Source: a phage. From it: a stretch of 40,608 bases of DNA. Shown here piece after piece: positions 1-40,608 of the stretch (positions within the stretch are counted from its first letter, which is position 1; every line of letters starts with the position of its first letter). The notes beneath the pieces are model-generated. The model ran no database searches and had not been told where the DNA came from. It saw nothing but the letters and a program-made list of their open reading frames with translations. The translations under genes were made by a program, and so were the position numbers. The stretch is taken from the sequence record OZ370878.1. One strand, given 5' to 3'.

Positions 1-137
1 GTAACACCCAAAGACAAACCCAAGGGTCATCCCCAACCCTTAGGGAACCCTCAAGGTCAACCGAAGGTTGACTTTAGGTGATTGGCTGGGCTTTAGGTAC
101 CCCCTATGGGGGAACTTTAGGTCCGTACACTGTGAGA
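1..137. repeat. Partial copy of T7 160-bp terminal repeat (reverse complement, bases 24-160)
   Basis: Identical to 40319..40455; matches remembered T7 terminal repeat sequence. Confidence 0.9.
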
Positions 138-376
138 TAGTCACTCAGATTTTTATGGTATATTTTAAAGGACCCTATAGGAACTCCATAGGCCCTCTCT
201 AAGACCCTCTTTAGGTGACACTGATAGGATGGCCTATCTTTAGGTATAGACCTTAGGATAGACCATTAGAGGCTCTTTATGGGTATACCTTAGGACTTGA
301 CTCTATAGGGATGAAGTGGTGTGATGCAATCATACCGCTGAATCCCTCGGTGAGCCATCAGTCGGTCAGGAAGACC

Positions 377-526
377 CTAATCGCTACAAGTGAGTATAGA
401 GCAAACGACAGACTCCAGTGAACTGAGGTCTCCAGTAAGAGATGCGTACCCAAGGGCAGCACAAAGTACCACAAGAAATCGGTAGGTGACTCTATGCCGC
501 AGTAGGTTCAACAATAAGCGGAACAT
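377..526 (-). CDS. 19.5: T7 gp19.5, unknown function
   Basis: 49-aa ORF MFRLLLNLLRHRVTYRF... read by hand from minus strand; below ORF-track size cutoff. Confidence 0.85.
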   Translation of the reverse strand: MFRLLLNLLRHRVTYRFLVVLCAALGYASLTGDLSSLESVVCSILTCSD

Positions 527-680
527 GAGTCTCCTCCCTTTATGTTGGTCCTTAAGTTAAGGTGATACTAATACAATATAATCACCATTCTTAGAGGTCA
601 CTCTAGGTACACCATTATGCATACTTTATGCACTCTATAAGTATTCATTCAGTATCTATATAGTAACCTTTCGTCCCTCC

Positions 681-703
681 TCTCCCTATAGTGAGTCGTA
701 TTA
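681..703 (-). promoter_or_regulatory. T7 RNAP promoter phiOR
   Basis: Reverse complement of TAATACGACTCACTATAGGGAGA. Confidence 0.9.
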
Positions 704-784
704 ATTTATCGTGTCTTTTCAGTAACTTAAAGAACTGACCATCCGTGGTCTATAGTGCATCCCTATGCAGTCCTAATGCATAAA

Positions 785-2545
785 TCACCACTCAATGAAA
801 GACGTACCGTAACCCTCATCGTCCTCAGAGTACACATCAACTCCTCCCACAGACATCTCAATGATATGCGTAGCAGCAACCGTAGGACGCATCATGTGTT
901 CCTCAAGGAAGTCAGCAAGTACTTCACCCTCGACCTTAACGGAATCCAACTGCATGGACTCACGGAGATACTCAATGCCTAACGCAAGGGCATCCAATCG
1001 GTCATCATGAGCCAGAGCGCCTTTCTCACGAGTGATACGGGTCATCTGGTAGAACAACGAGTACTTAACGTCATGCTTACCGTCTACGTCACGAGCGGAC
1101 TGGTAGTCGGCCCTAATGACCTCATCACGAATTACAAGGCGGTGAGTCTGCATGACTGGCTCAAGGGTATCGCAAATACGCATCTCTTTCATACCACGGG
1201 CACGAATCTCTTCCATCGCACAGTTGTGGTGTTTAAGAAGGATAGGACTGAATACCTTACCGAACATACCGTCACCGAAGTTACTCTCGTAGACAACCGT
1301 CTGGACTCCCCATTGCTTTGCCTTCTTAGCGAGTAACTCAAGGGTCTTATCGGAGTAGCCATCACGGAAACCTCCAGCTTCCATAAGGTAGATGTAACCG
1401 TTCAGTGTGTACAGCACAGCGTAACCTGTTTCGTCCTTACCGCGACCACTAGGGTCAATGACCAGAATCTTCTGTTGGTACTGACCTGAGTTGTTGGAAC
1501 AATCGTGGTACGTATGCAGGTCATCACCCTTAAGGCCAACGTTAGGAAGGTCCTCAATGATGTTCTGACGGTTCGGAAGCCACTGGTAATGCATTGGGGC
1601 CTTCTCTAAGTCTAAGGCCGCTACGATAGCGTCACGAAGCCTCAGCGGGTACTTCTCGGCATCACTAAGGTTAGGGTTAAGCATGAACTGTAGCGTAAAG
1701 CCAGCCTTACCGTATTCCAACTCACGCTCGCGCAGGTCATCACGGTCAAAGCGCACTGGGTCTGTTGGAGTCCCAGCAAGTGCCTCAGGGTTCTCATCGT
1801 ACTCAGCGCGTAACATAGGAGCAAGACGCTGTGAGTAATAGAGGTTCTCTTCACGTGTCCTTGGGTACAGAGCAGGCCAGATAATGGTTGTGTACCCACG
1901 GTTATCCTCAAGTTCCTTATAGAGAGTCATCTCTGTCTGAGGTGTACCAAGGTAGATAACGCGAGAGGAAGGCAGCGGTTTAAGTAACGCAGCGAACTCC
2001 TGAACCAGAGTCCATAGCTTCTCACGGGCACCCATAGTTGCGCTGTTAGACGGAATCTCAACGTCATCCGCAATGATAATGTCAGCACGGCTACCAGTTA
2101 ACTGACCAGTGATACCTACTGATTTCACACTAGGAGAGTGGTCAGGATTGGCTGGGCCTACATCAAAGCTGATTACCGAGTCACGCTGTCCGGGTCTTGG
2201 CTTTAACTCAGATAGGAATGGCAGCAGGTCAATGATGTTCTTAATAAAGATGGAGTTAGCGTCTGCACGCTCCTTAGAGGCTGATACGATAAGTATCTTC
2301 AACTGAGGGTCTCTCCATAAGGACCACACAACGAACGCACATGTGATGAACGACTTACCGATACCACGGAAAGCCTGTAAGATGAACTTCTTGTTGTCTC
2401 CATTCGCCAGCACCTTAGCCATGTCAATCTGACACTTAGTGGGCACCGGTAGGTTTAGCGCCTTCCATAAGACGAATAGGAACGCCACGAAGTCTCCTTT
2501 CAGTTGCGCCACTACGAGCGCATTACGATTGGATTGAGTAGACAC
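785..2545 (-). CDS. 19: T7 gp19 terminase large subunit
   Basis: 586-aa ORF; GTG start after AAGGAGG; matches T7 gp19. Confidence 0.95.
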
Positions 2546-2566
2546 ATTGCCTCCTTACTTGATTTC

Positions 2567-2998
2567 CTACTTACGTTGCAGTTCACGAATAGTATCCTGT
2601 AACGCACGAATCCATGCGTCACCCTTCTGGGTCACTGCGAGAATACGTTTAGCATCTCGGTCGTCAAGTTCGGCTCGACCATCAGGCTCGAATCCACACT
2701 GACCATCGGAGGTTCCGGTAGTTTTGACTCTGACGCGCAACCGCTTATTGTCGCTACGCAAATCAGAAATAATCCTATCAGTGCTCCCTTCCAGCGCGGC
2801 AAGGTCTTCTTGATACTTAGCAGATACCGCATCGATTGCTCTTTGAGTGCTCTTCGCAGCCTCAACTCTCTTAACGTACTCATTGTGTACCTCCTGTTTC
2901 CATTTAGCGTCCATTGAGTCTGACCCTAGATGCCATCCTAACCCGAATAGCATCCCAGCGAGAACCCAAGGGATTAGCTTACGTAAAAATTCTAGCAT
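2567..2998 (-). CDS. 18.5: T7 gp18.5 Rz-like i-spanin
   Basis: 143-aa ORF with N-terminal TM segment; T7 gp18.5. Confidence 0.9.
   Translation of the reverse strand: MLEFLRKLIPWVLAGMLFGLGWHLGSDSMDAKWKQEVHNEYVKRVEAAKSTQRAIDAVSAKYQEDLAALEGSTDRIISDLRSDNKRLRVRVKTTGTSDGQCGFEPDGRAELDDRDAKRILAVTQKGDAWIRALQDTIRELQRK
2632..2883 (-). CDS. 18.7: T7 gp18.7 Rz1-like o-spanin, nested in 18.5 in another frame
   Basis: 83-aa ORF fully inside gene 18.5; T7 gp18.7. Confidence 0.8.
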   Translation of the reverse strand: MSTLRELRLRRALKEQSMRYLLSIKKTLPRWKGALIGLFLICVATISGCASESKLPEPPMVSVDSSLMVEPNLTTEMLNVFSQ

Positions 2999-3039
2999 AA
3001 TGCCTCCCGTTAACTTTCAGATTTCACGTAGGAGCATCT

Positions 3040-3095
3040 CGTATAGACAATGACATCCATAAAGACCACTATCTGTAGTGGCCTTGAGTATATCA
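3040..3095 (-). promoter_or_regulatory. RNase III processing site R18.5
   Basis: Hairpin motif ACTCAAGGCCACT...GTGGTCTTTATGGATG shared with other T7 R sites. Confidence 0.55.
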
Positions 3096-3362
3096 CTGTA
3101 ATGTGTAAATATCATCATCCGTAAGACCGTTATCACCGACTTTCTCTTTGTACTCTTCAAGAGCACCAGCAAGGCCACCTAAGATGTGAACATCCGGCTG
3201 CAACTTACCAATCTGGAACTTGTGGCGGTCTAACAGTTTGTTAATAGCATTATAGAGTTGCGGAGAGCGACGCTCATGGTCCGAAAGGTCCGCAAGCATA
3301 CGCTGAGCCATCGCAGTGTCCAACATCTCTAAGAATGTAATAAGGCTCTTATCCTTTTCCAT
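3093..3362 (-). CDS. 18: T7 gp18 terminase small subunit
   Basis: 89 aa from MEKDKSLITF...; ORF-track start trimmed to canonical ATG. Confidence 0.92.
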   Translation of the reverse strand: MEKDKSLITFLEMLDTAMAQRMLADLSDHERRSPQLYNAINKLLDRHKFQIGKLQPDVHILGGLAGALEEYKEKVGDNGLTDDDIYTLQ

Positions 3363-3367
3363 ACATA

Positions 3368-3571
3368 TCACTCCTTATTGGCTTTCTTCCAGTCAATCAT
3401 CTTATCGACTACCTTGGCACCAATCTGAACCACTGTGTAGGCGATAGCAGCAACGTAGAACCATTCGTTAAGGCTTAACCCAAAGAACAGTCGAGCACTA
3501 ACATCTGCTACACCCGTCCCAACAATTGGAGCAGCCTTAATCAATTCGTTGTTAAAGTCTAATGATAGCAC
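3368..3571 (-). CDS. 17.5: T7 gp17.5 holin
   Basis: 67-aa ORF with hydrophobic segment; T7 gp17.5. Confidence 0.9.
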   Translation of the reverse strand: MLSLDFNNELIKAAPIVGTGVADVSARLFFGLSLNEWFYVAAIAYTVVQIGAKVVDKMIDWKKANKE

Positions 3572-3629
3572 CTTGTACCTCCTTGAGAGTCCATCCGTGG
3601 ACTACACGTCTTTCCTTGTGATTTACCAA

Positions 3630-5291
3630 TTACTCGTTCTCCACCATGATTGCATTAGGTACAGAACGTCTGTCTGCAATATTCTTGAATCCGAGACCGT
3701 TGGAGTGTATTTGGAATCGTAACCATCCACCATCAGAGGCTATGAAGTAGATTCCATCGGGGCCAGTACGGAAGAAGTTCCAAGAGTTGTTGGCACACTT
3801 AATCCAGATATTGCGGAAGCGGAGATCCTGTGAAACAGTCACACTTACCCCACCGCCAGCACTACCAGACCACACCTGAGTCCACGCCTTGGACTTCGCA
3901 ACGAAGCTGTCACGTAGGTAAGCATCCAGCCATTTACCTCCCCACTTAGTACCTTGAATATTACCATCAGTGGCCACAACGGCCTGACCTACGTGGAAGT
4001 GTTTGTTAACTACTGCATAGTCCTGCTTGAGTGTTAAGGTCGTACCATGTACATAGGAGTGGAAGGTACAGTCATTGTTGTTATCTGACCCTCTACCAAT
4101 GTACCAGTTATTCCTGTTACCATCTTTAGATAGAATATAGTGCGCCTTGTCGGATGCGGACTCTAATTGAAGAACATGCCCATTCTGCAATTTTAGCTGA
4201 CCGGTCATGGCTCCACCTTGGGTGATGATCTGTCCGTTTACTACTAACTGGATGTTACCGCCTATCGCTGTTGTCCACTCTCTACGTTGAACATACATCA
4301 GCCATCCGTTCTCATCTCCCCACTCCATGACAGAGTAACGATTAGTGACACCACCAAAGAACTGTTGATACTGGCCACAGTCAAAACCGTTTGTGGTCAT
4401 GTAAAGGCGCCCGTTAGCGTGAATATTTCCTTTCCAGTACACATTGGTTCCATCTACCTTATCAATTGCACCAGCCAATCCATTGTAATTTTCCAGCTTG
4501 TCTGCCTCACGTTCCGCACGGTCTGCTTGCTGTTCTGCCAAATGAGCAGAGTTAGCGGATGCTGTGGCAGAGTTCTCAGCGTTTACCTCAGATTGATGCG
4601 CAGCGGAAGCAGAGTTCCCAGCAGATGTAGCGTATTGACCAGCCGTATTCTTGAACCGCTTGGCTTCGTCTCGGAAACCCTTGGTCTCATCGCGCCACTG
4701 CTTTGTGTTCGTAGCGTTGGTACTGGACTCGTTCTTAAAGCCCTCCGCTTGGTTTCTGAAAGTCTCAGCCTCATTACGGAACTGTAAGGCTTCATTACGT
4801 GCTTGCCATGAGTTCTGGTTCATGGTCTTTAGTTGACCAAACGGAACAGCATCGCGGTCATCCACGGCGTTCGCTAGGTTCACAATTCGACGACCACGAG
4901 CATCCAAGTGACCATCGTTATTGACACCGATAGTATCCGTAGTGAGGTCACGGGCCTCTTCCGCTACGTGCATCGTTTGAATCTGAGCGACGTTAAGGTC
5001 ATACGCGCGGAGGATTGAACCATCCGTAAAGTCAACCAATCGGTCGGTAGTGGAGGTTACTCGGCGTAACTCGATGGTCGTGTAGCCATCGGCTGGACCC
5101 CAAGCCTTTGTCAGAGAGATAGTAGTACGTGTAGCAAAGCGATAGTCTGTATTAATCGTAAGGACCTTTCGGTCTACACCAATAAGAGTTACCACTACGA
5201 ACTTACGGGCTAGATACTCAAACGGGATATTAAAATCACGATTGGAGCCATCTAACTGGTAAGTCAAAACGGTTTTAATTACGTTAGCCAT
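3630..5291 (-). CDS. 17: T7 gp17 tail fiber
   Basis: 553-aa ORF; matches T7 gp17. Confidence 0.95.
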   Translation of the reverse strand: MANVIKTVLTYQLDGSNRDFNIPFEYLARKFVVVTLIGVDRKVLTINTDYRFATRTTISLTKAWGPADGYTTIELRRVTSTTDRLVDFTDGSILRAYDLNVAQIQTMHVAEEARDLTTDTIGVNNDGHLDARGRRIVNLANAVDDRDAVPFGQLKTMNQNSWQARNEALQFRNEAETFRNQAEGFKNESSTNATNTKQWRDETKGFRDEAKRFKNTAGQYATSAGNSASAAHQSEVNAENSATASANSAHLAEQQADRAEREADKLENYNGLAGAIDKVDGTNVYWKGNIHANGRLYMTTNGFDCGQYQQFFGGVTNRYSVMEWGDENGWLMYVQRREWTTAIGGNIQLVVNGQIITQGGAMTGQLKLQNGHVLQLESASDKAHYILSKDGNRNNWYIGRGSDNNNDCTFHSYVHGTTLTLKQDYAVVNKHFHVGQAVVATDGNIQGTKWGGKWLDAYLRDSFVAKSKAWTQVWSGSAGGGVSVTVSQDLRFRNIWIKCANNSWNFFRTGPDGIYFIASDGGWLRFQIHSNGLGFKNIADRRSVPNAIMVENE

Positions 5292-5343
5292 TTGACCTCC
5301 TTAAAGTAAATCTAAGAGACTACAGGGAGAAGATTATTTCGCC

Positions 5344-5366
5344 TCTCCCTATAGTGAGTCGTATTA
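5344..5366 (-). promoter_or_regulatory. T7 RNAP promoter phi17
   Basis: Reverse complement of TAATACGACTCACTATAGGGAGA; overlaps gene 16 stop. Confidence 0.9.
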
Positions 5367-8300
5367 TTTCCTACGCTCCCTCAAGTTAACACCGTTCGCC
5401 TCATAAATCTTCAACACAAGCTGTTGAGTCAATGGGTCGTTCGGTACTAACTCTTTTGTGGAGTTCATAAGACCAGTCATGAAGTCCTGCTCGGTTGCTT
5501 TATTAGGTGAGTTGACCACGCCAGCAGCATTCATTAAGGTAGCCCCTACGTTAGCCACAAAGCCAGCCGAAGGCATCTGTTCCAGAAGGTTTGAACCCAT
5601 AGCGCCCATTACCTCTCTAGAGGTGTACGGTTTGTTTGGGTCACGTTCCTTCACGGTGTCCTTAGGTAGAATCGTAGAGCGAGCCATCTTGGAGGACTCG
5701 AACCCTAAAACACCACCAACTAGGTCAACCATAGCCAAAGGAGCACCCAATTGAGAACTACGAGATAACGCAGCGTGGGCAATCATGGTTGGGTCCAGTG
5801 CACGCTCCAAGTACTCCTTACGTTTCTCCTTAGGCAGAGCGTATGCTTTGACGTGTGCAGCCATAGCATAGAAACCACCAGCGAGACCCATAGAGGTGAT
5901 GATGCTCAGCGCAGCGTCAATCGCTCGGTTGTTCTTGTATCCATCATAGAAGGTTCGCAGGAACTTAGAGTTAAGGGACTTGATAGTGAAAGACTTAAAC
6001 TGCATAACCATCTTACCTAGTGCTCCGAACGCATGGGAATCCTGTAAGGACACCTTATGTGGACGCAGCATTGCCTCATCAGCTACCTTGTCAGCCAGTC
6101 TCCATAAGTCCATAGCCCGTGGGTCCATAGAGAACGCTTGCTTGTCCTTAACGGTAAACTTCCCGTCCTCACCGCGTACCATATGTTCCTTGATGAGAGA
6201 CTTGATGCCAGCCATCTGCTCAGGAGTTACGGAGGCACCACGAAGGAAGCCTTCTTTCTCCCAGCGGGTAGTCTTACCTGTTAGGGTGGCACTAATAACA
6301 TCCCCAAGCATACCTTGACGCGCAGCATCCAGAAGGTAGTTAGTGGTTCCGTTCAGTAGCTTAGTCCACGGAGAGCGAGCAGCCAGTTCCTGTGTTGAAT
6401 ACTTCAAGGTCCCTACGATGTTCGCCACGGCAGGTCCGGTATCAGTTGCTTCCCTTAGGCGCTGCACAATGTCAGCACGTTTAGGCCGAATCAACTGGTC
6501 CACCTCCTTCCCGAACAGAGACGCATGGAGTTCCTTGAGTTCCTTAGCTGAAACTGGTTTAGACTTGTAGAGTGTATCACGCAGAATTGGGATACTATGC
6601 CCTAGAGCACGAACGTTACCAGTGACAATCATCCCAGCAATCTCCGTAATGTTCTGAGCACCCATGTAGGCGTTCTTAGCGAAGAACCCTAGGTCATTGA
6701 TGGCACGCAGTGAGGTTTCCCACACAGTGTCCTGATTGCGTCTAGCACGACCAGTAAGAATCTTAACGGTATCCATTAAAGCATGTACCTCGCCAGTCTT
6801 CTTACCGTCTCCCTCAGCTTTCGCTTTGAGAGCCAAAATCTCATCCTTAAGTTCCTTAGTGGTTTTACCAGTAGACCCCATGATGGCGATGTCACCATTG
6901 ACACGGCGGTCATACGCTGGCATGATGCGGAACATATCGAAGTCCCTTAGGTCATTCACTGAGAATTGCTGTCCGTCTGGCATAGTGATGGATAGGTCCG
7001 AATCAAACAAGTTACGTGCCTCAAGGAATGAGTTATTCTCGATACCTACTAAGCCCTCAATGTTCTCTTCTATTATGGAACTGTTGGTGAACTGGTCTGA
7101 GTGGGAGATACCATAAGCCTTATCCATAGCGTACTTCTCTACCATCTCTGGTGTTACTTCCTTCACCCCGTGTAATTCCTTAAGCATCTCATCGACTCTG
7201 GCCTTGACCTCAGGTCTGGAGACGTAGCTGTTCATCCATGAGCGGGCAATCCCTTCCTGCAAACCTTCGGCACCGTAGCGTTGAATCATCAGCGCCTTGG
7301 CATGACGGTCATATACGTGAGGAACGTAAGTACCTTTGTGGCGACTCTCAGGGAAGATACTCACAGCCTTTGTGTTACCGAATATTGCTGGGTTTTCCAT
7401 AAGTTCACGCTTGGTGTCAAAGTGACGCTTAATGATGTCCATAACGATTCTCTCAGACGGAGTGAGTGCCTTCTGTAGTTCTGGACGCTCAATAGCTAGT
7501 GCCGCTCTACGGTAGATAGTGTATCGAGTTTCTTCACGGGACATCTTAGCGCCGCCAGTAGAGAACTCAGGGTCTTTCATAGCGTCAGACATTGCTTTGT
7601 ACAAGTCATTATAAGTACGCTGGTCAGTACCATGAAGTCTCTCATGGATGTCAGAAGCTGTTGCACCGAACTTACCTGAGGCACCAGACTGCATACCAGT
7701 AGGAGAGCGAACGAGGTCGATAGCCACTCTACGGATGTCAGCATCGTCAGACCCCAAGGTCTTCAAGCCAATCTCGGTGAACCCAGCCAGTTTGATTCCT
7801 CGCGCAGCCTTCTCAGGGTCAACCTCGGAGAACTCTTTTAGAGTCTTAGGGTTGATTGGGTTGCTTGCACTTAGAACGGAGCCATCATGTAACACCACGG
7901 CACCTCTCTCTGTTGGTAAGTCCTCATAAGGGACACCATTATGTTCACCTTCAAACTTCATGTTCTCAGTGTTCATCCGAGAGAGGTCCGCAGAGTTGGC
8001 GTTTCGTGCTGTCTCACGGGCTTCCAATCGCATCATAGGACCGATGAACTCATTGTCGAACTCAGCTTCTGGTTTACTGCGTTTCAGTCCAGCAGCTACA
8101 GCGTCACTGATTGCAGACATGCCTGCGCCAAACACAAAGCCACCTAAGGCAGCACCCGCATAGTCTGCGTCACCACCAGCTACGGAGGTACGGAGACCTT
8201 CGGATGCAACGTTCAGAGCAGCACTTTCGGCACCAACTACAAGAGCCTTATTGATTAACTTAAAGCCCTTACCAGTGACACCGACCATAGGAACATAGCT

Positions 8301-9320
8301 AAGCGGGTCCACACCAGCACCAATAATACCAGCACTCAGTTTGGCACCTAGGCCAGCCTCGGCAGCGCGGGAGTCATTCTCAAAGTTCTCGTTAGCCAAT
8401 TTAATGAGGTCATCGAGGTTCTCAGGGGAACCACCAGTTACAACGTTGATGTACGCAGGGTTCTTAACCTCTGTTCGAATCTTCTCTAACTCCTCTGGAG
8501 TCCAGATGTGAGAGTTCCAGCGAGTCGGCGTAATGGTGTCTTTAAACACATCAAAACCATTATCGAGACGACCAGCACGGAAAGCCATCCCAGCGACTGA
8601 GTTGGAGAGTTCAGCTTCGGCAGCATTTTTGAATCCGAAGAAGGTTGAACGACTGTTGTACTCGTCAAGTGTTTCTCCGTGGGTCTCCCAAAAGTCCTTG
8701 GCGAATGGTTTCGCCGTAGCCTCCTGTTCGATACCCTTAACGTCAAAACTTGTGGACTCAGGAAGTTCCTGTGTTACTTTCTGCTTGTGACCAATTCCAG
8801 CCAATCCTACCTCAGCCGGAATGCCTTTACCCTTTGGGGTTATGCCACCAAAAGTTTCCAACTGTCCAGCCATAGGTGACTTAGCAACATCCAGAAGGTT
8901 ACGCATGTAGTTACGTCCCTCCTCAGAGATTGATGCGAAGTCTCCCTTAGAGTACGCCTCAAGTTGTGGATTACCCAAGCGTCCCTCGCCTTGGTTGTAC
9001 GCAAGGGCAGCTTTGAGTTCATCGCCATCAAACTTCCCTACCAGACCTGCAAGTTGCTTAGCGGCAGCATTAATAGCTAACTCAGGGTTCAGTCGGTCGT
9101 CGTCTGGACCATCGGTAACTCGCAGACCGAGGGCCTTAGCGGTTGCCTTGGTAAATTGCATCATGCCTAATGGTCCAGTCTTAGATTTTGCTGTAGGCAC
9201 AAATCGTGATTCTGTCCAAGCGACTTTACGTAAAAGGTCATAAGAGACCCCGTTGGCATCAGCAGCCTTTTGGAACAGACCATCATAATCACTTGGTACG
9301 TTCTTATCGTACTTATCCAT
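5364..9320 (-). CDS. 16: T7 gp16 internal virion protein D with N-terminal lytic transglycosylase domain
   Basis: 1318-aa ORF; SLT-like motif GMMQFTKATAKALGL near N-terminus. Confidence 0.95.
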   Translation of the reverse strand: MDKYDKNVPSDYDGLFQKAADANGVSYDLLRKVAWTESRFVPTAKSKTGPLGMMQFTKATAKALGLRVTDGPDDDRLNPELAINAAAKQLAGLVGKFDGDELKAALAYNQGEGRLGNPQLEAYSKGDFASISEEGRNYMRNLLDVAKSPMAGQLETFGGITPKGKGIPAEVGLAGIGHKQKVTQELPESTSFDVKGIEQEATAKPFAKDFWETHGETLDEYNSRSTFFGFKNAAEAELSNSVAGMAFRAGRLDNGFDVFKDTITPTRWNSHIWTPEELEKIRTEVKNPAYINVVTGGSPENLDDLIKLANENFENDSRAAEAGLGAKLSAGIIGAGVDPLSYVPMVGVTGKGFKLINKALVVGAESAALNVASEGLRTSVAGGDADYAGAALGGFVFGAGMSAISDAVAAGLKRSKPEAEFDNEFIGPMMRLEARETARNANSADLSRMNTENMKFEGEHNGVPYEDLPTERGAVVLHDGSVLSASNPINPKTLKEFSEVDPEKAARGIKLAGFTEIGLKTLGSDDADIRRVAIDLVRSPTGMQSGASGKFGATASDIHERLHGTDQRTYNDLYKAMSDAMKDPEFSTGGAKMSREETRYTIYRRAALAIERPELQKALTPSERIVMDIIKRHFDTKRELMENPAIFGNTKAVSIFPESRHKGTYVPHVYDRHAKALMIQRYGAEGLQEGIARSWMNSYVSRPEVKARVDEMLKELHGVKEVTPEMVEKYAMDKAYGISHSDQFTNSSIIEENIEGLVGIENNSFLEARNLFDSDLSITMPDGQQFSVNDLRDFDMFRIMPAYDRRVNGDIAIMGSTGKTTKELKDEILALKAKAEGDGKKTGEVHALMDTVKILTGRARRNQDTVWETSLRAINDLGFFAKNAYMGAQNITEIAGMIVTGNVRALGHSIPILRDTLYKSKPVSAKELKELHASLFGKEVDQLIRPKRADIVQRLREATDTGPAVANIVGTLKYSTQELAARSPWTKLLNGTTNYLLDAARQGMLGDVISATLTGKTTRWEKEGFLRGASVTPEQMAGIKSLIKEHMVRGEDGKFTVKDKQAFSMDPRAMDLWRLADKVADEAMLRPHKVSLQDSHAFGALGKMVMQFKSFTIKSLNSKFLRTFYDGYKNNRAIDAALSIITSMGLAGGFYAMAAHVKAYALPKEKRKEYLERALDPTMIAHAALSRSSQLGAPLAMVDLVGGVLGFESSKMARSTILPKDTVKERDPNKPYTSREVMGAMGSNLLEQMPSAGFVANVGATLMNAAGVVNSPNKATEQDFMTGLMNSTKELVPNDPLTQQLVLKIYEANGVNLRERRK

Positions 9321-9346
9321 TTAGGGCCTCCTTATGTAGCCTTTAG

Positions 9347-11590
9347 TTACTCCTTACGTCCGTAGATGAACTTAGGAGTCTGTTTACGTTTCTCTCGGAC
9401 TCGTTTAGCAGCAGCTTCACGGGCCTTCGTAGCGGCAACTATAGGTGCTCGCTTGTTCACATCAGCCAGAGCCTTCTCACGAGCTTTCTCTTCGAGTTTC
9501 TTCTGGTTCTCACTCCAGACCTTCGAGAGTAACTCTTTGTCGTATCGGACTCTGACTTGACCTGTGGTGTCCATAAGGTAAATGGAGTCACCTTGAGAAT
9601 ACATGGTCAGTTGCTTATTGGTTATCCAAGGGTTGCTCGCAATGATTCCCTTACGTGCTTCCTCCAGAATATCCCGACCTTGCTCCCATGATTTCGGGTC
9701 AGAGTTAACCTGCATCATATTCTTAGGAATCACACCAACGGTATCACCGTCAACATCATCACCAGTGAACGTGTAGGTAGATTCCTTAAGGAACTTGGTC
9801 ATCTGCTCCATAGCCATGCTTTCGTTCCCCGAGCGATACTTAACGGAGTCATAAATCTTACGTGCAGATTCGCGCAGTGACGCTGGCATACGGGCAATCT
9901 CAGGAGCCTTAGATGCATTCAGTGCAGACTCGAATGCTTTATCATCCTCAAAGCGTTGCTCTTTGGACCGCTTAACAGTCAGTCGGTCGGCATCAAGAAT
10001 AACCTGAGGGTCAATACCCTGCTTGTCCATCATGTCCATCGTCAGGAATAGCTCAGCTTGGTCTGGGTATAGCGCAGCAATCAACTGAGGGTCAGCATTG
10101 CGGATTCTGCGCAGAGCATCCATAGCTGGGGTTCGTTCTGGTAACTTACCGTTAATCACAGCGGCAGACCACTCTTGACCAGCGTCAGTGACCATGGTTC
10201 CGATGGCTGTACGGAATGCTCCGTCCTTAGAGTCCGCTTGAAGGTACTTCAACTTCATAGCATCCTTGGCACCGTCTGGAATGTCCATACTGTCAATCTC
10301 AGCGAGCTTCTTATTGGCGTAGTTAACCATATCGCTATGCTTGAACTCACCAGTGTTCTCGTTGACTGGCATATCCTTAAAATCCGTTGAGACCCACTCA
10401 CCGTTGATTCGCTTCTGGAATTGCTTGTCGATTACGTCAAGTTTGTTCATTGACTTCATGGAATCGTCCAGAGCCTTGGCCTGAGCTTTCGTCCATGCGT
10501 TCATCTGATTCTGAACTTGTTCCTGTGCGGAGATTAGCCACTCACGTTGTGGTGTCATCTGCTCATCAGGTTGGACCTTATCTAGTTCAGCCTTGATACC
10601 TTGAAGCATCTCCCAAGCTGTCCTTGGGTCCTCTTGGTTCAGCGCAGAGTTAATCTTCAAGCGATACTGCTCGTTCAGCTTCGCGTCAGTCTCAAACTGA
10701 GAACGTTGTGCTGTGACCATGAGAGCGTTCCACTGTTCCTCACCAATCAACTCTCGGTAAGTCGTAGTGGCTCCGTTAAGTGTTACCTTCTTGTCACCGA
10801 CTCGCATCAGGAAGTCAGCACCACCAGCACGGCTAGAAGCGTCACTGAACGCTTGGCTTATAAGCTGTGTGGCTTGAGCATCAGATGGGATTGCGCCAGT
10901 AACCAGACCGTTGTCGATATACTTCTCAAAGAAGTCAGCAGAGTCTGGACGACGCAGCATATCAGGGTCTTGAAGGACACCGTTGAGTTCCACTCGGCTG
11001 TTCATGATAGCGCCCTTCTGAGCTTGCTGGCTCAAGAAGTTATCATGCGCACCATACAGCGAGATGTTACGCTCGGTAATGTCCCCGTTGAAACCACGCT
11101 GATAATCAACGTCCTCAGGGTCGATGCCGAACTGCTCAGCGTATACCTTAGCGCCCTCTTGAAGGCGACTATGGCGATACTCTTCCATCTCTTCGCGAGT
11201 ACGGAAGACACCCTCTTTTATCTTCTGCATAACGTCATCGTCCACAAGATACGCAGCGTTACGACCAGTCTTGACTCGGAGTGCTTCCATAGCGTATGGG
11301 TCATCCTGATACAGAAGGGTCCCGTTGTTGAGAGCTTCTCGACGTTGCTCAGGGGTCAGCTTACGGATAATCTCGTTAGAGCGTTCATCAGCTAGGTCTC
11401 GTGCTCGTTGTTCCTTAGCGGTATACATATCGGCACCAGCCTTAGCGAACCGACCAATGGTGTCCAATAGGCTTGACCTTGGCTGTTCGGCCTGAGTGGT
11501 TGCTGAACGATAGCCCATACCTCCAGCACCACCACGTAACCGAGAGAGTCCCGGTTGTGCCGCTTGAAGGGCAGATTCAATTTTACTCAT
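9347..11590 (-). CDS. 15: T7 gp15 internal virion protein C
   Basis: 747-aa ORF; matches T7 gp15. Confidence 0.95.
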   Translation of the reverse strand: MSKIESALQAAQPGLSRLRGGAGGMGYRSATTQAEQPRSSLLDTIGRFAKAGADMYTAKEQRARDLADERSNEIIRKLTPEQRREALNNGTLLYQDDPYAMEALRVKTGRNAAYLVDDDVMQKIKEGVFRTREEMEEYRHSRLQEGAKVYAEQFGIDPEDVDYQRGFNGDITERNISLYGAHDNFLSQQAQKGAIMNSRVELNGVLQDPDMLRRPDSADFFEKYIDNGLVTGAIPSDAQATQLISQAFSDASSRAGGADFLMRVGDKKVTLNGATTTYRELIGEEQWNALMVTAQRSQFETDAKLNEQYRLKINSALNQEDPRTAWEMLQGIKAELDKVQPDEQMTPQREWLISAQEQVQNQMNAWTKAQAKALDDSMKSMNKLDVIDKQFQKRINGEWVSTDFKDMPVNENTGEFKHSDMVNYANKKLAEIDSMDIPDGAKDAMKLKYLQADSKDGAFRTAIGTMVTDAGQEWSAAVINGKLPERTPAMDALRRIRNADPQLIAALYPDQAELFLTMDMMDKQGIDPQVILDADRLTVKRSKEQRFEDDKAFESALNASKAPEIARMPASLRESARKIYDSVKYRSGNESMAMEQMTKFLKESTYTFTGDDVDGDTVGVIPKNMMQVNSDPKSWEQGRDILEEARKGIIASNPWITNKQLTMYSQGDSIYLMDTTGQVRVRYDKELLSKVWSENQKKLEEKAREKALADVNKRAPIVAATKAREAAAKRVREKRKQTPKFIYGRKE

Positions 11591-11596
11591 AGCTCA

Positions 11597-12187
11597 TTAC
11601 CTCCCCGTCTTGGTTCCTTTAGCGGCAACAATAGGTGCCTTAGTTGTGGACTTAGAGTCGAACGCACCGGATGCGTAAGCACTCGCAGCGGAAGACCCCA
11701 TGATAGCCAGTGGGTCCAGAACCATCTGTAGCTTACTCTTCTGTTTCTGTTCGCTCTTATAGATTTCGTCAATCTGACTTGCAGCACTTTGAGTACCACC
11801 AAGTTGCTGTGCGAAGATTGCTTGGTAGTCACGGCGATAGTTCTCAGTTACCATATTGGCTTCCCGAATGAACTGTCCTTCTGTGACTCGCTTAATGCGG
11901 TCCATTGAGGAACCTTCAAGCATACTCTCTCCGATAGCCGCTCGGATAGACCCAATAGCTTGGACCTTCTGCATGTTCTGTGAGGTCAACTCGGCGGACG
12001 CTTCCTCAAGTTTACTTCGAGCTTGCAACGATAGGTCAGCATTCTGGATGTTCGTCTGCCTCATGATTTCCATAGCTTGACGACGACCAGCAGCGGTCTG
12101 AGCGGCAATCATTTTGGCCTGAGCGTTCTGACCACTGATAGCCTGAGCGCCAGATATAGCGATAGGTATTGCGGCTGCCCAACACAT
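11597..12187 (-). CDS. 14: T7 gp14 internal virion protein B
   Basis: 196 aa from MCWAAAIPIAISG...; ORF-track start trimmed. Confidence 0.92.
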   Translation of the reverse strand: MCWAAAIPIAISGAQAISGQNAQAKMIAAQTAAGRRQAMEIMRQTNIQNADLSLQARSKLEEASAELTSQNMQKVQAIGSIRAAIGESMLEGSSMDRIKRVTEGQFIREANMVTENYRRDYQAIFAQQLGGTQSAASQIDEIYKSEQKQKSKLQMVLDPLAIMGSSAASAYASGAFDSKSTTKAPIVAAKGTKTGR

Positions 12188-12191
12188 ATGG

Positions 12192-12608
12192 TTATCCTCC
12201 TTTCGTGATTGTAAATAACTGAAATTGACCATCTCGTGTGTACTCTTCATGGAATACCGCACCGATAGTCTTGAGGAAACGAATGTGGGACGTATTGCCT
12301 ACCCATACGTAATTCCAAAGAGTATCATACTTCTCAAGCATCTTATCGCGATACTCCATGATTAACTTACGGAACTTTCGCTTAGCCTTTCCACTAAGTC
12401 GCCACACTTGGTCGCTCGTAACGAACCAGCACTGGTCCCCGCAGTTACCACCGATAGCTAGAGGGAACCCATAGAGACTCAACGTGACACACTCGGAAGC
12501 ATCAGGGAAACTCGGCTCAATACCAGCAGCCTTAGCTTCAAGAATGTCATGGTGAGCCGGAGTGAATACCTCAAAGTCTGTACTTTTAGTAGGTCTTATA
12601 GTCATCAT
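12192..12608 (-). CDS. 13: T7 gp13 internal virion/assembly protein
   Basis: 138-aa ORF; matches T7 gp13. Confidence 0.92.
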   Translation of the reverse strand: MMTIRPTKSTDFEVFTPAHHDILEAKAAGIEPSFPDASECVTLSLYGFPLAIGGNCGDQCWFVTSDQVWRLSGKAKRKFRKLIMEYRDKMLEKYDTLWNYVWVGNTSHIRFLKTIGAVFHEEYTRDGQFQLFTITKGG

Positions 12609-12635
12609 AAGAAAACCCTCCCGTAGTCGTATTGT

Positions 12636-12658
12636 TCTCCCTATAGTGAGTCGTATTA
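12636..12658 (-). promoter_or_regulatory. T7 RNAP promoter phi13
   Basis: Reverse complement of TAATACGACTCACTATAGGGAGA. Confidence 0.9.
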
Positions 12659-12688
12659 ATTTCGAGCCACCACAGGGAGAATATTTAA

Positions 12689-15073
12689 TTAAATACCGGA
12701 ACTTCTCCGTAAGTAGTTACCTTCCCAGCCACACCCAATGATGTTCAGAGGGGTAGTCTCATCTGACAAGATGTATACAGTGTTGAACTTGGCGTTACCA
12801 ACCACAGGGAATCGATATTGTCCGGTCCCTAAGTTCAGTCTCCCAGCCCTCAGAGTGTTAGAGCCTAATCGGGCACCAGCCATTGTGTACTTCCAGTTAG
12901 ACGATTGGTTCTCAACATAAATGTCAAACGTACCAGAGTTCTCGTAGTTAACCCACGCTCGGCGTAACTGTAAGCGCCCAATGTCTTCCGTGGAGGTAGA
13001 CCCGTCGTCGGCAGTCTGCTTGATGAGGAACTTAGAGAACTCATATACGAAGTTAATGTTGAACCCAATGTACACCATGCGTCCCTCCAAGTTACCGCTG
13101 AGTCTCAGCCAAGGGTCGCTATTCCACCCAGCCGTAGGTTGCTCAAACACGGTTATCTTACCATCAGGCTCCAATACAGTAATTTTGCCCCTCCCGAAGT
13201 TTGCACCATAAATTGTTGGAATATGAATAGAGGTAGTGAATGTGTCATCGTTGTATGTTCCACTAGGAATCGTGTATCGAATCTTCATGTCCATAAAGGC
13301 ACGATAGGGTTCTCCCTGTAAGTCAATGGCGTTCTTAGTGAAAGAGATTCTAGCTAGGAACGTATTGAACTCATTGCGAAGAATCACATACATATCTGAG
13401 CTGATACTCTGACAAGCTAGAACCTGTACGTTTTCCCCAAAGTCCCAATGAGACCACGACTGTTGCCTTAACTCTTCGTTCAGGTACGGGAATTTGTACA
13501 TGAAGATTTTACTAGGGTCCCCGTGAGATAGTACCGAACAGAAGTTTTCCGTACCACTTCCGCAAATACTGAACACACCATTAGGGATGTAGTTAGGAAC
13601 GTGTGATGTAATGTCCTCAGCATTCTTAACGGAACTGACATCCTGCACAGCGTAGTACCTGTGGATGGACGTGAAGCTGGACCTCGGACTAGCAAAGTAG
13701 ACATTACGCCCAATCCCAAAAGGTCTCGCTCGGTCCTGTACGTCAAACTGGGTCGTTAGGTTCAACTCAACCGACTTAGATGTGAGAGTACCCGAGGCAG
13801 TCAGGACGAATTGTGCTTCATCGGACCAGATGAGTAACTCTTCTGAGAACGGAACGGCGTACTTAAGGATTGCTATTCGGTTGGTACTCACAGCTACGTC
13901 TATAGGGTCGTCATCACTAAGGTTCGCAATGGACGCAGGGTAGAAGTTGAAGTATTTGGCTGTACGACTCAATATGATGTTCTCCCCACTAAGGAATCCT
14001 AAGCGGTTACGGAAGAAGAACACATCGTTAATACTTGAACCAACAAAAGAAGGCCAAGGGTTGGTGTCAACGTCACCACAAGACTTAGGAGACCACTCAA
14101 GCCACTTGAAGTCGAAATTACCGTCAGCGGCTCGCACAAGAGCGTGTGGCATGGTTTCCCATAGAACTTGGTCCTCAGTGTTCCAACCTAAAGTCTCAGT
14201 CCAAACTTTCCGCTCAGCGTCATACCGAACGTAATACTGGTCGGCAGACTTAGAGGCGTCCCCTACGATTTTCACCATGTAGCCGTTAGGAGCATTAGGT
14301 GGCAGCTTAGAGAACGACTGAGCGTAGTGGGTCACAGGGTTAATCAACTGGTCTGCGTAGCCATCTTTAGTCGTGAAGGAGTCAATCTGTTGACCACTAG
14401 GTGCGGTCACATGGATGAACCCTTGCCCTACATTTACAGTCCAATCAGACAAGTTAGTGCGCATCTGCTTGGCTAACTCTTCAGCTAACCATTGGGCATC
14501 CGTATTGTTTACGTGTTCAGGTTGACTACCATCTGGTATCTTATACTTCGCAACGTCTTTACCGTTAATGTGTACAATTAGTTCCCTACCATACTGACCA
14601 CCACGAACGTTAATCAATCCGTCTTGATTAGGGTTGTAATTCGGTAAGTTGACAGACTTTGTGTTCTTCTGTGCAACAACGTTACGGTTAACGATGAACG
14701 TATAGTCTGCTACAGTAACCATTCGCAGGTCGTTACGTGGATTAGCGGTCTTGATGTAGTTGGAACCGTTAGGATACCTAACTTGCTTCTCGTTACCAGA
14801 AAGGTCGAACACTCGGATTCCGCTACCAGTGAACACAGCGTAATACTGTTCGTGCTCATCTCGGTTAATCAGGTGGATGTACGGAGCTTGACCTAACGCA
14901 CCGTTGTCTCCAAGTGTATTTAAGAAAACAAGAGGTGGACGCTTTTGGAGGCCCTCGGTCTCCGAAGACCAACCGTTAACTTGGCGTGACCCTTGGTCTG
15001 GATAACGAAGGATGTCAGGCTGTTGGCTGATACCACCCTTCAAGTTCTTGATTGATTGGCTAATGAGTGCCAT
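12689..15073 (-). CDS. 12: T7 gp12 tail tubular protein B
   Basis: 794-aa ORF; matches T7 gp12. Confidence 0.95.
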   Translation of the reverse strand: MALISQSIKNLKGGISQQPDILRYPDQGSRQVNGWSSETEGLQKRPPLVFLNTLGDNGALGQAPYIHLINRDEHEQYYAVFTGSGIRVFDLSGNEKQVRYPNGSNYIKTANPRNDLRMVTVADYTFIVNRNVVAQKNTKSVNLPNYNPNQDGLINVRGGQYGRELIVHINGKDVAKYKIPDGSQPEHVNNTDAQWLAEELAKQMRTNLSDWTVNVGQGFIHVTAPSGQQIDSFTTKDGYADQLINPVTHYAQSFSKLPPNAPNGYMVKIVGDASKSADQYYVRYDAERKVWTETLGWNTEDQVLWETMPHALVRAADGNFDFKWLEWSPKSCGDVDTNPWPSFVGSSINDVFFFRNRLGFLSGENIILSRTAKYFNFYPASIANLSDDDPIDVAVSTNRIAILKYAVPFSEELLIWSDEAQFVLTASGTLTSKSVELNLTTQFDVQDRARPFGIGRNVYFASPRSSFTSIHRYYAVQDVSSVKNAEDITSHVPNYIPNGVFSICGSGTENFCSVLSHGDPSKIFMYKFPYLNEELRQQSWSHWDFGENVQVLACQSISSDMYVILRNEFNTFLARISFTKNAIDLQGEPYRAFMDMKIRYTIPSGTYNDDTFTTSIHIPTIYGANFGRGKITVLEPDGKITVFEQPTAGWNSDPWLRLSGNLEGRMVYIGFNINFVYEFSKFLIKQTADDGSTSTEDIGRLQLRRAWVNYENSGTFDIYVENQSSNWKYTMAGARLGSNTLRAGRLNLGTGQYRFPVVGNAKFNTVYILSDETTPLNIIGCGWEGNYLRRSSGI

Positions 15074-15096
15074 TAGAGCCTCCTTATTTATTAATG

Positions 15097-15687
15097 TTAG
15101 CGAGTCAGTAGACCAGAAGTGAACGCATCTCCATCCAGCATATTGTACCCACCGTAGTCCATCTCATACTCCATGCAGAGACGTCTAGCCTCATCTTCCT
15201 CTTCTTGGAGTACACCCTCTACTTCCGGTGCCCCAAAGAATCGGTTGTTGAACTGACGGGAAGCCTTGGTGACAATCCAGTAACGGAAGCACTCAGGCAT
15301 CTCATCGTAGTCGCGGAGACGAATAATGTTCACAGTAATACCAGAGTCAAAGCGGTCTGATTGACTCGTTCGGTCATACACATAGCCACCTCGGTTAACG
15401 TAGATGGATTGACCGGAAGTAGACATTAGGGATAAATAGTCGTCACTGTATACAATCAGGTTGGAGTAAACATCAGGTAGTAGCGTTATGCCTTCCTCAA
15501 TGTTGAACGTCCATCCACGAGATTGAATCTGTCGGTTAATCTTGTTGAGAATACGCCGAGCGTTCGCTGCATCTGCGTTAGCGTCACCTTCCAGCGTTGA
15601 TACCGGAGGTTCACCGATAGACGCCAGAATGTCGTTCACAGCTGATAACTCAGCGGCAGTCTCAACGTTCATATCGTATGAGCGCAT
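15097..15687 (-). CDS. 11: T7 gp11 tail tubular protein A
   Basis: 196-aa ORF; matches T7 gp11. Confidence 0.95.
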
Positions 15688-15702
15688 ATAGTTCCTCCTT
15701 TC

Positions 15703-15752
15703 AGCAAAAAACCCCTCAAGACCCGTTTAGAGGCCCCAAGGGGTTATGCTAG
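15703..15752 (-). terminator. T7 T-phi late terminator
   Basis: Reverse complement of CTAGCATAACCCCTTGGGGCCTCTAAACGGGTCTTGAGGGGTTTTTTG. Confidence 0.92.
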
Positions 15753-15755
15753 TTA

Positions 15756-16453
<698 letters not shown>

Positions 16454-17563
16454 TTATGTAATCCCAGCAGCATTTACGTACTCATGAAGGACCATGTGGT
16501 CACGAGAATTCGGATCCCCGAGCATCACACCTGACTGGAATACGACAGCTCCTGCAGCTTCTGGGCGAAGACCACCGTGGCCCATTGCGTACTTAGCGAT
16601 AATCTGGTCCGCTTGGAAGTTAGCACGGCGAGCGCGCTCCAGAGCCAAGTCACGCAGCTTAACAGTACCTACCGCGGAGCGGTGCATGAACAGGCCGATA
16701 ACGTTGTCCTTAGCAACCTTGACATTACCCTCACCTTTATTGGCAGGGAAGACGTGCTTCTGACCAGTAGTGCCCTCACGAGCGGTACCAGCACCACCAG
16801 CGGTGAGGTGCGGAACTTCTACAACCTCAAAGCCCATAACGTTGCGGATAGAACCCTTCTCAGGGTCAATCAGAGCAGCGTAGTTTGCTGCGTTCGGCAT
16901 CAGTGCTGCCAGAATCGCAGAGTAGCTATCTGGGTCACAGTAGAACACACGGTCAGCAGCCGGAACATAGTTCTTGGTCAGAGCCGCACGAGCCTTAGTC
17001 AGAGCCGCAATAATCTCCTTACCCAGCGCAACTTGGTCGGTAAGTGCGGCCTTGTTCTGAGTGGTCTCAATTACGGTAGCAGTACCTAAGCCCTCGATGT
17101 TCTCATTATATTTGCTTTCCACGTTACACAGACCGGCAATCTCAGCCAGAACCGCACCATCCGCAGCCATCGCCAGAGATTCACCCAACTGAGAGGTATA
17201 CTCAGAGCGAACGTCGTAGTGGTTCATCGCGTCCTCAATATCATAAATCAGAACGTCAGCCGTCAGGAGACCGTCAATGGTGATTACCTTCTCGGTGTGT
17301 TTGATGTCCTTACGTTTATCGTCGAGGTTCTCGCCCGGAGCCAGATACGCTGCCTGAGTGCGACCCAGAACAGGGAACTGAGCGGATTTACCGCTGGAGA
17401 TGGAACGTACCATGTGGCGAGAAGTGGTCACGGAGGTACGAGCGAACGCAGTCAGGACTTCACCGCCAAATACCTTCAAGAACAACGCCAGTTTATCTCC
17501 AGCAGCAACTACACCTTTACCTTGGTTAGTACCCATTTGCTGTCCACCAGTCATGCTAGCCAT
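16454..17563 (-). CDS. 10: T7 major capsid protein gp10 (residues 1-348, read-through form) fused to GFP11 tag
   Basis: 369-aa ORF MASMTGGQQMG...AAGAVVFQSGVMLG-DPNS-RDHMVLHEYVNAAGIT then TAATAA. Confidence 0.97.
   Translation of the reverse strand: MASMTGGQQMGTNQGKGVVAAGDKLALFLKVFGGEVLTAFARTSVTTSRHMVRSISSGKSAQFPVLGRTQAAYLAPGENLDDKRKDIKHTEKVITIDGLLTADVLIYDIEDAMNHYDVRSEYTSQLGESLAMAADGAVLAEIAGLCNVESKYNENIEGLGTATVIETTQNKAALTDQVALGKEIIAALTKARAALTKNYVPAADRVFYCDPDSYSAILAALMPNAANYAALIDPEKGSIRNVMGFEVVEVPHLTAGGAGTAREGTTGQKHVFPANKGEGNVKVAKDNVIGLFMHRSAVGTVKLRDLALERARRANFQADQIIAKYAMGHGGLRPEAAGAVVFQSGVMLGDPNSRDHMVLHEYVNAAGIT
16457..16504 (-). other. GFP11: GFP11 (M3) tag coding segment, 16 codons RDHMVLHEYVNAAGIT
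   Basis: C-terminal 16 aa of the gp10 fusion match the GFP strand-11 complementation peptide. Confidence 0.95.
16505..16516 (-). other. Cloning scar GGATCCGAATTC (BamHI/EcoRI) encoding DPNS linker
   Basis: Adjacent restriction sites directly after gp10 codon 348. Confidence 0.85.
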
Positions 17564-17620
17564 ATGTATATCTCCTTCTTAAAGTTAAACAAAATTATTT
17601 CTAGAGGGAAACCGTTGTGG
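17564..17620 (-). promoter_or_regulatory. Gene 10 leader and ribosome binding site
   Basis: GGGAGACCACAACGGTTTCCCTCTAGAAATAATTTTGTTTAACTTTAAGAAGGAGATATACAT ATG. Confidence 0.9.
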
Positions 17621-17643
17621 TCTCCCTATAGTGAGTCGTATTA
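17621..17643 (-). promoter_or_regulatory. T7 RNAP promoter phi10
   Basis: Reverse complement of TAATACGACTCACTATAGGGAGA. Confidence 0.93.
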
Positions 17644-17656
17644 ATTTCGAAGTCTA

Positions 17657-18580
17657 TCAGAAGTTCGAATCGATTACTTTCTGTTCGACTTGACGACGAT
17701 AGTTGGCATCTGTGCGATACCGAGGGTCACTCATAGCTTTAATCATCTCGCTACGGTCCGCAAAGCCTTCACGCTTGGTAGCCTGAGGTTTAGCCGGAAT
17801 AGCACGATTAGTCACACTACGAGTTGGCTTACGACCGAACGCCTTAGCGCGAGACTCACCAGCCAAGTTGATGATAGCCTTAACGGTCGCTAAGTCACGA
17901 CTGGTCAACGCATTATCCAGCGACTGTGCAGCCTCAGGGTTGTGCGTCTCAAGGTGGTTATACAGTGCATCAAAACGTTCACGACCACCAGCGTACTCAA
18001 TGACACTGTTTACGTACTGCTCCACCAGAGCTTCTTGACCACGGATATACGAGTCAATGAAAGCCTTCGTGTAGCCAATTTCAGCCAGCTTAGCGTAGGA
18101 CTCGGCGGACAACTCTTCGTTCTCCTCGTACTCACGCTGGGTAGCCTCAATGGTCTCGACACTCATGCCACGCTCAGCAGCAATGTTAATCATCTCTTGG
18201 AAGCCCTCTTCGTGCTCACCAAGTTGCTCAGAGGCAGCTACCAGTTCTTCTGGAGTCTCGCCCAGTGGGGTAAACTCTTCGGAACCTTCGGTGCCCTCAA
18301 CGCCTTCTTCTCCAGTGTCCACATCGGTCGGCTCAGAGCCATCACCGATACGAACCTGAATGCGGCCTTCGTCATCCTCTTGACCGAACGGGTCAGAGTT
18401 GTCATACAGGTCACGTTCTGTTTCCACTTCGTCTGACGCTAACTCGATTGCATCATCGCCATCACGGGCAGCAACATCAAGAGCCAGCATGTTCTGCTCA
18501 TGTTCCTCAACGGAACCACCAGACATCACAGCGGAGTTCACGCCAAAAGATGCATATACGTCTGCATTAGATTCAGCCAT
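17657..18580 (-). CDS. 9: T7 gp9 scaffolding protein
   Basis: 307-aa acidic ORF; matches T7 gp9. Confidence 0.95.
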   Translation of the reverse strand: MAESNADVYASFGVNSAVMSGGSVEEHEQNMLALDVAARDGDDAIELASDEVETERDLYDNSDPFGQEDDEGRIQVRIGDGSEPTDVDTGEEGVEGTEGSEEFTPLGETPEELVAASEQLGEHEEGFQEMINIAAERGMSVETIEATQREYEENEELSAESYAKLAEIGYTKAFIDSYIRGQEALVEQYVNSVIEYAGGRERFDALYNHLETHNPEAAQSLDNALTSRDLATVKAIINLAGESRAKAFGRKPTRSVTNRAIPAKPQATKREGFADRSEMIKAMSDPRYRTDANYRRQVEQKVIDSNF

Positions 18581-18659
18581 TATTATTGTCTCCTTAAAGT
18601 TGAACTACAGGAAGACCGAGGACTCCAACCTCTTGTCATCGCTCATTTCAAAGATGAGG

Positions 18660-18682
18660 TCTCCCTATAGTGAGTCGTATTA
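18660..18682 (-). promoter_or_regulatory. T7 RNAP promoter phi9
   Basis: Reverse complement of TAATACGACTCACTATAGGGAGA; overlaps gene 8 stop. Confidence 0.9.
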
Positions 18683-30673: not shown

Positions 30674-31372
30674 TTAGAAGTCTCCGTCTTCGTCTGCTTC
30701 CTCGGACTCTTCGTCGTCTTCGTCCCAGCTTTCTTCGTCGCGTGGTTTGCTCGCTTTGGCAGAACCAGAGGCAACATAGCCGTTCTCTTCAACTTCGTCA
30801 GCCCAATCGTCTTCACCGCCACCAAAGGTAGCCAGTTCGACCAGCATCACGGATTCCAGTTGCAGCTTAACGCTCGCACCTACAGCAGTGTTCCACTTGT
30901 ATGGAACCAGAGAATATTTAACTTTCAGCTTAGAGCCACCACCGATAATCGGAACGTCTTCCATCTTCTTACCTTTTGAGTCAACCACAACCAGATTGAT
31001 GTGCTTGGTCTCTTTGGTCTTCTTGTCTTGGAAAGACGCGTAGCATTTGAACTTAAAGGTAGTCGTACCGTCACCGTTATCGAAGAACGGCATGTCACCC
31101 TCATACGGTTTCAGCGGTTTCTTACCACGAGCTACAGCAGGTGGATTAGCTTCGTATTCCTCAACGGCAGCAGCATAAGCCTCTTCGTGACACTTCACGA
31201 TTTCATCGACCATACGCTGGCAGCGCGGGTCTTTGTTGGGAATAGTCAGGTCAACTTTATAGACACCACGAGGGTTCCCAAAGCCACGCTCTTCGTTGCC
31301 GTAGTCCGGCTTGGCGATGTAAGCGTAAGGTTCAGCGGTACCCAGCGCAGAGGTGAAAATCTTCTTAGCCAT
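30674..31372 (-). CDS. 2.5: T7 gp2.5 ssDNA-binding protein
   Basis: 232-aa ORF with acidic C-terminal tail ending DGDF. Confidence 0.96.
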   Translation of the reverse strand: MAKKIFTSALGTAEPYAYIAKPDYGNEERGFGNPRGVYKVDLTIPNKDPRCQRMVDEIVKCHEEAYAAAVEEYEANPPAVARGKKPLKPYEGDMPFFDNGDGTTTFKFKCYASFQDKKTKETKHINLVVVDSKGKKMEDVPIIGGGSKLKVKYSLVPYKWNTAVGASVKLQLESVMLVELATFGGGEDDWADEVEENGYVASGSAKASKPRDEESWDEDDEESEEADEDGDF

Positions 31373-31415
31373 AATGTTAATCTCCTTTAGGTTTCGTTTG
31401 GTTTCTCAGAGGGAG

Positions 31416-31437
31416 TCTTCCCTAATAGTGAGTCGTA

Positions 31438-31440
<3 letters not shown>
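31416..31440 (-). promoter_or_regulatory. T7 RNAP promoter phi2.5
   Basis: Reverse complement of TAATACGACTCACTATTAGGGAAGA. Confidence 0.85.
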
Positions 31441-31773
<333 letters not shown>

Positions 31774-31781
<8 letters not shown>

Positions 31782-32364
31782 AACATTTATCCTTATGTTT
31801 CTCAAAGAGTTCTTTATAGAAGTCTGCTTTCGCTAGGTCTTTCTCTAAGTACGCTAACTCTGACTTCTTACCAGCACGTAGTCTGTACTTTAAGATGTTA
31901 CCGAAGCAGTATCCCTTGAACTGCTCAACGGTCATTGAACGAGCAATCACTTCGATAGCCTCAATGTCGTCAAACAGCATGTAGTGGGAAGGCTTAGTGA
32001 CACCTTCGATTGTCTCAGCGGAAGGCTGGTCATCTGTAGGAGTTACCTCAGGTTTATTCAGATGTGGTTTACGTGGGTCCATCGCTCGGATTTCACCTAA
32101 GGTTATCTTTTGATCGTTATTTGCGGGGCAGAGGTGGCAAGGGACATTGGAGCAGAGAATACCGCAGCCATTCAAATCATCTGGGCGACCTTCATTATTG
32201 TCTATCAACTTAATGATCATCTCTTGTTCACGTTCGGTCATATCGTTAGCTCCTTTGTTACAGGTGTGTGGATAACGGTCATCTTTCTCTAAGCAAGCTA
32301 TACACCCAGTTGCTTGTACTGGCGGGTTTTCTTTTTCCCAGGCTTCACCATCTAACAGTCCCAT
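31774..32364 (-). CDS. 1.7: T7 gp1.7 nucleotide kinase
   Basis: 196-aa ORF; matches T7 gp1.7. Confidence 0.93.
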
Positions 32365-32624
32365 CAGAACACCTCCTTGATTCGTTTGAGTAACAGACGG
32401 ACGAACGGGAAGCGGGTCACTGCCACACTAAGAACCGGACGTTTCTTGTCTATTGCTTTCTCAAAGTCACCACGGGTGATAATGATGTGGACGCTCGGTG
32501 CCAAAGGAACTGTGTTACCAATAAGAGGTATCTTAGCTCGGCGCTCGCTCGCACATACGATTGAACGGTCAGCACGGCGAACCGTGAAATTCTTAACGCT
32601 TTTGTTGTAATGAAGTCGAAACAT
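32364..32624 (-). CDS. 1.6: T7 gp1.6
   Basis: 86-aa ORF; matches T7 gp1.6. Confidence 0.9.
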
Positions 32625-32629
32625 ATAGT

Positions 32630-32652
32630 GTCTCCTTTAGTGAGTCGTATTA
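32630..32652 (-). promoter_or_regulatory. T7 RNAP promoter phi1.6
   Basis: Reverse complement of TAATACGACTCACTAAAGGAGAC. Confidence 0.85.
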
Positions 32653-32739
32653 AGCGTGACCATCTGGCATATCATCATCGCTACAGTGGAGCGCAAGGCA
32701 TCCTACAATGACGATGAGTAATGGCATTAAGTACATCAT
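32650..32739 (-). CDS. 1.5: T7 gp1.5
   Basis: 29-aa ORF MMYLMPLLIVIVGCLALHCSDDDMPDGHA read by hand. Confidence 0.7.
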   Translation of the reverse strand: MMYLMPLLIVIVGCLALHCSDDDMPDGHA

Positions 32740-32746
32740 GGTGTGT

Positions 32747-32769
32747 ACCTCCTTTAGTGAGTCGTATTA
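32747..32769 (-). promoter_or_regulatory. T7 RNAP promoter phi1.5
   Basis: Reverse complement of TAATACGACTCACTAAAGGAGGT. Confidence 0.85.
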
Positions 32770-32922
32770 CCAGTTAACTATACTCCACACGCAAGCACAC
32801 ACTGCCGCTAAGTAACAAGCGCCAACTACTACTAGTGCTACTTGAGGGTATACCGCAAGAATATACGCAAGCGTCAGGATAGCTGCCAAAGCCGCAAGGA
32901 ATTTACCAACCTTCTTAAACAT
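32767..32922 (-). CDS. 1.4: T7 gp1.4
   Basis: 51 aa from MFKKVGKFLAAL...; start trimmed. Confidence 0.8.
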   Translation of the reverse strand: MFKKVGKFLAALAAILTLAYILAVYPQVALVVVGACYLAAVCACVWSIVNW

Positions 32923-32934
32923 AAAGTGTCTCCT

Positions 32935-32968
32935 TATAAACGCAGAAAGGCCCACCCGAAGGTGAGCC
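32935..32968 (-). terminator. TE, host-RNAP early terminator
   Basis: GGCTCACCTTCGGGTGGGCC hairpin followed by TTTCTGCGTTTAT. Confidence 0.85.
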
Positions 32969-32975
32969 AGTGTGA

Positions 32976-34055
32976 TTACATTTTCTCTTGAGGGTTGTCC
33001 TCGGTGCCACGGAACATTACGAACGATGGGTGCCGCAAAGAGCCATCAGGTGTTTCCTCCATGTAGCTAATTTGACACGCCCAGCCATCGTAAGGGTTAA
33101 TAGTACAAGCATCGTTGTCGCCAATACCGTATGGGCTAAAGAATCCCCATTGACTTAGGGTGGCCTCTTTTACTGTCTCAGTGAACTCATCCATTAAGGC
33201 GCGAGAGATATTCGTGGCGTTAACTAAACGACCACTCTCAAGAAGCACCTCAAAACCAATCACTTTACCTTCATTAGCCAGACCTTTTGTACCCCATACC
33301 AGACCCTGAATGATACCGTCAGCTTCGTTCTCAGGTTTCATTTTCCACCAGCCAGATTTCTTACCGCGCTTATAGATACACATCGGGTCTTTCACAATGA
33401 GACCCTCATGGCCTTCTGCTCGCTTCTGCTCGTACAGTTGCTGTAGTTCTACCATATCGTAGACCTCGTAAGATTCAGCCGCTTGCCATTCGATTTCAGG
33501 GAAGTATTCCTGTAGCAGAGGCAGCATGTTCTTAACGTGTTCCTGCATGAGCAACGTCATGACATCACAGTCTTCTCCAGACTCCACGATGTGCAGCGGG
33601 AGGATAGCGTACAGTTTTATGTGAAGGTGTCCAGTGTGCAGCTTAAAGGGAACTTTATCTTTCTTACGGATTGGTTCAACGAATAACTCTTCATGGAACT
33701 CTTGGTTCTTCGTGTCAGTCCATTTGGTACGCAGTAGGCCGGACCCTGTGTTAAAGTCTACGCCCTTGACCATGAGTTCCCCATCAAGCATAAAGCCATC
33801 TTTGTAGAAGCAACGGTCATCGTTCAGTAGACGCTTCCAGCGAACATCAAACCCGTTTAAGTGCTCCAGTGCCGGAATCGTTTTAGATACACGAGAGAGC
33901 CAGTAACTGTTAGCAGTATTGTCTACGCAGATGTTCCCGCGTACACCATCGTACTTGATTTCAGCGATAAGATACCCAGCGTTATCCAGAGCCTTCTTAA
34001 TGGCAGACTCTACGAAAGACACGGCTTTAAACGGGTTAGTCTTAATGTTCATCAT
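32976..34055 (-). CDS. 1.3: T7 gp1.3 ATP-dependent DNA ligase
   Basis: 359-aa ORF with adenylation motif KYDGVRG. Confidence 0.96.
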   Translation of the reverse strand: MMNIKTNPFKAVSFVESAIKKALDNAGYLIAEIKYDGVRGNICVDNTANSYWLSRVSKTIPALEHLNGFDVRWKRLLNDDRCFYKDGFMLDGELMVKGVDFNTGSGLLRTKWTDTKNQEFHEELFVEPIRKKDKVPFKLHTGHLHIKLYAILPLHIVESGEDCDVMTLLMQEHVKNMLPLLQEYFPEIEWQAAESYEVYDMVELQQLYEQKRAEGHEGLIVKDPMCIYKRGKKSGWWKMKPENEADGIIQGLVWGTKGLANEGKVIGFEVLLESGRLVNATNISRALMDEFTETVKEATLSQWGFFSPYGIGDNDACTINPYDGWACQISYMEETPDGSLRHPSFVMFRGTEDNPQEKM

Positions 34056-34077
34056 AATGTTTATCTCCTATTGGTTA

Positions 34078-34115
34078 AATGACTAAGGCCACTCCTAGAG
34101 AGCGACCTTAAGCAT
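34078..34115 (-). promoter_or_regulatory. RNase III site R1.3
   Basis: CTTAAGGTCGCTCTCTAGGAGTGGCCTTAGTC hairpin motif. Confidence 0.5.
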
Positions 34116-34138
34116 TGTCCCTATACTGAGTCGTATTA
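34116..34138 (-). promoter_or_regulatory. T7 RNAP promoter phi1.3
   Basis: Reverse complement of TAATACGACTCAGTATAGGGACA. Confidence 0.85.
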
Positions 34139-34393
34139 CTTCCAGTCCTTCAACTGGTCATACATATGGTTCAACCAATCAGTACACATATTGAACAGAA
34201 CGTCCTCGTCGTGGTGGTAGAAGGTGCTAGTATCAATCAGGTTTCCACTCCTGTCCTCAATACGTAACCGTATGCAATCTTTTCTTGTATAGGCATCATA
34301 CCAGTCATCATAAATGACCGCTAAGTCTAACTGGAACAGCTTGTTTGTTGCTGCCTTGAATGCTGCCAGATTACCACTATATAAACGTCCCAT
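34136..34393 (-). CDS. 1.2: T7 gp1.2 inhibitor of host dGTPase
   Basis: 85 aa from MGRLYSGNLAAF...; start trimmed. Confidence 0.9.
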   Translation of the reverse strand: MGRLYSGNLAAFKAATNKLFQLDLAVIYDDWYDAYTRKDCIRLRIEDRSGNLIDTSTFYHHDEDVLFNMCTDWLNHMYDQLKDWK

Positions 34394-34394
34394 C

Positions 34395-34523
34395 TTACTG
34401 ACCCTCCCAGCTACGCTTGTGAGAGCGGTCACGCTTAGTCTTATTCAACTTGCGACCTTTGGTTGCCTCGAAGTCACGAGCATTACGGTTAGAACGTTTG
34501 GTCATCTTTTCGAAGTTACGCAT
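34395..34523 (-). CDS. 1.1: T7 gp1.1
   Basis: 42-aa basic ORF MRNFEKMTKRSNRNARDF... read by hand. Confidence 0.8.
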   Translation of the reverse strand: MRNFEKMTKRSNRNARDFEATKGRKLNKTKRDRSHKRSWEGQ

Positions 34524-34526
34524 ACT

Positions 34527-34600
34527 TAAAGTCCTCTCTTAGTAATTCTTTAATTTAAATCTCTAATTAACACTTAAGGGTCTTAAAGTTAAACCTTAAG
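34527..34600 (-). other. AT-rich primary replication origin region between phi1.1 and gene 1.1
   Basis: AT-rich tract TTAAGGTTTAACTTTAAGACCCTTAAGTGTTAATTAGAGATTTAAATTAAAG downstream of the phi1.1 promoter. Confidence 0.5.
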
Positions 34601-34627
34601 GTTCTCCTATAGTGAGTCGTATTGATT
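34601..34627 (-). promoter_or_regulatory. Single hybrid T7 RNAP promoter phi1.1A/phi1.1B
   Basis: CGCCAAATCAATACGACTCACTATAGGAGAACCTTAAGG: phi1.1A upstream flank joined to phi1.1B downstream flank. Confidence 0.8.
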
Positions 34628-34632
34628 TGGCG

Positions 34633-37284
34633 TTACGCGAACGCGAAGTCCGACTCTAAGATGTCACGGAGGTTCAAGTTACCTTTAGCCGGAAGTGCTG
34701 GCATTTTGTCCAATTGAGACTCGTGCAACTGGTCAGCGAACTGGTCGTAGAAATCAGCCAGTACATCACAAGACTCATATGTGTCAACCATAGTTTCGCG
34801 CACTGCTTTGAACAGGTTCGCAGCGTCAGCCGGAATGGTACCGAAGGAGTCGTGAATCAGTGCAAAAGATTCGATTCCGTACTTCTCGTGTGCCCACACT
34901 ACAGTCTTACGAAGGTGGCTACCGTCTTGGCTGTGTACAAAGTTAGGAGCGATACCAGACTCCTGTTTGTGTGCATCAATCTCGCTATCTTTGTTGGTGT
35001 TAATGGTAGGCTGTAAGCGGAACTGACCGAGGAACATCAGGTTCAAGCGCGTCTGAATAGGCTTCTTGTATTCCTGCCACACAGGGAAACCATCAGGAGT
35101 TACCCAATGCACAGCGCAACGCTTGCGAAGAATCTCTCCAGTCTTCTTATCTTTGACCTCAGCAGCCAGCAGCTTAGCAGCAGACTTAAGCCAGTTCATT
35201 GCTTCAACCGCAGCTACCACCGTCACGCTCACAGATTCCCAAATCAGCTTAGCCATGTATCCAGCAGCCTGATTCGGCTGAGTGAACATCAGACCCTTGC
35301 CGGAATCAATAGCTGGCTGAATGGTATCTTCCAGCACTTGTTGACGGAAGCCGAACTCTTTGGACCCGTAAGCCAGCGTCATGACTGAACGCTTAGTCAC
35401 ACTGCGAGTAACACCGTAAGCCAGCCATTGACCAGCCAGTGCCTTAGTGCCCAGCTTGACTTTCTCAGAGATTTCACCAGTGTTCTCATCGGTCACGGTA
35501 ACTACTTCGTTATCGGTCCCATTGATTGCGTCTGCTTGTAGAATCTCGTTGACTTTCTTAGCAACAATCCCGTAGATGTCCTGAACGGTTTCACTAGGAA
35601 GCAAGTTAACCGCGCGACCACCTACCTCATCTCGGAGCATCGCGGAGAAGTGCTGGATGCCAGAGCAAGACCCGTCAAACGCCAGCGGAAGGGAGCAGTT
35701 ATAGCTCAGGCCGTGGTGCTGTACCCCAGCGTACTCAAAGCAGAACGCAAGGAAGCAGAACGGAGAATCTTGCTCAGCCCACCAAGTGTTCTCCAGTGGA
35801 GACTTAGCGCAAGCCATGATGTTCTCGTGGTTTTCCTCAATGAACTTGATGCGCTCAGGGAACGGAACCTTATCGACACCCGCACAGTTTGCACCGTGGA
35901 TTTTCAGCCAGTAGTAACCTTCCTTACCGATTGGTTTACCTTTCGCCAGCGTAAGCAGTCCTTTGGTCATATCGTTACCTTGCGGGTTGAACACTGACAC
36001 AGCGTAAACACGACCGCGCCAGTCCATGTTGTAAGGGAACCAGATGGCCTTATGGTTAGCAAACTTATTGGCTTGCTCAAGCATGAACTCAAGGCTGATA
36101 CGGCGAGACTTGCGAGCCTTGTCCTTGCGGTACACAGCAGCGGCAGCACGTTTCCACGCGGTGAGAGCCTCAGGATTCATGTCGATGTCTTCCGGTTTCA
36201 TCGGGAGTTCTTCACGCTCAATCGCAGGGATGTCCTCGACCGGACAATGCTTCCACTTGGTGATTACGTTGGCGACCGCTAGGACTTTCTTGTTGATTTT
36301 CCATGCGGTGTTTTGCGCAATGTTAATCGCTTTGTACACCTCAGGCATGTAAACGTCTTCGTAGCGCATCAGTGCTTTCTTACTGTGAGTACGCACCAGC
36401 GCCAGAGGACGACGACCGTTAGCCCAATAGCCACCACCAGTAATGCCAGTCCACGGCTTAGGAGGAACTACGCAAGGTTGGAACATCGGAGAGATGCCAG
36501 CCAGCGCACCTGCACGGGTTGCGATAGCCTCAGCGTATTCAGGTGCGAGTTCGATAGTCTCAGAGTCTTGACCTACTACGCCAGCATTTTGGCGGTGTAA
36601 GCTAACCATTCCGGTTGACTCAATGAGCATCTCGATGCAGCGTACTCCTACATGAATAGAGTCTTCCTTATGCCACGAAGACCACGCCTCGCCACCGAGT
36701 AGACCCTTAGAGAGCATGTCAGCCTCGACAACTTGCATAAATGCTTTCTTGTAGACGTGCCCTACGCGCTTGTTGAGTTGTTCCTCAACGTTTTTCTTGA
36801 AGTGCTTAGCTTCAAGGTCACGGATACGACCGAAGCGAGCCTCGTCCTCAATGGCCCGACCGATTGCGCTTGCTACAGCCTGAACGGTTGTATTGTCAGC
36901 ACTGGTTAGGCAAGCCAGAGTGGTCTTAATGGTGATGTACGCTACGGCTTCCGGCTTGATTTCTTGCAGGAACTGGAAGGCTGTCGGGCGCTTGCCGCGC
37001 TTAGCTTTCACTTCCTCAAACCAGTCGTTGATGCGTGCAATCATCTTAGGGAGTAGGGTAGTGATGAGAGGCTTGGCGGCAGCGTTATCCGCAACCTCAC
37101 CAGCTTTAAGTTGACGCTCAAACATCTTGCGGAAGCGTGCTTCACCCATCTCGTAAGACTCATGCTCAAGGGCCAACTGTTCGCGAGCTAAACGCTCACC
37201 GTAATGGTCAGCCAGAGTGTTGAACGGGATAGCAGCCAGTTCGATGTCAGAGAAGTCGTTCTTAGCGATGTTAATCGTGTTCAT
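34633..37284 (-). CDS. 1: T7 RNA polymerase gp1
   Basis: 883-aa ORF MNTINIAKNDFSDIELAAIPF...ESDFAFA. Confidence 0.98.
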   Translation of the reverse strand: MNTINIAKNDFSDIELAAIPFNTLADHYGERLAREQLALEHESYEMGEARFRKMFERQLKAGEVADNAAAKPLITTLLPKMIARINDWFEEVKAKRGKRPTAFQFLQEIKPEAVAYITIKTTLACLTSADNTTVQAVASAIGRAIEDEARFGRIRDLEAKHFKKNVEEQLNKRVGHVYKKAFMQVVEADMLSKGLLGGEAWSSWHKEDSIHVGVRCIEMLIESTGMVSLHRQNAGVVGQDSETIELAPEYAEAIATRAGALAGISPMFQPCVVPPKPWTGITGGGYWANGRRPLALVRTHSKKALMRYEDVYMPEVYKAINIAQNTAWKINKKVLAVANVITKWKHCPVEDIPAIEREELPMKPEDIDMNPEALTAWKRAAAAVYRKDKARKSRRISLEFMLEQANKFANHKAIWFPYNMDWRGRVYAVSVFNPQGNDMTKGLLTLAKGKPIGKEGYYWLKIHGANCAGVDKVPFPERIKFIEENHENIMACAKSPLENTWWAEQDSPFCFLAFCFEYAGVQHHGLSYNCSLPLAFDGSCSGIQHFSAMLRDEVGGRAVNLLPSETVQDIYGIVAKKVNEILQADAINGTDNEVVTVTDENTGEISEKVKLGTKALAGQWLAYGVTRSVTKRSVMTLAYGSKEFGFRQQVLEDTIQPAIDSGKGLMFTQPNQAAGYMAKLIWESVSVTVVAAVEAMNWLKSAAKLLAAEVKDKKTGEILRKRCAVHWVTPDGFPVWQEYKKPIQTRLNLMFLGQFRLQPTINTNKDSEIDAHKQESGIAPNFVHSQDGSHLRKTVVWAHEKYGIESFALIHDSFGTIPADAANLFKAVRETMVDTYESCDVLADFYDQFADQLHESQLDKMPALPAKGNLNLRDILESDFAFA

Positions 37285-37299
37285 TTAGTGCCTCTTCCA

Positions 37300-37352
37300 G
37301 TTAGTAAATCGTACCTATTCAGGCCACCCGCAGATGACCTGTAAGATAAGAC
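37300..37352 (-). promoter_or_regulatory. RNase III site R1 upstream of gene 1
   Basis: GTCATCTGCGGGTGGCCTGAATAGGTACGATTTACTAAC hairpin region. Confidence 0.5.
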
Positions 37353-37354
37353 TA

Positions 37355-38434
37355 TCAGCCCATTAACATTGCGTCAAGTTGCTTATCAATGTTGAGCGTA
37401 AGACCATTAGCGATAGCCATCCGGTCAGCATTACGCCAGTGCAGCGCGATTCGTTCCTCAAGCGCCTTAAAGTCCCCAGAGAACATGTTGACCCAGAGCA
37501 TAGCGTTATTGGTTCTTCCTAGTACATCTACAGCTACCTCATGGTTACGCCATTCTTGACGTTCAGCCCATCGCCACGCAGCAAGCATTCTTTCGCGCTT
37601 AGCTTTGTGTGCTTTACGTGCCTTGCGGTTGCGACGTTTGAATCTGCGTGCCTCTAAGCGCCCCTCGTGACGTTCTTTACGGGCCTTAGCGCGGTCAATT
37701 TCTTTCTGTCGTGCGACTTCCTCGACTTCCTTGATGAGTTCCTCAGGGTCGATGCTGAATGCGCCACCGTCTTTCTTCTGCGAGAATGATACCGGGTCGG
37801 TGATGTATGGTACGTCTCCATTTGAGAACATGATGTTCCCGCTATGCATGTCGAATGAGGCGATGCCCTCAAAGAACTTGCGGATTAGTTTACAAGTTTC
37901 AACAAACTCACCATCCCATCCAGTTAACTCATCATGCTCATCCGAATTGCAATCAATGATGTCGCTTGCAATCTCAGCGTATTTATAATGGGCATCATTG
38001 TTGAAACGCTCGCAATCCTTAAGTGCGTCAAGTACCACCGTATAGCATCCAGCGTGGCGCTGTACATCGTAGACGTTAGGGATACCAGGACGACCCTGAT
38101 ACATGCGGCAGAATGCGGTATAGGCTGCGCCTGAATCCTCTTTCTTAAAGCCCACCTTAATCACTCTGTTAGGTAGCAGCGGGTGACTATAAGCAGCCGA
38201 GAAGTGACCATTACCGAGCATCTTGAACCCTGCGTCAGCCGTGAGACACTTCAAGGTAGTCCACCAATCTTGATGCTCAAGTGCCTGATTTAGTTCGGTT
38301 AGCTCGCCATCACACGTCTCGCTGTTGACCATCTCGACCAGTAAGTCGATAAGCATACCTTGACGCTTGTCAAGTTCACAGATTGGCAGTGCTTTGATTG
38401 CGTCGATAGCGTTCATGATGTCGGTAATGTTCAT
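37355..38434 (-). CDS. 0.7: T7 gp0.7 protein kinase / host transcription shutoff
   Basis: 359-aa ORF; matches T7 gp0.7. Confidence 0.95.
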
Positions 38435-38658
38435 TGCATTGTGTCCTTTATGTTCGTTATGAGATAGCGTTCAGTGTGTTGGCTAGTGCCTGTTCAAGTG
38501 CGGCGAGTTTCTTGGCTTTAACCTTTTCCTTTCGTCTATGCCACGCCGCCCTCTCTTGTTCCTTGCGGCGTTCGAGGTTGTTCTCTCGCCAAGTTCTCAC
38601 TATTCGCCGATTTGCAGCGTATAGTGTGCCATTGGGCATATAACCTTTCTTTAAGCCA

Positions 38659-38820
38659 TCAGTGCGTTCTGTCATAGCCGGAACCTATCTTGTTAATCTT
38701 GCGGTTAATGCGGAGTTCACGCTTAAGGCGTTCGATTCGTTGTTTCATTGCGAACCCATCAGGTGTACATACGGTTGCCCCGTTGGACGTGTGGATTGGC
38801 ATAACGTAGTGCTTCATCAT
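38659..38820 (-). CDS. 0.6A: T7 gp0.6A
   Basis: 53 aa from MMKHYVMPIHTSNG...; start trimmed. Confidence 0.8.
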   Translation of the reverse strand: MMKHYVMPIHTSNGATVCTPDGFAMKQRIERLKRELRINRKINKIGSGYDRTH

Positions 38821-38960
38821 TTGCGTAGTGCCCCTTTGATGATTCCTATGATGATGCAAGCGGTAAAGTAGGAACCTACAGCTACACCTAAAGCCTTCCC
38901 AAAGGATGCACCTACAGCTAGACCTAGAGCGGTGAGTAGACCGATAGTAAGCATATACAT
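38817..38960 (-). CDS. 0.5: T7 gp0.5
   Basis: 47 aa from MYMLTIGLLTALGL...; start trimmed. Confidence 0.8.
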   Translation of the reverse strand: MYMLTIGLLTALGLAVGASFGKALGVAVGSYFTACIIIGIIKGALRK

Positions 38961-38971
38961 TACTCCCTCAT

Positions 38972-39022
38972 AAGTAAAGTGATAATCATAAAGGCCACTC
39001 GCTAGGAGCGACCTTGAGTCTA
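38972..39022 (-). promoter_or_regulatory. RNase III site R0.5
   Basis: CTCAAGGTCGCTCCTAGCGAGTGGCCTTTATGATTATCAC. Confidence 0.5.
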
Positions 39023-39178
39023 TCACTCAGCAGATTCTAAAGCTATTGCCTTGTTGTTTTCGTACAGTTCTTTGAGCTGTGCCATTGCGAGTGACCAGTT
39101 AAAGCCACAGCGCACCATGTCGCTATAGAAAAGTACAGTTTGAGCGGTCAGACCGTATTGCACGTTGGTAGTAGACAT
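39023..39178 (-). CDS. 0.4: T7 gp0.4
   Basis: 51-aa [21 protein letters not shown]... read by hand; ATG overlaps gene 0.3 stop. Confidence 0.8.
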   Translation of the reverse strand: MSTTNVQYGLTAQTVLFYSDMVRCGFNWSLAMAQLKELYENNKAIALESAE

Positions 39179-39531
39179 TACTCTTCATCCTCCTCGTACT
39201 CCTCGACTTCCTCCAAGTATTCATTGAGCAAGTCTTCTGCGTCTTCCCAGAGGTCAATCGTTAATTGCTCATAGATACGCGCTTGCAGGATGCGGATTAC
39301 GTCCTTGGTGTCAGGCATCAGACCAGAGTCTTCGAACTCAAGGTCAATGCCCTCACTTACCATTACGCTAAAGATGTCAGCGTAGTAGTGCGGAACTGCA
39401 TTATCGGCAGCCATGTGAATAGCATCGTGCAGGTCATCAGTGTCACGGATGTCATCATAACGGATGTTTTCTTTCAGCATTTCGTAAGCGTGGTCGAAAA
39501 CGTTGTTGTAAGTCATGTTAGACATAGCCAT
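39178..39531 (-). CDS. 0.3: T7 gp0.3 Ocr anti-restriction DNA mimic
   Basis: 117-aa highly acidic ORF ending [11 protein letters not shown]. Confidence 0.96.
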
Positions 39532-39555
39532 CTTGTGTTACCTCGTGCAGTTATT

Positions 39556-39600
39556 AGTGAATATCATAAAGGGCACCTTGCGATACCCTTGAGTTATCCG
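39556..39600 (-). promoter_or_regulatory. RNase III site R0.3
   Basis: CTCAAGGGTATCGCAAGGTGCCCTTTATGATATTCAC. Confidence 0.5.
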
Positions 39601-39705
39601 CTAGTCATGCACTCAAGAGCTATTTACCAGATTGTTAAAGAGCGTCTTAGGTCAGGTTTCGTTAGACCGCATCACCTTTCAGTGTGGTGACTCACTGTCG
39701 TTTCA

Positions 39706-39742
39706 TGTGGTACATCGTACCGTGTTTACTTCATGTTGTCAA
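39706..39742 (-). promoter_or_regulatory. Host sigma70 early promoter A3
   Basis: TTGACA and TACGAT hexamers on minus strand. Confidence 0.65.
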
Positions 39743-39829
39743 CCGTTTTGTTTCACCTTATGTGCCGTGGTGCGCTTAAGTCACCTAGAAGGCACTGTGC
39801 GCCCGGTTGACGCTGCTAGTGTTACCTAG

Positions 39830-39868
39830 CGATTTGTATCTTACTGCATGTTACTTCATGTTGTCAAT
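39830..39868 (-). promoter_or_regulatory. Host sigma70 early promoter A2
   Basis: TTGACA and TAAGAT hexamers on minus strand. Confidence 0.65.
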
Positions 39869-39957
39869 ACCTGTTTTTCGTGCGACTTATCAGGCTGTCT
39901 ACTTATCCGGTTGACCCCGGTGTCGATTGGGATGGCTATTCGCCGTGTCCCTCTCGA

Positions 39958-39994
39958 TGGCTGTAAGTATCCTATAGGTTAGACTTTAAGTCAA
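39958..39994 (-). promoter_or_regulatory. Host sigma70 early promoter A1
   Basis: TTGACT and GATACT hexamers on minus strand. Confidence 0.7.
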
Positions 39995-40045
39995 TACTCT
40001 TTTTGATAAATTTTAAATTAATCTTTTAAGTCTCTTTAAGTTGTC

Positions 40046-40068
40046 TCTCCTTATAGTGAGTTGTATTA
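40046..40068 (-). promoter_or_regulatory. T7 RNAP promoter phiOL
   Basis: Reverse complement of TAATACAACTCACTATAAGGAGA. Confidence 0.85.
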
Positions 40069-40295
40069 ATAAAGACAATGATTAAAGGTTATCACTTTAT
40101 GGCTAACAACAAGGCGTCTTTAGGTCTGGTCTTTATGTAGTGTCTTTAGGTCTGGTCTTTAGGTCTGGTCTTTATGTTTAAACTTTAAGATAGGCGTTGA
40201 CTTGATGGGTCTTTAGGTGTAGGCTTTAGGTGTTGGCTTTAGGATGGACGTTAGGAGGTGACTTTAGGAGGATACTTTAGGAGACTGTAACAGAT

Positions 40296-40455
40296 AGGGA
40301 CACAGAGAGACACTCAAGGTAACACCCAAAGACAAACCCAAGGGTCATCCCCAACCCTTAGGGAACCCTCAAGGTCAACCGAAGGTTGACTTTAGGTGAT
40401 TGGCTGGGCTTTAGGTACCCCCTATGGGGGAACTTTAGGTCCGTACACTGTGAGA
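40296..40455. repeat. Full 160-bp T7 terminal repeat (reverse complement)
   Basis: AGGGACACAGAGAGACACTCAAGG...GGTCCGTACACTGTGAGA; its last 137 bp equal window 1..137. Confidence 0.9.
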
Positions 40456-40608
40456 TAGTCACTCAGATTTTTATGGTATATTTTAAAGGACCCTATAGGA
40501 ACTCCATAGGCCCTCTCTAAGACCCTCTTTAGGTGACACTGATAGGATGGCCTATCTTTAGGTATAGACCTTAGGATAGACCATTAGAGGCTCTTTATGG
40601 GTATACCT
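40456..40608. repeat. Wrap-around duplicate of window 138..290 (right-end unique DNA of the next genome unit)
   Basis: Exact identity of 1..290 with 40319..40608. Confidence 0.9.

Follow-up and report, generated by a model that had tools for sequence, protein, structure and literature searches.

The stretch of DNA analysed here, in the following called the window, comprises 40,608 nucleotides of the phage record OZ370878.1. An open reading frame (ORF) of 143 amino acids (aa) at 2567..2998 and a second one of 83 aa at 2632..2883 had been put forward in the initial annotation as the nested spanin genes 18.5 and 18.7, and both were found with exactly these coordinates, on the minus strand and with an ATG as start codon. 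The larger gene codes for the putative i-spanin, the inner-membrane subunit, and the smaller one for the putative o-spanin, the outer-membrane lipoprotein subunit. The ATG of 18.7 is located 115 nt downstream of the ATG of 18.5; the smaller gene is therefore read in the +1 frame, and it is completely embedded in the larger one, as had been described. This is the embedded architecture, in which the o-spanin gene lies wholly within the i-spanin gene in another frame. Each of the two genes possesses a Shine-Dalgarno sequence of its own, GGGAGG (3003..3008, minus strand) 4 nt upstream of the ATG of 18.5 and AGGAGG (2890..2895, minus strand) 5 nt upstream of the ATG of 18.7, the latter being part of the 18.5 coding sequence.

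Along the minus strand the pair is preceded by the tail fibre gene 17 (3630..5291), the holin gene 17.5 (3368..3571) and gene 18 (3093..3362), and it is followed by gene 19 (785..2545) for the large subunit of the terminase. The holin was recognised by the Pfam family PF10746 (Phage_holin_2_2) at 7.5e-38 and by the annotation of the records V01146 and PP384400. Gene 18 encodes the small subunit of the terminase (Pfam PF11123 and annotation) and stands outside the lysis system. The initial annotation had let the pair follow the holin gene 17.5 without interruption, and this has to be corrected, as the packaging gene 18 and a 94-nt spacer lie between 17.5 and 18.5. A stable hairpin is found between genes 18 and 18.5. 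The endolysin, the T7 lysozyme/amidase, is encoded by gene 3.5, a 151-aa ORF on the minus strand (29369..29824) whose position matches the 'lysozyme' T7p20 of PP384400 and which is about 26 kb away from the spanin pair. A contiguous holin-endolysin-spanin cassette of the lambda SRRzRz1 type does not exist in the window. All three lysis functions of T7 are present, yet with gene 18 in between and gene 3.5 about 26 kb away they do not form a lambda-type cassette.

An alignment over the whole length with the T7 record PP384400 identified the window as the T7 genome in reverse complement, and therefore every T7 gene is found on the minus strand. In a megablast search of the segment 2400..3700 against phage records, several Escherichia phage T7 records were 100 % identical, and V01146 reached 99.8 %. 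Between 1900 and 4200 there are no differences to PP384400 and only two differing bases to the T7 reference V01146 (3663 and 3669, both in gene 17). As these are the sole differences to V01146, the nested 18.5/18.7 region is base-for-base that of reference T7; the layout relative to genes 18 and 19 is also the same (V01146; UniProt T7 spanin entries). The two genes appear here in the annotation of both V01146 and PP384400, with 18.5 labelled 'homologous to lambda Rz lysis protein' in the former and 'Rz-like spanin' in the latter and with 18.7 labelled 'Rz-like spanin'; the protein of V01146 to which gp18.5 is identical is CAA24438. Judged by its nucleotide sequence, the nested pair is the 18.5/18.7 pair of phage T7 itself and not a mere lookalike.

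The source genome is an engineered or mutant phage T7. Around the pair it differs from reference T7 by a split-GFP insert after gene 10, by a small deletion in a promoter region and by the exchange S541R in gene 17. The ORF of the capsid gene 10 (16454..17563) ends with ...GDPNS-RDHMVLHEYVNAAGIT, and RDHMVLHEYVNAAGIT at this end is presumably the strand-11 tag of GFP. Behind the tagged gene 10 its ribosome-binding region is repeated, and then come GFP residues 1-214 (15756..16400). About 58 bp are missing between the promoters phi1.1A and phi1.1B. Furthermore, a repeat of 290 bp is shared by both ends of the window, across a junction of the T7 ends.

The predicted proteins gp18.5 and gp18.7

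The most hydrophobic 17-residue segment of gp18.5 comprises residues 8-24 (LIPWVLAGMLFGLGWHL; codons at 2927..2977, minus strand) with a Kyte-Doolittle mean of 1.55, and the two basic residues R6 and K7 stand just before it. This segment is conserved in 77 relatives and coincides with a modelled helix of residues 2-23. The N-terminal transmembrane segment that had been ascribed to gp18.5 is thereby confirmed at the level of prediction: hydropathy and model both point to a single N-terminal transmembrane domain, and the predicted topology is N-in/C-out. An AlphaFold model made from the single sequence is of modest confidence (mean pLDDT 65, pTM 0.26) and contains three helices, 2-23, 31-93 and 113-142, with residues 94-112 as a low-confidence segment. 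The first long periplasmic helix (codons 31-93, 2720..2908, minus strand; pLDDT about 70-75) is CC1-like, and its region was aligned to residues 7-96 of lambda Rz. It is followed by the low-confidence linker (codons 94-112, 2663..2719, minus strand; pLDDT <50 at residues 90-108), which carries C101, the sole cysteine of the protein, and by a second, CC2-like periplasmic helix (codons 113-142, 2573..2662, minus strand; pLDDT 68-84). This C-terminal helix is well conserved among the relatives and belongs to the region for which binding to gp18.7 is reported. According to the model, the periplasmic part of gp18.5 would thus be mainly alpha-helical, with two predicted segments of coiled-coil type joined by a linker.

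The relationship of gp18.5 to the Rz family was found by several searches. Residues 34-118 match the Pfam family PF03245 (Phage_lysis), entitled 'Bacteriophage Rz lysis protein', with 30.1 bits at a cut-off of 25.4 (E=6.3e-7), and BLASTP aligned residues 8-90 with lambda Rz (from J02459) at E=5e-5 and 22 % identity. Taken by themselves, these 30 bits and 22 % identity make a weak match to the Rz family. The match to PHROG 1327, 'Rz-like spanin', was obtained at 5e-64. A search of NCBIfam with 18.5 gave nothing above the cut-off, and a sequence search of the PDB found no relative and no spanin structure for comparison. Every relative of gp18.5 contains one cysteine, which falls into the alignment columns for residue 101 or 103. 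As a rule, spanins have one or more periplasmic cysteines from which a homotypic intermolecular disulfide can be formed (PMC6139136), and C101 is a candidate for this role, its periplasmic position being predicted. The conserved single cysteine of gp18.5 may form the homotypic disulfide that spanins generally need. However, C101 corresponds roughly to C99 of lambda Rz, which by itself is insufficient in lambda (PMC6139136), and for this reason the disulfide logic of T7 may be a different one.

A lipoprotein-like N-terminus had been noted for the product of 18.7, and the quoted peptide LICVATISGCASESK is indeed present. The predicted lipoprotein signal peptide (codons 1-48, 2740..2883, minus strand) is composed of a basic n-region of residues 1-33 with a net charge of +8 and of a hydrophobic core of 15 residues, 34-48 (ALIGLFLICVATISG). 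The hydropathy maximum over 17 residues is found at 34-50 with a Kyte-Doolittle mean of 2.35. A search with the lipobox pattern [LIVMFWSTAG]2-[LIVMFYSTAGCQ]-[AGS]-C identified T45-I46-S47-G48-C49 (2737..2751, minus strand), in which Cys49 is predicted to be acylated and to become residue 1 of the mature protein. The absence of a lipobox or signal sequence would have spoken against a lipoprotein, and the opposite was observed, a hydrophobic core of 15 residues followed by TISG/C. In every relative the lipobox occurs as one of the variants ISGC, TSGC or TAAC with an invariant cysteine. Pattern, family profile and conservation together argue for a lipoprotein signal with a lipobox in gp18.7.

With 48 aa this predicted signal peptide is unusually long, and the same length was found in 51 of the 66 distinct relatives. 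The PROSITE rule PS51257 expects the lipoprotein cysteine at residues 15-35. Counted from Met1 of 18.7, such a position-limited rule fails because the signal comprises 48 aa and the cysteine stands at residue 49. The mature o-spanin would consist of 35 aa (codons 49-83, 2635..2739, minus strand; CASESKLPEPPMVSVDSSLMVEPNLTTEMLNVFSQ) with alanine at position +2 (Ala50), four prolines and no further cysteine, and a mature part without cysteine is common to all relatives. Lipoproteins without aspartate at +2 are transferred to the outer membrane. As gp18.7 has alanine at this position, and as A, V, S, G or T but in no case Asp occurs there in the 66 distinct relatives, the o-spanin is predicted to be sorted to the outer membrane.

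The family assignment of gp18.7 comes from PF17531 (O_Spanin_T7), entitled 'Spanin, outer lipoprotein subunit T7-like virus', with 8.8e-41 and 138.1 bits at a cut-off of 25; the full model (1-59) covers residues 25-83. PHROG 4306, 'Rz-like spanin', was matched at 1.9e-39. In NCBIfam only P2_Rz1 (LysC) was matched, below its threshold (17.7 bits, cut-off 27) and in the part that comprises signal and lipobox, and the PDB sequence search returned a single weak match, which was spurious. The C-terminal motif SLMV.PN.T..L.. is well conserved in the relatives.

Conservation and coding in two frames

With the 18.5 protein as query, 80 loci of 50-100 % identity were found in IMG/VR. All of them (80/80) carry an embedded +1 ORF, 83-104 aa long, with a lipobox after a hydrophobic core, and nothing comparable and consistent was found in the third frame of these 80 loci. 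For the analysis of selection, 77 distinct sequences of 18.5 were aligned codon by codon, with pS as the synonymous difference per site. In the 18.5 frame, pS amounts to 0.51 for codons 1-38, to 0.61 for codons 123-143 and to 0.28 within the overlap. Inside the overlap it is 0.43 under the n-region of 18.7 and 0.18-0.20 under the hydrophobic core, the lipobox and the mature peptide. The lipobox, with both pS and pN about 0.09, is the most conserved part of the overlap. Mature gp18.7 has a pN/pS of 0.66 in its own frame and the overlapping 18.5 codons 89-121 one of 1.17; therefore it is 18.5 that yields to 18.7 here, and this includes its own linker. Purifying selection is acting on both frames.

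Two other readings of the locus have to be weighed against these data. The embedded ORF could be a chance open frame in 18.5 that does not code for a functional protein, and its length alone proves little because alternative-frame ORFs of this kind are not rare in the window: two of similar or greater length, 1007..1336 (109 aa) and 4287..4787 (166 aa), both on the plus strand, show no signs of a gene. When 18.5 was recoded synonymously with T7 codon usage or, separately, codon-shuffled (20,000 trials), 1.0 % of the recoded and 0.5 % of the codon-shuffled trials led to a +1 ORF of 83 aa or more, which is rare yet possible. However, chance does not explain why all 80 relatives, down to 50 % identity, have kept the ORF together with its start, Shine-Dalgarno sequence, hydrophobic core, lipobox and C-terminal motif, nor why the synonymous divergence of 18.5 is halved within the overlap. 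In addition, Pfam contains a curated family for this very ORF (match at 8.8e-41), whose product is reported in PMC3276506 to interact with gp18.5 in the two-hybrid system. A chance origin of the ORF is therefore extremely improbable. The same holds, to our judgement, for the idea that gp18.5 is a murein endopeptidase and not a structural, membrane-bridging subunit. This goes back to an old annotation derived from lambda Rz, and the label 'endopeptidase' for 18.5 persists in some records (GU071091), but no peptidase domain was found in gp18.5 by Pfam, PHROGs or NCBIfam, nor any relative in the PDB. Moreover, the predicted fold, a membrane helix and two long helices with a disordered linker, contains no globular domain, and in the later literature Rz-type proteins have been reassigned to the spanins (PMC6139136). 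An enzymatic function of gp18.5 can thus hardly be credited.

A second group of questions concerns the start codon and the long n-region of 18.7. Translation could begin mainly at the internal Met18, leading to a precursor of 66 aa (MRYLLSIKKTLPRWKG-ALIGLFLICVATISG-C) with a conventional signal of 31 residues, a basic residue near the start and the cysteine at position 32. Such a signal would be of usual length, the PF17531 model begins only at residue 25 of 18.7, and the n-region is nearly free of sequence constraint (pN/pS 0.94), while pS in the overlapping 18.5 frame is near that of the flanks (0.43). On the other hand, methionine is found at position 18 in only 24 of the 68 distinct relatives and is replaced by Thr, Ser, Lys, Val or Ile elsewhere, whereas all 68 have a start at the position of Met1 and, 4-8 nt ahead of it, a GGAGG-type motif. 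Met18 of T7 also lacks a comparable Shine-Dalgarno sequence, and in one relative (L022) the embedded ORF begins with a GTG at the very position of T7 Met1 and contains no methionine ahead of the hydrophobic core. With Met18 in 24 of 68 relatives and with a relative that has no methionine before the core, the start valid for the family is therefore Met1, and Met18 is an unlikely candidate for this role. For T7 as well, a translation mainly from Met18 seems unlikely. Ribosomes may use both of these starts in T7 itself; the mature lipoprotein of 35 aa would be the same in either case.

The n-region might be a functional element, for instance one that slows or times the export of the o-spanin, and not just a passive result of the place at which 18.5 happens to contain a start codon. 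The signal length including the long basic n-region is conserved across the T7 family. However, the +1 translation of 18.5 already leads to an expected n-region charge of +5.3 ± 1.35, compared to +8 observed (P=0.06), so that the excess is not a clear one and most of the charge is explained by the composition of the frame. The nearly neutral evolution of the n-region sequence (pN/pS 0.94) likewise speaks against a selected trait. A functional role of this segment is accordingly quite doubtful. With a sequence that drifts and a charge that is largely given by the +1 frame, the long n-region has the look of a by-product that is tolerated.

Relationship to other spanins and proposed mode of action

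In lambda, as in T7, the gene of the o-spanin lipoprotein lies wholly in the +1 frame of the i-spanin gene, and lambda Rz shares with gp18.5 the succession of N-terminal anchor, helix, linker and helix (PMC6139136). Both i-spanins belong to PF03245, and the mature o-spanins are short in both phages, with 35 aa in T7 18.7 and 40 aa in lambda Rz1. The differences are nevertheless considerable. The identity between 18.5 and Rz is only 22 %, and PF17531 is a family separate from that of lambda Rz1. The signal peptide comprises 48 aa in T7 18.7 and 19 aa in lambda Rz1; the mature T7 protein contains four prolines and no periplasmic cysteine, whereas lambda Rz1 has ten prolines and Cys29. In the i-spanins the single C101 of T7 contrasts with C99 and C152 of lambda Rz. 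Furthermore, Rz/Rz1 follow S and R in one cassette, while the T7 pair is split from its holin and lies about 26 kb from the endolysin gene.

The same logic of an inner-membrane subunit and an outer-membrane lipoprotein is found in LysB/LysC of P2 and in PseT.3/PseT.2 of T4 (PMC6139136), but the genes are overlapped in P2 and separated in T4, unlike the embedded genes of T7. The unimolecular spanin gp11 of T1 likewise disrupts the outer membrane and carries an outer-membrane lipoprotein signal (PMC6139136). In contrast to the T7 pair, however, it is one polypeptide that carries a lipobox at its N-terminus and is anchored in the membrane at its C-terminus, it is predicted to be rich in beta-strands, and no nested genes are involved.

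The claim of an Rz/Rz1 arrangement made in the initial annotation has thus been borne out by the identity to T7 18.5/18.7, by PF03245 above its cut-off, by 138 bits for PF17531 and by the PHROGs assignments 'Rz-like spanin'. We regard it as almost certain that 18.5 and 18.7 encode the two components of a spanin and that their genes are embedded in the manner of lambda Rz/Rz1. This agrees with the literature on T7. In PMC3276506, 18.7 is described as an 83-residue analogue of Rz1 in the +1 frame, and two-hybrid work summarised there (Bartel et al. 1996) assigned the binding to the C-terminal 10 residues of gp18.7 and the C-terminal 50 residues of gp18.5. The C-terminal conservation seen in both proteins is consistent with this reported binding. 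According to a summary in PMC8365609, 18.5/18.7 are spanins homologous to Rz/Rz1, are required for disruption of the outer membrane and can replace Rz/Rz1 of lambda (Summer et al. 2007). PMC6139136, a text search of which yields no mention of phage T7, presents the model of spanin action together with the embedded gene architecture. In that model the spanin complexes bridge both membranes through the peptidoglycan mesh, the endolysin frees them, and the outer membrane is then disrupted, probably by fusion (PMC6139136).

In T7, a single segment of late mRNA is thus read in two frames. Frame 0 gives gp18.5 with its N-terminal membrane anchor, two long predicted helices and a flexible, cysteine-bearing linker, and frame +1, starting from its own Shine-Dalgarno sequence and ATG, the pre-lipoprotein gp18.7 with hydrophobic core and lipobox. 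As established lipoprotein biology and the work on lambda Rz/Rz1 suggest, gp18.7 would be exported, acylated at Cys49 and cut by signal peptidase II, and gp18.5 would reside in the inner membrane with its N-terminus inside and its C-terminus outside. At the time of lysis the inner membrane would be permeabilised by the holin 17.5 and the peptidoglycan removed by the amidase of gene 3.5. With the peptidoglycan gone, the spanin complexes would be free to move and to change their shape; fusion of the two membranes is the most probable way in which they would then disrupt the outer one and release the progeny.

None of this is new for phage T7, since the reference record already contains 18.5 and 18.7 as annotated genes, and their equivalence to Rz/Rz1, i.e. 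their nature as spanins, had been recognised by 2007. The comparative numbers, i.e. a nested ORF in 80 of 80 relatives, a pS halved in the overlap and an i-spanin linker that yields to the mature o-spanin, are not a discovery but a tidy illustration of dual-coding constraint.

A split-GFP insert in the T7 genome

An engineered split-GFP construct is located on the minus strand at 15756..16530 of the window. The open reading frame (ORF) of the gene 10 capsid protein (16454..17563) ends at its C-terminus in ...VMLGDPNS-RDHMVLHEYVNAAGIT, the latter sequence being the GFP strand-11 tag. After the capsid ORF, the ribosome-binding region of gene 10 occurs a second time (16413..16451), and beyond this copy lies an ORF encoding GFP residues 1-214 (15756..16400; PDB GFP matches of about 1e-142). 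In the T7 genome, the insert takes the place of bases 24014-24156. The construct shows that the window was made in the laboratory and is not a wild phage.

Genome ends, a deletion and base differences

Positions 1..290 of the window are an exact repeat of 40319..40608, and the left and right ends of the T7 genome are joined via one copy of the 160-bp terminal repeat (40296..40455). The record OZ370878.1 looks like a concatemer junction or a circular assembly with overlapping ends, which accounts for its length of 40,608 bases. In addition, a T7 segment of about 58 bp (roughly positions 5850-5907) is absent at 34607..34623; in annotated T7 it lies between promoter phi1.1A (5849) and promoter phi1.1B (5924). 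At the junction, the alignment blocks on either side share 17 bp, which suggests that the segment was deleted via recombination between the repeated promoter sequences.

The tail fibre gene 17 (3630..5291, minus strand) differs from the T7 reference genome V01146 at two bases. The change at 3669 leads to S541R close to the C-terminal tip of the fibre, and the one at 3663 is silent in codon 543. Both are also common to the PP384400-series records named 'mutant T7 recombinant rfaC', which suggests a host-range-adapted fibre. Compared with PP384400, the closest T7 record, single-base differences exist at 5064, 6596, 11506, 12477, 12723, 13181, 13488, 16676, 18141, 19545, 30623, 35994, 37552 and 39359, spread over genes 17, 16, 15, 13, 12, 10, 9, 8, 2.8, 1, 0.7 and 0.3.

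RNA hairpin and signal peptide at the spanin genes

A stable RNA hairpin (3048..3098, minus strand) lies in and just past the end of gene 18, the terminase small subunit gene, and upstream of the i-spanin gene 18.5. The folding energy of a 111-nt stretch containing it is −33.6 kcal/mol (z = −3.0), a stability that not one of 200 shuffled sequences reached. The T7 RNase III processing site R18.5 has been described at this position; the sole annotation nearby in both V01146 and PP384400 is 'E. coli promoter E'.

In the T7-family o-spanin, which gene 18.7 encodes in the +1 frame of 18.5, the signal peptide possesses an unusually long and basic n-region (residues 1-33; 2785..2883, minus strand). 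Among 66 distinct relatives, 51 have an o-spanin signal of 48 amino acids, and the net charge is +7 to +12. As the charge of the n-region is near the default value given by the +1 reading of 18.5, the basic n-region is probably a by-product of the 18.5/18.7 overlap rather than a selected feature.

Follow-up and report, generated by a model that had tools for sequence, protein, structure and literature searches.

The phage sequence record OZ370878.1 comprises 40,608 nucleotides, and this whole stretch of DNA is referred to here as the window. It carries a T7-type capsid gene 10 whose product ends in a GFP11 tag. A sequence-only reading of the window had claimed that every capsid subunit bears the tag, that high-copy display might limit access of the GFP1-10 partner or affect assembly, and that the phage might need complementing wild-type capsid protein from its host. 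The locus thus raises the question of whether any untagged capsid protein can be made from this genome and, if none can, whether a shell of tagged subunits depends on help from outside. Judged by the features described below, the window would be, with a probability of roughly 0.93, the engineered phage T7-Split-S* or a construct indistinguishable from it, and no wild-type capsid protein would be needed (Levrier et al., 'A synthetic cell phage cycle', Nat Commun 2025, PMC12808745; bioRxiv 10.1101/2025.06.14.659709). The all-tagged split-GFP T7 design is already known and published, and the window holds nothing new on natural biology.

The tagged capsid gene and its removed frameshift site

The reading frame of gene 10 was confirmed to be continuous and uninterrupted over 369 codons, as had been claimed (Table 1). 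The product starts with MASMTGGQQMG, the beginning of the T7 capsid protein. In a comparison with PDB chains its residues 1-342 were identical to the T7 10A chains 2xvr and 3j7v-x, and this identity stops at F342. Counted with Met = 1, residues 1-349 equal T7 gp10B and the fusion point lies after G349; the numbering used for T7 and T7Select omits the initiator Met, so that G349 is counted there as residue 348. The placement of the tag behind residue 348 through DPNS, as given in the sequence-only reading, is therefore correct, whereas its description as having almost no linker holds less well, since QSGVMLG in the 10B frame and DPNS together put 11 residues, not 4, between the tag and the last residue shared with 10A. 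The complete appendage beyond gp10B (DPNS and tag) amounts to 20 aa and 2.2 kDa. When the tag was joined to the product of the downstream ORF, the two aligned end to end (1-230) with GFP and sfGFP chains of the PDB, by which the tag was recognized as GFP strand 11, residues 215-230. It differs from strand 11 of sfGFP at three positions only (LLEFVT versus LHEYVN).

Table 1. Features of the gene 10 region, listed in the direction of transcription (window coordinates).
Feature	Position	Strand	Remarks
phi10 class III promoter TAATACGACTCACTATAGGGAGA	17621..17643	minus	exact consensus match; corresponds to V01146 phi10
s10 leader/Shine-Dalgarno, copy 1	17566..17599	minus	34-nt exact direct repeat; GGAG 8 nt 5' of ATG
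gp10B(1-348)-DPNS-GFP11 capsid gene	17563..16454	minus	369 aa, 39.1 kDa; no internal stop (ORF listing)
Recoded former 10A/10B -1 frameshift region	16520..16553	minus	slippery GGTTTTC and 10A stop gone
DPNS linker (GAT CCG AAT TCT)	16505..16516	minus	residues 350-353; BamHI/EcoRI cloning-site codons of the T7Select cassette
GFP11 tag RDHMVLHEYVNAAGIT	16457..16504	minus	residues 354-369, 16 aa
TAATAA double stop	16451..16456	minus	after the tag
s10 leader/Shine-Dalgarno, copy 2	16417..16450	minus	exact 34-nt repeat, ahead of GFP1-10
Spacer ATA GGT GGC ACT AGT	16401..16415	minus	in frame with GFP1-10
GFP1-10 detector fragment	16400..15756	minus	214 aa, 24.0 kDa; separate cistron on the gene 10 transcript
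Terminator Tphi	15704..15745	minus	15-pair stem followed by T run (terminator scan); identical to wild type

About one tenth of the capsid subunits of wild-type T7 are 10B and the remainder are 10A. According to the annotation of the wild-type record, 10A stops just past the slippery GGTTTTC, while 10B is produced through a -1 shift. In the window this region has been recoded to GCA GGA GCT GTC GTA TTC CAG TCA GGT GTG ATG CTC GGG, followed by GAT CCG AAT TC. The recoded block is base-identical through GAATTC to the T7Select-type gene 10 of MZ318361 and differs from wild-type V01146. The wild-type GGTTTTC was not found in the recoded gene 10, and a scan of the gene for in-frame heptamers of the form X_XXY_YYZ returned none. 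The sequence-only reading had named a second intact gene 10 copy, or an internal restart producing untagged protein, as a finding that would refute it. Searches of the whole window with gene 10 by tblastn and blastn returned this locus only, and the product of an internal restart would lack part of its N-terminus but keep the tag and is therefore irrelevant as an untagged source. Because gene 10 is present as a single copy with a continuous ORF and without the frameshift site, the genome encodes no untagged capsid protein, of the 10A type or otherwise, and 100% of the subunits are GFP11 fusions in the 10B frame. On this point the earlier claim was borne out.

The downstream GFP1-10 cistron and its expression

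Gene 10 is separated by TAATAA and a ribosome binding site from a second cistron, which is itself ended by another TAATAA ahead of Tphi. The ORF of this cistron encodes a protein almost identical to residues 1-214 of sfGFP as present in PDB chains, e.g. 5wua. GFP1-10 had been named in the sequence-only reading as the 24-kDa partner of the tag, but its encoding directly downstream, in cis, had been left out. The second s10 leader was confirmed by alignment, in which positions 24158-24196 of the reverse complement of the window fall on T7 22930-22967. In an exact search for the T7 promoter consensus, the interval from gene 10 to GFP1-10 gave no hit, and the next exact match downstream of phi10 in the direction of transcription is located at 12636-12658. 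As no promoter intervenes, gene 10 and GFP1-10 share the late transcript from phi10 and the partner is made in cis. Recombination between the two 34-nt s10 repeats would delete gene 10 and place GFP1-10 directly under phi10; since the capsid gene is essential, phages with this deletion should eliminate themselves. No repeats flank GFP1-10.

The start region of GFP1-10 is unusual in that an ATA codon (16413-16415, minus strand) stands 7 nt past the duplicated Shine-Dalgarno, at the position expected for a start of the CCATGG type. The first actual ATG of GFP1-10 follows five codons after this ATA and 22 nt from GGAG. A Shine-Dalgarno-like AGGTGG is located 8 nt 5' of the real ATG; the duplex energies compared for this site and the s10 Shine-Dalgarno are -7.5 against -8.8 kcal/mol. 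The ATA may have been designed, may be a start-codon mutation that became fixed and reduces the output of GFP1-10, or may be a nanopore error. For the protein prefix derived from the spacer no match was found in the literature and a PDB search gave no chain that carries it, and the sequence of the synthetic fragment is absent from the preprint supplement (bioRxiv 10.1101/2025.06.14.659709).

The arrangement suggests a simple mechanism. T7 RNA polymerase would transcribe both cistrons from phi10, with additional read-through from phi9. All 415 subunits would be made as gp10B-GFP11, the small tail of which would leave scaffold-directed procapsid assembly undisturbed, and soluble GFP1-10 in the same cytoplasm would dock on the exposed C-terminal strands and mature to fluorescent GFP, giving self-labelling capsids. 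Wild-type capsid protein would be unnecessary for this assembly. We infer that procapsids form mostly from subunits that are not yet complemented and that GFP1-10 docks afterwards or in parallel, because a shell in which each subunit bears a complete, pre-formed GFP is lethal while the split version is viable.

Green fluorescence of T7-Split-S* has been described on infection, both in lysing cultures and in synthetic cells, the latter containing fluorescent capsid material, with fluorescent clusters that later disperse (PMC12808745). Adsorbed phage fluoresce at membranes at high titre, namely at 1e11 PFU/mL only, and no such signal was obtained at MOI 100 or at lower titres (PMC12808745). As adsorbed phage become visible only at this titre and ATA occupies the start position, the occupancy of the tags by GFP1-10 is probably incomplete (<100%). 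Owing to the ATA, the output of GFP1-10 may likewise fall short of the design. A more far-reaching version of this view, which is possible though doubtful, holds that all subunits are tagged but sparsely complemented, with few mature GFPs per particle, and that the construct mainly reports infected compartments. Poor translation of GFP1-10 via the ATA, or steric or kinetic limits, have to be considered as causes. With regard to translation, the ATA lies at the optimal spacing and the real ATG is far from GGAG, as would be expected for a weakly expressed partner, whereas the AGGTGG in front of that ATG and the s10 Shine-Dalgarno have similar duplex energies. With regard to fluorescence, the restriction of the membrane signal to the highest titre fits sparse loading, whereas the green signal in lysing cultures and synthetic cells argues against it. 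This reading is about occupancy alone and does not conflict with the explanation of the window as T7-Split-S*.

Cassette, backbone and identity of the construct

The native phi10 and s10 have both been kept, which we take to be the high-copy '415' configuration, the mid- and low-copy versions weakening these elements. Over nt 1-1058, gene 10 equals the T7Select-type gene 10 of MZ318361 with the exception of one synonymous change. The T7Select 'UP' primer GGAGCTGTCGTATTCCAGTC, the sequence of which is quoted in PMC3499470, matches exactly at 16533-16552, and the 'DOWN' primer matches within Tphi at 15710-15729. In the T7Select415 cassette as described by its users, the cloning site comes directly after 10B residues 1-348, and peptides of up to about 40 aa have been displayed on all 415 copies with packaging and particle integrity unharmed. 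The same characteristics were found here, i.e. 10B up to residue 348 in the context MLG DPNS, the removed frameshift site, and retained phi10 and s10. The deleted vector genome of T7Select415 (about 37 kb) is not what surrounds them, as all of V01146 is represented in the alignment apart from a 75-bp deletion and the insert.

In this alignment, T7 V01146 and the reverse-complemented window agree at 99.9% over the whole length. At the 3' end of gene 10, 755 nt replace 141 nt of V01146. Moreover, a 75-bp deletion (T7 5849-5923; window about 34607-34623) fuses the promoters phi1.1A and phi1.1B and presumably arose by recombination between their near-identical repeats; PP384400 is probably free of this deletion, its full record having 39,938 bp. 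The assembly is permuted and reverse-complemented and begins 153 bp before the right terminal repeat. A sequence of 290 bp (T7 39625-39914) is present at both ends of the window (1-290 and 40319-40608), and the true left end of the genome is at position 40455. The 290-bp end duplication is not biological but an assembly artefact that stems from terminally redundant or concatemeric reads. In the early region, the window additionally differs from V01146 by gp0.3 A58V (39359), gp0.7 R295W (37552) and T7 RNAP M431V (35994), and at window position 38560 (T7 1896) in the gene 0.6 region. The early-region differences include a 1-nt insertion, which may be the additional base of the 39,938-bp T7 records AY264774 and PP384400.

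The backbone also bears on the idea of an origin as a clone in the commercial vector T7Select415-1b, i.e. a display phage of the library type and not a rebuilt wild-type T7. Such a clone would contain the gene 10 3' end, the GDPNS junction and both T7Select primer sites, all of which are present. This origin is nevertheless extremely improbable: the window matches wild-type T7 over its full length, from base 1 up to the right end, with the 75-bp deletion and the insert as its only structural differences, GFP1-10 is followed by the wild-type ...TAATAACTAGCATAACCCC context and not by the T7Select ...CTCGAGTAACTAGTTAACCCC context, and the published assembly map uses PCR fragments of T7 WT together with a 1722-bp synthetic fragment. 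A T7Select vector backbone was rejected on the basis of the alignment to full-length T7 and the absence of the early-region deletions.

In the tail fibre gene, gp17 carries S541R (T7 36246 T>A, window 3669, AGT>AGA) and a synonymous change at S543 (window 3663; T7 36252 A>T), both of which are common to the PHEIGES rfaC mutant PP384400. S541R is named as the mutation for recognition of RdLPS (PMC12808745); it is an adaptation to the rough LPS of the rfaC host and the source of the 'S*' in the phage name. Five further missense changes, gp8 C249Y (19545), gp9 I147T (18141), gp12 L529P (13488), gp15 A29S (11506) and gp16 G909S (6596), are private to the window and absent from V01146 and PP384400. 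A 100% match to the gp8/gp9 segment was not found in a collection of 50,697 phage records, and the best eight listed records score equally at 2769 bits, as expected if each of them has both mismatches. The changes in gp8 (portal) and gp9 (scaffold) could be compensatory for the tagged capsid, or they could be PCR or propagation errors, or drift. It is unlikely that gp9 I147T, gp8 C249Y and the ATA are adaptive changes that were fixed during propagation, lowering the loading with GFP1-10 and retuning procapsid assembly. If this were true, the all-tagged design would have a real fitness cost, as the sequence-only reading had suspected, but one that was solved genetically and not by a helper protein.

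According to the preprint supplement, T7-Split-S* was assembled from PCR fragments of T7 WT, a 1722-bp synthetic fragment 'gp10b-GFP11-RBS-GFP1-10' and a right-end fragment from PP384400. Its stated accession is ENA OZ370880, and the nanopore genomes were deposited as OZ370878-80 (PMC12808745). The window shows every described feature of this phage: gp10B with a C-terminal GFP11 stands in place of 10A/10B, GFP1-10 follows downstream with its own RBS, the backbone is that of wild-type T7 with the S541R tail fibre of the rfaC-adapted PHEIGES mutant, and the permuted ends with their 290-bp overlap fit the published nanopore assemblies. No difference contradicting the identity was found. The legend of Fig. 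2E puts gfp11 at the N-terminus of the capsid gene (PMC12808745), whereas the sequence and Fig. S14 of the preprint have it at the C-terminus; the 'N-terminus' of the legend is taken as a slip. The PP384400 template is called 'rfaC_2' in the preprint supplement versus 'rfaC_1' in the GenBank title.

A full-text search of the literature for GFP11, GFP1-10, T7 phage and capsid returned only Levrier et al. When the gene 10/GFP1-10 region was used as a megablast query against the phage collection (release 31 Aug 2025), no record covered at least 80% of it. T7 records covered at most 68% of the query, by its T7 parts only, and a search with the GFP1-10 region matched only generic GFP genes on plasmids.

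Growth without a helper and comparison with known systems

T7-Split-S* was booted in cell-free E. coli extract; on E. coli rfaC it was purified from plaques, and it lysed liquid cultures (PMC12808745). It was also amplified in 2-5 L of E. coli rfaC, with stocks at 1e11 PFU/mL, and in the searched portion of the paper's text no helper plasmid supplying capsid protein is mentioned (PMC12808745). Because the phage booted, grew and amplified with no helper mentioned there, the proposed need for wild-type capsid protein supplied by the host is unsupported, all the more as high-copy display of short peptides is tolerated. The concern about bulk and assembly behind this proposal is reasonable for a whole GFP. 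Both 10A and 10B were replaced deliberately, because a full-length sfGFP-gp10B fusion had given no viable phage (preprint supplement). It is this problem that the split design was chosen to avoid.

The same data bear on the idea that the phage depends on untagged or de-tagged subunits, a host-independent form of the concern in the sequence-only reading. Part of the subunits would lose the tag to proteolysis, or because translation occasionally shifts frame or terminates close to the 3' end without being programmed to, and this part would make assembly possible. Stops in the other frames lie near the tag (at 346 in the +1 frame and at 354 in the -1 frame, each counted along the shifted frame itself), but the gene has no slippery heptamer, and there is no second gene 10. 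The C-terminal tail lies outside the folded core of 10A, where proteases could reach it. The lethal sfGFP fusion makes clear that C-terminal cargo affects assembly, whereas the same cassette is reported to bear peptides of up to about 40 aa on its 415 copies, compared with a tail of only 20 aa here. Particles also form in cell-free extract and inside synthetic cells, which argues against such a dependence; it is thus very unlikely. The preferred reading remains that of a T7-Split-S* shell built entirely from tagged subunits.

For the interpretation of the window this means that it is a synthetic construct, the odd features of which are design choices. Self-labelling capsids permit a live view of assembly, packaging and adsorption, a use that its authors have already published. 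The value of the construct is practical and not conceptual, and the tolerance of the shell for full occupancy by GFP1-10, together with a possible adaptation of the phage to it, is a modest engineering question.

The construct combines two standard parts, a capsid fusion of the T7Select415 type and split GFP, and is best described by comparison with the systems from which these are drawn. The natural 10A/10B frameshift system of T7 has in common with it gene 10 and the use of the 10B frame for a C-terminal extension. The natural system makes two capsid forms, whereas the present phage is without the slippery site and the 10A stop.

With Novagen T7Select415-1b it shares a 10B that ends at 348, the GDPNS codons, the recoded frameshift region and the retained phi10 and s10, as well as cargo on all 415 subunits and the display of short peptides without a helper host. 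Unlike that vector, the present phage has a full-length wild-type T7 backbone with a GFP1-10 cistron inserted before Tphi, and it originates from cell-free genome assembly and not from ligation into vector arms.

The self-complementing split GFP, consisting of GFP1-10 OPT and GFP11 M3, was reportedly introduced by Cabantous, Terwilliger and Waldo in 2005. It is the Cabantous system that the preprint supplement of T7-Split-S* cites as its split GFP. As in that system, strands 1-10 (214 aa) and the 16-aa RDHMVLHEYVNAAGIT are separate polypeptides in the window and are collinear with sfGFP 1-230. In contrast to the Cabantous system, both halves are here encoded by the phage on one late transcript, and the tag is carried on an icosahedral shell in 415 copies, joined to it by a cloning-site tetrapeptide and not by a designed flexible linker.

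Follow-up and report, generated by a model that had tools for sequence, protein, structure and literature searches.

The gene 10 junction described here is real, synthetic and already known: it is a laboratory design from 1996, carried by a published engineered phage. The reading that we favor, with a probability of about 0.97, is that the 3' end of gene 10 of an otherwise wild-type phage T7 was rewritten by design in the T7Select manner and joined to GFP11 and GFP1-10, and that the phage is T7-Split-S*. The window, by which we mean the whole 40,608-nt stretch of DNA that was analysed, is to be treated as a synthetic construct whose features are not to be taken for natural biology: engineering accounts for the lost recoding signal, the GFP genes and the added restriction sites alike. 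The features on which the argument draws are as follows.

17626..17640, minus strand: core of the T7 phi10 promoter, found by a promoter-core scan within an unbroken wild-type region (T7 5907-24013); phi10 is annotated at T7 22904.
16454..17563, minus strand: fusion ORF of gene 10, 369 aa long and taken from the ORF list, made up of gp10 residues 1-348, DPNS, GFP11 and a stop.
16552..16557, minus strand: PstI site CTGCAG, made by the recoding; one in the genome, none in wild-type T7.
16517..16555, minus strand: recoded block of 13 codons, AGAVVFQSGVMLG, with the changed bases at 16553..16520.
16537..16543, minus strand: site of the natural heptamer for the -1 shift, near codon 341, which is G GTT TTC in the wild type and C GTA TTC in the window, where the run of T is interrupted.
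16506..16517, minus strand: BamHI (GGATCC) and EcoRI (GAATTC) sites belonging to the T7Select junction, where they encode G-DPNS; neither is present in wild-type T7.
16457..16504, minus strand: GFP11 tag, RDHMVLHEYVNAAGIT; TAATAA comes next, at 16456..16451.
16416..16450, minus strand: translation leader of the pET/gene-10 type, whose Shine-Dalgarno sequence, AAGGAG, is at 16428..16423.
16401..16415, minus strand: ATA GGT GGC ACT AGT, the MGGTS leader of GFP1-10 with ATA for ATG (G>A at 16413).
15756..16400, minus strand: GFP1-10 ORF of 214 aa, from the ORF list (Pfam GFP), ending ...DPNEK at GFP residue 214.
15705..15752, minus strand: T7 terminator Tphi, with wild-type sequence around it; the native 10B stop (15755..15753) comes before it, gene 11 begins at 15687, and the alignment with T7 resumes at T7 24155.

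The 369-aa ORF (17563..16454) belongs to the major capsid family of the T7 type (Pfam Gp10A-like, E = 8e-115). Its first 348 residues, that is, the 10A body and the first seven residues of the 10B extension, are identical to the conceptual wild-type gp10B and also to the product of MZ318361. The 13 codons at 16555..16517, GCA GGA GCT GTC GTA TTC CAG TCA GGT GTG ATG CTC GGG, encode AGAVVF-QSGVMLG in a single frame on the minus strand, letter for letter as the original prediction had it. In wild-type T7 (V01146) the counterpart of the block is GCTGGTGCAGTGGTTTTCAAAGTGGAGTAATGCTGGGG, where the shift site GGTTTTC and the stop of 10A are both still present; the letters at the position of the block are GGTTTTCAAAGTGGAGTAA. 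Read in the zero frame, V01146 23972-24012, with the letters GCT GCT GGT GCA GTG GTT TTC AAA GTG GAG TAA TGC TGG GG, gives AAGAVVFKVE-stop, the end of 10A. With the C of TTC read twice, the same sequence gives AAGAVVFQSGVMLG and runs on as far as 24162, where the 10B stop is annotated, making a product of 398 aa; 10B is annotated in V01146 as two pieces. The prediction held that wild-type 10A ends VVFKVE-stop and that QSGVMLG is reached only through a -1 shift, and the V01146 sequence and its two-piece annotation agree with it. The alignment with wild-type gene 10 that it proposed as a check finds that the wild type is not identical here. Removal of the shift site and of the 10A stop, also claimed, is borne out: GGTTTTC is found once in wild-type gene 10 and not at all in gene 10 of the window, the heptamer now reads CGTATTC, the former TAA of 10A is altered and out of frame, and there is no stop in frame. 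The zero frame stays open for 27 more codons past the shift position; for slips past the site, the -1 frame closes within 15 codons and the +1 frame within 6.

How far does the block depart from what ordinary divergence would produce? Set against the conceptual 10B reading, the window departs at 12 of 42 nt, always synonymously; ten of these changes fall on the third base of a codon, and two more come from a complete exchange of the Ser codon AGT for TCA. Outside the block there are 16 substitutions relative to V01146 in 39,676 aligned nt, and in the 1005 nt of gene 10 ahead of the block there is one difference. At the genome-wide divergence, a stretch of 42 nt should contain about 0.017 differences, and the Poisson probability of at least 12 is about 1e-30. 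The block is also longer than its wild-type counterpart, at 42 versus 41 nt, the net gain being the C that is read a second time in a slip. Here the original prediction was right about the synonymous changes but mistaken in supposing that the loss of a base had fixed the 10B frame: because a ribosome that slips by -1 uses one base twice, a hard-wired frame needs one extra base, not one fewer.

The programmed -1 ribosomal frameshift in T7 gene 10 (10A/10B) was reportedly described by Condron, Atkins and Gesteland in 1991, and 3' stimulatory sequences are said to have been reported for it by Condron et al. in NAR in 1991. GGTTTTC is the natural gene 10 shift sequence (PMC1635266, figure 1 legend), and about 10% of wild-type T7 ribosomes enter the -1 frame there to make 10B (PMC1635266, PMC8365609). 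The design starts from this natural arrangement, in which roughly one ribosome in ten slips by -1 on G GUU UUC and bypasses the 10A stop four codons on, yielding the longer gp10B. In the window, codons 337-348 are resynthesised, the slippery heptamer being broken by GTT -> GTA together with flanking wobble changes, and the base that a slip would read a second time is written out twice, bringing QSGVMLG into the zero frame and leaving the 10A stop out of frame. There are unique PstI, BamHI and EcoRI sites, the last 50 residues of 10B are deleted, and GFP11 is joined after G348-DPNS. One capsid species would then replace the 9:1 mixture of 10A and 10B, and each of the 415 subunits would bear a DPNS-GFP11 tail of 21 residues. 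GFP1-10, encoded on the same phi10 transcript ahead of Tphi, would complement the tag to give fluorescent capsids. That all 415 subunits would be tagged, in a single capsid species, we infer from the sequence and the published design, by analogy with the T7Select415 series; it is the continuous frame in place of the frameshift that would put the tag, GFP11 of split GFP, on every subunit.

The junction carries a split-GFP cassette, a link that the original prediction did not draw. From the shift site to Tphi, the DNA of the window is an insert in place of native sequence; the insert replaces T7 24014-24154/24159, and with it the last 50 residues of 10B are lost. The peptide RDHMVLHEYVNAAGIT, found in 33 papers, is GFP beta-strand 11 (PMC7079041), and it is present exactly, in all 16 aa, at the C-terminus of the capsid ORF after G348-DPNS. 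Superfolder-GFP chains align with the 214-aa ORF over residues 1-214 (E about 1e-142); this match and its end at residue 214 identify the ORF as GFP1-10. Since the promoter-core scan finds no other T7 promoter in the stretch from phi10 to phi13, the capsid transcript carries GFP1-10 as its second cistron; co-transcription with the capsid gene predicts co-expression of the two. Binding of GFP1-10 to the capsid tag, with fluorescence as the outcome, would follow from the design and is in keeping with the published account (PMC12808745). Exact-sequence look-ups returned no match for the capsid fusion or for GFP1-10, with or without the MGGTS leader, and the GFP part of the window is not covered by any phage record in the collection searched.

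The start of the second cistron deserves comment. The GFP1-10 template, ATGGGTGGCACTAG / GGTGGCACTAGTATGAGC, begins ATG GGT GGC ACT AGT and continues ATG AGC, as given by primers YU1390 and YU944 (PMC7714769). The ATA codon of the window (16415..16413) lies at the canonical 7-nt spacing from AAGGAG and differs from the start of the template by a single G>A. The first ATG of GFP1-10 (16400) is 22 nt from the Shine-Dalgarno sequence, and a weak AGGTGG lies 7 nt upstream of it. ATA at the upstream start would probably lower the output of GFP1-10. The change at 16413 may be a matter of design, a mutation or a read error.

The remainder of the window is T7. After reverse complementation it aligns to T7 1-5848, 5907-24013 and 24155-39914 at 99.9% identity. 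Judged by its sequence, the window holds a complete engineered T7 genome, in reverse complement and with a circular permutation. It starts at T7 39625, inside the right end, and reads through one copy of the 160-bp terminal repeat; window positions 1..290 and 40319..40608 are exact duplicates of 290 nt (T7 39625-39914). The duplication and the permuted start are in keeping with a long-read assembly made from concatemeric or circularised DNA, and not with true linear genome ends. T7 579-2717 and 11163-11515 are present unbroken, so that both deletions of T7Select415-1b are absent; absent too is the T7Select-lineage SNP at T7 22925. Sequence of the T7Select type is restricted to the recoded block and two restriction sites.

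Where, then, does the block come from? A query of 60 nt, spanning the recoded block and both cloning sites, was searched against 50,697 phage records, and it matches only three: MZ318361 at 60/60 nt, and MZ318362 and MZ318363 at 98.3%. All three derive from T7Select415-1b (PMC8365609), which is T7 lacking 579-2717 and 11163-11515 and bearing a multiple cloning site where gene 10 ends (PMC8365609). A 39-mer exact-match search found nothing in IMG/VR or in GTDB (one genome per species, 185,579 species). The 39-mer GCAGGAGCTGTCGTATTCCAGTCAGGTGTGATGCTCGGG is thus a compact marker of T7Select-derived capsid engineering (3 of 50,697 phage records, none in IMG/VR or GTDB genomes). The original prediction had called the sequence T7Select-style, and this is correct for the junction, with its 60/60 nt in MZ318361, but not for the vector genome, as T7Select-type sequence comes to only about 50 nt. 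According to the T7Select manual, reportedly, the frameshift site was removed on purpose, leaving a single capsid form. In the T7Select literature searched, no statement was found on the shift site of the vector itself, and a literature text search for GGUUUUC gave no match. In the Novagen helper plasmid p5403, restoring GGTTTTC took three mutations (PMC1635266), so gene 10 of p5403 must also be without the natural site.

What other explanations might account for the rewritten end of gene 10? One might think that the whole window is simply the commercial T7Select415-1b vector genome with an insert, as the gene 10 junction is the same as that of the vector through the EcoRI site. This reading is refuted, however, by the presence of T7 579-2717 and 11163-11515; in addition the lineage SNP at T7 22925 is missing, as are the polylinker from SacI to XhoI and TAACTAGTTAACCCC, in place of which the wild-type CTAGCATAACCCC is found. 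We consider it very improbable. Smaller still is the likelihood of a natural or laboratory-evolved variant in which mutation has fused the 10A and 10B frames. T7 does tolerate altered 10A:10B ratios (PMC8365609, introduction), and insertion of one base could in principle join the frames. Such an origin would nevertheless have to supply 12 clustered and purely synonymous changes, for which P is about 1e-30, among them a three-base exchange of one Ser codon for another, as well as three new unique restriction sites with GFP sequences directly after them. IMG/VR and the GTDB genomes hold no exact match, and the identity with a commercial vector sequence refutes this origin.

Could the recoded block be an artefact of long-read sequencing or assembly? 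The genome was assembled from nanopore reads, and the window does carry an end duplication of 290 nt of the kind that assembly produces. Random errors would not give an exact 60-nt vendor sequence, though, nor would they keep the frame and every amino acid, and we give this explanation the same negligible weight as mutational fusion. The T7Select backbone, natural variation and sequencing artefact have all been rejected as the source of the block.

The preferred reading, a designed junction in otherwise wild-type T7, leads to a published phage. T7-Split-S* was built by PHEIGES from a wild-type T7 parent and has gfp11 on gene 10B, RBS-gfp1-10 downstream and the tail-fibre change S541R (PMC12808745). 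It was nanopore-sequenced and deposited as OZ370880, and fluorescent capsids were reported (Levrier et al. 2025, Nat Commun, PMC12808745). In gene 17 of the window, at positions 3669 and 3663, we find S541R (AGT>AGA) and a silent change at S543 (TCA>TCT), a pair that, among the other phage records, is common only to PP384396, PP384400, PP384407 and PP384408, the PHEIGES 'rfaC' / 'T7_compile' genomes. A whole-genome comparison with one of these, PP384400, gives as lineage markers common to both 1896 insA, gp9 N227S and S541R with the silent S543; gp12 G784E is in PP384400 and not in the window. The genome of the window matches T7-Split-S* of Levrier et al. 2025, and from these features we infer its identity to OZ370880. 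S541R is an engineered host-range change for hosts with truncated LPS, and the silent S543 change is a linked marker.

The window also carries changes of its own. Thirteen substitutions are private to it relative to both V01146 and PP384400; 12 are transitions, and 8 are missense and 5 silent. Examples, by window position, are 19545 (gp8 C249Y), 18141 (gp9 I147T), 13488 (gp12 L529P), 11506 (gp15 A29S), 6596 (gp16 G909S), 39359 (gp0.3 A58V), 37552 (gp0.7 R295W) and 35994 (gp1 M431V). They would fit with genome fragments built by PCR or with mutations acquired on passage. A 75-bp deletion at window 34607..34623 (T7 about 5849-5923) has fused phi1.1A and phi1.1B through their common core, leaving one promoter. 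It is found neither in wild-type T7 nor in the laboratory-lineage genome PP384400; because PP384400 does not have it, the deletion does not come from the parental lineage. A scan of phage records for the deletion gave two pieces in 25 of the 25 matches listed, with records that have and that do not have the 75 bp ranking equally. Recombination could have produced the deletion, or mis-annealing at the PHEIGES fragment junction 'downstream of gene 1'.

The stability of such constructs is of practical interest. Recoding of Ser344 from AGT to TCA has a consequence, in that AGT cannot reach a stop codon in one step and TCA can. S344stop (C>A) arose in passaged T7Select415 derivatives (PMC8365609), and it is because of this change that MZ318362 and MZ318363 match the 60-nt query at 98.3%. 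In the window the codon (16534..16532, minus strand) is TCA and intact. Users of phages of this kind should bear in mind that TCA at Ser344 is one step from a stop and has mutated to one on passage (PMC8365609). Might the ATG->ATA change of GFP1-10 and the phi1.1A/B fusion be adaptive mutations selected in propagation, and not choices of design or errors of PCR or nanopore sequencing? We regard this as an unlikely but not fanciful proposal. If it were true, the selection would reflect the cost of GFP11/GFP1-10 loading on all 415 capsid subunits, and the case would parallel that of S344stop, which arose inside the same recoded block.

It is instructive to set the window beside the systems from which it draws. 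Wild-type T7 gene 10 shares with it the protein through 10B residue 348, as well as its promoter, its RBS and the initial 1005 nt of the gene save for one silent SNP. Three things found in the wild type are missing from the window: the heptamer GGTTTTC, the stop in the zero frame and the final 50 residues of 10B. In the window the 10B extension does not depend on recoding, and in wild-type T7 it does.

The gene 10 display junction of T7Select415-1b is reportedly that of Rosenberg et al. 1996. This vector (Novagen/Merck) has the same recoded codons 337-348 and the same BamHI-EcoRI sites as the window, at 60/60 nt by way of MZ318361, and in both there is one continuous frame of the 10B type, cut at residue 348. 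The T7Select415 series displays a short peptide on every subunit, with a quoted limit of 50 aa, and the tag of the window is well below that limit. The two differ in their backbones, the vector having its two deletions and the window being T7 of wild-type length without them. They differ again past the EcoRI site, where the polylinker of the vector (SacI-SalI-HindIII-NotI-XhoI) is missing from the window; Tphi is approached through TAACTAGTTAACCCC in the vector and through the wild-type CTAGCATAACCCC in the window. Unlike the vector, the window keeps the native 10B stop and the Tphi context, and it has GFP1-10 as a second cistron between the capsid gene and Tphi.

The p10-EYFP helper plasmid (Slootweg et al., NAR 2006, PMC1635266) concerns the same site in the same gene, likewise in T7 display and with fluorescent capsids. 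The operation was the opposite one, however: GGTTTTC was restored, so that fewer than 1% of subunits carried EYFP, whereas the window abolishes the site. From split GFP the window takes the exact 16-aa GFP11 and a detector of 214 aa ending at residue 214. It departs from that system in carrying both halves in one phage operon, and in that the Shine-Dalgarno-proximal start of the detector is ATA, not ATG. Last comes T7-Split-S*. The legend to its figure 2E (PMC12808745) places GFP11 at the 'N-terminus', whereas in the window the tag (16457..16504) is C-terminal, after residue 348; both have gp10B-GFP11, RBS-gfp1-10 downstream and gp17 S541R, both go back to wild-type T7, and both were assembled from long reads.

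Follow-up and report, generated by a model that had tools for sequence, protein, structure and literature searches.

Loss of 75 bp between the phi1.1A and phi1.1B promoter repeats leaves a single hybrid promoter between genes 1 and 1.1 of an engineered phage T7 genome

The 40,608-nt stretch of DNA analysed here in full (sequence record OZ370878.1, hereafter the window) represents an engineered phage T7 in reverse-complement orientation; relative to reference T7 (V01146), the region between its gene 1 and gene 1.1 is shorter by exactly 75 bp, as determined by both BLAST and direct alignment. The loss comprises one copy of a direct repeat and the 58 nt between the repeats, and leaves one hybrid promoter where the reference carries the tandem promoters phi1.1A and phi1.1B. 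A first-pass annotation made from the letters of the window had proposed this collapse; the observation is real, and the substantive claims of that interpretation all hold. We consider it highly probable that this was an unplanned deletion, arising through misaligned 17-bp cores of phi1.1A and phi1.1B and fixed by plaque picking in a viable phage. With the window more than 99.9% identical to V01146 from end to end by BLAST, the match in the promoter region is not a chance match. The features of the locus are as follows.

34633-37284, minus strand: gene 1, T7 RNA polymerase, 883 aa, intact, ending in a TAA stop codon and carrying the private substitution M431V
34625-34632, minus strand: phi1.1A upstream flank, CGCCAAAT, immediately 3' of the gene 1 stop codon
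34607-34623, minus strand: 17-bp crossover interval, AATACGACTCACTATAG, the sole surviving copy of the direct repeat, with the breakpoint somewhere inside
34602-34624, minus strand: hybrid T7 RNA polymerase promoter (-17 to +6, 23 nt), CAATACGACTCACTATAGGAGAA, with +1 at 34607
34524-34606, minus strand: region downstream of phi1.1B, 83 nt, 100% identical to T7 5924-6006, 72% A+T
34395-34523, minus strand: gene 1.1, 42 aa, intact, with its ATG at 34523

On the minus strand, window positions 34601-34632 read CGCCAAATCAATACGACTCACTATAGGAGAAC. The reference promoters have their +1 positions at 5848 (phi1.1A) and 5923 (phi1.1B) and mismatch each other at -17, +2, +3, +5 and +6, and the exact direct repeat that they share is 17 bp long (-16 to +1), at 5832-5848 and 5907-5923. 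Read as its reverse complement, the window aligns first to T7 1-5848 and next to T7 from 5907 on, and these two matches overlap by 17 nt with no inserted bases. The junction thus has the form of a direct-repeat deletion, in which one repeat copy is kept, the interval is lost and nothing is inserted. The distance between gene 1 and gene 1.1 is 109 nt in the window against 184 nt in V01146 (5823-6006), in agreement with the roughly 75 bp first described as missing; when reference T7 was checked for a single promoter and a 109-nt spacer of its own, it had two promoters and 184 nt instead. The annotation had attributed the loss to recombination between 23-bp promoter repeats. The type of junction is as expected from that account, but the exact repeat is 17 bp rather than 23 bp, and recombination would be indistinguishable here from template switching by the polymerase as the genome was rebuilt by PCR.

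A promoter scan using the class III consensus as query, with at most six mismatches and the same threshold for window and reference, returned 15 T7-type promoters in the window and 16 in T7, the sole difference being the gene 1/gene 1.1 locus, where, as first noted, only one remains. This promoter matches the class III consensus TAATACGACTCACTATAGGGAGA at 19 of 23 positions (four mismatches), with the -12 to -5 specificity core intact and a G at +1. From -16 to +1 it is identical to both phi1.1A and phi1.1B. Alignment to V01146 assigns the C at -17, which is also found in phi4c, to phi1.1A and the bases from +2 to +6 (GAGAA) to phi1.1B, substantiating the proposed joining of a phi1.1A upstream flank to a phi1.1B downstream flank. 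Each half of the hybrid is therefore identical to a natural T7 promoter. Judged by its sequence, the element would be classed as a class II T7 RNA polymerase promoter, and as both halves occur in natural T7 promoters, it should be active and recognised by T7 RNA polymerase.

R1.1 is an irregular hairpin of roughly 60 nt encoded between phi1.1A and phi1.1B, and the lost 58 nt between the repeats are those that encode this RNase III site. R1.1 is absent from the window, as had been predicted: no copy of its sequence was found across the whole window with up to three mismatches allowed. When folding was compared with shuffled sequence, the wild-type R1.1 segment gave a z-score of -2.53, while the remaining spacer, at -0.80, folded no better than its shuffled counterparts. 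An Rfam search of the wild-type region returned no R1.1 family, and the absence of R1.1 is accordingly shown by sequence search and folding.

The 83-nt region downstream of the promoter holds the AT-rich element of the primary origin, which had been reported as retained and is indeed unaltered, together with the ribosome-binding site of gene 1.1, and its register to +1 is native. The window thus keeps what is expected of the primary origin, namely a promoter directly 5' of an AT-rich region, located some 15% of the way in from the genetic left end and colinear with the reference. The two tandem promoters of the wild-type origin are represented by one only.

Reduced to one promoter and an AT-rich region in native register, the primary origin should, on these sequence grounds, still fire. 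Work from the Richardson laboratory in the 1980s reportedly found one promoter to be sufficient for origin firing in vitro. T7 replication starts at phi1.1A and phi1.1B, and secondary origins take over when these are deleted (PMC8373140), providing a back-up for the reduced primary origin. Early host-polymerase transcripts should be left uncut between gene 1 and gene 1.1, which would join gene 1 to genes 1.1 and 1.2 in a transcript running from R1 to R1.3. Since T7 grows in hosts without RNase III (PMC6938266), no strong phenotype is expected from the loss of R1.1. The phage is viable, and the purification methods in the source paper of T7-Split-S*, the engineered phage to which the window is assigned below, give typical titres of 10^10-10^11 PFU/mL (PMC12808745).

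The identical junction was found in exactly one other phage GenBank record, OL964748.1, a mutant T7 clone (T7_1t1) of 37,088 bp, and searches for the exact junction in IMG/VR, JGI metagenome contigs and GTDB genome contigs gave no matches. OL964748.1 shares the 65-nt junction sequence, the 17-bp crossover and the loss of 75 bp, but it differs in its independent origin, in its many other deletions and in lacking both the GFP insert and the marker substitutions of the window. Among its deletions, those that remove exactly 100 bp or entire genes show 0 bp of homology at the junction and look designed. A second class of deletions in the same genome has 9-17 bp of homology and comprises losses of 1480 bp (13-bp repeat), 277 bp (9-bp repeat) and 75 bp (the 17-bp promoter repeat). 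The 1480-bp loss lies at T7 1256/2724, with the 13-bp repeat AGGAAGTCGAGGA, and the 277-bp loss at 11185/11454; a 100-bp deletion at T7 13349/13440 falls at a 10-bp repeat. The presence of the identical junction in this unrelated genome indicates that the 75-bp event recurs independently in vivo and is viable.

Both promoters and R1.1 are colinear in 169 of the 191 phage GenBank records that match T7 5800-6010, and records keeping this arrangement extend to about 90% identity, including 13a, phiA1122, YpsP-G and Yersinia enterocolitica phages. Such conservation argues for some value of two promoters and R1.1 in nature; neutrality of the deletion is an assumption on our part. The Teseptimavirus relatives AH67C600_Q5, vB_Yep_9 and PSP2-22 resemble the window in that R1.1 is missing, only one promoter-like element is present and the AT-rich region is conserved. 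Gene 1 and gene 1.1 are both annotated in two of these records, AH67C600_Q5 and vB_Yep_9, where the spacer separating them measures 105 nt. Their lone element, AAATTAATATCACTATAGG, lacks CGAC at -12 to -9, unlike the T7-type promoters elsewhere in AH67C600_Q5, and is, from this sequence, probably not a functional promoter. These short-spacer relatives look like an older natural collapse of the phi1.1A/phi1.1B pair followed by promoter decay. AH67C600_Q5 was considered as a natural single-promoter precedent and can be used as one only with caution, given that four core bases are missing and that most of gene 10 is absent from its record. In that record (MZ833439.1), the major capsid gene is annotated at just 192 nt (approximately 21977-22168), and no class III promoter match is found genome-wide except phiOR. 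These gaps suggest assembly collapse or large deletions at repeated promoters.

Compared with T7 as a whole, the window shows two structural differences: the 75-bp deletion in the gene 1/gene 1.1 spacer and a replaced gene 10 end. Leaving aside the engineered gene 10 region, length departs from that of the reference at just two sites in about 40 kb, namely at the deletion and at the known +A at 1896. The window is a circular permutation, its reverse complement beginning at T7 39625, passing through a single 160-bp terminal repeat to T7 position 1, and ending at T7 39914. This permutation, together with the 290-bp duplication of the ends, is the signature of a circularised long-read assembly and not of virion ends. 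The features that bear on the identity of the genome are listed here in window coordinates.

1-290 and 40319-40608: duplicated ends, the first 290 bases being identical to the last 290
approximately 40296-40455: terminal repeat in single copy, 160 bp, joining the T7 right end to the left end
15761-16515, minus strand: replacement of the gene 10 end, with a T7Select-like linker (…VMLGDPNS), GFP11, a gene-10-type ribosome-binding site and a GFP1-10 open reading frame
3669, minus strand: gp17 S541R (T7 36246 T>A)
3663, minus strand: silent change in gp17 codon 543, linked to S541R (T7 36252 A>T)
39359, 37552, 35994, 30623, 19545, 18141, 16676, 13488, 13181, 12477, 11506, 6596 and 5064: 13 private substitutions

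In the gene 10 fusion, two stop codons come directly after the GFP11 peptide RDHMVLHEYVNAAGIT, and the codons just 5' of the replacement (T7 23977-24009) have been recoded. S541R in gp17 is a published mutation that permits T7 to use the truncated RdLPS receptor. Further markers in the window are 1896 +A and 22629 A>G (T7 coordinates), and these two, with S541R and 36252 A>T, are tabulated lineage markers of one laboratory's T7 stock and of its rfaC-adapted tail fibre (PMC10933291, Supplementary Data 3). The phage T7-Split-S* combines a capsid-GFP11 fusion and GFP1-10 with tail-fibre S541R and was assembled from six fragments; its genome was expressed in a cell-free extract, followed by plaque-picking on E. 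coli rfaC and nanopore sequencing (PMC12808745 and preprint supplement). The gene 10 replacement is the split-GFP label that T7-Split-S* was designed to carry on its capsid, and from this construct and the marker mutations we infer that the window is the genome of T7-Split-S* or of a sibling. The 13 private substitutions, those absent from the laboratory's parental and sister genomes, include eight that change proteins (gp0.3 A58V, gp0.7 R295W, T7 RNA polymerase M431V, gp8 C249Y, gp9 I147T, gp12 L529P, gp15 A29S and gp16 G909S); PCR error, adaptation or residual nanopore error may account for the 13 changes.

On the T7-Split-S* assembly map, the left fragment T7A is a 10,680-bp product from T7 WT DNA with primers at the fragment ends (preprint supplement of PMC12808745). 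The deletion lies about 5.8 kb inside this fragment, and, given this interior position, it was neither designed as an edit nor produced by the misjoining of fragment ends. That the deletion had been inherited from a parental T7 stock or deliberately designed would otherwise have some appeal, as the same laboratory has engineered this region, placing mCherry at 5843 with primers inside phi1.1A and, in another construct, deleting from 5890. However, the map specifies plain T7A from wild-type DNA, the junction contains no linker or scar, and the laboratory's mutation table, covering commercial T7 DNA and 27 sequenced derivatives, has no such change, its only entries here being two engineered constructs, the insertion of mCherry at 5843 and the deletion of 5890-8949 (PMC10933291, Supplementary Data 3). 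PP384400, PP384401, PP384404, PP384407 and PP384410 are likewise wild type across T7 5800-6010. The first-pass annotation had asked whether the parental strain carries the same deletion, and in the DNA and sister phages of the apparent source laboratory it does not. An inherited or designed origin is thus extremely unlikely, and with parental DNA and sister phages wild type, the deletion was not planned and is confined to this clone or its T7A amplicon batch. Mis-annealing in exonuclease assembly, a candidate raised by the laboratory's primers inside phi1.1A, was rejected, as T7-Split-S* uses an uncut 10.7-kb T7A fragment at this point.

The reality of the deletion in phage DNA and the role of selection also have to be weighed. 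If the deletion were an artefact of long-read assembly or consensus calling, the phage DNA would in reality have both promoters; the window is, after all, a circularised assembly with 290 bp repeated at its ends and a single terminal repeat at the join, nanopore sequencing was used (PMC12808745), and the deletion is known here from the consensus alone. Yet the quality of that consensus is high, as the scarcity of length changes outside gene 10 attests, and kilobase reads span the 75-bp interval, at which scale 17-bp repeats do not collapse in assembly. The junction is, moreover, exactly what a biological repeat-mediated deletion would give, and it recurs in the independent genome OL964748.1, which together make an artefact very unlikely. 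A selective advantage, whether for growth on the rfaC host, for growth in cell-free extract or as an offset to the 614-bp net insertion, would be in keeping with the independent appearance of the same allele in OL964748.1, a serially passaged and genome-reduced T7, and with natural relatives that have a 105-nt spacer and no R1.1. Against it, shedding 75 bp brings trivial relief to a genome that exceeds wild-type length by about 1.4%, just one of some 110 T7 records with at least 99% identity at this locus, dozens of passaged mutants among them, has the allele, and the plaque bottleneck alone accounts for fixation. We therefore regard selection as having only a slim chance of being the explanation. 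It is improbable, too, that the phi1.1A/phi1.1B pair is a recurrent deletion hot-spot whose collapse is favoured in laboratory regimes such as cell-free rebooting, truncated-LPS hosts and genome-reduction passaging; if that were true, the second promoter and R1.1 would be costly, beyond being dispensable, outside natural conditions.

Under the favoured explanation of an unplanned deletion between the promoter repeats, the two identical 17-bp cores of the tandem class II promoters would have misaligned, either by copy-choice (template switching) or by single-strand annealing, with the loss of one repeat copy and of the 58 nt encoding the R1.1 hairpin. As the phage was plaque-purified after cell-free rebooting, a change seen in the consensus was most likely present in the molecule that founded the plaque, and the deletion most likely predates or coincides with this single-plaque bottleneck. 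Candidate steps would be the long-range PCR of T7A and the replication of the reassembled genome in the cell-free extract, with plaque picking rather than selection responsible for fixation. The private substitutions, four of which fall inside T7A (gp0.3 A58V, gp0.7 R295W, RNA polymerase M431V and one silent change), fit a genome founded by PCR-amplified molecules. Template switching in long-range PCR, or replication and recombination in the extract, would be favoured over later growth in cells, although one consensus sequence would look the same after a deletion in PCR, in cell-free replication or in growth in E. coli. Hairpin-assisted slippage was also considered and found little support, the DNA fold of the repeat-hairpin-repeat segment being weak and no better than shuffled sequence (z = -0.70).

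The deletion is real but ordinary, in that all of its components are textbook T7 biology and the identical allele is already public, and it opens no new question. Its main value is in quality control, since the engineered phage serves as a reference reagent and two kinds of departure from the design are present in the deposited genome: a 75-bp regulatory deletion that had gone unreported, and 13 point substitutions, among them M431V in T7 RNA polymerase. The clone demonstrates once more that T7 can do without R1.1 and with one origin promoter in place of two, and it marks the tandem promoter cores as fragile repeats in PCR-based genome rebuilding.

Compared with wild-type T7 (V01146 5823-6006), the window has identical flanks, the upstream context of phi1.1A, the initial transcribed sequence of phi1.1B, the same 83-nt region and intact genes 1 and 1.1. 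It differs in having one promoter in place of two, no R1.1-encoding spacer in place of one of 58 nt, and 109 nt in place of 184 nt between the genes. More extensive losses in this region are also known. T7 without gene 1 and phi1.1A forms plaques, smaller than those of wild type, when RNA polymerase is supplied from a plasmid (PMC6171733), and T7-mini (PP384396), deleted for 5890-8949 and hence without phi1.1B and the AT-rich element, is viable. In both cases plaques still form despite promoter loss, which in T7-mini extends to phi1.1B and the AT-rich element. Those deletions, however, were designed, are larger and remove genes, whereas the deletion in the window is spontaneous, spares all coding sequence and regenerates an intact promoter. 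T7 deletions at short direct repeats have been described since the 1970s (Studier et al. 1979; Kong & Masker 1994, as cited in PMC5630979), and the present deletion resembles the classical events cited there in that one short repeat copy is retained and the interval is lost. Unlike those cited examples, the repeat here is a functional promoter core, and its collapse has produced a chimeric promoter that, from its sequence, looks functional.

What the first reader, a model, noticed from the sequence alone, without database searches (positions are those of the whole stretch)
35992..35994. Possible M431V substitution in T7 RNA polymerase
The gene 1 product reads ...RVYAVSVFNPQGND..., whereas I recall wild type as ...AVSMFNPQGND... 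with S430 and N433 as known thermostabilising positions. Codon 431 here is GTG rather than ATG. The residue lies in the palm near the active site; it could be a strain polymorphism, a passage mutation, or a deliberate change. This rests on memory of the wild-type sequence.
Basis: partly seen in the sequence, partly recalled or inferred. Interest (0 to 1): 0.35.

Follow-up and report, generated by a model that had tools for sequence, protein, structure and literature searches.

The report
Stray M431V change in T7 polymerase
The phage T7 RNA polymerase gene in this window does carry one base change (Met431 to Val), but it looks like one of about a dozen unplanned point mutations in a laboratory-engineered fluorescent T7 phage, at a site that varies freely among related polymerases, so it is ordinary.

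Summary
Observation confirmed. Gene 1 (window 34633..37284, minus strand) differs from reference T7 by one base: nt 1291 A>G (window 35994), making codon 431 GTG (Val), not ATG (Met).

The window is an engineered T7. It has a capsid gp10-GFP11 fusion, a downstream GFP1-10 gene, the tail-fibre S541R change with its silent marker, and the Noireaux-lab stock polymorphism gp9 N227S. This matches T7-Split-S* of Levrier et al. 2025, which was built from PCR fragments, rebooted cell-free, plaque-picked and sequenced by nanopore.

M431V is one of 13 private substitutions genome-wide. Twelve are transitions, 8 are nonsynonymous and 5 synonymous, and there are no private 1-bp indels. About 0.87 are expected in gene 1 by chance.

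I found M431V in no other T7 or DE3 record, protein collection or searchable paper.

Residue 431 lies in a palm loop between invariant motifs. It is Met in 115 of 120 close homologues (Val in one) but highly variable in distant ones.

Best reading: a real, unplanned, tolerated hitch-hiker mutation. It is not a designed or known functional change. A residual sequencing error or weak selection cannot be excluded. Low interest.

The parts
35992..35994 (-). Codon 431 of gene 1: GTG (Val) where reference T7 has ATG (Met). The changed base is window 35994 (C on the + strand; reference T), equal to T7 reference position 4461 A>G.
   Evidence: The PDB wild-type chains have Met.
34633..37284 (-). Gene 1, T7 RNA polymerase, 883 aa. 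It is identical to wild type except for M431V.
35971..36024 (-). Codons 421-438: the conserved palm segment DWRGRVYAVS(V)FNPQGND that surrounds the change. The model gives strand 426-428, loop 429-437, and a helix from 438.
   Evidence: Conservation counts. AlphaFold2 secondary structure with block pLDDT about 90. Palm boundaries from PMC11617373.
16454..17563 (-). Context: capsid gene 10 fused at its C-terminal end through the linker MLGDPNS to GFP11 (RDHMVLHEYVNAAGIT; tag at 16457..16504). This marks the genome as engineered.
   Evidence: The design is described in PMC12808745. The same linker appears in the laboratory's FLAG primers.
15756..16400 (-). Context: GFP1-10 (214 aa, GFP residues 1-214) behind a copy of the gene 10 leader and ribosome-binding site, upstream of the T-phi terminator.
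3663..3669 (-). Context and lineage marker: tail-fibre gp17 S541R (window 3669) plus the silent S543 marker (window 3663) of the PHEIGES 'rfaC 1' clone.
17901..17901 (-). Context and lineage marker: gp9 N227S, present in all 27 genomes sequenced from the same laboratory's T7 stock.

Best explanation
The window is the reverse complement of a laboratory-engineered T7 genome, almost certainly T7-Split-S* (ENA OZ370880) of Levrier et al. 2025. M431V is a real but unplanned A>G transition inside the roughly 10.7-kb 'T7A' PCR fragment. It most likely arose during KOD-polymerase amplification or later propagation. It was then fixed by the bottleneck of in-vitro assembly, cell-free rebooting and single-plaque picking. 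It replaces Met with Val in a structured loop of the palm subdomain, between the invariant D421-x-R-G-R-x-Y427 block and the P434-Q-G-x-D438 block. That position is variable across single-subunit RNA polymerases, so the enzyme stays functional and the change is neutral or nearly so. Shown: the base change, its uniqueness in the collections searched, the engineered context, the genome-wide mutation spectrum and the conservation profile. Inferred: a PCR or propagation origin, neutrality, and that it is not a sequencing error.
For: Gene 1 differs from the reference by a single base, and wild type is Met431.

Engineered context: gp10-GFP11 plus GFP1-10 matches the T7-Split-S* design. That phage was made by PHEIGES, plaque-picked on E. 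coli rfaC and nanopore-sequenced. PHEIGES amplifies fragments of 12 kb or less with KOD One.

Lineage markers shared with that laboratory's genomes: 1896+A, gp9 N227S, and gp17 S541R with silent 36252.

The window has 13 private substitutions: 12 transitions, 8 nonsynonymous and 5 synonymous, against 66.7% nonsynonymous expected for random transitions. About 0.87 are expected in gene 1.

PHEIGES clones sequenced earlier also carry roughly 0-6 unplanned point changes each, mostly transitions and more in multi-round builds. None is at 4461.

There are no private 1-bp indels, and the SNPs are unevenly spread over the four fragments (T7A 4, T7B 0, T7C 7, T7D 2). Both points fit real PCR-era mutations better than nanopore consensus errors.

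Position 431 is M 115 / A 2 / Q 2 / V 1 in 120 homologues of 66-98% identity. In 150 representatives of 34-58% identity it is highly variable (S 29, M 18, A 17, L 15, gap 15, T 12, G 11 ... V 4), while its neighbours D421, R423, G424, R425, Y427, P434, Q435 and D438 are near-invariant. The model places it in a loop.

Gene 1 is essential and the rfaC host supplies no T7 RNAP (established T7 biology). A phage stock grown to high titre therefore implies a working enzyme.
Against: The assembly comes from nanopore reads only, so a residual consensus error at this base cannot be ruled out from the sequence.

Thirteen private substitutions exceed the roughly 0-6 seen in the laboratory's earlier sequenced clones. 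Part of the excess could be sequencing noise or extra rounds of evolution.

Met is strongly preferred (96%) among close T7-like polymerases, so a small fitness or stability effect is possible.

The accession OZ370880 could not be retrieved here. The identification rests on design features and lineage markers.
Confidence: 0.7

Rival explanations
1. Sequencing or consensus error: the phage stock carries wild-type ATG, and the G is an artefact of the nanopore-only assembly.
For: The genome was determined by long-read nanopore sequencing. The window has untrimmed, 290-base identical ends, typical of a raw long-read contig. Its 13 private substitutions exceed the counts in the laboratory's earlier clones.
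Against: Residual nanopore errors are dominated by homopolymer indels (general knowledge of the platform), yet there are no private 1-bp indels in about 40 kb. None of the 13 sites lies in a GATC or CCWGG methylation motif (contexts). The SNPs are unevenly spread by PCR fragment, with none in the roughly 9.9-kb T7B (Poisson P about 0.04, computed by hand from the counts).
Confidence: 0.13
2. Adaptive mutation: M431V was selected during cell-free rebooting at 29 C or large-scale growth on E. coli rfaC. It might tune polymerase stability or activity, as its neighbours S430P and N433T do, or compensate for the extra capsid-fusion cassette or the fused phi1.1A/B promoter.
For: It sits between two published thermostabilising positions and close to V426L and R425C. 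The phage carries burdensome edits, and a 75-bp promoter deletion lies just downstream of gene 1.
Against: Gene 1 shows no enrichment of mutations (0.87 expected, 1 observed). The genome-wide nonsynonymous fraction of 8/13 is not above the random expectation of 0.667. The change was not seen in 27 related genomes, including other rfaC-grown and insert-bearing phages. The site is variable in the family.
Confidence: 0.1
3. Deliberate engineering or a pre-existing strain polymorphism of the parental T7 stock.
For: The genome is heavily engineered, so designed changes do exist in it.
Against: No paper in the searchable library pairs T7 RNA polymerase with M431 or M431V. The source paper describes only tail-fibre and capsid edits. 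The parental stock and 26 derivatives lack the change. No T7, DE3 or plasmid record matches the 81-mer exactly, and the exact protein is absent from a collection of about 15 billion proteins. Position 4461 is interior to the 10.7-kb T7A fragment, not in a primer.
Confidence: 0.04

Closest known systems
Wild-type T7 RNA polymerase (gene 1; NP_041960.1 in NC_001604.1; PDB 1cez, 1qln, 1msw)
   Same: 882 of 883 residues and 2651 of 2652 nucleotides are identical. Genomic position, flanking genes 0.7 and 1.1, and all catalytic residues are the same.
   Different: Val replaces Met at residue 431 (ATG>GTG).
Thermostabilised T7 RNAP variants (S430P, N433T, S633P, F849I, F880Y; Sugiyama 2009 and Meyer 2015 as cited in PMC11617373 and PMC4551944)
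   Same: The change falls in the same palm loop, between positions 430 and 433.
   Different: None of the five stabilising substitutions is present, since the protein is wild type at every residue other than 431. M431V is not among the published variants found.
Unplanned point mutations in PHEIGES-built T7 clones (Supplementary Data 3 of PMC10933291)
   Same: Same laboratory stock markers, same construction route, and the same mostly-transition spectrum of scattered single-base changes in otherwise designed genomes.
   Different: The window carries more of them (13), and this particular site (T7 4461) was not hit in the 27 earlier genomes.
Natural T7-like RNA polymerase with Val at the equivalent position (P0114, 69% identical; plus 4 of 150 distant representatives)
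   Same: Val occupies the aligned position, between the conserved RVYA and FNPQ blocks.
   Different: These are diverged natural enzymes in which Val is part of the native sequence, not a recent single-step change from Met.

Membership tests
T7 RNA polymerase (single-subunit phage RNAP; Pfam PF00940 and PF14700 in homologues) | Full-length 883-aa protein, collinear with and near-identical to T7 gene 1 product | tested here: met
   Aligned over residues 1-883 with 1cez and identical except at 431. One nucleotide difference from NC_001604 gene 1.
T7 RNA polymerase (single-subunit phage RNAP; Pfam PF00940 and PF14700 in homologues) | Catalytic and motif residues intact (D537, D812, K631, Y639, H784, DWRGR 421-425) | tested here: met
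   The protein is identical to wild type at all positions except 431. These residues are invariant columns in alignment A1.
T7 RNA polymerase (single-subunit phage RNAP; Pfam PF00940 and PF14700 in homologues) | Genomic context: between gene 0.7 (protein kinase) and the phi1.1 promoters / gene 1.1 of a T7 genome | tested here: met
   The phi1.1A and phi1.1B promoters are fused by a 75-bp deletion.
Engineered thermostable T7 RNAP ('M5' set) | Presence of S430P, N433T, S633P, F849I and F880Y | tested here: not met
   The sequence reads S430, N433, S633, F849 and F880.
T7-Split-S* engineered phage (Levrier et al. 2025, ENA OZ370880) | GFP11 fused to the capsid protein, with GFP1-10 expressed downstream from its own ribosome-binding site | tested here: met
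   matched against the description. The fusion here is at the C-terminal end of gp10, whereas the figure legend says N-terminus.
T7-Split-S* engineered phage (Levrier et al. 2025, ENA OZ370880) | Tail-fibre S541R (Rd/Re-LPS recognition) and the laboratory stock markers (gp9 N227S, 1896+A, silent 36252) | tested here: met
T7-Split-S* engineered phage (Levrier et al. 2025, ENA OZ370880) | Sequence identity to the deposited record OZ370880 | not testable with these tools
   The accession is not in the available collections.

The most novel reading that the evidence does not exclude
M431V could be a selected, function-modifying change in T7 RNA polymerase. It sits in the same palm loop as the stabilising S430P and N433T. 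It might alter stability or elongation and initiation behaviour enough to help a burdened, GFP-tagged phage in cell-free extract or on the rfaC host. If so, it would be a previously unreported beneficial allele of a widely used enzyme.
Probability: 0.08. Interest if true: 0.3.

Novelty: already known. Interest (0 to 1): 0.07.

Why it matters
It matters little biologically. The gene is the textbook T7 RNA polymerase, and the change is a conservative substitution at a naturally variable loop position in a laboratory construct.

There are two practical points:
- Engineered phages built from long PCR fragments carry a background of unplanned mutations, here including one in the essential polymerase. 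Users of this phage or sequence should know about them.
- A variant caller or reader should not treat this allele as natural T7 diversity or as a designed polymerase variant.

If the allele did change stability or activity, it would be a minor addition to the catalogue of T7 RNAP engineering sites.

Tried and rejected
- Retrieving OZ370880 directly failed, because the record is not in the collections. I therefore could not check identity to the deposited record or whether the sister phages OZ370878 and OZ370879 share M431V.
- No supplementary files of the source paper are held.
- Literature searches for 'M431V' and 'M431' with 'T7 RNA polymerase' found nothing relevant. A search for a deep mutational scan of T7 RNAP found no usable dataset.
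- LR745708.1 has nearly the same length (40606 vs 40608 bases). It turned out to be a different engineered T7, with a chimaeric tail fibre plus trxA and Met431, so it was rejected as the source.
- The AlphaFold2 model gave secondary structure and confidence only. No coordinates were available, so I could not measure the distance from residue 431 to the active site or its burial.
- Methylation-motif artefacts were considered for the 13 SNPs. None lies in GATC or CCWGG.
- A primer-borne error was rejected, because position 4461 is interior to the 10.7-kb T7A amplicon.

Full report
**1. The observation**

The minus-strand ORF at window 34633..37284 encodes an 883-aa protein containing ...RVYAVSVFNPQGND.... 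Window 35992..35994 is CAC on the + strand, which is GTG in the gene.

A base-by-base comparison with gene 1 of NC_001604.1 and of LR745708.1 finds exactly one difference in 2652 nt. It is gene position 1291 A>G, codon 431 ATG>GTG, at window base 35994. The PDB wild-type T7 RNA polymerase sequence (1cez, 1qln, 1msw and others) has Met at 431 and is otherwise identical to the query over residues 1-883.

**2. What the window is**

The reverse complement of the window aligns end to end with phage T7. Five features set it apart from the reference.

- **Contig layout.** The contig starts at T7 39625, runs through a single copy of the 160-bp terminal repeat into the left end, and finishes at T7 39914. 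Its two ends share 290 identical bases. This is an untrimmed, concatemer-like long-read contig.
- **Promoter deletion.** A 75-bp deletion fuses the phi1.1A and phi1.1B promoters just downstream of gene 1.
- **Insert.** T7 24014-24154 is replaced by 755 bp.
- **Fused capsid gene.** Gene 10 now ends ...VVFQSGVMLGDPNS-RDHMVLHEYVNAAGIT, which is a linker followed by GFP11.
- **Second GFP fragment.** The fusion is followed by a copy of the gene 10 leader and RBS and a 214-aa ORF equal to GFP residues 1-214, placed before the T-phi terminator.

A full-text search found this design in Levrier et al., 'A synthetic cell phage cycle' (PMC12808745). Their phage T7-Split-S* carries gp10-GFP11, a downstream GFP1-10 and an S541R tail fibre. 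It was built from T7 WT by PHEIGES, plaque-picked and amplified on E. coli rfaC, nanopore-sequenced and deposited as OZ370880.

PHEIGES amplifies the genome as fragments of 12 kb or less with KOD One. It anneals them after exonuclease III treatment and reboots them in a cell-free reaction.

The lineage is confirmed by markers listed in that laboratory's Supplementary Data 3. The window has the 1896+A insertion and gp9 N227S, both present in all 27 of their genomes. It also has gp17 S541R with the silent 36252 A>T marker of their 'rfaC 1' clone. The linker sequence also matches their gp10-FLAG primers. The accession itself could not be fetched, so the identification is by features, with high confidence.

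**3. [quoted passage not shown]

The window has 13 substitutions not found in any of the five full T7 records compared:

| Gene | Change |
|---|---|
| 0.3 | A58V |
| 0.7 | R295W |
| 1 | M431V |
| 2.8 | silent |
| 8 | C249Y |
| 9 | I147T |
| 10A | silent |
| 12 | L529P |
| 12 | silent |
| 13 | silent |
| 15 | A29S |
| 16 | G909S |
| 17 | silent |

- Twelve of the 13 are transitions.
- Eight are nonsynonymous, against 66.7% expected for random transitions in T7 coding sequence.
- From the genome-wide density, 0.87 are expected in gene 1, with P(>=1) = 0.58.
- There are no private 1-bp indels.
- None of the sites lies in a Dam or Dcm motif.
- By the laboratory's four standard amplicons the counts are T7A 4, T7B 0, T7C 7 and T7D 2 (fragment sizes).
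- Their earlier PHEIGES clones carry roughly 0-6 unplanned, mostly-transition changes each, with more in multi-round builds. None is at T7 4461.
- Position 4461 is interior to the 10.7-kb T7A amplicon, so it is not a primer artefact.

**4. Is the allele seen elsewhere?**

No.

- An 81-mer centred on the change has no 100% match among 162 matching phage records or 28 DE3-carrying E. coli genomes. The T7 and DE3 rows shown are 98.8% identical, which is one mismatch.
- The plasmid collection gave no match at all.
- The exact 883-aa protein is absent from the collection of about 15 billion proteins.
- No paper in the searchable library pairs 'T7 RNA polymerase' with M431V, and the one hit for M431 is unrelated.

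**5. What the residue is**

The palm subdomain is given as residues 411-448, 532-540 and 788-838 (PMC11617373), so residue 431 is in the palm. An AlphaFold2 model (block pLDDT about 90 for residues 421-440) places a short strand at 426-428, coil at 429-437 and a helix from 438. Residue 431 is therefore in a structured loop.

Among 120 cluster representatives 66-98% identical to the query, position 431 is M 115, A 2, Q 2 and V 1. D421, R423-Y427 and F432-Q435 are invariant.

Among 150 representatives at 34-58% identity the position is one of the most variable in the segment: S 29, M 18, A 17, L 15, gap 15, T 12, G 11, and others including V 4. D421, R423, G424, R425, Y427, P434, Q435 and D438 stay near-invariant.

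The neighbouring published engineering sites are R425C, V426L, S430P and N433T. The window has none of them.

Gene 1 is essential, and the rfaC host provides no T7 RNAP (established T7 biology). If the allele is real, the enzyme must work.

**6. Explanation and rivals**

| Reading | Confidence |
|---|---|
| Real, unplanned transition, fixed by the PCR, assembly and plaque bottleneck; neutral or nearly neutral | about 0.7 |
| Nanopore consensus error | about 0.13 |
| Selected, function-tuning change | about 0.1 |
| Deliberate design or parental polymorphism | about 0.04 |

- **Consensus error.** It is disfavoured by the absence of private indels, the non-motif contexts and the uneven distribution across fragments.
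- **Selection.** It is disfavoured by the lack of enrichment in gene 1, the unremarkable nonsynonymous-to-synonymous ratio and the variable site.
- **Design or polymorphism.** It is disfavoured by the literature searches and by the 27 related genomes.

**7. Comparison with the known, novelty and score**

The gene is T7 RNA polymerase by every test: length, identity, catalytic residues and context. It is not a member of the engineered thermostable set.

The specific allele appears unrecorded. It is nevertheless a single conservative substitution at a variable site in a laboratory construct. It would not surprise a specialist and opens no question.

Novelty class: already known. Interest: about 0.07.

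The most novel reading still open is that M431V is a selected stability or activity variant. I give that about 8% probability and modest interest (0.3) if true.

Noticed in passing
window 15756..17563 (minus strand): Split-GFP cassette. Capsid gp10 is fused through the linker MLGDPNS to GFP11, followed by a second gene 10 leader/RBS and GFP1-10 (214 aa). Together they replace T7 24014-24154, the 10B extension. The sequence shows a fusion at the C-terminal end of gp10, whereas the figure legend of PMC12808745 says N-terminus.
   Followed up: yes
window ~34601..34627 (minus strand): A 75-bp deletion fuses T7 promoters phi1.1A and phi1.1B into one hybrid promoter through their shared 17-bp core, just downstream of the gene 1 stop codon. 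It is absent from the other T7 records aligned and not listed in the laboratory's earlier mutation table. It probably arose by repeat recombination or PCR template switching.
   Followed up: partly
window 1..290 and 40319..40608: The two ends of the window are identical over 290 bases. The contig runs across a concatemer-type junction with a single 160-bp terminal-repeat copy. This is an untrimmed long-read assembly, not the true linear genome ends.
   Followed up: yes
window 39359, 37552, 30623, 19545, 18141, 16676, 13488, 13181, 12477, 11506, 6596, 5064: Twelve further private point substitutions: gp0.3 A58V, gp0.7 R295W, gp8 C249Y, gp9 I147T, gp12 L529P, gp15 A29S, gp16 G909S and five silent changes. 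Eleven of the twelve are transitions. Several are less conservative than M431V, for example portal C249Y and tail gp12 L529P.
   Followed up: partly
window 3663, 3669 and 17901: Tail-fibre S541R with its silent S543 marker, and gp9 N227S. These markers tie the genome to the Noireaux-laboratory T7 stock and its 'rfaC 1' error-prone-PCR clone.
   Followed up: yes
window 16520..16553 (minus strand; T7 23977-24009): The last roughly 30 nt of gene 10A are recoded, giving a cluster of substitutions and a compensated indel. They run into a BamHI/EcoRI-containing linker (ggggatccgaattc). From memory this resembles the T7Select display-vector junction, which removes the 10A/10B frameshift site. I did not verify that against a T7Select sequence.
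   Followed up: no
gene 1 codon 430 (window 35995..35997): T7 has Ser at 430, but Pro is the majority residue in homologues (93 of 120 close, 102 of 150 distant). The published thermostabilising S430P is therefore a back-to-consensus change.
   Followed up: partly

Follow-up and report, generated by a model that had tools for sequence, protein, structure and literature searches.

Structure of the genome-unit junction

The analyzed window, 40,608 nucleotides of phage DNA written on one strand, closes on a stretch in which the two extremities of the phage T7 genome meet across a terminal repeat (TR). Read in the T7 orientation, the junction has the native T7 order; promoter phiOR, gene 19.5, a few short repeats of the CCTAAAG type and the TR are followed by a denser array of ~13-bp CCTAAAG repeats and then, according to the NC_001604 annotation, by A0, phiOL and the early promoters. 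The positions of these elements, of the segments aligned to T7, and of the engineered features are collected in Table 1.

The phage is T7 itself, and the window shares 99.9% identity with NC_001604. Megablast searches with the junction and with one internal segment returned T7 at 99.6–100% identity, and in the whole-window alignment to NC_001604 the window lies entirely on the T7 minus strand. Three collinear blocks, at 99.91–99.94% identity, cover T7 except for an engineered replacement and a 75-bp deletion. The repeat finder detected many copies of the T7 RNA polymerase promoter in reverse complement (repeat families D1, D3, and D4), with a phiOR copy at 665–715 belonging to D1 and D4.

Table 1 Features of the window, with the T7 coordinates (NC_001604) or the comparison on which each is based
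Feature	Position in window	Strand	Basis or remark
Redundant contig end, second exact copy of 40319..40608	1..290	.	290/290 identical
Truncated TR copy (TR positions 1-137)	1..137	-	matches T7 137..1 and 39914..39778
T7 right-end unique DNA (39777..39625), with part of the CCTAAAG-type repeats	138..290	-	alignment
Promoter phiOR, upstream of the right end	681..703	-	start site T7 39229 = window 686; NC_001604 annotation, coordinate mapping
Tail-fibre gp17 S541R (AGT>AGA), RdLPS-recognition mutation	3669	-	alignment
T7 39914-24155	1-15760	-	alignment to NC_001604
GFP1-10 ORF, 214 aa	15756..16400	-	matches GFP residues 1-214; terminator Tphi follows
Foreign DNA (755 bp) replacing T7 24014-24154	15761-16515	-	alignment to NC_001604
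Engineered capsid gene: gp10 in the 10B frame (residues 1-348), linker GDPNS, GFP11 tag RDHMVLHEYVNAAGIT	16454..17563	-	sequence comparison
T7 24013-5907	16516-34623	-	alignment to NC_001604
75-bp deletion junction, phi1.1A and phi1.1B merged into one promoter	34607..34623	-	T7 5848 joined to 5923
T7 5848-1	34607-40455	-	alignment to NC_001604
Promoter phiOL, TAATACAACTCACTATAAGGAGA	40046..40068	-	start site T7 405 = window 40051; NC_001604 annotation
~13-bp short-repeat array, CCTAAAG core, just inside the left TR	40116..40283	-	native T7; repeat family D5
Complete 160-bp T7 TR, single, at the unit junction	40296..40455	-	100% to T7 1-160 and 39778-39937
T7 39937-39625	40296-40608	-	alignment to NC_001604, 100%
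T7 right-end unique DNA (39777..39625) adjoining the TR, 153-nt overshoot past the left physical end	40456..40608	-	alignment, 100%

Within the complete TR, T7 nucleotide 1 corresponds to window position 40455, and T7 nucleotide 160, equivalently 39937, to window position 40296. Up to position 40295, the window is the reverse complement of T7 from nucleotide 161 onward, which places left-end T7 DNA on the low-coordinate side of the TR; right-end T7 DNA occupies the high-coordinate side. The arrangement is that of a concatemer junction, with right-end unique DNA, exactly one TR, and left-end unique DNA following each other with no insert. Twenty-mers of the TR fall on two diagonals only, corresponding to the full copy at 40296 and to the truncated copy that projects to a start at position −22, and a 20-mer scan of the window found no inverted TR copy. 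The original prediction, that one full 160-bp repeat joins left-end DNA of one unit to right-end unique DNA of the next, is thus borne out both by the identity of the repeat to its two T7 counterparts and by the T7 alignment on either side of it.

The CCTAAAG heptamer occurs 27 times in the window against 4.9 expected matches, and most of the matches lie at the junction. Arrays of period 13 extend over 40116–40174 and 40211–40283, and the right-end DNA carries the heptamer at 209–215 and 238–244. The resulting clusters (40116–40283; 209–244, also 40527–40562) flank and enter the TR and are a native T7 feature. Alignment and inspection of the junction sequence found no vector, adapter, or scar at the junction, and a search beside the TR for inverted repeats that could mark packaging intermediates yielded only imperfect 10–12-nt pairs, nothing beyond native T7. 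A cloned or vector-borne circular genome was also considered and was rejected because the junction holds no non-T7 sequence.

Duplication of the contig ends

Exact comparison of bases 1–290 with bases 40319–40608 gave 0 mismatches, and 290 nt is the longest prefix of the window that equals its suffix. The repeat finder returned the same pair (family D2; 290 nt, 100% identity, spacing 40318), and an exact match of 290 nt is beyond chance in 40 kb. The length of the genome unit, that is, its unique content, is 40,318 bp. The identity of the two end segments and the unique length had both been predicted; the ends do not differ at any of the 290 positions, and the predicted length, like every coordinate given with it, is correct.

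The edges of the 290-bp block match no physical terminus of T7. Followed in the T7 orientation, the contig starts in right-end DNA, 153 nt ahead of the TR; it crosses the TR once, spans the whole genome, and ends at TR position 137, so that 23 nt are missing up to the right physical end of T7. One contig end thereby falls within the TR, by 23 nt, and the other lies 153 nt past the left physical end.

An exact direct repeat at the two ends of a contig is the signature used by automated completeness tools, and it could be taken to mean that the 290-bp ends are a true direct terminal repeat (DTR) and that the window is the physical genome from end to end. We consider there to be practically no chance of this. 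The genome is that of T7 at 99.9% identity, for which the termini are known and the TR is 160 bp, and the complete TR is internal to the window, with the block starting inside it and ending outside it. Because the boundaries of the block are offset, by the 23 nt and 153 nt given above, from the T7 termini at which terminase cleaves, the notion of a 290-bp DTR of a mature linear genome fails at the very positions that define one, and it was rejected.

Instead, the window has the properties of a circularized or over-extended assembly: i) its ends are identical, with a single genome unit between them and a spacing of 40,318, and ii) the DTR is internal to the contig while the contig ends are not physical termini. 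The 290-bp duplication is contig redundancy, an assembly overshoot, and not a biological repeat. The window is very probably one de novo assembly contig in the reverse-complement orientation, running once round the genome unit and overshooting by 290 bp. The reversed orientation, the permuted start, and the leftover overlap together give it the look of uncurated assembler output. An attempt to name the assembler from the 290-bp overlap length led to no defensible assignment.

Engineered features and source of the DNA

A synthetic split-GFP cassette spans window positions 15756–17563 on the minus strand. In the engineered capsid gene, the slippery GGTTTTC has been recoded to CGTATTC, which fixes the 10B frame, and the gp10B product ends in ...AVVFQSGVML. 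The GDPNS linker corresponds to BamHI/EcoRI, and up to the EcoRI site the sequence is identical to MZ318361, a T7 derivative of the display-vector type; the RDHMVLHEYVNAAGIT peptide after the linker matches strand 11 of GFP. A second copy of the gene-10 leader and ribosome-binding site (RBS), at 16417–16451 (= 17566–17600; repeat family D8), precedes the GFP1-10 gene, and the foreign block comprises these two and the GFP11 linker. In a public-assembly index, the gp10-GFP11 fusion protein was not on record. Queried with the insert, the phage collection returned only unrelated GFP-carrying phages and partial matches to T7 cassettes, no record of it covering the insert, and the plasmid collection returned ordinary GFP plasmids, none of them above 96% identity.

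The leader before GFP1-10 (window 16401–16420, minus strand) reads GATATACCATAGGTGGCACTAGTATG. At 16415–16413 it has ATA where the mCherry cassette of PP384393, from the same laboratory, has the start codon in CCATGG. The first in-frame ATG of GFP1-10 is 22 nt from the Shine-Dalgarno sequence, and an out-of-frame GTG begins an ORF of four codons, the TGA of which overlaps this ATG. Judged from the sequence, the ATA may be either a design choice or a mutation that lowers GFP1-10 expression.

Besides S541R, gene 17 carries two synonymous changes, in codons 543 (window 3663) and 76 (window 5064). The 221-bp segment 3560–3780, which includes S541R and the codon-543 change, is matched at 100% only by the PHEIGES rfaC-selected T7 records PP384396/400/407/408; the codon-76 change is not in PP384400. 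Relative to PP384400, the laboratory backbone, the window has 15 further substitutions, eight of them nonsynonymous (gp0.3 A58V, gp0.7 R295W, RNA polymerase M431V, gp8 C249Y, gp9 I147T, gp12 L529P, gp15 A29S, and gp16 G909S). The substituted sites include window positions 39359, 37552, 35994, 19545, 18141, 13488, 11506, and 6596; at a further one of the 15, position 12723, the window has the NC_001604 base, so that this difference is private to PP384400. The substitutions may have arisen as PCR errors during fragment assembly or by adaptation, either to the rfaC host or to the tagged capsid; remaining errors in the consensus would be another explanation.

At the 75-bp deletion, the two flanking alignments share 17 nt. 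In T7 the tandem promoters are two 23-bp copies, and recombination or slippage between them would produce such a deletion; a collapse of the consensus is also possible. None of the 15 T7 records listed in the database search has the deletion, and all of them match there only in two pieces spanning 306 bp.

Comparison with the published design description indicates that the construct is most likely T7-Split-S* of the Noireaux laboratory (ENA OZ370880), and we regard this as a strong inference. Levrier et al. ('A synthetic cell phage cycle', Nat Commun 2025; PMC12808745) describe T7-Split-S* as built by PHEIGES, with gfp11 fused to the capsid gene 10B, gfp1-10 placed downstream behind a ribosome-binding site, and RdLPS-specific tail fibres bearing S541R. 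The window shows the corresponding sequence features, namely gp10B-GFP11, a GFP1-10 gene placed downstream with its own RBS, and the S541R substitution in gp17, and the PHEIGES rfaC records that alone match its tail-fibre segment at 100% come from this laboratory. The figure legend for T7-Split-S* places the tag at the 'N-terminus' of the capsid gene, whereas GFP11 is C-terminal in the window, in agreement with the 'gp10b-GFP11' of the same paper. T7-Split-S* was sequenced by nanopore and deposited as OZ370880 (PMC12808745; ENA sample ERS27427137). The sequenced DNA came from amplified phage lysates of about 1e11 PFU/mL; the lysate was 0.22-µm filtered, washed by 100-kDa ultrafiltration, and 'pre-treated', and DNase I and RNase A are among the reagents (PMC12808745). 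The PHEIGES paper names an 'Oxford Nanopore Technologies service' for sequencing and Benchling for alignment. Earlier GenBank records from the same laboratory, such as PP384400, are unlike the window in that they have both TRs and the canonical orientation.

The probable use of PHEIGES raises a further source for the junction, in that the end fragments could anneal through the 160-bp TR and form circular or multimeric DNA in which each junction holds one TR, so that the template itself would have been circular or joined in vitro. In PHEIGES, exonuclease III chews back the fragments, which are joined where their homologous ends anneal, and the two terminal fragments would share the 160-bp TR. 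We nevertheless judge such a template highly improbable, as the DNA described in PMC12808745 was prepared from amplified lysates, not from assembly reactions, and the junction contains no vector or scar.

Origin of the single-repeat junction

The T7 alignment, together with the offset of the 290-bp block from the T7 termini, supports the original prediction that the structure is a concatemer junction or a circularized assembly and not a mature linear genome. The HYPPA paper describes a single repeat copy at each concatemer junction and synthesis of the second copy at packaging. As written, the junction is exactly that of replicating T7 concatemers, with one repeat copy between units, the second copy being synthesized when terminase (gp18/gp19) cuts and packages. 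Virion DNA of T7, for its part, is linear with an identical 160-bp direct repeat at both ends, and an assembly passing through the repeat therefore gives a 'circle' with one TR whether virion or replicating DNA was sequenced. Sequence alone cannot separate the concatemer junction from the circularized assembly. In the model that we favor, the wrap would be an assembly product and the sequenced DNA would be virion DNA. The packaged genome is predicted to be 40,318 + 160 = 40,478 bp, 101.4% of the wild-type length, with a TR at each end; its ends are predicted at window positions 40455 (T7 nucleotide 1) and 40296 (right end).

A repeat of 160 bp is shorter than the overlaps that long-read assemblers usually accept (Flye and Canu defaults). 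Long-read-only assemblies of T7-like virion DNA have been reported as linear contigs with both DTRs. Because such assemblies keep both DTRs and because 160 bp is below the overlap limits, a wrap in nanopore data would imply either that some reads truly span the junction or that the pipeline imposes circularity.

The position of the contig end bears on this point. A random cut of a circle would fall inside the 160-bp TR with a chance of 0.4% (a post hoc figure), and the location of the end within the TR is thereby a hint that physical ends shaped the assembly. End loss after adapter trimming has been reported as 3–18 bp, and we place the 23-nt shortfall from the physical end in the range of such reported loss. 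What was assembled may be a linear contig carried too far, as opposed to a cleanly closed circle; the pattern would also fit an assembly that was linear for the most part and gained 153 nt at its left end from a rare junction-spanning read.

Such reads could have come from real molecules, if replicative concatemers or unprocessed head-to-tail DNA survived in the preparation and were bridged by long reads. We regard this as possible but distinctly less likely than a junction created in assembly. The order of the elements is exactly that of the known concatemer junction, and a bridging read would be a natural explanation given that long-read assemblers usually keep both DTRs from mature molecules; the one-sided 153-nt overshoot, with the other end 23 nt short, resembles extension by a rare read, and large free DNA would be retained by 100-kDa ultrafiltration. 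If the provenance is right, however, filtration, washing, and 'pre-treatment' of the lysate, with DNase I among the reagents, should remove unencapsidated DNA, and abundant junction reads would normally give a clean closed circle or a much longer overlap. A more specific proposal is that the nanopore data include genuine molecules spanning a single-TR junction although the virion preparation was nuclease-treated, in which case this engineered T7 of 101.4% length would leave protected, unprocessed concatemer junctions or occasionally mis-terminate packaging ~150 bp beyond the left TR; in our estimation this is improbable.

Whether concatemer reads contributed leaves the structural conclusion unchanged. 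If the T7-Split-S* provenance is right, the DNA would be virion DNA from a washed lysate, which favors an assembly representation over sampled replicative DNA.

Relation to public T7 records

The window agrees with T7 (Teseptimavirus T7; NC_001604/V01146) in a TR that is 100% identical and in a whole genome that is 99.9% identical, and the flanks of the repeat correspond as well, with phiOR, gene 19.5, and short repeats on the right and CCTAAAG repeats, A0, phiOL, and A1–A3 on the left. The two differ in how the genome is written. NC_001604 gives the mature linear form in the conventional orientation with a TR at both ends, whereas the window, written permuted and in reverse complement, contains a single full TR and a 290-bp redundant end and carries the engineered changes.

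Single-TR representations are found elsewhere. A T7 record of 39,778 bp, OZ035731.1, spans the same junction at 100% identity, and GU071091, LR745710, and LC730325 have the same length, corresponding to 39,938 less 160, with one TR omitted. The T7-like genomes YpP-Y, 3A_8767, JB01, and Bas102/103 span the junction too. These public single-TR records are without end redundancy; the window differs in keeping a 290-bp overlap with one end inside the TR. Permuted contigs with a single DTR are described by PhageTerm as well as by HYPPA, and according to the HYPPA paper DTRs are often deleted or positioned mid-contig. The permuted form with one TR is well documented as a convention of assembly.

Taken together, the window is an ordinary way to write down a known genome and contains no new biology; the terminal repeat, the repeats beside it, and a concatemer junction with a single TR all belong to textbook T7 biology, and the construct has been published. 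Automated tools would label the contig 'complete, 290-bp DTR' and assign it a length of 40,608 or 40,318 bp, whereas 40,478 bp is the length expected for the packaged genome. Marking this window as synthetic, on account of the GFP parts, the display-vector linker, and the duplicated gene-10 leader, keeps engineered features from passing as natural novelties. The finding has no bearing on an open biological question, and its value is one of bookkeeping only: the length of the genome, its ends, and the synthetic flag.
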